A stretch of DNA of 64,000 bases, taken from positions 930,001-994,000 of the forward strand of contig JABVCE010000004.1 of the NCBI GenBank assembly GCA_014905635.1. Reading direction: 5' to 3'. The DNA is from Scenedesmus sp. PABB004. Taxonomy: Eukaryota. The notes beneath the pieces were generated by a model that was not told the origin of the DNA, did no database searches, and saw nothing but the letters and a program-made list of their open reading frames with translations. Shown here in pieces: positions 1-64,000 of this stretch (the first letter of the stretch is position 1; the number at the start of each line of letters is the position of its first letter). The position numbers were made by a program, and so were the translations under genes.

Positions 1-1930
1 GCGAGGTCAAGGACGACTGCGCGAAGCTGCAGGACCAGCTCGCCAACAGCCAGGTCGAGTCGTGCCAGTTCCAGCAGCGCCTCGCCGAGTGCACGGCGCA
101 GCTGGCCGACCTGCAGGAGCGCCACAGCCGGCAGACGCTGGAGCTGGAGGCGCAGCTGCGCGAGCAGGCCGCAACCGCACAGCAGGACAAGCTGGACGCG
201 GTCGCAGCCACCCGGGCGCAGCTGGAGCGGTGAGCGCGGGGCGGCGTGCGGCTGCTGTTTGGTTCTGTGTCGCCGGCGGCGGCGCCTCAACACCACCGCG
301 CGCCGCGCGCCCGCAGGGAGCTGGACGAGGCGGCGCGGCGGCACGCCGCGCAGGCGGAGCTGCTCAACGCCCGCATCGCTGAGCTGGACGGCGAGGGCCG
401 CAAGCTGCGGGACCAGAAGTACGCGCTGGACACGCAGGTGCGCCGCGCCGGCATTGGGCGGCGCCCACGGGCCGCTGCGGGGCCGCAGGTGCAGGCCGGC
501 CGCGCCGCGCCCGGTCGCCCGACCGCCCGGCCGCGCGCGACGCTCCGCAGGTGTCAGAGCTCAGCCACAAGCTCGGCAGTGCGGAGGGCGCGGCGCGCTC
601 GCTGGAGCAGGAGGTGGGCCAGCTGCGCGTTCAGCACAAGGCGGTGGCGGCCGACAAGCACGGCCTCGAGCTGGCGCTGGCGGACACCAGGGCGCAGCTC
701 GCGGCGGCGCAGGAGAAGGTGCGCGGCGAGCCAGGGTGGCGCGCGCGCGCGCGCGCCGGCGGGCCCTGCGTTCGAGCCTGGCGCTGCGAGCCAGCCGGCC
801 TGCCAGGCGCGCCGTGCCACGCCGACCATCCGCCGCCCGGTCCGCCCGCCCGCCCCCGCCGCGCCGCAGTGCTCGTCGCAGGGCCAGCTCATCGCGCAGC
901 AGCAGGCGCGCCTGGGCGACCTCGAGGGCGCCGCACGGCAGTGGGAGGAGCGCTGCGCCGACCTGCGCGACCTCGCGGCGGGGCACGAGGCGCGCTGCAG
1001 GGAGGCGGCGGGCGAGGTGCTCAAGGGCAACGAGGCGATCGACAAGCTGCAGGTGCGCCGCTGGCGCGTGCGCGCGCGAGCGCGCGCCGGGGCTCGGCCG
1101 GGCCGCGCGGCGCCCGGCTGCGCCGCGCCGGGTCGGTAAGCGCGTGCGCGCCGACCGCGCGCCTTGGCACCGCCGCCGGGCCTGCGCAGACCGACCTGCG
1201 GCTGCTGAAGGAGAAGTCCAAGCGCAAGCAGGCCATCCTGGTGCGCCAGGAGGAGGAGATCGCGGGCCGCGAGGCCCAGCTCGCGGCGGCGCAGCGCGAG
1301 CTCGCGGCGGCGGGCCACGCGCGCGAGGGCCTCGCCGCCGAGGCCGGCGCGCTCAAGGCGGACAACGCGGAGCTGCGCGCCAAGCTGGAGGAGAGCCGGC
1401 AGCAGCTGCAGAGCAACGAGCAGATGATCCGCTGGCTAAACCAGCAGGTGCGGCGCCCGCGGCGGCGCGCGGCGTGCGGGCGGGCGGGCGGGTGCGCGAC
1501 GCCGGCCGCTGCCGGCGCCGCCTGCGCGACGCCGAGCCCGCGCCGCTCGGCGCCGCCGCCGGCGGCCGCGCAGGTCACGGACGCGCAGCTGCAGGTCAGC
1601 GCGGTGCCGGGCTCGCGCTTCAAGTTCCGCCCCTCCGCGGCGCCCGCCGCCGGGCTGGGCGCCGCCACGCCCGGGCTCACCACGTCGTGGCCGCTCGCGG
1701 GCGCCGTCACGCCCGGCCTCGCGGGCGGGCCCGGCACCGCCGCCAAGCTCGGCGGCGCCAAGGCCGCGCACTCCACGGCGCCGTTTGCCGCGTTCAACGC
1801 CGGCAAGTTCTCGCCGCAGACGGTCTCGCCGCGGCACGGCGACTACGCGCTGCCCACGCCGCGCCAGGACTGCGCGGCGCCGCCGCCGGCGCCGGCCGCG
1901 AGCGTCGCGACGGGCGTGGTGCGGCGGTGA
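1..1930 (+). CDS. SAS6: Centriole cartwheel protein SAS-6 (Bld12), 5'-truncated by the window, multi-exon
   Basis: Spliced coiled-coil exons (ELDGEGRKLRDQKYALDTQ / VSELSHKLGSAEG / EVLKGNEAIDKLQ / LLKEKSKRKQAILVRQEE / QQLQSNEQMIRWLNQQVTDAQL) resemble the algal SAS-6 C-terminal half. Low-complexity tail; TGA at 1928-1930. Confidence 0.8.
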
Positions 1931-2400
1931 CGCGGCTCGCCGCGGCGGGAAGACCACGACGGGGGGTGTGGGCACCGGCGCTCGCGGCGCGCGCCTGCAC
2001 AGCACACTGACCATCACCGGCCCCCTCCTACTTGACCACCACGGCTCGCGCTGACCGCCCGGGGGGGGGGGCACTGTGCTGGGCGCTGTTCTGGGGTTGG
2101 CAGGAGGGGTTGGCCGACGCGGCCGGCGCGCGCACGGGCGGCGGCGGGGCCGCGCACCGGCTGCGAGTGTGACCAACGCGCGGGCCCGCCACCGCTGCGC
2201 CGCACTCGGCCCGGCGAGCGCGCCGCAGCTGCCGAGCGCGCAGCAGCTGCCCCGCAAGCCAGCTGCGGCCGCCGCGGGCGCCGCTGCTGCATGCATCAGG
2301 CGGCGAGCCGAGCTGGCGGTTACTCGCGCGCCTCACTCGCCGCGGAGCCCCTGCGCCGCGCCGAGGCCGCGCGCCGTCCCGCCGACACCGCAGCAGCTGC

Positions 2401-4005
2401 TTAGAAGCTGCTGAAGCCCTTCTTGTCGCCCGAGCCAGCGGGGATGACGCGCAGCACGTTGAAGCGCACGGTCTTGCTCAGCGGCCTGCGGCGCGGCGCG
2501 TGGGCGGCGCGTGGGCGGGCGGGGTGCGCGCGAGGCCGGGAGGGGCGTCCGCCACGGCTGCCGCGACTGCCGCCGCCCGCTGCTGCAGCGTGCCGCTGCT
2601 CTGGCCGCTGCCGCCCGCTGCGCCGCTGGCGTCCGCCGCGCCGGCTGCGTCCGCCGGTCCAGCCCGCCGCGCCGCGCCGGCGCACCGGCACTGGCCGATG
2701 ACCACGGTGTCGCCCTCCTTGCAGCGGAACGCGGGCGAGAGGTGGGCCGAGATGTTGGTGTGGCGCTTCTCGTACCTGCGCGGCGGGGCGCGGCGCGGGC
2801 CGCGGGTGAGTGCGGCGCGGCGCCGTGCGCACGCGGCGGGCGCACAGCAGCGGCGGAGCGGCGCCCCCGCACGCCGCACGCCGCGCGCCGCCGCGCCGCG
2901 CGCGTCGTCAGCGGGGCCCGGCCGGCAGCGCCCGCGTCGCGGCGCGGCGCGGTTGCGTGCCGGGCGGCGCCGTCCGGCGGTCTCACCTGGCGTACTTCTT
3001 GATGTAGTGCAGGTAGTCGCGGCGCACCACGATCGTGCGCGTCATCTTGGTGCTGCGCACCACGCCTGCGAGCGAGGCGCGCGCGCGAGCGGAGAGCGAT
3101 GACCGCGCGCGCGCCCGGGCCGGCCGGCCGCCGCCGCGCGCGCGAGCGCCCCGCCGCCGCGCCAGCGCGCAGGAGCGCGGCCGCGGCCGCCGCGGCCACG
3201 GCCGCGCCGGCTGCGCCTGCTGCCGCGCAGCGCGCCGCGATGCCCCCCCCCCCCCGACGCGCACCGGTCAGGATGCGGCCGCGGATCGACACATTGCCGG
3301 TGAAGGGGCACTTCTTGTCGATGTAGATGCCTGCGCGAGATGCGGGCGCGCGCCGCGCGGCGCGTCGGTCGCCGCGCCCCCCACCGCGCACGCCGCCGCT
3401 GCTCGCTGCGCGGTCCGCGCGGTCCGCGGGCGCGACCCCCAGCCGCTGCGCCCGCCCTCCGGCGCACGGCCGAGTGCTGCGGAGAGACGCCCCGCCAGCC
3501 CCTGCACGCGACGCCTCCCTGCATGCTGCCGCCGTTGCCAACGCCGCTGCTGCTGTCGCCGCCGCCGTCGCCGCCGCCGCCCTCTCTCGCGCGCTGCCGC
3601 CGCCGCCGCCGCAGCCGCCGCGCGGGCCACGCACCCTCGATCGCCTCCCGGGGCGTCTTGAAGCCCAGGCCGACGTTCTTGTACCAGCGCGAGCCGCCCT
3701 TGCCGGGGATCTTGCTGCCGGCCTTCTTGAACCTGCGCGCGCGCCGCCAGGCCGGCGTGAGGGGCATGACCCCGCCACCGCCCGCGGCGACCTGCCGCCA
3801 GGCCGCCCGCGCCCGCCGGCCGTCGCCGGCATGCCTCGCGCCCGACGCCGCCAGGGGGGCCCGGCGCACCCGATGTTCACGCCCAGCTGCTTCTGGTACG
3901 CCCTCTCGGTCTGCGAGCGCGCGGGACGGCTCGGGCGGCGCCCGCGGGCGGGGCGCCCATTCATCAGCAGCCACCCAGGTGCGCCCGCCGCACCTGCTCG
4001 GCCAT
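2401..4005 (-). CDS. RPS11: 40S ribosomal protein S11 (uS17), 7 exons
   Basis: [12 protein letters not shown]...[79 protein letters not shown]...[17 protein letters not shown] at 4005, TAA at 2401-2403. Confidence 0.98.
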
Positions 4006-4411
4006 CTTGGCGCGCGGCTCGGGGGGCCAGCCAGTGGCGTTGCTCCGGGCGCAAAGAGGGCGGCGCCGGCGCCCGCGGCGCGCCAGGGCGGCTCCAGCGG
4101 GCGCAGCGGCCGCGGTTCGCGGCGCCCCAAGACCGCGCGTCGCGCGCCGGCGCCACCGCACACGCCGCCGCCCGTGGCGCGCAGCAGAGAGTCGCCGCGT
4201 TGCGTGCGGGGGCAGCCCCTGCGTGCTGGCGGTGGCGGCGGCGCGCCCTCGACGACCCGGCGTCCTCGGCCGGCCCGCGCGCGCGGCCGGGCGCGGGCGC
4301 GGCGGGGCGCGGCCCGCGGATGGCGGCGGCGACCCCCGCGGCGGCGGCCCGGGAGCGCGCGCGGCGGCAGAGCGACAGCTGGCGCCCGGCGCGCGCTGCT
4401 GCTGCTGCCGG
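3957..4411. repeat. Inverted repeat copy A (RPS11 upstream region + exon 1 + start of intron 1); partner at 7801-8270
   Basis: Reverse complement aligns by eye with 7801-8270, with scattered substitutions and small indels. Confidence 0.93.
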
Positions 4412-4970
4412 CGCCGCTGCCAGCGCCGCCCTCGGCGCCCGCCTGTGCGTTGGAGCCGTTCCATGAGGCGAGGTTGCACAGCCCTCGCGCGTGTGAGGGC
4501 GCACGTCAAGCGGCAGGGACGATGGCCCCGCCCCCCAGTCCTCCCCGCGCGCGCCGCCCCGCCGCCGTCGCCCGCGACAATCTACACACCTCGGGCGCCG
4601 AGCCGCGCCGAGACAAATGCTGAAGGTTGCCGGAGCCGCCGCCGTCAAAGGGGGCCGCAACGCCACGGCCAAGGCCGCCGCGCCCAACGCTCGTGGCGGG
4701 CGCGCGCGCCATCTGCTGCGCCCGCGCCGCCCAGCAGGAGGCCGGGCCAAAACAAGTACAGCCGAGCAGCAGTGCAGCGCCCCCGCCTCCCGCCGCTACC
4801 TGCTGGCCGCGCGGGCGCGCGGGCGCACGCCGCCGCGACGCAAATGCGCCCGCCCGCCCGCATCGCCCGCCCCGAGCGCCCCTCGCGCCCGCCCGCCGCC
4901 CGCCCGGGGCTCCCACCCCGCCGCCCGCCGCCGCGCGTCGGCGGGCGGGCTCGCCGGCCGGCGCGCCGCC

Positions 4971-7571
4971 TCACACCGCCGCCTCCTGCTTGGCTGCGAC
5001 GGGCGCCGCCGCGCCTCTGCTGCCGGCTGCCGCCTGCTTGCGCCGCCGCGCCTCCACCATGGTCACAGCCATCTCCATGATGCCGGACCTGCGCGTGGCA
5101 GAGCGTGCCCGGCAGCGCGCGAGGGGGCCGCGTTGGCGGCCGCGGCAGCGCACGGGCGAGGGCCGCGGCGGCGACGCGCGGCCGCGGGCGCGCGGGGCGC
5201 GGCGCGGCGCACCGCGCGAGGCCGGGCGGCTGCACGGGCTTGTTGGTCCACTCGGCCTTGCCCCCCAGCGACCGCTCCCACGCCTCGTCCGAGTCGACGC
5301 TCGCGGCGATGTAGGCCGCCTCCGCCTCGGTCGCCGCCCACGTGCCCGCGGGCGTCGACGCGCCCGCCGCCGACGCGCGCTCGCTGCGCACGTTGCGCCA
5401 GTCCGCGCCGCGCACGACCCACTCCTCAAACTGCCCCAGCTTGCGGAACTTCTGGTACCTGCGCGCGGCGGCGCGCACGGCGGCGCGTGCGGCGCGGGCA
5501 CGGCGGGCGGGGAGTGGGAGGTGAGGCGGCGCGCCCCCACGGGCGGCCCGCGCTGCGTGCCGCGCCGCGCCGCCGCGCCGCCGGCCTGGCCCAGCCCCCA
5601 GCCGCGCGTCCGCGCGCCCGCGCGTCGCGGCGCGCCGCGTGGCGCGCCGCCTCCCTCGCTGCCCGCCGCACCGATCGAGCTGGATCTCGCGCTCGCTCAT
5701 GGGCTCGTAGTGCCGGAAGGTGGCCAGGATGGCGTCCTTGATCGCGGGGAACGCGGCGACCGGGTCGCTGTGCGCGCCGCCGAGCGGCTCGGGGATGACC
5801 TCGTCCATCACCTCCAGCCGGATGAGCTCCGGCGCCGTGATGCGCAGCGCCTCGGTCGCCTGCGTGTGTGCGTGCGCGCGGAGCGGGCGCGGCGCCGTCG
5901 GCGGCCGCGCGCGCGGGGACCGCAGTGGGCGCGGCCCGTGCGCGGCGCGCGGCGCGGGGCCGCGGCGGCGGCGCGGCGGCGCGCGCGCCTGGCTGCTGGC
6001 GCTGCGGCTCTTCCAGAGGATGGCGGCGCAGGCCTCGGGCGAGGCGACGTAGTAGACGCTGTTCTCCATGATGAGGTTGCGGTTGGCGCACCCGATCGCG
6101 AGCGCGCCGCCGCTGCCGCCCTCGCCGATGACGACGCTGATGACCGGCACGCGCAGGCCAAACATCTCGCGCAGGTTGTACGCGATCGCCTCGCCCTGCG
6201 CAGCGCCGGCGGCGTGGTGGCGTCGGCGCGGTGGCATCAGCACACCGGCGCGGCGGGCGCGGCGAGCGCAGCGGGCGGCGCGGCGGCGCGCACCTGGCCC
6301 AGCTCCTCGGCGCTCTTGCCCGCATACGCGCCGGGCGTGTCGACAAAGGTGACGATGGGCAGGCCAAACTTGTTGGCGTGGCGCATGAAGCGCATGGCCT
6401 TGCGGTAGCCGTTGGGCTGCGGCATGCCAAAGTTGCGCCGCACGTTCTCCTGCACACGCGGGGAAGCAGGGAGGGAGGGCGCGCGCGCGGCACGCGTGAG
6501 CCTCCCGCCCGCCGCCGGCGGCGGCGCCGCCCCGCGCGCGCGCTGCTGCGGCCGCCCCTGCAGCCGGGCCCGCCGCGGCCGCGGCGGCGCCTGCCGGCGC
6601 GGCACGCCGCGGCGGGGCACCGAGGCGCGCGCGCGCGCCTTTGTGTTGCGGCCCTTCTGGTGCCCGATGAACATGAAGCTCACGCCGTCCATGGAGCCGA
6701 TGCCGCACACGATTGCGGGGTCGTCGAGGCCCGCACGGTCGCCGTGCAGCTCCACAAACTTGTCGGTGATGTTGAGGATGATGTCGAGGCAGGTCGGGCG
6801 GTTGGGGTGCCGCGCGACCTGCAGCCGCTGCGTCGGCGTGAGCCGGCTGTACGTCTCCTTGCGCAGCTGCGGCGCGGACGCGGACGCGGCGGTGCGGTGC
6901 GGTGCGGTGCGCGGTGAGCGGCGGCGCGCCGCGCGGCCGGGGTGGGGCGGGGCAGCGCGCGCGCGCGCGCGCGGCAGCAGCGGCGGCCGCCTGATCAGGC
7001 GCGGCGCGCCGCCGCCGCCCGCGCGGGCGCAATGCAGCCGCGCCGCGCTGCCCCGCACGCAGACCCGTCCGCGCGGCGCGCAATGGGCCCCGCCGCGCCC
7101 GGCGGCGGCGCGGCGGCGGGCCGGGGGCGGCGAGCGCGGGCGCCGCTGCCGCTGGCGCCCGCGCCGCACCTGCTGGGCGCGCGTCTCGAGCTCCGCGATC
7201 TGGCTGCTCACGTCCACGCCGTTCTCCTCCGCCACTTTGCGGACCTGCGGCGCCAGGGCGGGGCGGGCGCTGTGCGCGGAGAGCGGGGCGCATAACGCCC
7301 GCGGGATGGCGCCCGCGGCCCGGCGCGCGCGCGCCTCCTTGATGCGCTTGTCCAGCTCCAGCAGCGGCTTCTCAAAGTCCAGGGTCGTCAGGTTGCTCGC
7401 GCGGTCGGCTATGGGCCCGAAGCGCGACAGCATGCCCTGCACCCACTCCCGGCCCGCCTCCGCGTTCTTGACGCTGAACATGCTCGCCCGCACGCTCAGC
7501 GGCGCGCGCCCCGCACGGGGCGCCGCGCGGCGGGCGCAGGCCGCGCGCTGCTGCTGCGCGAGCAGCGCCAT
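4971..7571 (-). CDS. accA: Plastid acetyl-CoA carboxylase carboxyltransferase alpha subunit
   Basis: Transit-like N-terminus, then [102 protein letters not shown] at 4971-4973. Confidence 0.97.
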
Positions 7572-7800
7572 CGCGGAGTCGGGCGCGGCAGCTGGCGTGG
7601 CGCGGCGGTGTGGCGCGCGGGTGGGGTGCCTGGGCGCCGGGCGCACGGCGGAGTGGCAATGTGGATGCGCCGCGCGCGCATTGAGCCGCCAGCTGCTGAC
7701 GGCAGCAGCGACAGCGGCGCAGGGGCTCAGCGGGGTCGGGCCACCGCCGTCCGGCCGGCGGCGCCGGCGGCGGCGGCGGCGCTGATGGCCGATCCCGCGC

Positions 7801-8270
7801 CCGGCAGCAGCAGCACCAGCAGCGCGCGCCGAGCGCCAGCTGTCGCTCTGCCGCCGCGCGCGCTCCCGGGCCGCCGCCGCGGGGGTCGCCGCCGCCATCC
7901 GCGGGCCGCGCCCCGCCGCGCCCGCGCCCGGCCGCGCGCGCGGGCGGGCCATCGCCGCCGGGTCGTCGAGGGCGCGCCGCCACCGCCACCGCCAGCGCGC
8001 AGGGGCTGCCCCTGCGCGCGACGCGGCGACTCTCTGCTGCGCGCCACGGGCGGCGGCGTGTGCGCGGAGCGGGGCGCCGGTGCGCGACGCGCGGTCTTGG
8101 GGCGCCGCGAACCGCGGCCGCTGCGCCCGCTGGAGCCGCCCTGGCGCGCCGCGGGCGCCGGCGCCGCCCTCTTTGCGCCCGGAGCAACGCCGCTGGCTGG
8201 CCCCCCGAGCCGCGCGCCAAGATGGCCGAGCAGGTGCGGCGGGTGCGGGGTGGCTGCTGATGATGAATGG
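7801..8270 (+). pseudogene. Inverted repeat copy B: orphan RPS11 5' stub (upstream region, ATG GCC GAG CAG exon 1 and GT donor)
   Basis: AAGATGGCCGAGCAG|GTGCGG at 8219-8239 is identical to the RPS11 start. No downstream RPS11 exons follow. Confidence 0.85.
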
Positions 8271-8703
8271 GGGGGGGGGGGGGGGCGCCTGCCCACGGCG
8301 CGTGGCAGGGCGCGCGGCCGCGCGGCGCGGGCGGCGCCCGCGCTGCGCGTGCCGCTGCCGGCGGCGGTGCGGCGGCGGCGGTGCGGCGGCGGGGCGGCGC
8401 GGGGCTGCTTGCCGGCGCCGCCGGCGGGGCCACGAAGGCGGTGGCGGGCGCTTCAGCGCTGCGCCCCGCACGCCGCAACCGGGTGCGCCGATCCTGAGGT
8501 GCTCAGACGACCAGGGGACACCGTCGGCCGACACGGGCACCCTCCCCCGCGACGCTCGCTGCCCCAGCGCCCGCGCAGGCCAGCGCCCGCCGATCGCTCC
8601 GTCCGGGCCCAGGCTTGGCCTCCCCGCGTCGCCTGTGGACAGGCCCATCGGGGACGCCGCCCGGCAGGAGCCGCGGGGCGCCCTGCCCGGGGCGGCGCCA
8701 GGG

Positions 8704-11700
8704 ATGGCCACCGATGAGGCCCAGGCGGCCGCGCCCGCCAACGGGCACGCCGACGGCGCCGGCCCCAAGCGGAGCAAGGCGGAGAAGAAGAAGGAGCGGC
8801 GGCAAAAGAACAAGCAGAGCAAGCAGCAGCGCAGGTGGGCGCCGGCAGCGCGCGCGCCGCTGCTGCTGCCGCCCGGCGCCGCCGCGCGCGGCCGCCTCAC
8901 GCCCCGCGCCGCGCGGCGGCCCGCTGCATCGCAGGCAGCAGTCGCAGCAGCAGCAGGAGGCCAAGCCGCCGCCCGCGTCCGCGGTGAGCGCGGGCGGGCG
9001 CGCAGAGTCTGCCGCCACGCGATCGCCGACGCCGCTGCCGTCGCCGGCGCCGGCGCCGCCGCGAGCGCGCACGCGCCCGCCGCGGCTGCCGCCGTCCGCC
9101 GCCGCTGCCGCCATCGCCGCTCGCTCATCAGCCCTGTCGCCGCCGCAGGAGGAGGATGACGTGGTCATCGAGTACGTGCCGGCGCCGGCGCCCGACATAG
9201 AGGGCCTGCTCGCGGCGGCGCCGGGCAAGAAGCCGGCCGGCGACGCCGCAGCGGCGGCGGGCGACGGCGGCGAGCAGCAGCAGCAGCAGGACGGCGAGGA
9301 GGCGGACGAGGAGGAGCGCGGCGGGCTGGGGCTCGGCGCGCGCGCCGGCCTCGGCGCGGCGCCCGCCGCCGAGGAGGGCGAGGACGACGCGGACGCCGTG
9401 GACGCGGACGTGCGTGGGAGGGGCGCTGGGCGGGCGGGCGCGTCAGGCGGGCAGCGGGGGGCGCCGCGTCAGCGCTCTGCGCGCGCGCGTGCGCTCGCCG
9501 CCGCGCCGCTCGTGCGTGCCTCCTGTGGCGGCACGCGGCGCCGACGGCCCGCCCGCCGCCCGCGTGTCGCTTGCAGGACGTGATGGCGCAGTTCAAGCGC
9601 GTGCTGGAGCGCTTCATGCCGGCGGACGAGGCGGCGGAGGAGGGCGCAGAGGGCGCGGAGGGCGCCGCCGGCGAGGCGGGCGCGGGGCCGGCCAAGTCGG
9701 ACGCGGACAGCGACGAGGAGGGTGCGTCGGCGGCGGGGCCGCGGGGCGCAGGGCGCGGGGCGCGGGGCGCGGGGCGCGGGGCGCGGGGCGCGGGGCGCGG
9801 GGCGCGGGGCGCGGGGCGCGGGGCGCGGGGCGCGGGGCGCGGGGCGGGCGAGGGAGCGGGCGCCCGCCGGCGCACGCGGCGCGGCGGTGGCCGAGACGCC
9901 CGCCGCTCGCGCGGCGCCGCCCGGCCGCAGGCGAGGACGGCGAGGGCGGGTCGAAGCTGAGCAGGAAGCAGCGCAAGCTCCTGCACCGGCTGAAGATCGC
10001 GGAGCTGAAGCAGCAGTGCGCGCGGCCAGACGTGGTCGAGGTGTGGGACGTCACGGCGCCGGACCCGCAGACGCTGGTCACGCTCAAGGTGCGTGTGGGA
10101 GGGGGCGCTGTCGCGGGCGCGTGAGGCGGCGCGCGCACGCGCGCGCGCCGCCGCCGACGCCGCGGGCGGCCGCCGCCGCCGCCGCCGCCGCGGCGCAGGC
10201 GCTGCGCAACACGGTGTCGGTGCCCCAGCACTGGAGCCAGAAGCGCAAGTACCTGCAGGGCAAGCGCGGCATCGAGAAGCCGCCGTTCAAGCTGCCGGAG
10301 TTCATCGAGGCCACCGGTGCGTGGGCACACACACGGGCGCGGACGCGCGGGCGCGTGCGGCAGCCGCCCGCAGCCCACGCGCGGCGGCGCCCGCCCGCCG
10401 CGCTGCGTGCTCACGCCCCGGCCGCCCGCCCCCGGCCGCCTCTCGCGGCCGCCGCCCAGGCATCACCGAGATGCGCAACGCGTACCAGGAGAAGGAGGAG
10501 GCCAAGAAGCTGAAGCAGAAGCAGCGCGACCGCATGACCGCCAAGACCGGCAAGATGGACATCGCCTACGAGGCGCGCACCCGCACACTCCCCCCGCGCC
10601 CGCGCCCGCACTCCGCCCGTGCCCGTGCCCTGCGCGCCCGCGGCGCCGCCGCCGCACACCCCCCCCCCCCCCGCCCCTCTCCGCGCGCGCCCACACCCGC
10701 CTGCTCACTCGCTCACGCCCTCCTCGCGCCGCCGCCCCGGCCCCGCCCCCGCCGTCCCGCCCCCTCCTCTCAGGTGCTGTACGACGCGTTCTTCAAGCAC
10801 CAGCGCAAGCCCAAGATGAGCGGCCTCGGCGAGCTCTACTACGAGGGCAAGGAGTATGAGGCGCGCCTCGAGCACCTGCGCCCCGGCGTGCTCAGCGCGG
10901 AGCTGCGCGAGGCGCTCGGCATGCCCGAGGACACGCCGCCGCCGTGGCTCATCAACATGCAGGTGCGCCGCCGCACGGCGCCCAGCTGCGCGCCGCTGCC
11001 GCACGCCGCCGCCCTCCCGCGCGCCGCCGGCCGGCGCCGACGCCGCCCCGCACCTGCCCCGCCCCACACGCCCCGCGCAGCGCTACGGCCCGCCCCCGTC
11101 CTACCCCCAGCTCAAGGTGCCCGGCCTGAGCGCGCCCATCCCGCCGGGCGCGAGCTTCGGCTTCCACCCCGGCGGCTGGGGCAAGCCGCCCGTGGACGCG
11201 GCGGGCAACGCGCTCTACGGCGACGTGTTTGGCCTCGCCGCCGACGGCAACGAGAGCGACGCCGAGGTGGACAAGGTGCGCGCGCGCGCGGCGCGGCGGC
11301 GGCGCGCGCGGGCGGGCGCCGGCGGCGGCAACGGGGAGCGAGCGCGCGCAGCGCGCCGCGCGCGTGGCGCTGGCGCCGCCACGCTGCCGCCGCGCTTCCG
11401 CCGCTCTGCGCCGCCGCGTCGCAGCTGGCGCGGTGGGGCGAGATCGATGACTTTGAGGAGGAGGAGAGCAGCGAGGAGGAGGAGCAGGAGCAGGAGGAGG
11501 AGGAGCGTGAGTGCCGCCGCCGTCGCTGCGCGGTGCCGCGCCGCGCGGCGCGCGCCTGGGGCCACACGGCCTCAGGGCCCGCGCGCCGGCCGCCGGAGCT
11601 GGCTCACGCGCGCCGTGCTGCGCCGCACCGCGCCGTGCCGCAGTGCCGGACGAGGCGGACATCATGCAGGGCATTGCCACCGACGCGACCGGCATCTCCA

Positions 11701-12489
11701 GCCTGCAGAGCGGCCTCGAGACGCCCGACGTGGCGCTCAACCTGCGCAAGCAGGGCGACAGCCTGGTGCGCGCCGGCGGGCGCGGGGGGCGGCCCGCCGG
11801 CTGCGCCGCTCCGGGCGCCGCGCGTCGCCGCGCCCGCCGCGCGGCCCGGCAGCTGACACGCGCGCCGCCGCCGCCGCCGCCGCCGCCGCGGCAGGCGGGC
11901 ACCGAGAGCGCGCAGAACCCGCAGCTCTACACGGTGCTGGAGCAGCGCAAGGCGAGCGTGGGCGCGGGGCTGCTGGGGACGGACCACACCTACGTCATCC
12001 CGGGCGCCGAGGGCGGCGGCAAGAAAAAGTGCGTTGCGGCGGGCCGGCGACGGCGGTGCCGCCCGGCGCTCGCGCTCGCGCGTGTGCGCGCCGGGTGTGC
12101 GCGCACGCGCTGACGCCGCGCCGTGCGGCGCGCCCGCGTGCGCAGGCCGGGCACCGACGTGGAGGTCACGCTGTCGCCGGAGGAGCTGGAGGGGCTCGAC
12201 GATGCCGCGATCAAGGCGCTCTACGAGTCCAAGCTCGCCGCGGCGCAGGCGGCGGCCAAGGGCGACCGCGAGGACTTCTCAGGTGCGGCGCGCCGCGGCG
12301 CGGCGGGCGCCTGCCAGCGCGGCACGCTCGCAGCAGCGCCGCCGTGCGTCGGCTGGCACGCTGACGCGCCCGCCGGCCGAGCGCGCAGACATGGTGGCGG
12401 GCCACGCGGCGGCGCAGAAGCGCAAGATCCAGCAGCGCGCCGACACGCGCGCCGCCAAGAAGCAGAAGGACAAGGACTTCAAGTTTTGA
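8704..12489 (+). CDS. SF3B2: Splicing factor 3B subunit 2 (SAP145/CUS1)
   Basis: [110 protein letters not shown]-terminal [15 protein letters not shown] at 12663. Confidence 0.97.
9740..9846. repeat. (GGGGCGC)n 7-bp tandem repeat in an SF3B2 intron
   Basis: About 15 consecutive, nearly perfect units are visible. Confidence 0.9.
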
Positions 12490-13197
12490 GAGGCCCCCGC
12501 CGCCGCAGGCGCACCGCCACACGCCGTGGGTGGGTGCGTCGTCGGCCGAGCAGCGGCGCGGCGCGCGGCGCAGCGCACGCAGCGCCGGCCGGCCGGCGGC
12601 GCCGCTGCGCCTTCGCCGCGCCGCGACTGCGGGGAGACCCACGCCCACTCGGGCGCGCCGCCTGTAACGAGTGCATGCGGCTGAGCCAGGGCGCGGTCAG
12701 CGCTGGTCCGACTTCCGAGGTTTTGCGCGCGCCTCGCGCTGCCGGCGCGCTACTTAGCGCCCGCGCCCGTCCCCGGAACCAGATTCTTCGTCCCCGTCAC
12801 TGAGAGGCCGATGCTCCGCGCCCCCGGCGGTCCCGCGCGCCACCTGCCGGCCGCCGCTGCTGCGCGCGTGCTGCTGTGCCCGCGCCCGCGCTGCGCTGTG
12901 CTGCTCGTCCGCTGATGCACCTCATGAGGCTCAGTCGTGCGACGCGCACGGGTCTCTGCGCTTGAGGCCTGCCTCGACCACACGTCGCGGAGGTACCTAG
13001 GGCGGCGGAAGGATGGCCGGCATCTCCGCGCCCGCACCGCCGCAGCCAGGCCCCTCGCTGCGCTGCGCGCCCGCTAACTGGCTTGCATGACCGTCACACG
13101 CTCCTGACGCGCTCCTGACGCGCTGCATTGCCCTCATTACGCGCCCCACCGCGCGGCGCCGTCAGGTTGACCGCAGTGCGAGGGCCGCGCCGCCACC

Positions 13198-14557
13198 ATG
13201 GAGCGCGCAACCCGGTCCTCCGCCGCGGCCTCCGGCGCCCCGCGTCGCTCGCAGCGCATCGCCTCGCGCCGCGCCTCCGCCGCCGCCGCGGGCGCCGCGG
13301 GCGCCGCGGGCGCCGCCGCTGCTGGCGCGCCGCCGGGCCCAGCGGCGCCCAGGGGCCGCAAGCGCAACGGCGCGCGCGCCGCCCGGCCCGCGGCGGCACT
13401 CGCCAAGAGGGCCCGCGCCGACGAGCCCCGAGCCAGCGGGCTGCTCGACCTGCTGCCGCTGCACATCCTCGACGCCGTGCTCGAGCTCTGCACGGCGCGC
13501 CAGCTCGCGATGCTCGAGACGACCTGCGCCTTCTTCCGCCGCGGCCGCATGCTCGAGAACATCGCCGAGGCGCGGCTCAAGGCCGTCCCGCGCGCCAAGG
13601 GCATGGAGCCCAACCCCAAGTGAGCGAGCGCGCCTGGCCGCGCACAGTCGCCTGGCCGCGCCGCCCGGCCGCGCCGCCGGCACTGACTGGTGCCGCCGCC
13701 GACCCCGCCCGACTGCCGCCGGCCGCAGGGCCTTTGAAAAGTACGCCTCGCTGCTCAACTTTGTTCTGGCGCAGTCCGCCGCGGCCGCGCAGGTGCGTGG
13801 TGCTCAGCGCGGGTGCGCGGTGCGCGCGCGACGCGTGCCGACGCGCCGCCGCCCCTCGCCCGCGCGCGCGCCAGGCCACCGCCATCGCGTTTGGGTCCAG
13901 CCACACCGCCGCGCTGCTCATCTCCAAGCTCGACGGCAACACCGGCCACCACTCGCTCTACACCTTTGGCCGGGGTGCGCTGCGGCCGCTGCGCCCTGCA
14001 GGGCAGCGCGCTCTGCCCGCCGCCCGTCCGCGCGCGCGGCACGCCGCCACAGCTGACCCGCCCCCCGCGCGCAGGCTTCTACGGCCAGCTGGGGCACGGC
14101 GACTACCTGCCGCAGCGCGAGCCCAAGCAGCTGTGCATCGGCTACCAGACGTCCGTGGTGCGGCCGCGCCACGCGGCACGCCCGCATGCGCTGCGCACCG
14201 CGCCGCGCCCGCGCCCACCCCGCCGCCTGCCCGCCGCCCGCGCGCCCGGCCGCGGCCGCACAGGAGCAGCCCGAGATGGAGGAGGAGATCACGCCCGCGG
14301 TGGTCGCGTGCGGCGACGAGTACTCCACCTCCATCACGCGCCGCGGCCAGCTGCTGACCTGGGGCCTGGGCAGCCGCGGCGAGCTGGGTCACGAGCTGCC
14401 CGCCGCGGGCGAGGTGCCGTACCCCATGCGCTCCCTGCTTAGCACGCGGCCCGCCGTCAGGATCGTGTCGGTCGCGTGCGGCAGCCACCACACGCTGGCC
14501 ATCTCGGTGCGCGCCGCGGCGCGCGCGGCCCGCTGCGGCGCCGCGCCGCACCTCACG

Positions 14558-14588
<31 letters not shown>

Positions 14589-15996
14589 AGGAGCTGGGCT
14601 GCGTGTGGAGCTGCGGCCGCAACGGCGACGGCCAGCTCGGCAACTCGACGCTGGCGGACGCGATGCAGCTGCAGCCCGTGGTCGGGATCAAGTGCGCCGC
14701 AGCTGCGGCCGGCTGGCCGCCTGCGCTGGCGCAGCCCTGTGGCCGCTCCCGCGCCGCCGCCAACCCGCACGTGCCCGCCGCCGCAGCCGCAACCACCGCA
14801 TCGTGTCGTGCGCGGCGGGCGTGTCGCACTCGCTGGCGCTTGCCTCCGACGGCTCGCTCTACACCTGGGGCAGCGGCCGGTACGGGCAGCTGGGGCACGT
14901 CAACCTGCAGGCGGTGCACCTCATGGTGCCGGCGCAGGCCCTCGTGCTGACCACGCCGCAGCGCATCGGCGCGCTGGACCCGGTCATGCTCAAGCCCTGG
15001 CGCCGGTGCGGCCGGCCCGCCGGCAGCCGCGCGCGTAGCCCTGCCCGCCGGCACGCCCACCGCGCGCGGCTGACGCCGCCGCTGCCCCCGCCGCCGCCCG
15101 CGTGCGCCGCGCCAGCGTGACGTCCATCGCGGCGGGCGGGCACCACTCGTGCGCCGTGACGGTCGGCGGCTCCATGCTCATGTTTGGCCGCAACAAGCAC
15201 GGCCAGCTGGGCATGGGCGACAACGAGAACCGGTGCGCATGCGCGCGCCGGCGCGGCGCGGCCGGCTGCCCGGCCGGCGCTGCGGCGCACGCCCTCACCC
15301 CTGCGCCGCGCGCACCGCCGCAGGTGGCGCCCGACCGAGGTGACCATGTCGGCGACGGAGCCCAGCGACAACTTCCGCAGCGTGCAGGTGGTGTGCGGGC
15401 TGCAGCACACGCTCGCGCTCATCGCGCACTTTGGCAAGATCCAGCCCTTCGCCTCGGGTGCGGGCCGAGTCCCGCCGGCCTGGTCGCGCTGCCCCGGCCG
15501 CGCTGCCGCCGCCGCCGCGCCCGCGGGCGGCCGCTCACGCCGCCGCCGCGCGGCGCGCGCAGGCGCCAACGTGTTTGGCCAGCTGGGCCTCGGGCACCAG
15601 GTCGCCGCCGCCCGCTTTGCGCCCGTCCCCAAGCTGCGCGACGCGCAGGTGGTGGCGCTGCAGGCGGGCAATCACTCCTCCGGCGCCGTCTGCGAGGACG
15701 GCACGGTCTTCCTCTGGGGCCGCAACGACCGCGGCCAGCTGGGCCTCGGCGGCAACACGGGCCGCTGGGCGCCGGCGCGCCTGGCCGGCTTCAAGGCGGT
15801 CCACCCCGACAAGACGCTGCGCAAGAGCAAGCGCACCGCGCCGCGCATGCGCCCCGCCGCACCGGCGGTGCCGCCGGCGGCGAGCGCGCCCAACAACCGC
15901 ATCAAGGTGCTCTTTGCCAAGCAGGAAGCGGCCGCCGTGGGCCAGGGCGGCGGCAAGGGCGCCGCGCCGTTCGTGGAGGCCGCGGCCGCCGAGTGA
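13198..15996 (+). CDS. RCC1-repeat (UVR8/HERC-like) protein with an N-terminal F-box-like motif
   Basis: LLDLLPLHILDAVLELCTARQLAMLETTCAFFR, then repeated V(A/S)CGxxH(S/T)...(W/F)GxxxxGQLG units. TGA at 15994-15996, TGTAA at 16366. Confidence 0.85.
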
Positions 15997-16012
15997 GCCA
16001 CCTGCACCCGCC

Positions 16013-16120
16013 ATTCAGCTGATCCAGTCCTGCTGCACCTCAGCGAGCCCTGCTGTACCTGATCCAGCCCTGCTGCACCTGATCGAGCCCCGCTGCACCT
16101 CAGCGAGCCCTGCTGCACCA
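16013..16120. repeat. ~20-bp minisatellite (CTGCTGCACCT-GATCCAGCC / -CAGCGAGCC) in the 3' UTR
   Basis: Five to six degenerate tandem units immediately after the RCC1-gene stop. Confidence 0.8.
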
Positions 16121-16705
16121 TCGCCTGAGCCGCGCCTCGTGCGCCGAGACTGCCTGCACTGCCTGTCCAGCCTGCATGCCCCATGCCCTGACCGGCTCCC
16201 TGACACGCCTGTGGGGCCGCGCACGCACGCCCACCCGACCCCTGCCTGCATGCCTGCACTGACTCCGCGCGCGCGCCGCGACGGCGCCGCCGGCCTGACC
16301 GCGCCACCTGCGTCGCCAGCTCGAGCTGCAGACAAACGCACGCGACCGCACGGCGCCCCCTCGGTTGTAAAAGCCCTACGGCAGCGGCTGCGCGGCGGCT
16401 GCGACGACCGTTGGCAGCTAAGCAGCGGCGGCGGCGGTCTGACGGCTGCGGCGGCTGCGGCGGCACGCCCCACAAGCAGCGCGGGCTCGGCCGGCCGGGG
16501 TTTGAACGTGGCTGAGCCCCGGCGCTCGGCTCGTCCTCCACGCAATCGTCCAGTCCACGCATCGTAGCATCCGATCCCGCGCCCGCTGTGCGGCGCTCCC
16601 GCTGCCGCCGCCTGGCCGCTGCTGCCCCCCAACCGCGCCCGCTCGACCCCGTCAGCCCGCTGCGCAGCGACCGGAGATCGCAGCGCCATGGGCTGAGGAC
16701 GACAG

Positions 16706-19156
16706 ATGCTGCCGGGCAGCCCACGGGTGGCCGGGCTGGCGCTGAGCAGCAGGGTGCTGCCGAAGCCGCTGCGCCAGCGCTGGCTCGGGTGCGTGCCGCA
16801 GCCGGGGCCGGCTGGACCGCGCCGGACGGTCGAGCAGCAGTCCGGCGAGCGGCGCCGCGCCCGCCGCGCCGCCCGCCGCAGGGCGCCGCGCTGGGCGCGC
16901 TGGGCGGCGGCCGCCGCCGTGCTGCTCGCGGGCCTCGCGGCGCTGCGGTGCGCGGCGTGGCTCGCCGGCGGCGCGCTCGCGCCGCGCGGCGCGCGCGCGC
17001 CGGCGCGCCCCGCGCCGGCCACGCGGCCGCTGCACCCGGGCAGCGCGCGCGACCACCTGCTGCTCTATGTGTTCAGCCCCACCGACCCGGAGTTCCTGGA
17101 GAACCTGCGGTTCTTTGTGTCAGAGGCGGTCGCCCGCGACACGCTGGCGGACCACGTGATCATCGTGCAGACCGGCGACGACCTCGAGGCGCGCGGCGGC
17201 GCCACGCGCACGCCGCGCGCCGTGCGGCGGAGGGCGGTCGCGTCTCCGCCGCGCTGCGTTCGCCCGTTGACCCCCGCTTTGCCGCGCCGCGCGCAGCGCG
17301 TCGCGCTGCCGGAGCTGCCGCCGCATGCCAAGTATGTCTACCACGCCAACGAGTGCTACGACTGGTGAGGCAGCGGCAGCGCAGCGGCGACCGCGGCGCA
17401 GCCCCCGACGCTGGCGAGCGGCGCCGCGCGCGGGCCGCGCACCCGCCGCGCCGCGCGCCCACCGCCGCCGCGGCGCGGCAGGGGCACGTACGGCTGGCTG
17501 CTGCTGAGCAGCGGCTACGTGGACGTGGCGCGGTACAAGTTCTTTTTCTTCGTCAACTCCAGCGTGCGGGGGCCATTCCTGCCGGCCTACGCCCGGGTGC
17601 GCGCCGCGGCGCCGGCGCCCGCGGCGCCAGCGCGCCAGCGGCGGCGGCGCGAGGCGCGAGGCGGGCGGCGGGCGCCGCGCCGTGCAGCGAGCGCCGTCGC
17701 CGCCGCCGCCGCCGCCGCCGCAGGGGCGCATGCACTGGATGTCGGCGTTCACGTCGCGCCTGAGCGGCAGCGTCAAGCTCGTGGGCAGCACCATCTCGTG
17801 CGAGGGCAGCCCGCTGCACGGCCAGCAGCGGGGCCGCTGGCGCCGCAACCCGCACGTGCAGTCGTACGCCGTCGCGACCGACCGGGTGCGCCCGCCGCGC
17901 CGGCCGCCCCGACGCCCCCCCCCCCCCCCCCCCGGGGGTCACGCCGCGGGCTCCTCCGCAGCCGCCGCCGCCGCCGCGCCGACCCGACGCGGCGCCGCGC
18001 GGGCGCGCAGGCGGGGCTCGACCTGCTGATCGCGGACCGCCGCGTGTTTGCGTGCCACCGCGACCGCTGGGACACGATCTTCTACAGCGAGCTCGGCAGC
18101 AGCAAGGCGGTGCTGGACGCCGGTGCGCGGCGCGGCGCGGCGGACGGCAGCGGCGGGACCAGAAAGCACAGGGCACGGCGGCGGCGCCCGGGCCCCGCGC
18201 CGGCCTAGCCGCCTGTGGCCTCACGCTGCGCCGCGCCGTGCCGCGCGCCAGGCTTCAACCTGGGCTGCCTGATGCTGCGATACCAGGGCGTGGACTGGCG
18301 CGACCGCGCCAACTGGGACTGCAACGCGCGGTGGGGCGACGCGGCTGCGCAGCGGCCGCCGGCGCCGATACCGCGCCCTGCGTGCCCGCGCCGTGCGCCC
18401 GCCGCGCACACCTGCTGTGACCCGCCCGCCCGCGCCGCGCGGCGCAGGCTGACGCCGACGAGCGAGTACAGCTGTGACGGCACGAGCCTGGACCCGCTGG
18501 AGGTGCTGTTTGTCAAGGTCAAGAGCTACATGCTGGCCAGCGACATCAGCTTCAGCAAGAAGGCCACGCGCTACCAGGCCTGGCAGGCGCAGGCGCGGCA
18601 GGCCGCGCGTCGCCCGCGCAGGCCGCGCGCTGCGCGGCGCCGCGCCGCCGCGGCCGCCGTGCGGCGGCCGCACGCGCCGAGACTCGCGCGCCGCCCCCGC
18701 GCCCTGCCCCCCCCCCCCCCCCGCCGCGCAGTCGGACGCGTGGGCGGCGGCGCCGGCCGGCGGCGGGCGCAACTTCAGCGCGCTGTCGCGCAACGAGTAC
18801 CTGGACCAGCTCCACCGCCACAAGGCGCCGCGCGTGCTCGAGGCGCGCGCGCGCGGCGCGGGGTGCTTTGACTTTGACTACTACGCCAAGGAAAACCCCG
18901 ACCTCCGCGCGCTCTGGGGCGACGCCACCGGCCTCTGGCGGCACTACGTCTACTACGGCCAGTTTGCGGCGCGCCCGCACAGGTCCGCGGCGCGGCGCGC
19001 GTGGCGCGTGTGGCGTGTGTGGCGTGTGAAGTGTGTGACGCGCGGCGGCCGCGTGCGAGCAGCGAGCGCGGCGAGCGCGGCCCGCTGCGCCGCCGCCGCC
19101 GCCGCAGGTGGACGTGCGCGGTCAACTGGACGCGCATCGCGCACTGGCCAGCCTGA
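16706..19156 (+). CDS. Type-II membrane putative glycosyltransferase (RgpF/rhamnan-synthesis-like) of unknown function
   Basis: N-terminal TM segment, NLRFFV, NECYDWGTYGW, FFFVNSSVRGPFLP, VKLVGSTISCE, PHVQSYAVATD, SELGSSKAVLDAGFNL, and C-terminal FDFDYYAKENPDL..HYVYYG. The gene model is solid; the function is tentative. Confidence 0.6.
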
Positions 19157-19679
19157 GCGCGCTCAGGGAGGGAGGGGCTGGGCGCGGGCTCCGGCGGCGC
19201 GTGGAGCGGACCACGCACGCGATCGCCAGGCAGGGGAGCGAGAGGGTGAGCGAGCGAGAGAGGCCGGGTGCTCGAGCGAGTGAGAGGGACGGCGCGAAAT
19301 GCTGTCATTAGGGGCCGGGGACGCGCGCGGCTCGGGCGCAGCTGCGACTGAGCTCGCGACGGCTGCACGCGGCGCGGCCGCGGTGCAAGCCGTCCGGCGC
19401 GTTGCCTCGCCCGCGCGGCCCGCCCGCCGCAACCGCCGCAGCCGCCGCAACTGCCCCTCGCCCCGGCCGCGCGTCGTGTACACGCACCGCGGCAATCGCC
19501 GCGGCGCCCGAGATCAAAATGGCCGGCAACGGGCGCGGGCCGCCCGGGCTCGCTCGCTCCGGATCCCTCCCCGCCGCGGCGCGCGCGCTGCGGCGCCGCT
19601 GCGCCGCCGCGCCGCCGCGCCGCGCCCGCCGCCAGCTGCAGCCGGCCGCGGCCGCGGCGCGTGTGCGAGCGCGCGTCGC

Positions 19680-22600
19680 TCAGGCGAGGTAGTTGTAGAC
19701 CTGGCTGTCTGACGCGCTGCGCTCGAGGAACTCGCGCTCGATGAGGTTGTCGATGCGGCGCTTGAGGTCGGCGTTGGTCAGCGCAAAGCGCAGCTGGCCC
19801 ATGACCTCGCCCACGAGCAGCTTGTGCCCGAGCGTCTTGCGCATCTTCATCACCCGCACGATCGCCGCGTCGATCGCGTGCTGCCGCTCCTGCACCACCT
19901 GCGCGGCAGGCGCGGCCGCGGCCGCGGGCGCGCCAGCAGCGGCGGCGGAGGAGGGGCGTGGCCGGGCGCGGCGCGGCGGCGGCCGCCCTTCGCAGCGCGG
20001 CGCCGTGCTGCCGAGCGCGCGGCGCGCGGCAGCGCGCGCGCGCCTCTGCGTTGGTCTTGGCGTTCTCCTCCTGCGTCTCCTTGAGCTGTATGTTGTTGAT
20101 CTTGATGCGGAAGAGCGGGTTGGAGAAGGCCGCGTTGTAGGAGAAGACGTCGTCGGGCCCGCACTCGGGGCCCTTGGGCGACTTGGTCAGCACGCGCACC
20201 TGGCAGCGCGGCGCGGCGCGGCGGCGCGGGCGCGCGTCGGGCGGCGGCGCGCAGCGCGCAGTGCGCAGCTCCGCTCCCGCCGCGCGCCGGCGCGCGCGTG
20301 CCAGGGGGCGCGCACCTTGCCGACGGAGAGGCTGAGCAGCGTGCGCTGGAGCTCGCGGTCGTCCTTGAGCCCCAGCTGCTCCTTGATGGCGGCATAGGTG
20401 AGCGCGTCGGCGTCGTTGAACAGCAGCAGCACCAGCGCCTGCGCGAGGCTCACGCTCAGCTCCTTGGCGCCCTTGGGGAACGCGCCGCGCAGCATCGCGG
20501 TGCTCAGGCTGTGCTGCCACACGAGCTGGCGGTACGTGGAGTAGTGCTTGCTGTAAAACTCCACAAACGACGCCTGCCAGCGCGCCAGCTCCTGCGGGAC
20601 GCAGGGCGGGGGGGGGGGGGGGCATGGGCGCGGGCGGGGACGCGTGGGCGCGGCGCGGCCGCAGGCGGCGCCCCCCTGCAGGAGCTGCGTGCGCGCGACG
20701 CACCGCCGGCAGGTTGAGCTCCAGCAGCGTCTGCGTGGGCCAGTGCGCCTGCGTGAGCACCGTGACCTGCACCTCCAGTCCGCCGGCGCCGCCGCCCGGC
20801 GCCGCGCTGCCGCCGGCGGCGCCGCTGCTGCTGCCCGCGCCCGCGCTCGCGTCGCCGCCCGCCGCCACCGCCGCTGCAGCGGCCGCCTGGCGGCCCTCCC
20901 TGCTGACGTGGCGCCGGAAGAGCTCCATGGTCTCGCTCGCGACGTCCATGTCCCTGCGCGGCCACGGCGGCACGAACCGTGAGCAGCACGCTCGTCGCCG
21001 CCGCCCCCGCCCGAGCCGCCGCAGCCGCCGGCCAACGCGCCGCCGCCGCCGCTGTCGCCGCGTCGTCCGGCGTCATGCCTGAACATGCCCTCGATGTTTG
21101 CCGTGAAGTTCCCGCCGCAGCTGGCCTTGAGCTTTGAGATCATGAGCTTCTCGGCGTCGAGGCTCGCGCTGCGGCCGAGCAGGAGGCGCTTGGCGAGGTC
21201 CTTCTTGTAAAAGGCCTCAAACACGTCCTTGCCCTGATGGTGTGCGGAGCGGCGCGTGAGCGCCGCGTGTGTGCGGTGGCGTGAGAGGGAGGCGGGCGGG
21301 CGGCGGCGCGCGCGCGCGCCGCACACAGCGCGCGCGGCGCACACAGCACACGCGACGCACACAGCGCACGCGCCTGTAGTAGGCCGAAGAGCACCAGCGC
21401 GCGGTCGAGCTCCGCCTCGAGCTCGCCCTCGCTCGTGCCCTTGCTCGCGCGCAGCCGCGCGTCCACGTACTTGGCGACGAGCTCGGCCGGCTTGTTCGCG
21501 CGCGCGTTGATCGCGGCGGTGAGGCCGCCCGACAGCAGCTCGCCAAACGCCGCCGCGCCGCCAAACGCGCCCGCCAGCACCTCGTTGAGCTGCGCCTTCA
21601 GGCCCAGCAGCCGCTCGACCATGGCCTTGTCCTGCAAGGCGCGGCGGCGAGATGGCGCGCATTGCTCGGGCGCGCGTGTGCGCGTGTTCGTGTGGCGCTC
21701 GGCCGCCGCGTGCTGGCATCAGCGCCGGCGCCCCAGGCTGCCTGCTCACGTTTGCCTCGTCCCGCACGATCGCGGTGCCGGTGGCCACGATGTAGGACCG
21801 CCACTCGGCGGCGAGCGCGTCGGTGCCCTTGACACGCGCGAGCAGGCCGTGCAGGCGCGCGAGGTCGGGCACCCTGGCGGCCGGGCACGGGCGCGAGCGG
21901 CGGCGCGGCGGCAGGGGCGGGGCGACGCGGACGGCGGCGCAGGGCAGCAAGGGTGAGGGCGGCAGGCAGGAGGCGAGTGGCGCTGGCGCGCCGCAGCCGC
22001 CGCCGCGCCCGACGCGCCGGCCGCCCTGCCCCGCCGCCGCCGCCGCCCCCGCCCGCCGCCCCCCACCCGCGCCCCGCCCCGGCCGCCGCCGCGCCCCGCG
22101 CCGCACCTGTGCGCGGCCATGAGGGGTCGGAAGCCCTTGGCCAGGATGGCGGCCGTGTGCTCCGCGAGCAGCTGCGCCTCCACCTCGGCCAGCAGCGGGC
22201 GGCGCGAGGCGGGGTCGAGGTAGTGCAGCACGCGCTCGCCCTCCTGGCCCAGCCGCGACTGCGCGGCGCGCGGCGCGGCGCGCGGGGCGGGCAGGGGCGT
22301 GCGTGGGCAGGGGCGCGCGGCGCCGCACACCGCGCGGCGCGGCGGGGCGCTGCAGGGCGCGTGGCGGCGGCGCGTGCGCGTGCGTGCGTGCGCGTGCGCG
22401 CGCGCCTCGACGTGGGTGAGGTAGTGCGGGACGTCGCTGCTCTCCATGAGGCGCAAGCCCTCGGCCCGGTAGAACGCGGCCGTCTCGGCCAGCAGGCGCG
22501 GGCTGAACGCGCTGCCATACAGGCCCAGGTCGCCTGCGCGAGGGAGGAGGGCAACAACCCGGGAGGGGAGGAGGGGGGGGGAGGGGGGGGGGAGGGCAGC

Positions 22601-23650
22601 GCGCTCGGCGCGGTGCGGGCGCGCGCGGGGCGCGGCGCGGCGCGGGGCGATGCGGCGCGGGGCAGCGCGGCGGCCGCACCCAGCATGCGTACGAGGCCCG
22701 CGAGCAGCTGCCGGTCGACCGCCTCGCCGCTGCGCTCGCGCTCGATCAGCTCCAGCAGCCCCCGCATGATGTGGCCCTCCACCTGGGTGGGTGACCCCCG
22801 CCCGGGCGGGCGGGTGAGCGGTGACGCGGCGCGCGGCACGCAGCTGCCGGCTGGTCGCGCAGCTGCCAGCTGCCGCGCGCACGCGCGCCGCGTGCGCGCC
22901 TTTGGGTGCGTCGCGAGGTGCGCGCGCAGGCTGGCGAGGCCGGTGTCGTAGAGGCCGCGCAGGCCGGGGAGGGCCATGACGTGCGTGCGGTCCAGGTAGA
23001 GGAAGATAGACCGAATGACCAGCATCTGGGCGCAGTGGTCCGCCCACACCGCCGCGACGGCCTCCAGGAACGCCGCCGGCGCGAGCGAGACCTGCGCGGC
23101 GAGGCCCGCGAGCTGCCGGCCGACGTGCGCGTCGCACTGCGCGGCGAGGCGCGCGTACACGCGCTCCTGCATCGCGTGCCGGCACAGGTCCTCCACCGCC
23201 TGGGCGCGGCGGCGCGGCGGCGCGGCAGGTCGGCGGCGCGTCCGCCGTGCTGCGCGCGCCGGGGGCAGCCGCGCCCCACGGCCGCGGCCGCGCGCTGCGC
23301 AGCACGCGCCGCTGGCGGCGGGCGCACCCGGTAGAGCTCCTCCAGGCTGGTGGCCACGGGCTGCTTCGCGTGCACCGCCGCGACCGCGGCCGAGAGCTTG
23401 GCCCACGTCTCCTCCTCAAAGTTGTCCGGCAGCTGTGGCTTGACTGCGGCGCACGTGGGCGGGGCCGGGACAGGGACGGGGCTGGGCGGGCGGCGGGGGC
23501 GGGGCGCCGGCGAGCAGCGGCGCGCACCGCCGCCGCGCAGCCGCGGGCGCCAGGCCGCGGCGCCTCACGCTTCAGCGGCTTCATGACCAGCTTTCGCGTG
23601 GTCGGCGCGCCATTCGGCGTGGCCGTGGCGCCCGGCGCGTTGATCTTCAT
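19680..23650 (-). CDS. CUL4: Cullin-4
   Basis: [115 protein letters not shown]. Confidence 0.96.
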
Positions 23651-24040
23651 GGCGCCAGGCCCGCTCTGTTGCCGGGCGATTTCTGGCCGGGCAGGCCGAC
23701 GCAGGGCCGTGGGCCGCCTCAGCCGGGCATGGCGCGTCTGGTGCCGCACGCCCGCGCTACTGGAGCGCCCAGATCAACGCGGGGGGCCGGCGCAGGCGAG
23801 CAGCGCGGGCGCGGCAGCGGCGGCGGCGCGGGCGCACGAGCTGGCTGCGGGGTGGCACGCGCTGCGGTGACGCTGTACGGGGGCAAAACGGGCGTGTGGG
23901 CGGCCGCGCGGCGATCGGGGAGGCAAGAAGGCGCGCGGCGCCAGAGCCGCGCGGCCACGAGCACCGGCGGACGACCCCCGCGCGCGCCGGCATGCGCCGC
24001 CACAGCGCCCGCCGCCATGGACCGCTGAGCCTCGCGCGCC

Positions 24041-24808
24041 ATGTCCCCGCTGGACCTGCAGAACCTGCTGTCGCGCCGCACGCTCGAAGTGCGCCGCGCT
24101 GCTCGCGCGCCGCGCTGCTCGCGCGCCGCGCTGCTCGCGCGCCGCGCTGCTCGCCGCCGGCGCCGCCAGGCGCGCCGCGGCGCGGGGCAGGCCCGCGTCC
24201 GCGTTTAAGCACTGTGCGACTGGCCCACCGCGACCCCGCGCTGGCCCGTGCGTGCCCGCAGCGCGTGAAGTGGGCCATCTTCATCACGGTGCCCGTCTGG
24301 TTCGGCTACGGCTTTGCGCGCAACCCCGACAACCTCGAGTGGGTGAAGCGAGTGGTGCGTCGCCGCGCAATCGGGCCCACCAGCGCGGCGCGCGGGCGCG
24401 CGAGCGCGCGGCGGGGCCCGCGCGCTGCCTGGCGGGCGCTGCCCGTCGCAGCCGGCCCCACGCACGGCGCGGCGGACTCCGCACAGGCGGCCCGCGCCGC
24501 CGCAGCAGCTCCCTGCGCGCGCGGCCGCGCCCGCGGCGGCGCCCGGCGGCGGCGGCGCCGCGGCGAGCTGCAGCGCGCGACCTGCTGCAGCGCGCGCCGC
24601 CCACGCGCGCTGCCCGGCCGCCGCCGCCCGGCCGCCGCCGCCCGGCCGCCGCCGCCCGCAGTTCCCCACCGCTGCGTCCGACCCCCAGCCGCACGGCGCG
24701 CGGGAGCTGCAGACGCTGCACGACGCGCTCGCGCAGCACGAGCTCGAGCAGCGCATCGAGCACGCGCTCGAGGAGCTGCGCAAGAAGAAGGAGCGCGCCG
24801 GCAAGTGA
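24041..24808 (+). CDS. Small 3-exon membrane protein, PET100-like (cytochrome c oxidase assembly)
   Basis: MSPLDLQNLLSRRTLE/RVKWAIFITVPVWFGYGFARNPDNLEWVKRV/FPTAASDP...EELRKKKERAGK*. The LE-x-x-K-x-A-I-x-x-T-x-P-V TM motif plus charged helix resembles PET100. Confidence 0.6.
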
Positions 24809-24974
24809 CGGCGGCGCCGCAGCTTGCAACAACAACAGCAGCAGCAGCCGCAGCAGCACCACCAGGTGCGGGCGCGAGCCGCGGCGCGGGCGCGGGCGGG
24901 GCGCAGGCGCGGCGGGCGCGGGCCGCGGCACGACCAGCGCCCGCCGCCCCGCCCGCGCAGCAGGGCGGCCCGGC

Positions 24975-26508
24975 ATGGCCCCAAAGAAGCGCACGGCGCT
25001 CGTGGTCGGCGGCGCGGGCTTCCTCGGCCAGCACGTCGTGCGCCAGCTGTCCGAGAGCGGGCGCTACGACGTGCGCGTGTTTGACATCCGCCCCGCAGGC
25101 CTGCCGGGCGTGGAGAGCGTCGTCGGCGACATCCGGCGCCCGGCCGACGTCGCGGCCGCGGTCGAGGGCGTGGACGTGGTCATCCACGTCGCGACCGCGA
25201 CGCCGACGAGCGAGAACGCGCTGAACAAAACGCTCATGGACGAGGTCAACGTCGCCGGCACAGCCAACGTCATCGCCGCCTGCCGCGCCGCCGGCGTGCG
25301 CGCGCTCGTGTACACGAGCTCCGCCTCGGGTGCGCGCCGCGCGCCGCGCCGCGCCGCGCCGCATCGCGCGGGGGGGGGGGGGGGGGGGCCGGCCGCCGCG
25401 GCGGGGGGAGGACCCCACGCGCGCTCGCCCGCGCCCGCGCGCCGCGCGGCGCACACGCAGTCGTGTTTGACGGCCGCGACCTGATGGGCGTCGACGAGAC
25501 CACGCCCTACACCACGCGCCCCATGGACTACTACACCCAGGCGCGCACCGCGGCGCAGCGCACGCAGCGCACGCAGCACACGCAGCGCACGCAGCGCACG
25601 CAGCACGCAGCGCACGCAGCACGTACCGGCGGTCGCCGCGCGGGCGCCCGCAGCCGGCCCAGCCCGGCCCACCAGCGCCGCCGCCGCGCGCTCGCCCTCC
25701 CCTCTGTCCGCCGGCGCGCAGACCAAGGTCGCGGGCGAGAAGCTCGCGCTGGCAGCGAACGGCCCCGACCTCGCCGTCGTCGCGCTGCGCCCGAGCGGCA
25801 TCTTTGGCGAGGGCGACACGGTCATGGTGCCCACCTTTGTGCGCCAGGCGCGCGCGGGCAAGATGAAGTACATCATCGGCCCGGGGACAAACGTGTGGGA
25901 CTTCACCTACGTCGGCAACGTCGCGCAGGCGCACGTGCTGGTGCGCGGGGCGCGGGGGGACGCGCTGGGGACGTGCGCGGGCTGCGGGGGGCTGCGCGCG
26001 CCGCGCGCGCGACGCCGCCCACGCGCGCGCGCGCGCGCCCGCCCGCCCGCCGCCGGCCGCACAGGCGGCGGACAAGCTGTGTCCGGGCGGGCCGCTCGCG
26101 GGGCAGGCGCTGTTTGTGACCAACCAGGAGCCCGTGCCGTTCTGGGCCTTCACCGGCGACGTGCTCTCGGGGCTCGGGTACCCGCGGCCGAGCGTGCGGC
26201 TGCCGCTGGCCCTCATCCTCGCGGTCGCGATGATCTTCGAGTACATCATTCGCCCGCTGCTGCGCCCGATCAAGGAGCTGAGCACCGATTTCACCGTCTT
26301 CCGCGTGCGCATCGTCACGCGGCAGCGCGCGTTCTCGTGCGCGCGCGCGCGCGACCTGCTCGGCTACGTCCCCGCCGTGAGCATCGCCGAGGGCGTGTCG
26401 CGCACGTGCGCGCACTTTGCGCACCTGCGCAACCCCGACGCGCCGCCGCCGGCCGAGGGCGCCGGCGCGGGCGGCGCGGGCGGCGCGCGGCGCAGGAAGG
26501 CGGCCTAG
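24975..26508 (+). CDS. 3-beta-hydroxysteroid dehydrogenase / sterol-4-alpha-carboxylate C4-decarboxylase (NSDHL/ERG26 family)
   Basis: VGGAGFLGQH Rossmann motif, VNVAGT, LVYTSSASVVFDG, catalytic YTQTK across a splice, LRPSGIFGEGD, DFTYVGNVAQAH, TNQEPVPFW. TAG at 26506-26508. Confidence 0.92.
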
Positions 26509-27583
26509 GCCGCGGGGCGCGGCGCAGCGGTGCGCGGCGGGGGCGGCCGGGTGAGAGTAGAGGCGGCACGCGGCAGGCGCGAGGGTCGAGAGCGAGCGTG
26601 ACTGGCGGTAACGAGCGACTGCCGCGCCGTCATTGGGGGGTTGTTTCATCAGCGTCGCCGACGGCCGGCCGCCTCGCACGCGCGCGACCCCAGCAAGCAT
26701 GCGGCGGTGCTCCTGCGACGCGACGAGCGCCGCCCCGGCGCCGTGCGCGGGGCGGCTGCTGCCGCCGCTGCCAGCCAGGGTGCTGGCAGCAGAGATTCGC
26801 CGCAATGTTGCTAGGGTGGAAAACAATGGGCAACCAAACGGCCGTCGGCCGGCGCACTCTCTGCAGCCCCCGCTCCCACTCCCTCCGCCTCCCCCCGCCC
26901 GATGCGACAAAAGCGATTGAATCTCTCTGGATCTGCGGGCCTGCTGAGTTGGGCACGGCGTGCGCGCGCGCGCCGCGCGCTGCAGCCCGCCTGCCTGCCT
27001 GCGGGGAGCGCCCGCGGGCAGCGACGTGCAGCGACGTGCAGCGCGCACGACCGATTCCCTGCAGCTGTCGACGTGCGTGCCGAGGTGGTCCGAGAGAGCA
27101 GTGCCTCCCCCAACGCAACGCAGGCGGCGGCGCCCGACTGCCCAGGAGGCGAGACCGGGGACGCGCGCCGCCAACCTCCATGCGGGCCCAACTGACTAGC
27201 GCCAGGCAACCTGCGGCGCGCTGCCGCGCCTCTCGAGCCACATGCGAGCGTACAATCCCCCCTGACCATGTGCGGGCGCGTCAGCCGGCCGCGCGCGCGC
27301 GCGCGCGCCGCCGCTCCGCTGGCAGCCCATGCCAGGCTCAGGCCGGCGGCGCCCGCGCGGCGCGCAGCCCGCGCGGCCACGTCCCGGCCGCGCGCAGCCT
27401 CCGCCCCACGCGGGCGCCCCATGCCCCGCGCCGCGCCGCGCCGCGCTGCGCGCGGGCGGCGGGCGGGCGGCTGCTGCAGGGGCCGCGCCCCTGGCGAGCT
27501 TTATTCCTGCAGCCGCCGCGCCGCGCCGCGCGCGCGTCGCGTCCCGCGTCGCACGCGCGTCGTGCGCGTCGCCCGGGCCTCGC

Positions 27584-28690
27584 TCAGCAGCCGGGCTTGC
27601 CAAACTTGGCCTCGAGCTCGGTCATGGTGAGCGACTTGGGGCGCTCGATCGGCAGCCCGAGCGCGCGGCTCCACACTCCCTGCGCGAGCACGCCGATCGC
27701 GCGCGAGACGCCGAAGAGCACGGTGTAAAAGTTCTCCTCGCGGATGCCGTAGAACTGCAGCAGCACGCCGCTGTGCGCGTCGACGTTGGGCCAGGGGTTC
27801 TTGACCTTGCCCGTCGCGAGCAGCACGGGCGGCACGACCTCGTACAGCTGGCTCACCAGCTTGAACAGCGGGTCGTCGGGGAGGTGCTTCAGCGCAAACG
27901 CGCGCTGGCAGGTGTAGCGCGGGTCGGTCTTGCGCAGCACCGCGTGGCCGTACCCCGGCACGACGCGGCCCGCCTTGAGCGTCTCCTGCACGTACAGCGT
28001 CAGCTGCTCCTTGCTCGGGTGCGCGCCCAGCTGCGGCACGGGCGGCACGCGCGGCGGCGGCGGCGGCGCGGGAGTGGGCGGGGCCCAGCCCCGGCGGCGG
28101 CGGCGGCCGAGGCGGCGCGGCGCGGCGGCGCGGCGCGGCGGTGCGGCGCTCACGTCTGCCTTGACGTCGAGGATCCACTTGAGCACCTCCTGGTTGGCGA
28201 GGCCGTGCAGCGGGCCGGCGAGGCCGCACATGCCGGCCGCGAAGCTGAGGTAGGGGTCTGAGAGCGCGGAGCCGACGAGGTGCGTCGCGTGTGCCGACAC
28301 GTTGCCGCCCTCGTGGTCGCTGTGGATGGTCTGGTAGAGCCGCATCATCTCGATCGCCCCCGGGTCGTCGCAGCCCATCATGTGCGCGAGGTTGGCCGCC
28401 CAGTCGAGCTTGGGGTCGGGCGCGATGTATGCGCCGCCCTTGTAGGTGCGGCGATAGATCATCGCCGCGATCGTCGGCAGGCGCGCGAGCAGGTTCATCG
28501 TGTCCTCGTAGTACGGCTCCCAGTAGCGCGACTTGTGCAGCCCCGCCGCGTAGGCCTTGGCAAACTCGCTTTCCGTCTGGGGGGGGGGGGGGGGCGGCAG
28601 GGGAGAGCGGGCGGCGGGGCGCGGGCGGCGGGGCGTCACGCGCGGCGCGGGGCGAGGCGGGCGCGCGGCGCGGGGCGAGCCGGGCGTGCG

Positions 28691-28724
<34 letters not shown>

Positions 28725-29827
28725 CGCCCCCCGCGCCCGCGCGCGCCGCCGCCGCCCGCGCGCGCCGAGGCGCGCACCTGCATCGCGGCCACGAGCGTGA
28801 CGAGCTGCGTCATGGGGTGCATGTCGACGGGCAGGGCCTCCAGCATCGACTTGATGTGCGGCGGCAGCGCGGCGCGGCGGCGCAGGTCCTCGGTCACGCC
28901 CTTGGCCTGCGCCTTGGTCGGCACCTCGCCCGTGAGCAGCAGCCACAGCAGGCCCTCCGGCAGCGGCTCGCCGCCCTCGGTCGCGGCGGGGAGCTGGGCC
29001 TGCGCGGCGGCGGGGGCGCGCGGGCGGGCGGCGCGCGGGCGGCGTGGGCGGCTGCCGCGGCGCGCGCGCGCGCCCGCCGCCGGGCCGCTGCGGCGCCGCC
29101 ACACACAGCCCGGGCCAGGCGGACGCAGGGCGGCGCACCTGCAGCTCGGGGATGCTGCGCCCCCGGAAGCGGATGCCCTCCTCAGCGTCGAGCAGGGACG
29201 TCTCCCAAAGCATGCCCTGCGGCGCCGAGGCGGTCGGGCCGGGTCAGCAGGTCGCGGTGAGCGCGGCGCGGGCGATCCTGGCGGCCTGTGCGCGCCAGCA
29301 CGTGCCGGCGACGTCGTCGACAACCCCAGGCGCCGCGGGGCCCTGCCGCGGCGCCAGGAGCTGCTGGGCGCCACGATCAGGCCGCCGCGGCGCCGGCGCG
29401 GGGCCTGGCGCGCCAGGCGCCGCGGGGTGGGCGGCATGGGGCTGCGTCGGGTCCCTGCTCACCGGGATGCCGCGCATGCCGCCGATGGCCATGTCCACGG
29501 TGACCTCACCCAGGCTCTTGCGCCCGTGCTCGGTCTTGATGGCCTTCAGCCTGGCCTGCGGCGCCGGGGCGTGCCCAGCTCGCGACCGGCTGCTGCGTCG
29601 CGCGCACGTGCGGGCGCGCCGCTCCTGGCCGCCCGGGGCAGCGCCTGACGGCCCACCTGCTCGCCGGGAATCTTGCTGGCGAGCGCGGCCTTGAGCTCGC
29701 TGCCGGGGGCCGAGCTGCTCCAGTGGCGGGCGGTGCCGCTCGCCAGGGCCGCAAAGCTGCTGGCGGCGCTCGTGTAGCTGCCGTTGCTGCGGCGAAGCAC
29801 GCTGGTGAGCAGCGCGGTGGCCACCAT
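27584..29827 (-). CDS. CS: Mitochondrial citrate synthase
   Basis: Presequence, [85 protein letters not shown]. Confidence 0.98.
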
Positions 29828-30177
29828 GGCGCCTCGCTCCCGGGGTGGCCTTGGTGTGCTGCCTTCGGCGGGCGTGTGCGTGCGGGGTGCTTGGCGTCTG
29901 GGGTGCTGCTTGACGTGAGCTTGCGTGTGCGCTGGGCGAGTCTTCGATGGCGGGCGCGGGGCGGGGGCGCACGTATGTAGGCGCGGCCCAGCAAGGGCTT
30001 GTGCCGGTCACGCTGCCAATCACACGGTGACGCTTTCGGCGTCGCTAATCGGTGTGACGAGCGTTACGAGGTAAGGTGCTGCTTGGGCCGGCGCGCGAGC
30101 TCGCGCCGCGGCCTGGAGACGCCAGCGCCGGGTCGACAGCCCGGGTGTCATTGGCCCAAGGCAGCCCACGCACTCGA

Positions 30178-31115
30178 TCACGCGCGTCTGCTGCCGCGCT
30201 GCAGCAGGCTGGCCTTGACCTGCACCGACACCGCGCCGCCGGAGCGAAACACGCGCAGCGCCGCGTCGAGCCACACCACCTCAAACTCGCCGGCCCCCCG
30301 GATCGGCAGCGGCAGCTCCAGCCCCAGCAGCTCCAGCCGGCCGCCGGTGATGTCGGCGCGCACGCGCGCGGGCAGCAGCTCGCTGCCGTCCTGCGGCGCG
30401 CGGCGGCGGCGGCTAAAGAGGCCGCGCCAGCGCGGTGGGCTGCGCGCGCGCTGGGCGGCCGCCGGCGCCGCACCAGCGGTGTGTAGGACCCCGACGCGAC
30501 GACCGCGAGCTGCGGGCCCGCAAACTCGGCGCGGTTGACCACGCGGCGCTCGCGTGGGTCCAGGTCCTGCGACGCCGCGTTGGCCGGGTTGAACGCCCGC
30601 CCCGCCCGCCAGCTCGCCTTCCACAGCTGCGCCGTGCCGGCCGTCCACAGCACCTGGCGGGGGGGGGGGGGCGGGCGGCGCGGCAGCGCGCGCTCGGGCT
30701 CGCGCCAGGCCGCGGCGCGTGAGCGCAGGCTGCTCTGCCAGCGCCGCGCGCTCACGAGCCAGGGCCCGCCGCCGAGGAGCTGCTCGTCAAACGGGACGCC
30801 CTCGCAGCCCAGCAGCACGTTGACCAGCTCGCGCACGCGCTCGGCGCCGCCCGGCGCGCCGCTGCCGCTGCCGGCCTCGCCGTCGCGCGAGGTGAGCAGC
30901 TGCAGCAGCTCGGCCGAGGCCGCCGCGTACTTGGCCCCGCGGGCCTGGGCGGGGCTGGGCGCCCCCAGGCCTCCCAGCAGCTGGGCAGCCCAGCCAGGCA
31001 GCGCGCCGGCCGGCTGCTGCCGCGGCCGGCGGCGCGGGCGCAGCAGCGGTCGCGGCGCTGCCTGCGCCGCCCCTCCGCGCGCGAGCTGCTGCGGCCGCAG
31101 GCGCCGGGCCAGCAT
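30178..31115 (-). CDS. Plastid lipid-associated protein / fibrillin-like
   Basis: Transit-like N-terminus, LLGGGPWLVLWT, ASQDLDP..RVVNRAEF, LPLPIRGAGEFEVVWLDAALRVFRS. Confidence 0.75.
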
Positions 31116-31794
31116 GACGGCGCGCGCCCCCGGTGCGCCTGCCGGGCGCGGGGCGACGGCAACGGGCGAGGCAGAGCAGAGCGGGGCCGCCGCGATCTGG
31201 TGCCGCTGCAGCGGTCGATCCGTGGCGGGTGCAGGGGCACGTGGTTGGGTGCGGGCGGAGCACTAGGGAGCGCACCGGCGGCAGGGAGCAGCGGCGGCCC
31301 GCCGGCGCAGCCCGGCGCTCGCCGGGTTCTGCGACGGCGCCCGCGCCTGCCACTCGGTCGGTGGCTCCGCTTCCGGGTTGCAAATTGGCCGGCTCAGCGC
31401 GGCGCACCCCTAAATGGTCGACCCAACCTGCTTAACACCAACGCACACGGCGTGCCGCGCTGCCGGCACGCCGGCGCGGCGAGCGCTGGCCGCCCGGCGG
31501 CGGCCGCGCCGCCAGCATCGCGCCCGCCGTCCCACGCCCTGCCGCGGCCCCGCTGGAGCTAGGTCCGAAGCTTGCCTGCGCTGCCTGGAGCCCTGCGGGC
31601 CCGTCACCGAGAGTCAGTGCTGCTCGCCGCCGGCCGCCCGAACCGCGTGCGGTGCCGCGGACGCGCTGCGCCAGCGGCGCAATGAATGGCTGTTGCCACG
31701 CTGCGAAATGCTGCACTGGAGGGGGTGCCCGTCAGCAGCCCATGGCGTGCCGCGCGGTCGCAGCGCTGGGCACGGTGCGGCGCGCCGCGCGCTG

Positions 31795-32418
31795 TCACCG
31801 CCGGACGCGTGAGGTCCAGGTCTTGGTGCCGGCGGCGTCAAAGATGGAGACCGCGCCGTCGTCGGTCACGACCATGCGGTGCGGCGCCACGCCGCGGCCC
31901 GCGGTGCCGGAGCTCCATAACGCGCGGCCGAGGTTGTCGGTCACTGCCGGCGGCGCGGCGCGGCGCGGGGCGGGCGGGGCGGGTCGGCGGGCGCGCGGGG
32001 CAGGCGCGACGCGCCGCGCTGCGCGCGCTGGCGGGCGGTCGCGCGCCGCCGCCGCCGCGCGGGCACTCACGCACGAGCGCGCCGTCGCGCTGCATGGTGA
32101 GGCGGAAGGGCCGGTACCAGGAGAAGCCCACGGCGGGGCGCCACACGGGCGTGGCGCCGGCGGATGCATAAAGTGCGACGCCGCCGGCGTCGAGGATGCA
32201 CAGCCGGTATGCCCGACCCGGCGAGTAGAGGCACTCCGGCGAGGTGTAGCGGTACCCCGCCGGCAGCGTGCCGGGAAGGATGGTCGGCGCAACCACGGGC
32301 GCGGGGCTCGGGCTCGGCGGCGGCACGGGGCTCGGGCTGGGCGGCGGCGCGGGCGCGGGCGCCGGCACGGGCGCTGGCGGTGCGGGCGAGGGCGACGGTG
32401 ACGGCGACGGCGACGGCA

Positions 32419-32459
<41 letters not shown>

Positions 32460-33646
32460 AATGGCGAGGGGATGGCTGGCCGAGGGCTGGGGCTCGGCGC
32501 CGCGGGTGGCGACGTGGGCGGCGACGCCGGCGGCGGGGTCGCGGTCGGCTCCAGCACGTTCTGCGCGAACTGGCCGACCACGTTGCCCGCGGGCGTGTAG
32601 CGGCAGACCACGAGGTTGCCGCGCGCCCAGCCGGTGCCGCCCATGCCGTTGTTGCACGACTGCACGGCGCAGCCGAGCTGGGTGCTGGCGCGCCACACCA
32701 CCTGCGTGAAGTGGCCCGTGGACGAAGAGAAGGTGGGATTTCTGTAGGAGTAGTAGCGAACCTCGTTGTACCTGCAGCGAGCGAGCGGGGGCGGGGCGCT
32801 AAGGGTGACGGGCGGCGAGGCGGTGCGGCGGCGCAGCCGCCCTGGTGCCCTGGCCATTCTGCTGCGGCCCAGGCACGGCCTGCCGGGGCGCCAGCGGCGC
32901 GGCTCACCAGTAGTCGATGGCCTGCGTCAGCGCGCCCGCGGGGTCGCTGGTGTCCGAGATTGCATACAGGTTCTCGCCGGCGTACGCTGCGGGGTCGTGC
33001 GCAAAGTTGCACCGCGCCGCGTACGCTGCCGCCTGCGAGGCGAGCGTGTCGGACCACGCCAGCGCCGGCGACTGGTGGGGCGCGCGGTAGCTGTTGTGCC
33101 GTTGGAGGATTGTCGCATAGAGCGGGTCCATCGCCAGCGCGCCGGTGTCAGCCGCGTCGCCCACTGCGGCGGACGTGACCGCGCCGCCGCCCGTCGCGCG
33201 CAGCAGCGCCGCACGCTGCTCCTCCATGCGCTGGAGGCGCGTGCGCGTCATCTGGCGCGGCCGGTCAACCGCGACCATCGGCACGGCGTCCGAGGGCGGC
33301 ACAACGCCCGGCGCCGGCTCGAGGAACGCGCGCAGGCGCGGCACGCGTGGCGTGCCCGCGGGCGCCGCGCTGCCAGCGACGTCCACAGCGCCCTCGCCCG
33401 GCGGCAGCTCCGCTGCGTCCGGCGCCGCCGCGGACTCAGCGAGCGGGCCTGCGGCGGCGGCGGCGGCGGCACGTGAGCACCCCCTGTTGCGCCACGCATG
33501 TTCATAGAATGGAACAACCTCTCTCACGCGCCGAGCCACCCACCCGCTGCGTTGGGCGCCTGCGCCCGGACCGGGGACAGCATGAGCGCGTGCACTGTTG
33601 CCAGCAGGCAGCAGCACAGCAGCGCGCGTCCAGCGCAGCGCCTCAT
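31795..33646 (-). CDS. Secreted CAP/SCP (PR-1-like) protein with (Ser-Pro)n linker and C-terminal bulb-type lectin-like domain, copy 1
   Basis: Signal peptide [63 protein letters not shown] linker; MQRDGALVL and VTDDGAVSIF repeats. Confidence 0.88.
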
Positions 33647-33713
33647 GTTTGAATTCCTGTGTCAGTCAACTCTCGTGCCTGAGAGGAATGGCGCGGCGGG
33701 CGGCAGGCGGCGG

Positions 33714-34528
33714 GCGGGTCGGCGCGCGCGGCAGCAGCGCGCCCCGGTGACGCCGGTCGCGGCGGCGGCGGCGGGCCGCGGCTGGCTGCGCCGCTCGTCT
33801 CACAGCTGCCTCACAGCCTCAGGGACGCGCATGGCCCGCCCGGCGCAGTCCTGGCGGCCGCAGCGCGCGCGGCCAGGCCAGCGAGTAGGCCGCAAACTCC
33901 CGAGCCGCCCCGGCGCTGCTGGGCGGCCGCGCGGCCGCATGCAGCGCTGGGCGCATAGCAGGCACGCACCTTGGTTGCTCGCGACCAGCTGCTCGCTGCG
34001 AACGCGTCTGGCGGCGCGGGCGTGGGTGTGCGCGGAGTGAGCTCCTGCCACGGGCGCGTTTGCGCGCGCGTGTGTGTGTGACGTTGATTGCGGTGCTTGG
34101 GAGCATGCAGAGGCTCGGTGGGTGTACTTGGGGAGGCGCTGCGAAGCGGGACCTGGCCCCCCGGCGGGTCAGGCGCAGCCTGTGCGGCGAGCCCGCCAGC
34201 CCTCGCGCAGAGGCCCCGGGGCGGTCGCGCGGCACGTTGAGTGGGTGAAGTGAGTGTGCGAAGTCGATTTGTGGCGGTACTGCGCCGCGAGCGGGCGGGG
34301 CGGGTCGGCGGCGGGCAGCGCCTCCGCAGCGCCCGGCACGCGCGCCCGTCGCTGCGAGCGCGCGGCGACCGGGGATCGCTTGGCGCGCGGCCTGTCACGA
34401 TCTCACACCGTGTGCAGAGGCGTAGCCGAGCTGGGAGCGCGCGCCACCCACGGGCGGCCGCCAGCGGCGCGGCCAGACCCGCGGGTCTGGCCGGCGACCG
34501 GTGCCGCCGCGGCCGGTGGGCGCGCGTC
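33714..34528. repeat. Direct repeat copy 1 (~815 bp non-coding block upstream of CAP gene 1); partner ~36915-37712
   Basis: Near-identical to the copy about 3.2 kb downstream; the supplied shadow ORFs are identical in both copies. Confidence 0.93.
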
Positions 34529-35279
34529 GGGCCGGCGCGATCCGTCACTGTTGCTGAGACCGGAACCTCTCGCGCAGTCTCGCATTTCTGCAGCTGCGTG
34601 TGCGGCCCCGCGCCCGCATCGCAGCCACGCGTCTTGCAGCGCGTGCCGGGCCGGGCAGCGCCCAGGCCCCGAGCGCGCGGCGGCGATCAATCCCGGCCGC
34701 GAGCCCAGACACACACTCTCTAGAGCCGGCGAGTCGGCAACTGACATGCCGGACGGCGACAAGCGCGCTGCGGCTGCACCCTGCAGTGCATATGCTATGT
34801 ACACCAAGCGAGGCTGAACGATCGGGAGCGCGGGGGACCCCGCTCCAGCTAGCCGAGCCGACACCCGTCGGCGGCCGGAGGCGCAGACCCGGTGAAGGGC
34901 TAGAGAGGGCTGGGCAATGCAGCTCGGAGCGTGCACTGGCGGTAGAGCGCCGCGCGCGCCGCGCGCGCCGCGCCGCGACAGCCCCAGCAAGGGCGGGGGC
35001 GGGCGCCTGCGCCGCGCTCGCTCAAGTGCTGCCACCAAGAGAGATGGTTGCCGCCGCGGCAAAAAGAACTTTGGGTGCAGCGTGGCCACGCATTCATGAT
35101 GCTGGTGCAAGTGCGACGTGTGCTCGGGGCGGCAGGCGGCTGGCGGCGGCTGGTGTGCCGTGCCAGGCGCTGCGGCCGCCCCGAGCGTGTGAACGATGCG
35201 GCCCGTCCCCGCCGCCCGAGTCAAATGCGCGTGCTCCCTTGTTCCCACTGCACCATCAGCTGGGCTCCGGCCGCGCCGG

Positions 35280-36832
35280 CTAGCCGCGGTTGGCGGACGC
35301 CGCCCAGGTGGCCACGCCGCTGGCGTCGAGCACGAGCGCGTCGCTGCTGCCCGTGCCGTCGCCGACAACCAGCAGCTTGTGCGGCGCAACGCCGCGGCCG
35401 GCGGTGCCGCTGGTGAAGAGCACCTTGTTGAGGTTGTCGGTCACTGCCGGCGGCGCGGGGCGGCGCGGGGCGGCACGGTACGCCGTCAGGGGCGGCCCGC
35501 TGGCAGGCCGCCGCGCGCGCTGGCAGCGGCGGGCCCGCGCAGCGCGGCGTCGCGCGGGCACTCACGCACGAGCGCGCCGTCGCGCTGCATGGTGACCTTG
35601 AAGGGGCGGAAGATTGACGTCGCGACGTTGCGGCTGCTCCACACCGCCGTGGTCGCGCCAACGCGATAGAGCCGCATCGCCCCGCTGTCCTCCACGCACA
35701 GCCGCGTGGTCTGGCCGGGCGAGTAGAGGCAGCCGGGGCTCGCAAACTTGTAGCCCGCGGGCAGCGTGCCCGGCGGCGGCGCGCCCGAGGGCGGCGCGGC
35801 CGGCGGCGCCGGCACCGGCGCCGCCGGGGGCGGCGGCGCCGGCGCGGGGTTGGACTGCGCTGGCAGCACGTTCTGTGCGAACTGGCCGACCACGTTGCCC
35901 GCGGGCGTGTAGCGGCAGACCACGAGGTTGCCGCGCGCCCAGCCGGTGCCGCCCATGCCGTTGTTGCACGACTGCACGGCGCAGCCGAGCTGGGTGCTGG
36001 CGCGCCACACCACCTGCGTGAAGTGACCCGTGGCCGAAGAGAAGGTGGGGTTGGCGAACGAGTAGGAGCGAATCTCGTTGTACCTGGAGCGAGTGGGGGC
36101 GGGGTCGTGTGACGGGCGGCGGTGCGGTGAGGCGGCGCAGCCAGGCCCGGCCTGCCGGGGCGCCAGCGGCGCGGCTCACCAGTAGTCGATGGCCTGCGTC
36201 AGCGCGCCCGCGGGGTCGCTGGTGTCCGAGATTGCAAACAAGTTCTCGCCGGCGTACGCTGCGGGGTCGTGCGCAAAGTTGCACCGCGCCGCGTACGCTG
36301 CCGCCTGCGAGGCGAGCGTGTCGGACCACGCCAGAGCGGCCGCGGAGTGGCGCGCGCGGTAGCTGTTGTGCCGTTGGAGGATTGTCGCGTAGAGCGGTTC
36401 CATCGCCAGCGCGCTGGTGTCGCCGGGGCCGCCGCTCGACCGCCGCTCCTCAGCGCGCCGCTGCATCGCCGCCATGCGCGCGGCGTGCGTGGGCGTGAGG
36501 CTGCGCGCCGGGTTGACCGCCACCAGCACCTCGATGGCGTCGGCGTCGGCCGCGGGCTCAATCATGGCGGCCGCGGTGGCGCCGCCGGCGGGCTCCGGCA
36601 GCGCGCCGCTGGGGTCGAGCATCGGCGGCGGCCCGGTGGCGGTGCTGGGATCTGCGTGCGCGCCAGCGAGGGGTTGGAAGCTGGGCCCGTGGCCAGTCAG
36701 AGTCTTGCGCGCGCGCCTGCGTGCTCGCCGCAGCTCACCTTGAGCTACGATCCACGGCACGCCAGCCAGCAGCGCTATGCCCAGCGCCCCCAGCAGCCGC
36801 CGGCGAGCGCCGGGCGCCCTCATCTGGTCCAT
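35280..36832 (-). CDS. Secreted CAP/SCP (PR-1-like) protein with Pro-rich linker and bulb-type lectin-like domain, copy 2
   Basis: Signal peptide [31 protein letters not shown]; same CAP motifs and intron positions as copy 1; TAG at 35280-35282. Confidence 0.88.
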
Positions 36833-36914
36833 CTTCCAGGATGAGTGAGATATGAGTCAAATTTACGCAACAGCCTGGTGCGGGGCGTCGCACGGTGCGG
36901 GTGGCAGGCAGGTG

Positions 36915-37712
36915 GCGGGTCGGCGCGCGCGGCAGCAGCGCGCCCCGGTGACGCCGGTCGCGGCGGCGGCGGCGGGCCGCGGCTGGCTGCGCCGCTCGTC
37001 TCACAGCTGCCTCACAGCCTCAGGGACGCGCATGGCCCGCCCGGCGCAGTCCTGGCGGCCGCAGCGCGCGCGGCCAGGCCAGCGAGTAGGCCGCAAACTC
37101 CCGAGCCGCCCCGGCGCTGCTGGGCGGCCGCGCGGCCGCATGCAGCGCTGGGCGCATAGCAGGCACGCACCTTGGTTGCTCGCGACCAGCTGCTCGCTGC
37201 GAACGCGTCTGGCGGCGCGGGCGTGGGTGTGCGCGGAGTGAGCTCCTGCCACGGGCGCGTTTGCGCGCGCGTGTGTGTGTGACGTTGATTGCGGTGCTTG
37301 GGAGCATGCAGAGGCTCGGTGGGTGTACTTGGGGAGGCGCTGCGAAGCGGGACCTGGCCCCCCGGCGGGTCAGGCGCAGCCTGTGCGGCGAGCCCGCCAG
37401 CCCTCGCGCAGAGGCCCCGGGGCGGTCGCGCGGCACGTTGAGTGGGTGAAGTGAGTGTGCGAAGTCGATTTGTGGCGGTACTGCGCCGCGAGCGGGCGGG
37501 GCGGGTCGGCGGCGGGCAGCGCCTCCGCAGCGCCCGGCACGCGCGCCCGTCGCTGCGAGCGGGCGGCGACCGGGGGATCGCTTGGCGCGCGGCCTGTCAC
37601 GATCTCACACCGTGTGCAGAGGCGCAGCCGAGCTGGGAGCGCGCGCCACCCACGGGCGGCCGCCAGCGGCGCGGGTCTGGCCGGTGCCGCCGCGGCCGGT
37701 GGGCGCGCGTCG
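36915..37712. repeat. Direct repeat copy 2 upstream of CAP gene 2
   Basis: Near-identical to 33714-34528. Confidence 0.93.
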
Positions 37713-37757
37713 CGGCCAGGCAACACCGTTGCGAGGCACAATCGCCTGAGGTGGCCC

Positions 37758-38698
37758 CTATGGCTTGACTTCAAACGTGATCTCGCCCGCCGCCTGCTCG
37801 CGCGCCACCCACTCGAAAAAACGCTCAATCGACGCCCGCCGCGGTCGCTGCTGCAGGCGCCGCGCCGGCGCCAGCCGCGCCTGCTGCGCCTGCTGCGCCG
37901 CCGCAGGCGCCGGGCCCTCGTCGCCCAGGCTGGCCAGCATCCACGCCACCAGCGTGGGCGTGGTGAGCTCGATGACATGCTGCGGAGGCAGGCCCACGGC
38001 TGGTCAGGCAGCGGTTGCCGCTGCAGCGGGCCGCCCGGCCGCGCGGCGCGCGCGCACCTCGTGGCTCGCGCGGCCCGCGTGGCAGACCAGGTCCAGCGCG
38101 CGGGCGACGATGCCGCTCGAAACGTTGGCAAACGCCATGTGCCCACCCGCCGGCACCGCCTCGAGCCAGCTGCGCGGCGGCGGCGGGCGGGCGGCGGGCG
38201 GGCGGCGGTGCGCAGCTGGCGCCAGGAGTGTCCTTCTTGCCGAGCTGCGCAGCCCGCGGCAGGCCCCCGCGCCTCACCTGCCGCTGCCGAGCACCTTCCA
38301 AAAGTGGGCAAAGTTGGCGGACGCCGGGTTGCAGGGCCCCGTCACGCCCGCGGCTGGGCGGTCGCGGCCCAGGCGGCGAGGGGGGGGGGGGGGGGGGGGG
38401 GACGCCCGCGGGCGTGCAACGGTCAGGGAGGGCGCCCCCGCGCGCGGCGCGGCGCGGCGCGGCGCGGCGCGGCGCGGCGCGGCGCGGCGCGAGCCGCCGG
38501 CCGCACACCCGCGATGCCCGCTGCCTTGCCCAGCCCGCGCAGTGCTTCGACGGCAGACGGGTTGTCAGGGCTGGCCGGCACAAACGGCGTGGAGTCCACC
38601 GGGTCGATCAGGAACGCCGAGACCACCTGGGGCGAGCCTGCGGCGTGCCGGGCGGGCGCGTGAGCGCACGCTGCAGCGGCAGCGGCGGCTGCACGCGC

Positions 38699-38759
<61 letters not shown>

Positions 38760-39389
38760 ACCCGCGAGGTGGAGCGCCGCCAGCTTGCCGCCCCTCGAGT
38801 GCCCGGCGACGCCGATGGCCGACAGCTGCAGCTGGCCCGCCGCGGCGGGCTGCGCTGCAACGTGCGCGAGCAGGCGTGGCAAGTAGGCCACCTGGCGAGC
38901 GTGCGGCGCGGGGCGTCGTGGGCGTGGGGCGCTGGGCGCGGCACGGCGGCGGGGCGTGCAGGGGCGAGCGCGGGGTCGTCGCACCTCCGCCGCGTCGGCC
39001 ACGATGGCCAGCAGCGCGGCAGTGTCGTACTGGAGCGTCGCGATGCCCCAGCTGGCCAGGCGGCGCGCGTAGGCGCCATAGTAGCTGCTGCTGAGCTGGA
39101 AGCCGCTGAGGAGCAGCACTGTGCGCAGCGGCACCGCCGCCGCGGGGCAGCCGGCGGCGGGGCGGTGCAACACGACGCGCAGCCGGCACCCCCGGCCGCA
39201 GCCGCTGCCCGCCGGCAGCGCGAGCGGCGGCAAATCCACGCGCTGCGGCTCGCACGGCCCGGGACCGGAGTAGTCCTGGGCGCCGGCCGGCCGCAGCGCC
39301 AGGAGGACGGCCAGCAGCAGCACGCCGGGCGCCGGCGCGCCGCTGCCCGGCGCGCGGCGCGCCGACGCCGGCGCCGCCCGTGCTCGCAT
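37758..39389 (-). CDS. Chlorophyllase-like alpha/beta hydrolase with predicted signal peptide
   Basis: GFQLSSSYY, LASWG, nucleophile elbow GHSRGGK, LIDPVD, GHMAF. Confidence 0.8.
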
Positions 39390-39623
39390 GCGGGGCGCGG
39401 TGGACAGAGATCGGCACTGCCCGTCGTCACACGCAGCAGCGGGGCCGGAGCGCGCAGCAGCGGCGCGGGCAGCAGCGGCGGCGCCTGGCACGCGCTGCCC
39501 CTGCTCTTCTGGTGGAGCAGAGCAGGCCGCTGGCTGGCGGTAAGGCGTGCGCTGGCTGGCGGCGTGGCTTGCGCCAGAACCGCGCGGTGCGTTTCAGGGT
39601 TCAGCGCAGCGCGCGGCAGCAGC

Positions 39624-42575
39624 TCACGGCAGCGCGCCGCTGCCGCTCCGGCCGCTGCGCGAGCGGCCCCACCACCACCCCCCTTGGCGGCGGGGCGGCT
39701 CGAGGCGGTCTCCTCCCACGCGCCGCCGCCGCCGCCCTGTGAGCTCTCGACGACGCTGGCCGCGCTGGCCTCGGCGTCCACGGTCGGCTCTGCGGCTTCG
39801 CTGTCGGCAGACACCGCGGGCAGGCGGTCCATGCTGGCCGCCGTCTGCTCCAGCACGTCCGCCTGCAGCTGCTCGCCGCCCGACCAGGCTGGCTGCGGCT
39901 GCGCCGCGACCACCTGAGCCTCGGCACCGGCCCCGCCGCCGCCGCCGCCGCCCGGCAGCGGCAGCGCCTGCCGCGCCGCGTCGCGCTGCGCGTCGTCCAG
40001 CTGCACCTGCAGCTGCTCCACCTCGCGCTCCAGCTCCCGGCTGCGCGCTGACGCCGCCTCGAGCTCGTCCAGCATCGCGCCCCAGGTGGCCTCCAGCTGC
40101 GACGCCAGCCCCGCCACGCTGCCCGCGAGGCGCGCCTCCTCGCCCCACAGCTCGCGCCCCGGCAGCGCGCTGGCGGCGGCGGCCTCGGCGGCCGCCGCGA
40201 CGGCGGCGGCGTCGGGGCCCGCCGCGTCGCCGGCTGCGGCGGCCACCTCTGCCGCGGCCGCCGCCGCGTCGGCTGCTGCCAGCACGCCGCTTGGCAGCCA
40301 GTCGGCCAGGCCCGCCAGCACCGCCGCTGCCTGCCGGTGCAGGCTCAGCGGGTCGCGCAGCAGCTCGCCGCCTTGCTGCAGCGCGCCGCCCGCCGACGCC
40401 AGCAGCTCGGCGTGGGGCGCGCCCGCGTCTGGCGGCAGCGCGGCGCAGCCGCCGTCCAGCAGCGTGACCTGCACCTCGGCATCCGCCCTCCCCGCCGGCG
40501 CCCCGGCGCCGTCTGCGAGCGGGGGTCGCGCGTCAGCAGGCGCGGTGCCGCGCGGCCCGCCAGCCGCCGCCCCGCCGCCCGGGCGCCCGCTGCGCGCACG
40601 CGCCGCCCTGCCGCGCCGCGCGCACCTGCAGCCATGCCCGCCGGCATGGGCGGCAGCGGCGGCAGCCCTGCCGCGCGCATGCGCGCCTCTGCCTGCATGA
40701 GTCGTGCCTTGAGGATGCGGCGCTCGGCCTGCAGCTCGCTCAGCTCGCGGCCCGCCGCGCCCGTGCTCGCGCGCAGCTGCGCGAGCTGCGCCTCCAGCTT
40801 GGCCGCCACCGCCGCGGCGCCGCCGTGCTGCTTCTCGGCGCGCAGACTGGACGACTTGAGCTCCAACAGCTGGTTCTCAAGCGCAACGTTCTCGGCCGCC
40901 AGCGACTGCAACCGCGGCAGCGGCGGCGGCGGCGAGTGAGCGCGCGCAGGCGCGCACAGCCCCCCCCCCCAAACCCGGGGCCGCGGCCGGCGCGCCGCTC
41001 ACGTTGGCGCGCTGGCTGGCCTCCTGCGCCGCCGCGCGGTGCGCGTCGCGCTCACCGACCGCCGCCGCGAGGCCCGCGGCCGCGGCCGACATCTCTGCCT
41101 CGAGCCGCTCCACCGCGCCGCGCTCGCGGTCGAGGCGCGCCGCGAGCGCGTTGTGCGCGTCGCTGAGCGACCGGTTCTCGTCGGCGAGCGCCTCCGCCGC
41201 GCGCGCCTGCGCCGCGAGGCCGCGCTGGAGCTCCAGCTTCTCGCACGTCAGCTCGTCGATGTGCGCCTGCAGCAGCTTGAGGTTGGCCGCCGAGCGCTGG
41301 CTCTCGGCGTGCGCCGCCGCGAACGAAAGCCCGCCGATCGTGGACGGCGGCCCGCTGCCGGCGACGCTCCCGCTGGCGACGCTGCCGCCCAGCGCGGACA
41401 GGCCGAGCGCGGAGCCGAGCACCGAGCTGGGCTTGTCCGGCAGGGGCAGCCCATTCTCCGCGCCCGCGCCTCTGGCGCCCAGGGGCGCGCCGGCGGCCGT
41501 GAAGCTGCTGCTGCTGACGCTGCCGGCCAGGTCGTGACCGCCGTTGCCCAGCGGCGGCGTGGCCCGCACCTGCGCGTCCAGCTGCTCGCGCTTGCGGCGC
41601 TCCGCGTCGCGCTGCTCCTGCTCCGCTCGCTGCTCGCGCTCCGCCTGCGCCTGCGCCTGCGCCGCCGCCGCCGCGGCCGCCTCGTCCGCCTCGCGCTGCT
41701 GCTCCTGCCCCTGCACTGCTGCCGGCGGCGGCATGAAGCTGTCAGCGAGCGCCGCGTAGCCGCTGCCGGGCGCTTCGCTGCTGCCGGCCAGGCCCGACGC
41801 CGGCGGTGGTGCGGCCGCCGCCGCAGCCCCCAGCGCCGCGGCGCCCCACAGGCTGCTGCGTGGCGAGCTCGCCTGCGCCTCTGCCGGCGACTGCTCCTGC
41901 TGCGCCGGGCTGCCCGGCGCAGCCTGGAGCGCGGGCAGGTAGCTGTCAGACAAGCTCGCGTACGCAGACGGCTGGCCGGCGTCCTGCGCTGGCGGCCAGC
42001 CGCCCGCCGCCGCGCCCGTGCCCGCGTCGTCACGTGCTGCAGCGGGCGGTGTGCCCTCGCTTGCGGCTGCCGCAGCTGCCGCGTCCGTGGTGCTGCCGGG
42101 CATCCAGAACTGCTGCGGCGCACCACCGCCGGTCGGCGCCCCCACCGCGGCGCCGTCTCCGCCGGGCACCCATGGCGTGGGCGGCAGCTTCGCGGCGCCC
42201 GGTGAGCTGGGGCGGGCAGGCTGCTCCTGGCCGCCAGCCGGCTGCAGCGAGGGCCGGCCGCCAAACAGCGACATCCAGGTGCCGCGCTGCGTGAAGCCGG
42301 CTGCCGGCTCCGCGGCCGCCGGCGGCTCGCCCTGCGAGCCGCCACCATCTGCCGGCTGCGGTGGCGCGTCATCAGTCGCCCCAGCAGCAGCTCGGGGCAG
42401 CTGCGGCTGCCAGGGCTGCTGCTGCGGGTGAGGCGGCTGCCACGGCGGCTGCTGCGGCAGAGGCGGCTGCCACGGCGGCTGCTGCTGCTGCTCCGGCTCC
42501 GGCGGCTGCCAGGGCTGCTGCTGCTGCTGCGGCAGAGGCGGCTGCCAGGGCTGCTGCTGCTGATGATGATGCTCT

Positions 42576-42608
<33 letters not shown>

Positions 42609-43293
42609 GGCACCGGCGGCTGCCAGGGCTCCTGCTGCTGCACGTGCTCCTGCTCGCCGCTCGCCCCTGGCGCAGCCGAGGGCAGACCCAGCAGCGCCGC
42701 CTCGAGCGCCGCGGCCGCTGCGCCGGCTGCTGCAGCCCGCGCCGCGGTGGACGTGGCGCCGCCGCCGTCCTCCTCCGCCGGCGCCGCGCCCCAGCCGTAG
42801 CCGGCCGGCTCCGACGGGAGCGGGGGCGCCGGAGGCGGGGTGGCCGCCGGCACAAACGGCGCCGGCACAAACGGCAGCGCTGCGGCAGGCGCCGGCGCTG
42901 CTGGGACTGGCAGCGGCGCCGGCGGCGGCGCTACGGGCGCGGGCGCCGCCTCCGCCGCGACGCCTGCGGCCGCCGGCGTCGCCGCTGCGCCTGCGCCTGC
43001 GCCTGCGGCCGCGGCGCGGGGCAGCAGCAGCGCGAGTGGCGTCGCTTGCGCGCCCGCCGCCGGCGGGCTCGTGCGGCGGCAAAGCCCCTGCACGCCGCAC
43101 CCGCATCCGGCTTGGCCCCGGCCTTCTCCTGCTTCTTGCGCTTGAACTCCTCGAGCTGAGCCGAGCGCGCGGCGGGCGCGGTCGGTTGGCCGCCGCCGTT
43201 TGCGGCCGCGCGCGCAGGGGCGCCGCCGCGGCTGGTGAGGGCCCCCACCTTGCGCCGGCCCGCGTCGGCGAGCTCCTTGCGCGACGGCGCCAT
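39624..43293 (-). CDS. BLISTER-like long coiled-coil protein (3' end uncertain)
   Basis: MAPSRKELADAGRRK/LEEFKRKKQ N-terminus; LQAHIDELTCEKLELQRGL..LADENRSL and SLAAENVALENQLLELKS resemble plant BLISTER. PWQPP/Q-rich insert. The end needs a 1-nt shift in a G6 run. Confidence 0.7.
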
Positions 43294-43702
43294 CGGCCTG
43301 CCCCTCGCGCAGGCCCGCCGCGGCGCCGCGGCGGCGCCCGGCGCTGCTGCGCTGCTAGCGCTGCTAGTGCTACTGCCGGCACGCCCTGCCGGCCGCCGTG
43401 CGCCCGGCCGCCGCGTGCGGCTGTTGGACGTGCGTGCGAGTGGGTGCGGGTCTGCCAAGCAGCAACGTTAGAAAAAACAACAGGCGATGCAAACGCGGCC
43501 GGCTCACGCGCAATCGAGGAGAGCCGGGGCCGGCGTTTTCCGTCACGGCACGCCGCGCGCACGCCGGAGGCGCAGAAGGGCGAGCAGCAGCAGCAGCTTG
43601 TCTTCGCTTGGCGACCGCCGCCGCCGCCGCAGCCGGTGCCGCTCTGCGTGCCGATGCCGCCGTAGTCGGGCAGCCAGCCCAGCCGCGCGGCTGCGGCGCG
43701 GC

Positions 43703-46700
43703 ATGGAGCCGGAGCCGGCGGCGGCGGCGCCGCCCACGGCGGGCGCGCTGCTGTGGGCGCCCCACGCGGCGCGCGGGGGCGCGGCGTGGCCGGTGCGCCC
43801 TTCTCCGGCGCCGGGAGCGGGGGCTGGCGCCACCGCCGCGGCCGCGGGCCGTCTGAGGCCCGTCTGAGGCTCCCCGCGCGCCCGGGCGTGCCGCAGGCGG
43901 TTGCGCTGCCCCCGGACCGCGTCCCGTACTTTGTGCGCCGCCTGGAGGGGCCGGGCCGCGCCGCGGTGCTGTTCTACGGGCCCAGCGTGGCGCCGGAGGC
44001 GCGCGCGCGCGACTACGCGTGGGTGGCGCCGGCGCAGCTGGCCGCGTGGCCGGCGGGCAAGGAGGCGGCGGCGGCGCGCGCCGACCGCGGCGGCGCGCAC
44101 GGCGAGGCGTTTGAGGCGGCGCTGGAAGAGGTGCGGCCGGCGCGTCGCAGTGCGGCGGCGGCGGCGGCGGCGCGCACCTGGGGGCCGGCAGCAGCCCCGA
44201 CCGCGGCGGCCGACCCGGCGCCGGCCCGCCCGCCCGCCCGCCGCCCGCCCGCCGCCGCAGGCGCTGAGCGTGGAGGCCGGGCTCCTGGATGCGTTCCAGG
44301 GCGGCCTGCCCGCAGGCCAGGTGCGGCGCGCGGCAGCGGTCGCAGGAGCGGCGGCGGCAGCACGCGCTGCGCAGCCGCCCGCGACCGCCGCCGCGCCGCG
44401 CCGCGCCGCCCGCGCGCCAGGCCGACCCCGCCGCGCCCGCCTGCTACACGTGCGGCAAGCACCTCAAGCCCGCGGACGCGGCGGCGGCGCGTGAGGCGCA
44501 CGGCGGGCGCTGCGCTGACTGCCAGGCGCGCTTCGAGGCGGGCCACGCGTGCGCGGTGTGCAGCCGCGTGTGGTGTGAGTATGAGCGCCCCACGCTGGCG
44601 AGCTGCAGCCGCTGCGGCGCGTGCGTGCACGCGGGCTGCGACCCCGCCGCGGAGAGCGCGGCCGCGGCCGCCGCGCCGCCCGCGGCCGCGGTCAAGCCCG
44701 AGGCGGCACAGCAGGCGGGCGGCGAGGCGCGGCCCAACGGCGACCTCCCGGCTGGCGGCGAGCGCCCGCTGGCGCTGGCGCTGGTACCGGGGGCGGCGAG
44801 CAGGCGCTGGTGCCGGCGGGCGGGGCGCCGGCCCGGCCGCCGCCCGGCTACACCTGCCCCGCGTGCGTGGCCAAGCAGGCGGACGAGGCGCGCGGCGACC
44901 TGGTCGCGCTGCACGCGCTGGTGCTGGACGACATGCGCCCCCGCCGCCCGCGCCGCGCGGCCGACATCTTCGCTGTGGAGTTTGTGCGCGCGGTGCGTGC
45001 GGCGCGGCGGGGGCGCGGCGCAGCGCGGCGCGGGCGCGCGGCGCGCCTGCCGGCCCGCTCACGCGCGCGCGCGACGCCGCGCAGCACGTCGCGGCCGGCG
45101 GCCGGCGCGAGCTGGCGGCGCTGGCCCCGCTCATCGGCGCCGCGTGGCTTGCGGAGGAGGGCAAGCACGCGTACGAGGCGCGCGCGGCGGCCGAGGCGGC
45201 GGCGTTCACGGTGCGCGGGCGGGCGGCGGGCGCGCCGGGGGCGGGCGGTGCGGGCGCGTGCGCGCGGTGCGGGCGCGCGCGTCCCGGGCGCGCCTCCAGC
45301 CGCGTGCGCCGCGCGCGCCCCGCTGCCCAGGCGGCCTCTGCTGAGTATGGGAGCCTCTACCAGGCATATGTCACCCTGGCAGCCAGCGAGCGGCGGCCGG
45401 TGGACCCCAGCCTCGCGCTCGGGGCGCAGGCGCTGCTGCTGGGCCCCGGCGCGGGCGGCGCCGCGCTGGCGCTGCCGCCGGCGGCGGGCGCAGCGCTGGG
45501 CGGCGCCGAGTGGGGCGGCAGCCGGCCCGCGGCGGCGCCGCCGGCGGTGGGCGGCGGCGCGCCGGCCGGGGCGCGCGCGCGCGCGCCCGTGAGCATGCTG
45601 GGCGCGGGGCAGCTGATCAAGGCGGAGGACGGCAGCGACGTGCCGCAGACGGTGCGGGGCCTCGGCCGCGCGCCGTGCGGCGGCTGCCCGCCGCCGCGCC
45701 GCCACACGCTGCTGACGCACGCACCGCGCCCCGCCGCGCCGCGCCGCCGGCAGATCCCCATAATCTGCAACGCCACGCGCGGCACCTTTGTGCTGGCCGA
45801 CATGCGCGTGCTGTGCCTCTGCGCGGGCTGCGCGGCGCTGCCCGAGGCGCGGCGCACGTTCTCGACGACGCAGTTTGAGCAGCACGCGGGCTGCGGCAGC
45901 GCCAAGAAGTGGCGGGCGAGCCTGCGCATCGAGCCGGGCGCGGTGCCCGAGTGCCCGCGCGGCGCGGCGCCGATGACGTTTGGGCGGTACATGGAGATCA
46001 AGGGCCTCGAGGCAAAGGGGCCCTCGCGGCCCACCACGGCGCCGGGTGCGGCGCGCGACGCAGGCGGCGCGCGGCGCGGTCCGCGGCGGCGCGGCGGGAC
46101 GCGACGCGCGCGCGCCGCGGGCCGCCTCGCGCGCGCGCCGACGCCCGCCCGCCCGCGCCCCCTGCCGGCAGGGCTCGGCCCGCCCGCGCCCTCGGGCCCC
46201 GCTGCGGCGGTGAAGCGCGAGCCGCGCGAGCAGCGCGGCGACTGGCAGAGCTATGGCGCCGAGCCGGGCGGCCCGAGCCCCGCAGCGAGCTTCCGGGGCG
46301 CGCCGGACGGCGGCGCGGCGGGCGCCGGCGCTGGCGCGACCAGCGGCGCCGCCGACGCGCGGCCGGGGAGCAGCGGCGTGCCGCGCAACCGTCGGCTGGA
46401 CAGCTGGGCGCCGTGGGAGGACGTGAGCCTCGGGCAGTTCCGCCCGCTGCAGGTGCGCCGCGGGGGCGTCGCGCTGGGCGCGCTGTGGCCAGGCCCCGCC
46501 GCCTCGGTCCCGGACGCCGGCTGACACCGCCGCGCCGCGCGCCAGGTGCGGTGGGCGGGCGACCGCTGCTGCGTGTGCGACAGCGACGTGGACTACGACT
46601 GCGACCGCCTGGTCAGCTGCGACGGCTGCGGGCTGACCATGCACCAGAGCTGCTACGGCATCCCGGAGCTGCCGGACGAGGACGACATGTGGCTCTGCAG

Positions 46701-49512
46701 GCGCGGCTCGGCGCGAGGCGGGGCTGCCCAACCGCGTGGGCCGAGGCCCGTGGGGCCCCTGGCGGCGGCGCCGCCCACCGCTGGCTGGCGCGCCCGGGCG
46801 GGGCGCGGCCGACGACGGCGCCGGCGCGTGCCGCGTGCGTGCCCCGCAGGGCGTGCGAGCTCAAGGAGCCGGGCGCGCCGGAGCCGCAGTGCTGCCTCTG
46901 CCCGCTCGCGGGCGGCGGGCTGAAGCCGACCACGCTGCCGGGGCTGTGGGCGCACGCGGCCTGCATGCACTGGATTCCAGAGGTCACCTGCCTGCAGCCG
47001 TCGCGGTGCGCGACGCGGCCGCCCGGCGCCGCCGCCGCCGCCGCCGCCGCCGTCGCTGCTTCCACCGCCTCTCTCGCGCGCCGCGCGCGCTGGCGGCCGG
47101 GGCCGGCCGCCGCGGTCGCCGCCGCCGATGCCCGCGCCGCCGCATGGCCGCTGCTGCTGCCCCGCAGCATGGAGCCGATCGATCGCATCCAGCAGATCCA
47201 GAAGGAGCGGTGGGAGCTGCTGTGCTGCATCTGCCGGCAGCGCATGGGCGCCAAGATCCAGTGCAGCGACTGCTACAACGTGCGCCGCGCGCGTGGCGGC
47301 TGCGGCCCAGCGTAGTCGCCCGGCGGCCAGCGCGGCGCGCAGCGGCGCGCAGCGGCGCGCAGCTGCCCAGGAGCGCGCGGCGGCGGCGGCGACCCGCGCG
47401 CGCGCGCCCGCCCCGCAGGCGTACCACCCGCTGTGCGCGCGCCGGCTGGGGCTGCACATGGAGATGGCTGACCCCGCGGTGCCGGACGGCCCGCTGCAGC
47501 TCGTCACGCGCTGCCCCAAGCACTGCACCGTGCAGCCGGACAAGTCGGGTGCGCGGCGTGGACGGCGCGCGGCGGCGCCGGCGCGCCGCCTCGCGGCGGC
47601 TTGCGCGGGGTGTGTCGTCCGCGCGCCGTGCCGCGCGCCCACAGCGGGTCCACCGCCCCGCCCGCACCGCCGCCAGGCATCACGCTCGTGGGCAGCGGCG
47701 AGGCGCTGCGCAGCGGCCGGCCGCGCAAGCGCCCCGCCGACGGCGACGGCGACAACGACGGCAGCGGGCTCTGGAACGCCCAGCCCTTCCGCGCCGCCCG
47801 GCCGCCCGCGCCCATCCCGGCGCCGCCGGGCGGCTGCGCGCGCGCGACGCCGTTTGCGGGCGAGCGCGTGAGCCACGGCACGGGCACCGGCTGCACCACC
47901 ACGGCGGGCTTCTGGATTCCGACGCAGGCCACCGCCGACGCGGTGGCAGCGGGCGAGCTGGCGTGCGTGGGCGCGTCGTCGGACTGGCAGGGCCAGACCG
48001 GCGCCGGTGCAGGCGGCGGCGACGGCGGCGGCGGTGGCGGCGGCGGCGGCGGCGGCAGCAACGCCAGCCGCAAGCGCCGGCTCGCCAACAGCACCGCCGC
48101 CGCGGCGGCCACCTCGGGCAGGCCGCCCAAGCGGGCGCCGGGCGAGGCGCCGCCGCGCGTGGCGCTGGCGCCGCTGCCGGAGGGCGTCGACGGCGAGGGC
48201 CGGCTGGCCATCGTGTGCAACGGCAAGCCGGCCGTCTTCCTGCTGCGCCCGCAGCGCGTGCTGCTGGCGGGCGCGGAGCTGCCGCCGTCGCGGTTTGAGG
48301 CGCTGTGCGGCAAGGGTGACGCCAAGAAGTGGAAGGCCAGCCTCTGGACGGCGGACGCCGACGGCGAGCCCGACGTGTGCATGGCCGACTGGCTCGCGGC
48401 GCGCGGGCTCGACCAGGCGGCGCTCAACGCGCTGTCGGCCAACTGGGCGGCGCACCGCGCGCGCGCCGCGTGGGAGGCGGAGCACGGCAGCGGCGAGCCC
48501 GACGCGGCGGGCGCGGCGGACGGCGCCGGCGGCGCCGTCGCGGCGGACGGCAGCGCGGTCGCCGGCGCGGCCGCCGCGGACGACGGCGCGGAGGTCGCCT
48601 CGCCGCCCGCGCGCGGCGGCGCCGGCGGCAGCGCGCGGAGGGAGGGGACGAGCAGGTGGAGGCGCTGCAGCCGCAGCGCCCGACCACGCACGCAGCAGCC
48701 GGGGCGGCGAGCAGCTCGCCCGAGGAGCCGGCGGCCAAGCGGCAGCGGCTGAGCGGCGGCGGGCCCGGCAGCAGCGTGGCCAGCCCCGCGCCGTCAGCCG
48801 GCGCCGGCGGCAGCCAGCGGGGCAGCCAGCAGCCGTCGCGCGGCAGCACGCCGGCCGGCGGCGCGTCGGCCGGTGACGCCGCGGCGCCCGGCAGCCGCGA
48901 GGGCTCGGCGCACCCCGCCGCCGACGGCGACGGCGTCGCGGCGGCAGCGGCCGGCGCGGCTGCCGACGACGCGGCTGCCGAGCGGCGCCGCAAGGGCCTG
49001 GTGCTGCTGTTCAGGCTTCCCTTCAAAGACATGCCAGAGCGCTACCGCCTGCACCCGGCCTCGCTGCCGCGCGAGGCCGCCGCCGCGTCGGCGGCCGCGC
49101 TGCTGCAGGAGCTGCGCGCGGAGCGGGAGCGCGCCGCGGCCGGCGCGCCGGCGGCAGGGCAGCCCGCCGCCGCGCCGCCGCCGGGGCCGCCCGTCGTCGC
49201 GCCGTCGCCGCCGCCGCCCGAGCCGGCGCCGTCGGCGGCCGGCGCGCCGTGGCTGGCGGTGGGGCGCTGCGTGCGCGTGTTCTGGCCCGACGACGTCGCG
49301 TGGTACGCGGCGGACGTGCGCGGCTTTGACCCCGCGACCCGGCGGCACACGCTGTGGTACCACGCGGATGAGGTCAGTGAGCAGCTCGACCTGGCGGCCG
49401 AGGACGCGGCGGGCCGCGTGCAGTGGCTGCCGCCGACGGACAGCAGCCGCTGGCCGCCGCCGCCGGCGCCGCCCGAGCCGGCCGGCGGCGCGTGGGGCGC
49501 GGCCGCGCCGGC

Positions 49513-49556
<44 letters not shown>

Positions 49557-51916
49557 TTGCGGCGCCGCCGCCCGAGCCGGAGCCGCCGCGGCCCGAGGCG
49601 GTGCCGCCGGGCTTCCCGCGCCTGACCGCGATGCTGCGCGACCCCACGGCGCCCGGCAGCGTCGACCTCGTCGGCCTGGCGGCGTCGGGCGCGCCGCTGC
49701 GGGAGCAGCTGGCGCGCCTGCTGCGCGCGCAGCGGGACGCGCACGCCGTGCACGGCCGCGCGCAGCCGTCGCTCGCGCAGCTGCCGTCGGGCGCGGGCCT
49801 CGTCGGCTGGCGGCTCGGCGTGTTCTGCGCCCCGGCGGGCGTCTTTTACTACGGCCACCTCACCACGTACGACCCTGGCAGCGGGCAGCACGCGATGTGC
49901 TTCGACGACGGCGTCGCGTGCGCCATCTCGCTGCCCGCGGAGCGCCTCGACTGGGTCGCCAGCGGCGGCCAGGCCGCGACTGCGGCGGCGCAGGGCGCGC
50001 ACGCGGCGTACATGCAGCGCCGCGCGGCGGCCGCCGCCGCGCACGCGGCGTGGCAGCAGCGCCGGGCGCTGAGCGCCGCCGCCGCCGGCGGCGGCGGCGA
50101 GCACCTGGCGCGCCTGCTGGCGGCGCAGGTGCAGCAGGTGCAGGGCGAGCTCGCCGCGCTGGGCTGGCGGCAGGGCATGCCGGTGCCGCTGCACGTGCAG
50201 GCGCGCATGGCGCAGCTCGCGGCGCTGCAGACGCAGATCGCGGGCGCCGCCGCTGCCGCGGGCGGCGGCGCGGCGGCGCCGCTGCCGGCGCACGCCGCGC
50301 ACGCCGCGCCGCGCGCCAGCGGCGGCAGCGGCGGCGGCGGTCCGCGCCCCGGCGCGCCGACGCGCGTCGACGTCGTGTGCGGGGCGCACATGGGCCAGTT
50401 TGACTGCCTGCGCTCGGCGGTGTCGCTGCCGTCGGGCGCGGTGGTCAGCCCGACCGAGTTTGAGCGCCTCAGCGGCAAGGGCGCGAGCAAGAAGTGGCGC
50501 GCCACCATCCGCGTGCGCAAGGCCAACGGCCTGCCCGGCATCACCCTCGGCGACTGGCTGCTGCAGCAGGGCTACGACGCGCCCGCGAGCGCCGCGGGCG
50601 GCGGCGCCGCCGCCGCCGGCCGCGGCGGCGGCGGCAGCCTCAACGACATCCGCCGCAGCCAGCAGCAGCGCAAGGCCGCCGCGCAGGCGGGGCTCGGCGG
50701 CGCGCACCGCGCGGGCTGCCTGTGCGTGGCGTGCAAGGCCGCGCGGCGCCGCGGCGGCGCGCCGCCGGCCCCCGCCGCCGCCGCGGCGCCGGCCGCCGCC
50801 GGCGTCGGCTACAAGCCGCTGCCGCTGCGCAGCGCCCCCGGCGGCGCGGCGCCGCTGGGCGAGGCCGCGCGGCGCCGCGCCAAGCTGCTGCCCGCGCTTC
50901 TGCTGGGCAAGCGCGCGTACGTGTCGGCGGTGCCGCACCTCGTGCGCGGGCCGGCGGTGCACAGGCCCTGGCAGCTGCCGGAGAGCCGGGCCTACTCGGC
51001 CGACGAGTGGGAGGCGCGCCAGCGCGGCGGCGGCGGCGCGGCGGCCTCGGACGGCCCCGCCGCGGGCAGCGCCGGCGAGGGCGGCGGCCGCGCGGGCACG
51101 CCCGGCGCGGGCGGCAGCCGGCCGGGCACGCCGGCGGCGTCGGGCGGCGATGGCGGCGGCGGCGGGTGCGGCGACGCCATGGCGGTCGACAGCGCCGCCG
51201 TGGACAGCAACGCGGCGGCGTCCCAGCAGGCGGCCGCGGCGGCGGCGGCGGCGGCGGCGGCGCTGCCGGGCGGGACGCCGCCGCCGGCGGCGGGCGCGGA
51301 CCGCGGCGGCGAGAAGCGCGGCAGCCGCGCGCAGACGCTGCGCGAGCGCCTGCGCGCGTGCCGCGCGCTCGAGCCCCGCCGCATCACGTTTGGCAAGAGC
51401 GGCATCCACGGCTGGGGCGTCTTTGCGCGCGCGGCCATCCCCGCGGACGCGATGGTCACCGAGTTTCGCGGCGAGCTCGTGCGCACGGTGCTCGCGGACG
51501 TGCGCGAGGCGGCGTACCGCAAGCAGGTCTGTGCGCGCCCGCGCCCGGCGGCGGCGGTGGCTGAGCCCCCGCCAACCCGTTCAGCCCCTGAGCCCCGACG
51601 CCGCCGCCGCCGCCGCCCCGCGCCGCCGCTCTGCACACAGGCGCGCGACTGCTACATGTTTCACGCCGCCGACGCGACGGTCATCGACAACACGGGCGCC
51701 GGCAACCACGCGCGCTTCACCAACCACTGCTGCGCGCCCTGCCTCTACGCCAAGCCGCTGGAGCTGGGCGGCGACGTGCACCTCGCCTTCTTCGCGCGCG
51801 CTGACATTGCGCCCGGGCAGGAGCTCACGTTTGACTACCGATTCAAGGAGGAAGACACCGAGCACAAGGTCCTCTGCCACTGCGGCGCGCCCAACTGCAA
51901 GGGCACGCTCAACTGA
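43703..51916 (+). CDS. Trithorax/ATX-like histone H3K4 methyltransferase (PWWP, PHD, HMG-like, SAND, PHD+ePHD, Tudor-like, SET, post-SET)
   Basis: PWWP-like WPAV..VLFYG..YAWV; CCVCD..CDGC..HQSCYG; CCLCP..GGLKPT..WAHAAC; three FExxxG..KKW(K/R) SAND motifs; KSGIHGWGVFA, ARFTNHCCAP, ELTFDYRF, CHCGAPNCKGTLN*. One apparent 1-nt deletion at ~48645. Confidence 0.92.
46497..48658. repeat. Source of a 2.16-kb direct duplication (copy at 60951-63113)
   Basis: Exons and introns are near-identical to the copy, with only a few SNPs and one indel. Confidence 0.95.
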
Positions 51917-52238
51917 AGTTTTGCATCGCGTTTTCGCGCGTCCGGCTCGCGTGGAGCGCCGGCTCGGCGGCAGCGGCGGCGGCAGATGGCCGGCGGCGCG
52001 CGCCGGCACGGCGGCGCGGCGCGGCGCGGCGGGCGGTGTCTAGTCTGTTGCAGCGCGGCGGCGGTAGACCAGCGCGCGTGCGGGCACGCTGCCGCGGCAG
52101 CCCGAGAGGCGGAGAACAAGCCGCGGGCGCCATGCCGGAGTCGGCAACCTCGCGCGCAGGAAGCACATGCCCCCGCGCCGCGCTGGCCAGTTTCCCGCGC
52201 ACTCACGCACGCTCCGCGCCCGTCAGGACGCCGCCAGC

Positions 52239-52490
52239 ATGGGCGAGGGCGGCAGCAGCGCCGCCTGCCCTGCAGGCACCACCATCTGCTGCGCGCTGGA
52301 CGGCCCGCCCAGCTCGCGGGAGGGCCTGCGGTGCCGCTTCCCCGGCGCAGGCGACGTTCCAGCGTCGGTGTGCGGCAGCACCGTGTGCTGCACGCCGCCG
52401 CCGGGCGCGGTGCGCGGCGCCCGCTGCTGCCGCTGCCGCGGGAGGCTGCTGCGGAGGCAGCGGCGGCTGCTCCGCGCTGCTGCTGGCCCC
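52239..52490 (+). pseudogene. Orphan third copy of the Cys-rich exon 1 (MGEGGSSAACPAGTTICC...VCCTPPPGA) plus part of intron 1
   Basis: Homologous to 58388-58635 and to the reverse complement of 55400-55648, but more diverged and without exon 2. Confidence 0.8.
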
Positions 52491-52641
52491 TGGGCGTCAG
52501 CGACGGCAGCCGACCAGCACAGCGGAAGCGCTGCGCCGGGGCCGTTCGATGACACCTGGATTACGTCTTGGCGGTTTGACCAGCGACGTCGCATTTTACA
52601 GCGCTGCCCGCTTCCAACCCCGCCGCTGCGGCCACGCCGGC

Positions 52642-55600
52642 TCATCGCACGAGCGTGAGGCACGGGCCGCAGCGCAGGCCGCCGACATCGTCGCGCAGGA
52701 AGGCGGTGATCGCGGTCGCGGCCGCGGAGCACGCGACCGACGCGACGAAGCACCACCCCAGCCCCGCGGCGGGCGTCCCGCCGGCGTAGGTGTAGAGCGC
52801 ACCGGACGCCAGCGTGCCGGCGAGGCGGCCGCCAGCATTGGCGAAATAGTAGAAGCCCACCTGTGGACATTGCACGGGCGTGGGCCGGGGCGCGAGCGGT
52901 GCCGCCGACCCGCCGCCGCAGGTTGGCGCCCCCCAGGTTGGGCGCGGTGGGGCGCGGCGGCGGAGGGCGGTTCAAGCGCCCACGGCAGCCCACCGTCATG
53001 GCGGCCTTGTCGCCCTGCGCGTAGCGCACGATGAGGTACGAGTGCACCGCCGAGTTGACCGCAAAGAGCACGCAGTACACGACCAGGCCCGAGAGCAGCA
53101 CGCCCGCCATCGCGCGCACGTCGCGGCCCGCAAACACGGGGCTGCCCAGCACCACGGCCGCGAGGTAGGCCGGCGCGAGCGTGAGCAGGCCGTTCCAGAG
53201 CAGCTCCGTGTACTTGTTGGCCGGGCTCTGCCGCAGCGGCTGCAGCACGAGCTGCGGCGTCCAGCTCTGCACCTGGCCGTAGAGGATGATGAAGCCCTGT
53301 CGCGTGGGAGGGAGGTGCGAGGGAGGTGCGAGGGAGGCGAGGGGGTCGTAGGGCGAGGGCGAGCGCGGGCGCGCCGCCGAGGCGCGCGGCCCCGCGCGCG
53401 CGCCGCGCCGCGCCGCGCCGCGCCGGACGCACCGCGAGCACCGCGCCGACGGCGACGCGCTGCCAGCCGAGGCCGTGGGCCGCGTCGCGGAGGAAGAAGG
53501 GCAGCGGCACCTCGAACCAGCAGTCGCGCGAGCCAAAGAGGAAGAAGCGCGCCGCGCTCAGCACGTTGACGTTGTAGCGCTGCCGCAGGAGCTTGGAGAG
53601 CTTCACGTTCTCCTTGCGCGCCCTGCGGCGCAGCGGGGCGGCGCGCTCGGCGCGCGCGGCAGCTGCGGCGCGCCCAGCGCTCGCGGCGCGCCCCGGGCCG
53701 CGCCCCGCTGAGCCCTGCGCCGCGCCGCGCGCGCGCGCCTGCCGAGCTGGTTGGACAGACCCACGACCGCCCACGGCATCGCCGCCGCGACGAGCACGAG
53801 CAGCACGCCCAGCGCAAAGTTGTACGACTGACGCGCGGGCAGGCGGCAGGGAGGCGGCGCGGCGCGCGGCTGGGTGGCCTGCTGCGCCAAGCGAGCGAGC
53901 GGCGCGAGCCCGCGGCGGGGGTGGCCGCGGCCGCGGCCTGCGCCGCGGCCGCAGCAGCCGCGCCGCGTTCGCGACCCCGCGCGCGCGCGCGCCGCACCAG
54001 CGTGAGCGCCGCGGCCCCGATGAAGTACCCCACGCCCTTCATGCTGTTCTTCCAGCCGGTGATGAACGACACGACCTTGAACAGCCGGCTCTGAGAGTGA
54101 AGGACGCGGGGGCGAGCGGGCGCGGCGGGTGGCGGCGGTGAGAGGGCGCGAGGCGGCGCGGAGAAGGGCAGGGGGAAGGGAGGCGGCCGCGCGCCGCGGC
54201 GCGCCTGCTGCTCCTCGGGCGTGACGAGCTTGGTGACCGTCTTGCCGCCGAGCTTGGTGAGGTCCTTTGCCACGCCGCAGAGCATCTGCGCGGCGGTCAC
54301 AAACACGACGCCCTTGGCCTGCTGCGACGGCTGCGCCCACGCGTCCTGCCAGCCGAAGAGCATGCCGATGCCCGCGAGCTGCAGCGTCAGCCCTGCGGCG
54401 GCGGCAGCGCGCGTTCGCGCCCAGCGCGGGCTGCCCGCGCGCGCCGCCGCCCGCGCCGCCGCCCGCCGAGCGCCGAGCGCGCGGCGCGGCGGCGCACCGG
54501 TGAGGAGCGTGGTCTTGATGCCCCAGCGCGCGCCCATGAGTCCGGCAAGCAGGTTGGTCACGACGCCGGCGAGCTCGTAGAAGGAGAACATGATCGCGGT
54601 CTGCCACGCGCTGAACCCAAGGTGGTAGGCGTGCAGCAGCACGATCATGCTGCGCCGCGCCAGAGCGGCGGCGGCCGGCGGCGGCGGGGACGGGCGTCGG
54701 GGGCGTGGCGGGCGGCGCGCGGCTGCCGCGCCGCGCCGCGTGCCCCGCCCCCCGCGGCCGGGACGGGGGGGAGGGGACGGGGCGCTGCCGTGCCGCACCG
54801 CACTGCGCCGTCTGTGGTGGTGAAGAGGAGGTATGAGAGGGAGATGATGACAAAGGGCTTCAGCGCAGAGTACTCGCGCCGCAGGTACCTGGGCGCAGCG
54901 CGGCGAGACGCGCGGCACGCGGCGCCAGGCCGCGCGCGGCGCGGGGCCCAGGGTCGGCGGGGACGGGCGGCAGCGGCAGGGCCGCGGGCGGCGGCCGCGG
55001 CGGAGCGCGCGCGGCACCCGCGTGCGCGCACTCGCTGCGGGTCTCGTCTGCGCGGCGGCCGAAGTCGGCGCCGCCGGTGGCGGCCTGTGCGTCGTCTTTG
55101 GCGCAGCTGGCTGGCGCGGCCTCTTCGAGCAAACTGCGGCAGGTGGTGCGGCTGCGCTTCAGCGCGTGGAGAGCGCCGAGCCTCAGGTGCCTGGCCGCGG
55201 CAGCTCCCCCCCCCTGCCCTCCACTGCCCAGCGGCGCAGCGCGCGCACCTCTGGTGCTGCGCCTCATAGCTGGGGCTCTGATAGATGGCCCGGTCTGCGG
55301 CGTCCACGACCGCGAAGCAGTCCCCTACCTCATCCTGCGCGTGCCGCGGTGGCAGCGCGCGGCGTGAGCTGTGACGGCACCAGCTGCCCCCCCTGGCGCC
55401 GGGGCCAGCAGCAGCGCGGGGCAGCCTCCAGCGGCAGCGGCGCAGCCGCGTCGGCAGCGGCAGCAGCGGGCGCGGCGCACCGCGCCCGGCGGCGGCGTGC
55501 AGCACACGGCGCTGCCGCACACGGACGCTGGCACGTCCCCTGCGCCGGGGAAGCGGCAGCGCAGGCCCTCCCGCGAGCTGGGCGGGGCGTCCAGCGCGCA

Positions 55601-55648
55601 GCAGATGGTGGCGCCCGCGGGGCAGGGGGCGCTGTCAGTCTCGCCCAT
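52642..55648 (-). CDS. arsJ: ArsJ-type organoarsenical (1-arseno-3-phosphoglycerate) efflux MFS permease with Cys-rich N-terminal extension
   Basis: TTTDGAVRMIVLLH, FYELAGVVTNL, GVAKDLTKLGGK, TGWKNSMKGVGYFIG, LSAARFFLFGSRDCWFEV, FAVNSAVHSYLIVRYA, VGFYYFANAGGRLAGTL. 5' exons 55648-55481, 55334-55249 and 55190-55032 splice in frame. TGTAA at 52600-52596. Confidence 0.92.
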
Positions 55649-55956
55649 GCTGCCGGCTGTCTGACCGCGTGGAGGGAGCGGCGAGCTGCCCAGCGCGGCA
55701 GGCGCGCACTGGCCGAGTTCCGAGACCCGGGACGCATATGCCGCCCCCTCGATTCCCGTCAGCCCCGCGACACACCGCGCGACGCCGCTGCCGCCGGACC
55801 GACACCGCGATCGCCCCGCCGCCGCACGCACCGCGCCGTGCCAGCAGTGCCGCCCGCCGTGGCCGCTGCCGCTGCCGCTGCCGCTGCCGCCGCGCCCGCA
55901 CGCGCCGCCATGCCGGTCAGGGTCGCGATCAACGGCTGCGGCCGCATCGGTGAGAT
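55239..55956. repeat. Inverted repeat, left arm (~710 bp): arsJ exons 1-2, bidirectional promoter region, orphan GAPDH exon 1
   Basis: Reverse complement is near-identical to 58095-58797. Confidence 0.95.
55910..55949 (+). pseudogene. Orphan GAPDH exon 1 ([13 protein letters not shown]) with intact GT donor
   Basis: Identical to GAPDH exon 1 at 58141-58102. No further + strand GAPDH exons. Confidence 0.88.
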
Positions 55957-56168
55957 TACAGACGTGGCGTCCGGCCCACGTGTTGAGGCTGCCGCAAGTG
56001 CCGGCGCCTGGTCAACCGCAATGACAGAGTTCAGGGCGCGACGCCGGCGCGCTGGTGCGGAGTTTGGTGTCTTGGTTGTTGGTTGGTTCCACGCGCTGCT
56101 CGCAACCGGGCTGGCTCCACGACCCGCCGCGTCACTGCCACGCGCCGGCGCTCATGTGCCGGGCCGCG

Positions 56169-56211
56169 TCACGCCTGGCCCTTGGCCACGATGGCCGCGA
56201 GGTCGACCATG

Positions 56212-56244
<33 letters not shown>

Positions 56245-58141
56245 GCGTAGATCTTGACCATGCTGCCGTCAATCACCTGCAGAGCGCCGTCCAACGCGGC
56301 GGCGCGGCGGCGCCGGCGGCGTCAGCGCGCGCCTGTCGGCGCCCTCTGTGCGCGAGGAGCGGCGGCCTCACGCGCCTGCCCGCGCGCCCGCCCCACCTGC
56401 GTGCACGCCGCGTCCACGATGGAGCTGCGTGCGTCGTTCACGTAGTCGGTGCTCACCAGCGGCCGCTCCTCAAAGCCCAGGATGCCGCGCAGGTAGGTCG
56501 CCGACGCCTCCTGCGGTGTGGTGTGTGGGTGTGGGTGTGGGTGTGGGTGTGGGTGTGGGTGGAAGCCGCGTGCGTGGCGCGGCGCGGCGGCTGGCGCCGC
56601 GCCGCCGCGCCTTGAGCAGCGCGTTGACCTCCTCCGCGCTGGTGCCGCGCTTGACCTCAAACACGCAGTCCGTGATGGAGCTGTTGGTGAGCGGCACGCG
56701 CACGGCGAGGCCGTTGAGCTTGCCCTTGAGCTCAGGGAAGATCAGGGCGATCGCGGTCGCGCTGCCCGTGCTCGTGGGCGCGAGGTTGACCAGCCCCGAC
56801 CTGCGCGCGCGCGCGCGCGGGGGCGGGCGGGCGGCGGCCGCGAGGTCGGACGGCGGCCGCGCCGTCGCGCCCCCGCGGCTGCGCCCCGCGGCGCGGCGCG
56901 GCGCGGCGGCGCCCCGCGCGCGCGCACCGCGCGCGGCGCAGGTCTGTCTTCTTGGTGTTGGGTGCGTCGACGAGCGTCTGCGTGTTGGTGAGGTTGTGGA
57001 TGGTCGTGATGCAGCCGTGCACGATGCCGAGCTTCTCCTGGATGACCTTGACCACCGGCGCGAGGCAGTTGGTCGTGCACGACGCGGCGGTGACGATGTC
57101 GTCGACCTCAGGCTTGTACAGGTGCTGGCGCCAGTCACGGGCGGGCGGGTGGGCGGCCGGGCGGGTGGCGGCGGGCGGCGGCGGGCAGCGGCGGCCGGCG
57201 TGGGGCGGCGCGGCGGCGGCCGGCCGGCGCGGCGCCACGCGTGCAGCTGCCGATCGGGCGGCGGCGGCGGCGGCGGCGGCGGCGCACGTCGTTCACGCCG
57301 ACCACGACGTTGAGCACGGGGTTTGGGTCCTTGACCGGCGCGCTGACCACGACCTTGCGCACGCCCTTCTCAAAGTATGGCGCCAGCGCGGCGCGCGTGA
57401 GGAAGGCGCCCGTGCACTCCCAGACCTGGTCCAACTTGCCCAGGCCGGCATAGTCCAGCTGCACCGGCGGCAGCGCGGGCGGCAGCGGCGGCGCGGCGGG
57501 GCAGGGTCGCCCGGCGCGGCCGGGCGCGCGGCCGGCGTGGCGCGCGGGGGCAGCGCACGGCGCCGCACCTCGGCCGGCGTCTTGGCCTGGGTGTAGGGGA
57601 TGCGCGCCACGCGCTCGCCAGCCGTGACCACGATGCAGCCGCCCTCCACGGTCACACCGTGCCCCGCCCAGGTGCCTGCGCCGCGCGCCGGCGCCCGGTG
57701 AGCGGCGGTGAGCGGCGGCGAGCGGTCGCGGCTGCGCGAGGCTCGGCGGCAGCGGCGCCCGCGCACCGTGCACGCTGTCAAACTGGATGAGGTACGCGGT
57801 GGACTCGGCGGACGCGAGGTCGTTCAGGTGCACAAACTCAAACTCGCCCGGCCGGTCGAACGCCACCCGGAACGCGAGGCGGCCTGCGGCGCGCGGCGCA
57901 GGTGCGCGGCACGCAGTGCGCGGCGCGCGGTGCGGTCTCAGCGGCGGCGGCATCAGGCGGCGGGGGACTGCACCCTGCTGGCCTGCTGCGGGGCGTGCTG
58001 GTGGTGCTGCTGCCGCTGCTGCTGGTGCCGCCTCTTGCTGCTGCCGGTACTTCGCCCCTGCGCGCGGGATCTGGGCCCTCCACGTGTGTTATGCATCTCA
58101 CCGATGCGGCCGCAGCCGTTGATCGCGACCCTGACCGGCAT
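56169..58141 (-). CDS. ArsJ-associated-type glyceraldehyde-3-phosphate dehydrogenase
   Basis: [91 protein letters not shown]. These resemble the bacterial ArsJ-linked (Gap3-like) clade rather than GapC/GapA. No transit peptide. Confidence 0.93.
56516..56561. repeat. (GTGTGG)n microsatellite in a GAPDH intron
   Basis: About 7 tandem units are visible. Confidence 0.85.
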
Positions 58142-58797
58142 GGCGGCGCGTGCGGCGCGGCGGCAGCGGCAGCCGCCGCGGCGGGCGTCACTGCTGGCAC
58201 GGCGCGGTGCGTGCGGCGGCGGGGCGATCGCGGTGTCGGTCCGGCGGCAGCGGCGTCGCGCGGTGTGTCGCGGGGCTGACGGGAATCGAGGGGGCGGCAT
58301 ATGCGTCCCGGGTCTCGGAACTCGGCCAGTGCGCGCCTGCCGCTGGGCAGCTCGCCGCTCCCTCCACGCGGTCAGACAGCCGGCAGCATGGGCGAGACCG
58401 ACAGCGCCCCCTGCCCCGCGGGCGCCACCATCTGCTGCGCGCTGGACGCCCCGCCCAGCTCGCGGGAGGGCCTGCGCTGCCGCTTCCCCGGCGCAGGGGA
58501 CGTGCCAGCGTCCGTGTGCGGCAGCACCGTGTGCTGCACGCCGCCGCCGGGCGCGGTGCGCCGCGCCCGCTGCTGCCGCTGCCGACGCGGCTGCGCCGCT
58601 GCCGCTGGAGGCTGCCCCGCGCTGCTGCTGGCCCCGGCGCCAGGGGGGGCAGCTGGTGCCGTCACAGCTCACGCCGCGCGCTGCCGCCGCGGCACGCGCA
58701 GGATGAGGTAGGGGACTGCTTCGCGGTCGTGGACGCCGCGGACCGGGCCATCTATCAGAGCCCCAGCTATGAGGCGCAGCACCAGAGGTGCGCGCGC
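58095..58797. repeat. Inverted repeat, right arm: GAPDH exon 1, bidirectional promoter region, PGK exons 1-2
   Basis: Near-identical reverse complement of 55239-55956. Confidence 0.95.
58142..58387. promoter_or_regulatory. Putative bidirectional promoter for GAPDH and PGK (duplicated at 55649-55909 for arsJ)
   Basis: 246-bp gap between divergent ATGs. The promoter role is inferred from position. Confidence 0.7.
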
Positions 58798-60501
58798 CGC
58801 TAGGGGCAGCAGAGGGGGCAGGGGGGCGTGCGGCAGCCGCGCACAGCTCAGCCTCGCCACCGCCGCCGCCGCCTGGCAGGCTCGCACAGGCGGGTGCGTC
58901 CAGCACCCTCGACAGCTGCATTGAGACCCTGCTGTCGCCGCGCCTGGACCTGGCGGCGCTGCCAGCGGGCGCGCTGCGCGGCAAGCGCGTGCTGCTGCGC
59001 GCCGACCTCAACCTGCCGCTCGGGCCGGGCGGCGGCGTGACCGACGCCACGCGGCTCGAGTCGCTGCTGCCGACGCTGCGGCTGCTGCTGGCGGGCGGCG
59101 CGCGCGTCGCGATCGCGTCGCACTTAGGCCGGCCTGAGCCGGCGCGCCAGAGCGAGGAGGAGATGCGTCGGCGCTTCAGCCTCGCGCCCGTCGCCGCGCT
59201 GCTGGAGCGGCTGCTGCCGGCCGGCGCGTTCGCGGGCCTGGCGCCCGACTGCGTCGGCCCCCAGGCCGCCGCGGCCGTCGACGCGCTGCAGCCCGGGCAG
59301 GTGCGGGTGGGCAGCGGCAGCGGCGGCCCGCGCCGCCGACGCCGTTGCCGACGCGCTGCCGCCGCTGCCGACACGCCGCCGCCGCCGCTGCGTCGCGGCA
59401 GGCGTGCCTGCTCGAGAACCTGCGCTTCCACGCGGGCGAGGCGAGCAACGACCCTGCCTTTGCGGCGTCGCTCGCAGCGCTGGGTGACGTGTGCGTGAAC
59501 GACGCGTTCGGCGTCGTCCACCGCGACCAGGCCAGCGTCACGGTGCGCGGCGCGGCCGCCGCCGCGCCGCTGCCGCACGGCCGCCGCTGCGCGACTGCAG
59601 GCGCGGCCGCCGACGCGGCCGCCGCCCGCTTGCCCGCGCGCGCAGGGCGTGCTCTGCCACCTGCGCGGGTACCCAGGGATGCTGCTGCGCGCGGAGCTGC
59701 GCCACCTGCACGGCGTGCGCGCCGCGCCGGCGCGCCCGTTTGCTGTCGTGCTGGGCGGCGCCAAGGTGAAGGACAAGCTCCCCGTGCTGGCCGCCCTGAT
59801 CGCGCAGCAGCACGCGCCCGACCTGCTGCTCGTCGGCGGCCGCATGGCGTTCACCTTCCTCGCCGCCGAGGGCGTCGCCGTGGGCGCGACCCAGGTCGAG
59901 GGCGAGTGGTTGCAGGCCTGCCGCGACATGCGCGGCGCGGCGGCGGCGCGCGGCGTGCGCCTGCTGCTGCCGCGCGACGCGGTCGTCGCGCGGTCGCTGG
60001 ACGACGACCGCGGCTGCTGCACCGTGCCGCTCACGCGCGGCTGCTGCAGCGCCGACGCGCCGTGCGTGCCCGCGGGTGAGCGGCCAGTCACGCGCGCGCG
60101 CTCGCCGGCCGCGCGCGCACGTCGCTCAGCGCGCCCCGCCCCGCCGCGCGCCGCGCCGCGCAGGCTGCCACGGGCTGGACATTGGCCCGGCGAGCGCCGC
60201 CGCGTTTGCCGAGGCGCTGGTGGGCTGCCGCACCGTCTTTTGGAACGGCCCGATGGGCCGCTTCGAGGTGCCCGGCTTTGCCGCGGGCACCGCCGCGCTC
60301 GCGCGCGCCGTGGGCGCCGCGACCGAGGCCGGCGCGACGACCGTGATCGGCGGCGGCGACTCGGTCGCCGCGCTCAACCAGCTGCGCCCGCGGCCGGCGG
60401 TCAGCTTTGTGAGCACCGGCGGCGGCGCCAGCCTGGAGCTCATCCAGGGCCGCCTGCTGCCGGGCCTGCGCGCGCTCGCCGACGACGGCCGCGCAGCGTG
60501 A
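58388..60501 (+). CDS. Atypical phosphoglycerate kinase with Cys-rich N-terminal module and internal CC pairs
   Basis: Exons 58388-58555, 58702-58787 and 58880- splice in frame. [81 protein letters not shown] at 60513. Confidence 0.92.
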
Positions 60502-60586
60502 GCTGCAACGCCTGTAACCCGCTGCGTGCCCACCACCCCGATCTCCCGAGCGCACGCGGCCCAGTCGGCCGTCCCCTCGCTCAAGC

Positions 60587-60931
60587 ATGGCGCTCACCAT
60601 CAGCACCGCCGCGCCGCGCCGGGCCGCCGTCGCCGCGCGGCGCGTGCCGGCGGCGCCGCCGCGCCGCACCGCGGTCGCTGTGCGCGCCTCCGCCTTCCAG
60701 GCGCCCTCCCACGGGGCCGCCCGCGCTATGGCAGGGGCGGCGGCGGTGGCCGCGGCGGCGGCGCTGCTGCTGTCCAGCCCGCCCGCGCTCGCAGCGGTGC
60801 CGTCCCCGGCCGAGGGCGCCACGCGCGAGGCCATCCGCGGCCTCGCGCCCCGCCGCGGCGCCCTGGCACCCGACGTGGCCGGCCAGGAGCGTGAGTGGCG
60901 CACGCTGGCGGCGGGCGCGCGCGCGCTGCAG
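60587..60931 (+). CDS. 5' exon encoding a bipartite chloroplast transit + thylakoid-lumen signal, joined to the duplicated ATX fragment
   Basis: [19 protein letters not shown]...VAVRA, then [20 protein letters not shown] (AxA cleavage motif). Donor is GT at 60891 or GC at 60932. Confidence 0.6.
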
Positions 60932-60950
60932 GCGCGACCCGCGGTGCGCG

Positions 60951-63113
60951 CGCCGCCTCGGTCCCGGACGCCGGCTGACACCGCCGCGCCGCGCGCCAGG
61001 TGCGGTGGGCGGGCGACCGCTGCTGCGTGTGCGACAGCGACGTGGACTACGACTGCGACCGCCTGGTCAGCTGCGACGGCTGCGGGCTGACCATGCACCA
61101 GAGCTGCTACGGCATCCCGGAGCTGCCGGACGAGGACGACATGTGGCTCTGCAGGCGCGGCTCGGCGCGAGGCGGGGCTGCCCAACCGCGCGGGCCGAGG
61201 CCCGTGGGGCCCCTGGCGGCGGCGCCGCCCACCGCTGGCTGGCGCGCCCGGGCGGGGCGCGGCCGACGACGGCGCCGGCGCGTGCCGCGTGCGTGCCCTG
61301 CAGGGCGTGCGAGCTCAAGGAGCCGGGCGCGCCGGAGCCGCAGTGCTGCCTCTGCCCGCTCGCGGGCGGCGGGCTGAAGCCGACCACGCTGCCGGGGCTG
61401 TGGGCGCACGCGGCCTGCATGCACTGGATTCCAGAGGTCACCTGCCTGCAGCCGTCGCGGTGCGCGACGCGGCCGCCCGGCGCCGCCGCCGCCGCCGCCG
61501 CCGCCGTCGCTGCTTCCACCGCCTCTCTCGCGCGCCGCGCGCGCTGGCGGCCGGGGCCGGCCGCCGCGGTCGCCGCCGCCGATGCCCGCGCCGCCGCATG
61601 GCCGCTGCTGCTGCCCCGCAGCATGGAGCCGATCGATCGCATCCAGCAGATCCAGAAGGAGCGGTGGGAGCTGCTGTGCTGCATCTGCCGGCAGCGCATG
61701 GGCGCCAAGATCCAGTGCAGCGACTGCTACAACGTGCGCCGCGCGCGTGGCGGCTGCGGCCCAGCGTAGTCGCCCGGCGGCCAGCGCGGCGCGCAGCGGC
61801 GCGCAGCGGCGCGCAGCTGCCCAGGAGCGCGCGGCGGCGGCGGCGACCCGCGCGCGCGCGCCCGCCCCGCAGGCGTACCACCCGCTGTGCGCGCGCCGGC
61901 TGGGGCTGCACATGGAGATGGCTGACCCCGCGGTGCCGGACGGCCCGCTGCAGCTCGTCACGCGCTGCCCCAAGCACTGCACCGTGCAGCCGGACAAGTC
62001 GGGTGCGCGGCGTGGACGGCGCGCGGCGGCGCCGGCGCGCCGCCTCGCGGCGGCTTGCGCGGGGTGTGTCGTCCGCGCGCCGTGCCGCGCGCCCACAGCG
62101 GGTCCACCGCCCCGCCCGCACCGCCGCCAGGCATCACGCTCGTGGGCAGCGGCGAGGCGCTGCGCAGCGGCCGGCCGCGCAAGCGCCCCGCCGACGGCGA
62201 CGGCGACAACGACGGCAGCGGGCTCTGGAACGCCCAGCCCTTCCGCGCCGCCCGGCCGCCCGCGCCCATCCCGGCGCCGCCGGGCGGCTGCGCGCGCGCG
62301 ACGCCGTTTGCGGGCGAGCGCGTGAGCCACGGCACGGGCACCGGCTGCACCACCACGGCGGGCTTCTGGATTCTGACGCAGGCCACCGCCGACGCGGTGG
62401 CAGCGGGCGAGCTGGCGTGCGTGGGCGCGTCGTCGGACTGGCAGGGCCAGACCGGCGCCGGTGCAGGCGGCGGCGACGGCGGCGGCGGTGGCGGCGGCGG
62501 CGGCGGCGGCAGCAACGCCAGCCGCAAGCGCCGGCTCGCCAACAGCACCGCCGCCGCGGCGGCCACCTCGGGCAGGCCGCCCAAGCGGGCGCCGGGCGAG
62601 GCGCCGCCGCGCGTGGCGCTGGCGCCGCTGCCGGAGGGCGTCGACGGCGAGGGCCGGCTGGCCATCGTGTGCAACGGCAAGCCGGCCGTCTTCCTGCTGC
62701 GCCCGCAGCGCGTGCTGCTGGCGGGCGCGGAGCTGCCGCCCTCGCGGTTTGAGGCGCTGTGCGGCAAGGGTGACGCCAAGAAGTGGAAGGCCAGCCTCTG
62801 GACGGCGGACGCCGACGGCGAGCCCGACGTGTGCATGGCCGACTGGCTCGCGGCGCGCGGGCTCGACCAGGCGGCGCTCAACGCGCTGTCGGCCAACTGG
62901 GCGGCGCACCGCGCGCGCGCCGCGTGGGAGGCGGAGCACGGCGGCGGCGAGCCCGACGCGGCGGGCGCGGCGGACGGCGCCGGCGGCGCCGTCGCGGCGG
63001 ACCGCAGCGCGGTCGCCGGCGCGGCCGCCGCGGACGACGGCGCGGAGGTCGCCTCGCCGCCCGCGCGCGGCGGCGCCGGCGGCAGCGCGCGGAGGGAGGG
63101 GGACGAGCAGGTG
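60951..63113 (+). pseudogene. Partial duplicate of the ATX-like gene (PHD-ePHD-SAND exons with introns)
   Basis: Near-identical to 46497-48658; lacks PWWP and SET. Confidence 0.85.
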
Positions 63114-64000
63114 CCAACGCCGAGATCATGGCGGCGGACGCGCTGTCGCAGCCGGCCTACCGCGTGCTGCGGCGGCGCGAGCTTACGCAGGAGCTCGCCG
63201 CGCGCGAGCGCGAGCGCTGGGCGCGGCGGCGCGACGAGCGCGGCGTCTGGCGCGCCGTGCTGCACCAGGCGCTGGCGCGCAGGCTCGCCGCGGCGGGCGG
63301 CGGCTCGGCCGAGCGCGACGCCGCGACGCAGGCCGCGGCCGCCGTGGCCGCCGCGGACGTGATGGCCGCGCTGCTGGCCGGGGACGGCGTCGACGACGGC
63401 GGCTACTACCCCTCGGAGGGCGGCGACAAGGCGGCCGCGGCGGCGGCGGCGGCGGCGGCGGCCGGCCTGCTGTGTGGATACGGCGGCGCGGGCGACGCCG
63501 GCGGCGGCGCCGGCGCGGGGGCCGCCGCCGGCGCCGCCGGAGGCGCCGCGGGGGCCTACGGCGCGGCGGCGGCGGCGGCGGGCTTTGACCAGCAGGCGGC
63601 CTATTACGACGCCTACGCTGCGGACGCGGCGGCGGCGGCGGCGATGCAGCAGCAGGGCGGCGGCATGGCGGCGCCCGACGCGGTCACACTGGCCGCGATG
63701 GCGGCGGCGGCGGCGATGCAGCAGGGCGGCCTCGCGCCCGTCTGGGACCCCGCCGCGGCCGCGAGCGCGGGCTGGGACGCGGCGGCGGCCGCCAGCGCGG
63801 GCTGGGACGTCTCGGCCTTCGCCGCCGAGCCCGAGCCCGCCGACGAGCCCGCGGCGGCCAGCGGCGGCAAGCGCGCGCGCGGCGGCAAGCGCGGCGGCGG
63901 CGGCGGCGGCGGCGGCAGGCGCGGCGGCCGCGGCGGCGGCCGCGGGCGCGGGCGCGGGCGCCGCGGCCGCGGGAGCTGGAGCAGCGACGACGACGAGAGC
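63113..64000 (+). CDS. Unrelated coding exon (Ala/Gly-rich with RGG tail), open to the window end
   Basis: Stop-free frame with gene-like codon usage: ANAEIMAADALSQPAYRVLRRRELTQELAARERERW...GGKRARGGKRGG..RGRGRGRRGRGSWSSDDDES. Confidence 0.55.

What the first reader, a model, noticed from the sequence alone, without database searches (positions are those of the whole stretch)
52642..60501. Eukaryotic arsenate-detoxification cluster: arsJ + ArsJ-type GAPDH + dedicated PGK-like gene
Seen: three adjacent intron-containing genes with clear ArsJ, GAPDH and PGK motifs. Established: in bacteria such as Pseudomonas aeruginosa, GAPDH forms 1-arseno-3-phosphoglycerate from arsenate and ArsJ exports it. 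Inference: this is an operon-like As(V) pathway in an alga, probably of bacterial origin and since intronised. The PGK may form, bind or channel the arseno-ester or recycle 3-PG. I recall that comparative work on green-algal gene neighbourhoods noted such a trio, so the gene set itself may not be new. The internal architecture described in the following findings may be.
Basis: partly seen in the sequence, partly recalled or inferred. Interest (0 to 1): 0.88.

Follow-up and report, generated by a model that had tools for sequence, protein, structure and literature searches.

The report
Known algal arsenate-resistance gene trio
Three neighbouring genes of a green alga (a transporter, a GAPDH and a PGK-like enzyme) are the arsenate-detoxification cluster already described and tested in Chlamydomonas; what looks new here is a duplicated promoter-plus-first-exons block inside it.

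Summary
Window 52642-60501 holds three intact, intron-containing genes. They are an ArsJ-like MFS transporter (- strand, 11 exons), an ArsJ-type GAPDH (- strand, 8 exons) and a non-canonical PGK (+ strand). One PGK exon is 100% identical to 'pgk [Scenedesmus sp. PABB004]'.

Foflonker & Blaby-Haas 2020 (PMC7826186) described the ArsJ-GAPDH3-PGK3 neighbourhood in green algae. They showed arsenate-sensitive arsJ and pgk3 mutants in Chlamydomonas. My tests agree:
- The GAPDH groups with bacterial ArsJ-associated GAPDHs, not with type I gap.
- The MFS matches only the ArsJ model.
- The PGK sits in a separate clade and keeps all catalytic motifs.
- No PGK lies beside bacterial gapdh-arsJ pairs (0 of 85 loci).

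The local architecture is apparently new. A ~0.7-kb inverted duplication (97%) flanks the GAPDH body. It carries GAPDH exon 1, the intergenic promoter with a P1BS-like site, and the first two arsJ exons. Those exons encode an N-terminal beta domain conserved in chlorophyte ArsJ. One copy heads arsJ. The other heads PGK3, which has no start codon of its own. No RNA data were available to prove the fusion transcript.

The parts
52642..55648 (-). arsJ-like MFS transporter gene. Exons: 55648-55481, 55334-55249, (55133?)-55032, 54888-54799, 54649-54498, 54392-54205, 54090-53998, 53827-53739, 53622-53433, 53296-52994, 52860-52642 including the stop. The acceptor of exon 3 is uncertain (55190, 55151, 55133 or 55106 all keep the frame).
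   Evidence: The ORF is intact. It is 74% identical to the Scenedesmaceae ArsJ-like proteins P0122 and P0123, 69% to C. reinhardtii P0137, and 43-46% to five annotated bacterial ArsJ.
52596..52600 (-). TGTAA poly(A) signal of arsJ, 42 nt after the stop codon.
55249..55648 (-). arsJ exons 1-2 and intron 1. They encode the N-terminal all-beta, cysteine-bearing domain (motifs GLRCRF, DVPA, VCC.PP).
   Evidence: tblastn of P0122 and P0123 N-termini gave E 4e-9 and 1e-8. The module is conserved in chlorophyte ArsJ N-termini. The AF2 model of P0123 has six strands at residues 14-74. The ortholog row in the PMC7826186 supplement carries Gene3D 2.60.40 / IPR013783.
55239..55956 (.). Inverted-repeat arm 1. 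In - strand order it holds the arsJ exon 2 donor, exon 2, intron 1, exon 1 and the intergenic promoter, followed by an unused + strand copy of GAPDH exon 1.
   Evidence: 718 nt, 97.2% identical to arm 2. Metagenome contigs of runs X1 and X2 bridge its right edge at 55956/55957.
55910..55949 (+). Orphan copy of GAPDH exon 1 ([13 protein letters not shown]) with its GTGAGA donor. It points into the 3' end of GAPDH.
   Evidence: The 40 nt of the exon are identical to the real exon 1.
55734..55741 (.). P1BS-like palindrome GCATATGC in the arm 1 promoter.
   Evidence: The window has 3 matches to GNATATNC against 0.75 expected, and 2 of them lie in the two cassette copies.
55956..55960 (-). TGTAA poly(A) signal of GAPDH. 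It straddles the edge of arm 1.
56169..58141 (-). ArsJ-type GAPDH (GAPDH3). Exons: 58141-58102, 57883-57767, 57675-57569, 57458-57288, 57124-56928, 56800-56611, 56510-56397, 56276-56169 including the stop.
   Evidence: It is 347 aa and keeps the catalytic SCTTNC motif. Orthologs pass the NF033735 cut-off.
58095..58797 (.). Inverted-repeat arm 2. It holds the real GAPDH exon 1 (- strand), the divergent promoter, and a second copy of arsJ exons 1-2 (+ strand) with the exon 2 donor.
   Evidence: A contig of run X2 bridges its right edge at 58797/58798.
58297..58304 (.). P1BS-like palindrome GCATATGC in the GAPDH/PGK divergent promoter.
58388..60501 (+). PGK3-type gene. Captured exons: 58388-58555 and 58702-58787 (copies of arsJ exons 1-2). 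PGK exons: 58880-59300, 59402-59542, 59646-60075, 60164-60501 including the stop.
   Evidence: The model equals residues 1-527 of deposited P0001. There is no in-frame ATG between 58773 and the essential N-terminal PGK motifs.
60513..60517 (+). TGTAA poly(A) signal of PGK, 12 nt after the stop codon.
52206..52510 (+). Third, older and partial copy of the arsJ 5' module (5'UTR end, exon 1 with ATG and donor, start of intron 1). It is inverted relative to arm 1, lies beyond the arsJ poly(A) site, and no downstream exon is evident.
   Evidence: It is about 87% identical to both arms, and 82.5% at protein level.

Best explanation
This is the Scenedesmus sp. PABB004 copy of the green-algal ArsJ-GAPDH3-PGK3 arsenate-resistance neighbourhood.

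Proposed mechanism (inferred from the bacterial system and the Chlamydomonas mutants, not shown here):
1. GAPDH3 uses arsenate in place of phosphate at its acyl-enzyme step and makes the labile 1-arseno-3-phosphoglycerate.
2. The ArsJ-like MFS permease exports this compound.
3. PGK3 is a catalytically intact but divergent PGK. It converts 3-phosphoglycerate plus ATP back to 1,3-bisphosphoglycerate. This keeps GAPDH3 supplied with substrate or acyl donor and stops 3-PGA from piling up.

Local wiring, shown at sequence level: two near-identical copies of one bidirectional promoter block head the genes. One copy drives arsJ. The other drives GAPDH3 on one side and PGK3 on the other.

Inferred from the sequence: PGK3 is translated from the copied arsJ start codon and therefore carries ArsJ's N-terminal beta domain. 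The arrangement fits one inversion of the GAPDH body whose staggered left break duplicated the promoter block.

The confidence of 0.85 is for the identity of the cluster and its pathway. The PGK3 fusion on its own is about 0.5.
For: Identity
- A PGK exon is 100% identical to 'pgk [Scenedesmus sp. PABB004]'.

GAPDH
- Orthologs P0252 (84% identical to the window protein) and C. reinhardtii Cre07.g354200 score 491 and 459 bits on NF033735. The cut-off is 450.
- The best 25 plasmid tblastn hits are 57-60% identical. 22 of them are annotated as ArsJ-associated GAPDH. Type I gap genes reach at most 46.5%.
- In the ML tree of 24 rows, the window protein and 13 algal GAPDH3 are monophyletic (100/100). 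They join 5 bacterial ArsJ-linked GAPDHs (100/99), apart from 4 gap/gapA genes and epd.

ArsJ
- NF033734 is the only NCBIfam hit, and it covers profile positions 3-390 of 392.
- The window model is 43-46% identical to 5 annotated bacterial ArsJ.

PGK
- The Pfam PGK match is full length, 390 bits.
- The motifs RADLN, SHLGRP, LENLRF, NDAFG..HR, GGAKV.DK, GLDIGP, WNGPMG.FE, GGGDS and STGGGASLE are all kept when aligned to solved PGKs.
- It falls in a separate clade of 10 rows against 37 (SH-aLRT 99).

Literature
- PMC7826186 (passages and supplement rows read) describes the same trio in the same order as C. reinhardtii (Cre07.g354150, 354200, 354250).
- That paper reports that arsJ and pgk3 insertion mutants are arsenate-sensitive.

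Architecture
- define the repeat.
- Both novel junctions are bridged by independent metagenome contigs.
- Each gene has its own TGTAA signal.

Regulation hint
- A P1BS-like site sits in both promoter copies.
- The C. reinhardtii ArsJ ortholog (MFT22) rises 2.7-3.9-fold in the stronger PSR1-overexpressing line, with r = 0.96 against PSR1 (PMC10413257, Table 2 read).
Against: - There is no functional or expression data for this organism. No RNA run holds the locus.
- ArsJ-like orthologs score 370-380 bits, below NCBI's 400-bit equivalog cut-off.
- The window's own spliced proteins could not be sent to the HMM libraries. Family scores therefore rest on exon pieces and on orthologs.
- My GAPDH tree has no eukaryotic GapA or GapC. 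These appear only through bit scores to solved structures: 266-276 bits, against 323 for the best bacterial structure.
- I could not place the named C. reinhardtii PGK3 in my PGK tree, because cluster names were unavailable.
- The enzymatic role of PGK3 is unknown even in Chlamydomonas, as PMC7826186 itself says.
- The PGK N-terminal fusion rests on a deposited gene prediction that is wrong at its 3' end.
Confidence: 0.85

Rival explanations
1. The inverted repeat is real, but the PGK3 fusion is not. On this view the copied arsJ exons upstream of PGK3 are dead duplicates or only a 5' leader, and PGK3 is made without the ArsJ N-domain or is not made at all in this strain.
For: - None of the three closest PGK3 orthologs (P0005, P0006, P0007) has the extension.
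- Among the 269 PGK-type proteins stored, only P0001 has the motif.
- The same deposited model is chimeric at its 3' end.
- Frame compatibility at a splice has a 1-in-3 chance.
- The three coding differences between the arms (2 synonymous, 1 not) carry no information about selection.
Against: - There is no in-frame ATG before the essential RADLN and SHLGRP motifs other than the copied one. The 82 nt between the repeat and the acceptor hold no ATG at all.
- The copy keeps its ATG, an open frame, both GTGCGC donors and a good acceptor at 58879/58880.
- All PGK catalytic motifs are intact. This argues that the gene is in use.
Confidence: 0.4
2. The trio is mainly a phosphate-starvation (PSR1-regulon) module that handles phosphorylated three-carbon intermediates. 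On this view arsenate sensitivity of mutants is a side effect of arsenate entering through induced phosphate transporters.
For: - A P1BS-like GCATATGC sits in both promoter copies.
- The C. reinhardtii ortholog of ArsJ is listed among P-transport genes induced by PSR1 overexpression.
- The deposited names of two of the genes are glycolytic.
Against: - GAPDH and the MFS belong to the bacterial pair that sits inside ars operons beside arsC, arsH, ACR3 and arsR.
- 66 of 80 metagenomic relatives of the GAPDH have arsJ beside them.
- The Chlamydomonas mutants are arsenate-sensitive.
- Co-induction with phosphate uptake is what an arsenate defence would need, so this observation fits both readings.
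Confidence: 0.08
3. It is an ordinary glycolysis or carbon-export neighbourhood, made of GAPDH, PGK and a metabolite transporter, with no link to arsenic.
For: The deposited name 'pgk' and the generic GAPDH and MFS Pfam domains.
Against: - The GAPDH is in the ArsJ-associated clade.
- The PGK is outside the canonical clade.
- The MFS hits only the ArsJ model.
- This reading was considered and rejected in PMC7826186.
Confidence: 0.03
4. The inverted and direct repeats in and around the cluster are assembly artefacts of a very GC-rich, repeat-rich genome.
For: - The window shows several near-identical local repeats, including a 2.16-kb direct repeat at 99.7% that flanks the cluster.
- No long read or contig spanning a whole arm was seen.
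Against: - The arms differ by substitutions and by two indels, so they are not collapsed copies.
- Short contigs from two freshwater metagenome runs bridge the two junctions that only the rearranged form has. These are 55917-56287 and 55915-56243 for one junction, and 58731-58906 for the other.
Confidence: 0.1

Closest known systems
ArsJ-GAPDH3-PGK3 neighbourhood of Chlamydomonas reinhardtii (Cre07.g354150 / g354200 / g354250; Foflonker & Blaby-Haas 2020, PMC7826186)
   Same: The three families are the same and the gene order is the same. The GAPDH is orthologous and ArsJ is 69% identical. It is the same inferred pathway, backed by arsenate-sensitive arsJ and pgk3 mutants.
   Different: The organism differs. 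Scenedesmus is not among the ten genomes of that study's table. This locus has a 0.7-kb inverted duplication of the promoter and 5' exons, a third partial copy, and a predicted ArsJ N-domain on PGK3. The paper's main text does not contain the words cysteine, inverted, bidirectional or Scenedesmus. Its Fig. 2B with the gene models could not be seen.
Bacterial gapdh-arsJ pair of ars operons (Pseudomonas aeruginosa type; Chen et al. 2016, known to me only as cited in PMC7826186)
   Same: GAPDH and MFS are of the same families. In bacteria they are adjacent and co-directional in 5 of 5 plasmid loci and co-located in 66 of 80 metagenome loci.
   Different: The bacterial pairs have no introns, no PGK (0 of 85 loci) and no N-terminal beta domain on ArsJ (bacterial ArsJ is 402-420 aa, against about 559 aa here). 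They are embedded among arsC, arsH, ACR3 and arsR, none of which was found in 40-64 kb of this window.
Pteris vittata GAPC1 + OCT4 arsenate tolerance (Cai et al. 2019, known to me only as cited in PMC7826186)
   Same: The logic is the same: a GAPDH arsenylates and a transporter moves the product.
   Different: According to PMC7826186 the plant proteins belong to other families, namely plant GAPC and OCT4, so the resemblance is convergent.
Inversions flanked by inverted duplications of the breakpoint ('staggered-break' inversions described in Drosophila; recalled, no call)
   Same: The inverted segment (the GAPDH body) is flanked by inverted copies of one breakpoint region. An older 0.3-kb pair likewise flanks the arsJ body.
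   Different: The mechanism was not tested here. Both repeat edges lie within about 10 nt of a splice donor, which that model does not predict.

Membership tests
ArsJ-associated GAPDH (NCBIfam NF033735) | Whole-protein score at or above the curated cut-off of 450 bits. | tested here: met
   The test was met by proxy. Ortholog P0252 (84% identical to the window protein) scores 491.2 and C. reinhardtii P0304 scores 458.7. Among window exon pieces NF033735 is the top hit in 4 of 5. The spliced window protein itself could not be submitted.
ArsJ-associated GAPDH (NCBIfam NF033735) | Groups with bacterial arsJ-linked GAPDHs rather than with type I gap or epd. | tested here: met
   ML tree of 24 rows, clade support 100/99. 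Identity to this class is 54-60%, against at most 46.5% to type I gap. No eukaryotic GapA or GapC was in the tree.
ArsJ-associated GAPDH (NCBIfam NF033735) | Lies next to an arsJ gene. | tested here: met
   The GAPDH stop is at 56169 and the arsJ start is at 55648, about 0.5 kb apart.
ArsJ-associated GAPDH (NCBIfam NF033735) | Forms 1-arseno-3-phosphoglycerate from arsenate. | not testable with these tools
   This needs biochemistry. The catalytic SCTTNC motif is present.
ArsJ organoarsenical efflux MFS (NCBIfam NF033734) | Best and full-length match to the ArsJ model. | tested here: met
   NF033734 is the only NCBIfam hit for 4 orthologs, covering profile positions 3-390 of 392. All four matching window pieces hit only this model.
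ArsJ organoarsenical efflux MFS (NCBIfam NF033734) | Score at or above the curated equivalog cut-off of 400 bits. | tested here: not met
   Orthologs score 370.6-380.0 bits. The protein is therefore best called ArsJ-like, a eukaryotic ortholog group, rather than an NCBI equivalog.
ArsJ organoarsenical efflux MFS (NCBIfam NF033734) | Confers arsenate resistance together with GAPDH. | not testable with these tools
   The only evidence is the arsenate-sensitive C. reinhardtii insertion mutant reported in PMC7826186.
Phosphoglycerate kinase (Pfam PF00162) | Full-length domain with substrate and nucleotide motifs kept. | tested here: met
   390.5 bits over profile positions 6-379 of 379. The motifs align with solved PGKs.
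PGK3 subfamily (Foflonker & Blaby-Haas 2020) | Clade distinct from canonical PGK. | tested here: met
   A 10-row clade separates from 37 other PGKs with SH-aLRT 99. I gave the tree 47 of the 269 stored PGK-type proteins.
PGK3 subfamily (Foflonker & Blaby-Haas 2020) | Same clade as the named C. reinhardtii PGK3 (Cre07.g354250). | tested here: inconclusive
The assignment rests on synteny and on the paper's statement that chlorophycean PGK3 lies beside GAPDH3 and ArsJ.
PGK3 subfamily (Foflonker & Blaby-Haas 2020) | Lies next to GAPDH3 and ArsJ in a chlorophycean alga. | tested here: met
   PGK3 is divergent from GAPDH across a 246-nt intergenic stretch.

The most novel reading that the evidence does not exclude
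A recent inversion copied a 0.7-kb cassette made of a bidirectional, P1BS-bearing promoter, GAPDH exon 1 and arsJ exons 1-2, each with its splice donor.

As a result all three genes of the arsenate cluster now hang on two copies of one promoter. PGK3 also lost its own start and is made as a fusion with the Ig-like N-terminal domain that chlorophyte ArsJ proteins carry.

That shared domain would bring PGK3 and the transporter to the same partner or place, for instance GAPDH3, so that the very labile arseno-ester is handed on directly.

The conserved cysteines of this domain, and the CC...PC insertion that marks the PGK3 clade, could be metalloid- or redox-sensing sites.
Probability: 0.3. Interest if true: 0.6.

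Novelty: new member of a known kind. Interest (0 to 1): 0.38.

Why it matters
The gene set itself adds one more species to a published and partly validated pathway, so that part is ordinary.

The locus could still be useful in three ways:
1. It is a natural experiment in how a eukaryotic gene cluster becomes co-regulated. A duplicated promoter-plus-5'-exon cassette gives two genes the same control region and the same N-terminal domain.
2. It draws attention to two undescribed protein features that could be tested in Chlamydomonas. One is an N-terminal beta domain on algal ArsJ. The other is a tri-cysteine insertion that marks the PGK3 clade.
3. It offers a concrete, testable link, through a P1BS-like site, between phosphate-starvation signalling and arsenate defence.

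Tried and rejected
Steps that led nowhere
- No whole genome is held for the window. Paralogs such as canonical PGK, GapA and GapC, and other ars genes, could not be sought.
- No RNA holder was listed for the locus, so no splice or expression evidence exists either way.
- The scan of genome contigs with an algal ArsJ alignment found nothing, because the patterns were too alga-specific. I used plasmid records and metagenome loci instead.
- The metagenome scan with GAPDH3 returned only intron-free, bacterial-type loci. Gene order in related algae could not be compared.
- The protein-atlas search gave no usable hit for the ArsJ N-domain. Pfam gave none either.
- Complex prediction (two copies of GAPDH3 with the ArsJ N-domain) was not folded because of a pairing rule. 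This gives no information about binding.
- The search of earlier findings returned nothing.
- Supplementary Data 1 of PMC10413257 is not held. It could show whether the GAPDH3 and PGK3 orthologs also respond to PSR1.

Ideas considered and dropped
- The third copy of arsJ exon 1 might lie in the arsJ 3'UTR and pair with the 5' end of the mRNA. The TGTAA signal at 52600 places it beyond the transcript end.
- The C-terminal 160 residues of deposited P0001 might belong to PGK. The stop at 60499-60501, the TGTAA at 60513 and the orthologs' ends all speak against this.
- A second ars cluster might lie one repeat period upstream. There are no PGK, GAPDH or MFS hits in 38-46 kb.

Full report
WHAT IS THERE

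The window is about 79% G+C throughout, so every frame is open for long stretches. Genes had to be found by homology.

Stop-free pieces of the - strand between 52645 and 55158 match only the ArsJ model NF033734. Pieces between 56172 and 58088 (- strand) match GAPDH models, with the ArsJ-associated model NF033735 best in 4 of 5. Pieces between 58773 and 60501 (+ strand) match PGK.

One PGK exon is 100% identical to a deposited protein named 'pgk [Scenedesmus sp. PABB004]' (P0001). The window therefore comes from that chlorophycean alga or a near-identical strain.

GENE MODELS

I used orthologs as guides and joined exons by coordinates in scripts.
- GAPDH has 8 exons and 347 aa, with the catalytic SCTTNC motif. 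It is 84-85% identical to ortholog P0252.
- arsJ has 11 exons and about 559 aa. It is 74% identical to two Scenedesmaceae proteins, 69% to the C. reinhardtii protein, and 43-46% to five annotated bacterial ArsJ. The acceptor of its exon 3 is ambiguous.
- The six-exon PGK model reproduces residues 1-527 of P0001 exactly and ends at the stop 60499-60501.

P0001 then runs on into the next gene, which I judge a chimeric annotation. The orthologs end where the stop codon lies, and a TGTAA follows 12 nt later.

TGTAA occurs only 8 times on both strands of the window. Three of these follow the three stop codons, 42 nt after arsJ, about 210 nt after GAPDH and 12 nt after PGK. That this motif is the green-algal poly(A) signal is my recollection.

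Nineteen of the 22 introns are GT-AG and three are GC-AG.

FAMILY TESTS

GAPDH
- Orthologs pass NCBI's cut-off for 'ArsJ-associated GAPDH' with 491 and 459 bits against 450.
- A tblastn of P0252 against 72,556 plasmid records gave 275 records with a match. The best 25 are 57-60% identical and 22 of them are annotated as ArsJ-associated GAPDH.
- In a listing spread over the whole ranking, that class ends at about 54% identity and 'type I' gap genes begin at 46.5%.
- In a maximum-likelihood tree of 24 rows, the window protein and 13 algal GAPDH3 form one clade (100/100). The internal order of that clade follows algal classes. The clade joins five bacterial arsJ-linked GAPDHs (100/99), away from four gap/gapA genes and an epd.
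- No eukaryotic GapA or GapC could be fetched for the tree. Solved GapA, GapB and GapC1 score 266-276 bits with P0252, against 323 for the best bacterial structure.

ArsJ
- Four orthologs hit only NF033734 over its whole length, with 371-380 bits. This is just under the 400-bit equivalog cut-off.

PGK
- Pfam gives 390 bits over the whole domain.
- All substrate and nucleotide motifs are kept in the alignment to solved PGKs.
- In a tree of 47 rows, the window protein lies in a 10-row clade (SH-aLRT 99), apart from 37 other PGKs that include cyanobacterial, oomycete and plant-type ones.

WHAT IS ALREADY KNOWN

Foflonker & Blaby-Haas 2020 (PMC7826186; I read passages and supplement rows) compared ten green-algal genomes and described exactly this neighbourhood. 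It consists of ArsJ, 'GAPDH3' and an alga-specific PGK: PGK3 in Chlorophyceae and PGK4A in Mamiellophyceae.

In C. reinhardtii the genes are Cre07.g354150 (ArsJ), g354200 (GAPDH3) and g354250 (PGK3), which is the order seen here. In Volvox the numbering gives GAPDH3, PGK, ArsJ, so the internal order has changed elsewhere too.

Insertion mutants of arsJ and pgk3 were severely impaired on arsenate. The authors propose that GAPDH3 makes 1-arseno-3-phosphoglycerate, that ArsJ exports it, and that PGK3 recycles 3-PGA. They state that the enzymatic role of PGK3 is unknown.

A search for PGK3 + arsenate + Chlamydomonas found only this paper. Scenedesmus is not among their ten genomes.

The gene set is therefore known, and this locus is a further member.

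BACTERIAL COMPARISON

- In five annotated plasmid loci (Leptolyngbya, Pseudomonas, Paracoccus, Bosea, Pseudoalteromonas), the GAPDH gene lies directly upstream of arsJ. In 4 of the 5 the pair lies among ars genes (arsR, ACR3, arsH, arsC); the Paracoccus locus lists none nearby.
- No PGK is annotated within 7 kb in any of the five. PLSDB's gene table is incomplete.
- Of the 80 best metagenome loci that encode a relative of algal GAPDH3 (all uninterrupted matches, 52-63% identical), 66 also encode an ArsJ homolog and none encodes a PGK. The criteria were tblastn E <= 1e-10 and at least 150 aligned residues.

This agrees with the paper's view that GAPDH and ArsJ came as a bacterial unit and that PGK was recruited in algae.

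LOCAL ARCHITECTURE

An inverted repeat flanks the GAPDH body. The arms are 55239-55956 and 58095-58797, 718 nt at 97.2% identity.

The repeat contains, in order:
- GAPDH exon 1 with its GTGAGA donor;
- the 246-nt intergenic region;
- two exons that in arm 1 are the first two exons of arsJ, ending about 10 nt after the donor of exon 2.

Arm 1 therefore heads arsJ and carries an unused copy of GAPDH exon 1 that points into the 3' end of GAPDH. The GAPDH poly(A) signal straddles that edge. Arm 2 holds the real GAPDH exon 1 and, on the other strand, a copy of arsJ exons 1-2 that points into PGK.

The arms differ by 9 substitutions and two indels in the core. Three of the substitutions are in coding parts, two synonymous and one not.

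A third, older and partial copy (52206-52510, about 87%) lies beyond the arsJ poly(A) site, inverted relative to arm 1. Each of the two - strand gene bodies is thus flanked by inverted copies of its own 5' end.

One inversion of [cassette + GAPDH body], with a staggered break across the cassette, would turn 'arsJ <- promoter -> GAPDH -> PGK' into the present order. That such inversions leave inverted duplications is recalled from Drosophila work and was not tested.

The two junctions that only the rearranged form has are each bridged by short contigs from freshwater metagenome runs, with 40-67 nt on the shorter side:
- X1 55917-56287 and X2 55915-56243 for one junction;
- X2 58731-58906 for the other.

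I therefore think an assembly artefact unlikely. The other two edges were not bridged.

THE COPIED EXONS ENCODE A REAL DOMAIN

The N-termini of Tetradesmus obliquus ArsJ (P0123) and a relative (P0122) align to arsJ exon 1 with E 1e-8 and 4e-9.

Of the 120 ArsJ-type proteins, 62 have at least 40 residues before the first MFS motif. Thirteen of these match a strict pattern for the module, and about 25 show it by eye (V.C ... GL[RK]CR[FW] ... VPA ... V.C.PP ... Y.V). They include Chlamydomonas, Volvox, Gonium, Pleodorina, Astrephomene, Scenedesmaceae and trebouxiophytes.

Pfam finds nothing there. An AlphaFold model of P0123 built from 26 sequences gives six strands at residues 14-74 (pLDDT 59-85), a disordered linker at residues 79-134, and then the MFS core.

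The supplement of PMC7826186 lists IPR013783 / Gene3D 2.60.40 for the ArsJ row. I recall this as the immunoglobulin-like fold. The paper's text does not discuss it.

DOES PGK3 CARRY THIS DOMAIN HERE?

Evidence for:
- The deposited model says so.
- The PGK reading frame has no ATG from 58773 until after the RADLN and SHLGRP motifs. The 82 nt between the repeat and the acceptor at 58879/58880 hold no ATG.
- The copy keeps its ATG, its frame and its donors, and the splice is in frame.
- The residues that align with the orthologs' N-terminal helix are still present, but without a Met.

Evidence against:
- None of the orthologs P0005, P0006 and P0007 has the extension. Only 1 of 269 stored PGK-type proteins does.
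- The same deposited model is wrong at its 3' end.
- An in-frame splice has a 1-in-3 chance.
- No RNA data exist.

I put the fusion at about 0.55, given that the repeat is real.

OTHER FEATURES

The PGK3 clade is marked by an insertion of about 9 residues just before GLDIGP that carries CC...PC. Eight of the 10 clade members have it and none of the other 37 rows does. Scenedesmaceae have three further cysteines there.

The promoter cassette holds the palindrome GCATATGC, a match to GNATATNC. I recall that pattern as the P1BS site of PHR1/PSR1-type factors. There are 3 matches in the window against 0.75 expected from shuffles, and two of them are the two cassette copies, which count as one event.

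In C. reinhardtii the ArsJ ortholog Cre07.g354150 is listed as MFT22. It rose 3.0-, 3.9- and 2.7-fold in the stronger PSR1-overexpressing line and correlated with PSR1 at r = 0.96 (PMC10413257, Table 2 read). The supplement that might show the other two genes is not held.

Arsenate enters through phosphate transporters, so co-induction with the phosphate-starvation response would make sense. This is inference.

VERDICT

The apparently new elements are specific to this locus or were not noted before:
- the inversion-type duplication of a promoter-plus-5'-exon cassette;
- the probable transfer of ArsJ's N-terminal domain to PGK3;
- the PGK3 cysteine insertion;
- the P1BS-like site.

All four rest on sequence alone.

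Noticed in passing
46497-48658 and 60951-63113: A 2163-nt direct repeat at 99.7% identity, spaced 14,454 nt apart. The PHD / zf-HC5HC2H part of the PHD-SET gene upstream of the cluster (PHD 46525-46920; SET within 48320-51913, + strand) is repeated just downstream of PGK3. The ars cluster therefore lies between near-identical direct repeats. This could be a substrate for copy-number change, or it could be an assembly problem.
   Followed up: partly
55950-55960 and 58788-58797: Both edges of the inverted duplication lie within about 10 nt after a 5' splice site: 7 nt after the GAPDH exon 1 donor and about 10 nt after the arsJ exon 2 donor. By my rough estimate this has a chance of about 0.004 if the breaks fell at random within the two introns. 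It is unexplained. Microhomology at the GTGCGC donor consensus is one idea.
   Followed up: no
59990-60075 (PGK exon 5); proteins P0006, P0007, P0363, P0366, P0367, P0369, P0383: The PGK3-type clade carries a conserved insertion with CC...PC just before the GLDIGP adenine-pocket loop. The Scenedesmaceae sequences have six cysteines in 24 residues there. Canonical PGKs lack the insertion.
   Followed up: partly
60566-60892 (+): A small ORF starting MALTISTAAPRR..., which looks like a transit-peptide start, follows PGK3. In the deposited protein P0001 it is fused to PGK by an intron that removes the PGK stop codon. This is probably a separate gene.
   Followed up: partly
whole window: TGTAA occurs only 6 times on the + strand and 2 times on the - strand in 64 kb of 79% G+C DNA. 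This makes it a sharp marker of gene ends here. No TGTAA follows the SET gene stop (51916) on the + strand before 60513.
   Followed up: no
54204, 53738 (arsJ) and 56610 (GAPDH): Three of the 22 introns use GC donors (GCGCGC or GCGCGG). The GAPDH intron at 56610-56511 contains no GT at all and holds a (CACAC)n-like run.
   Followed up: no
33696-34472 = 36897-37674 (99.1%); 32510-33154 ~ 35822-36425 (87%); 3961-4408 inverted with 7810-8263 (94%): Further local segmental duplications occur elsewhere in the window. The genome region seems prone to them.
   Followed up: no
proteins P0177, P0190, P0199, P0223: ArsJ-like MFS proteins at 51-53% identity over the queried 111-residue segment are also annotated in hemichordates (Saccoglossus, Ptychodera, Glandiceps) and in a haptophyte (Pavlovales). 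The family is thus wider in eukaryotes than green algae alone.
   Followed up: no
L011-L013 (metagenome loci): The three closest uninterrupted relatives of algal GAPDH3 (62-63% identical) have no ArsJ homolog in 4.6-15.6 kb of locus, unlike 66 of the other 77 loci. Their origin is unknown.
   Followed up: no
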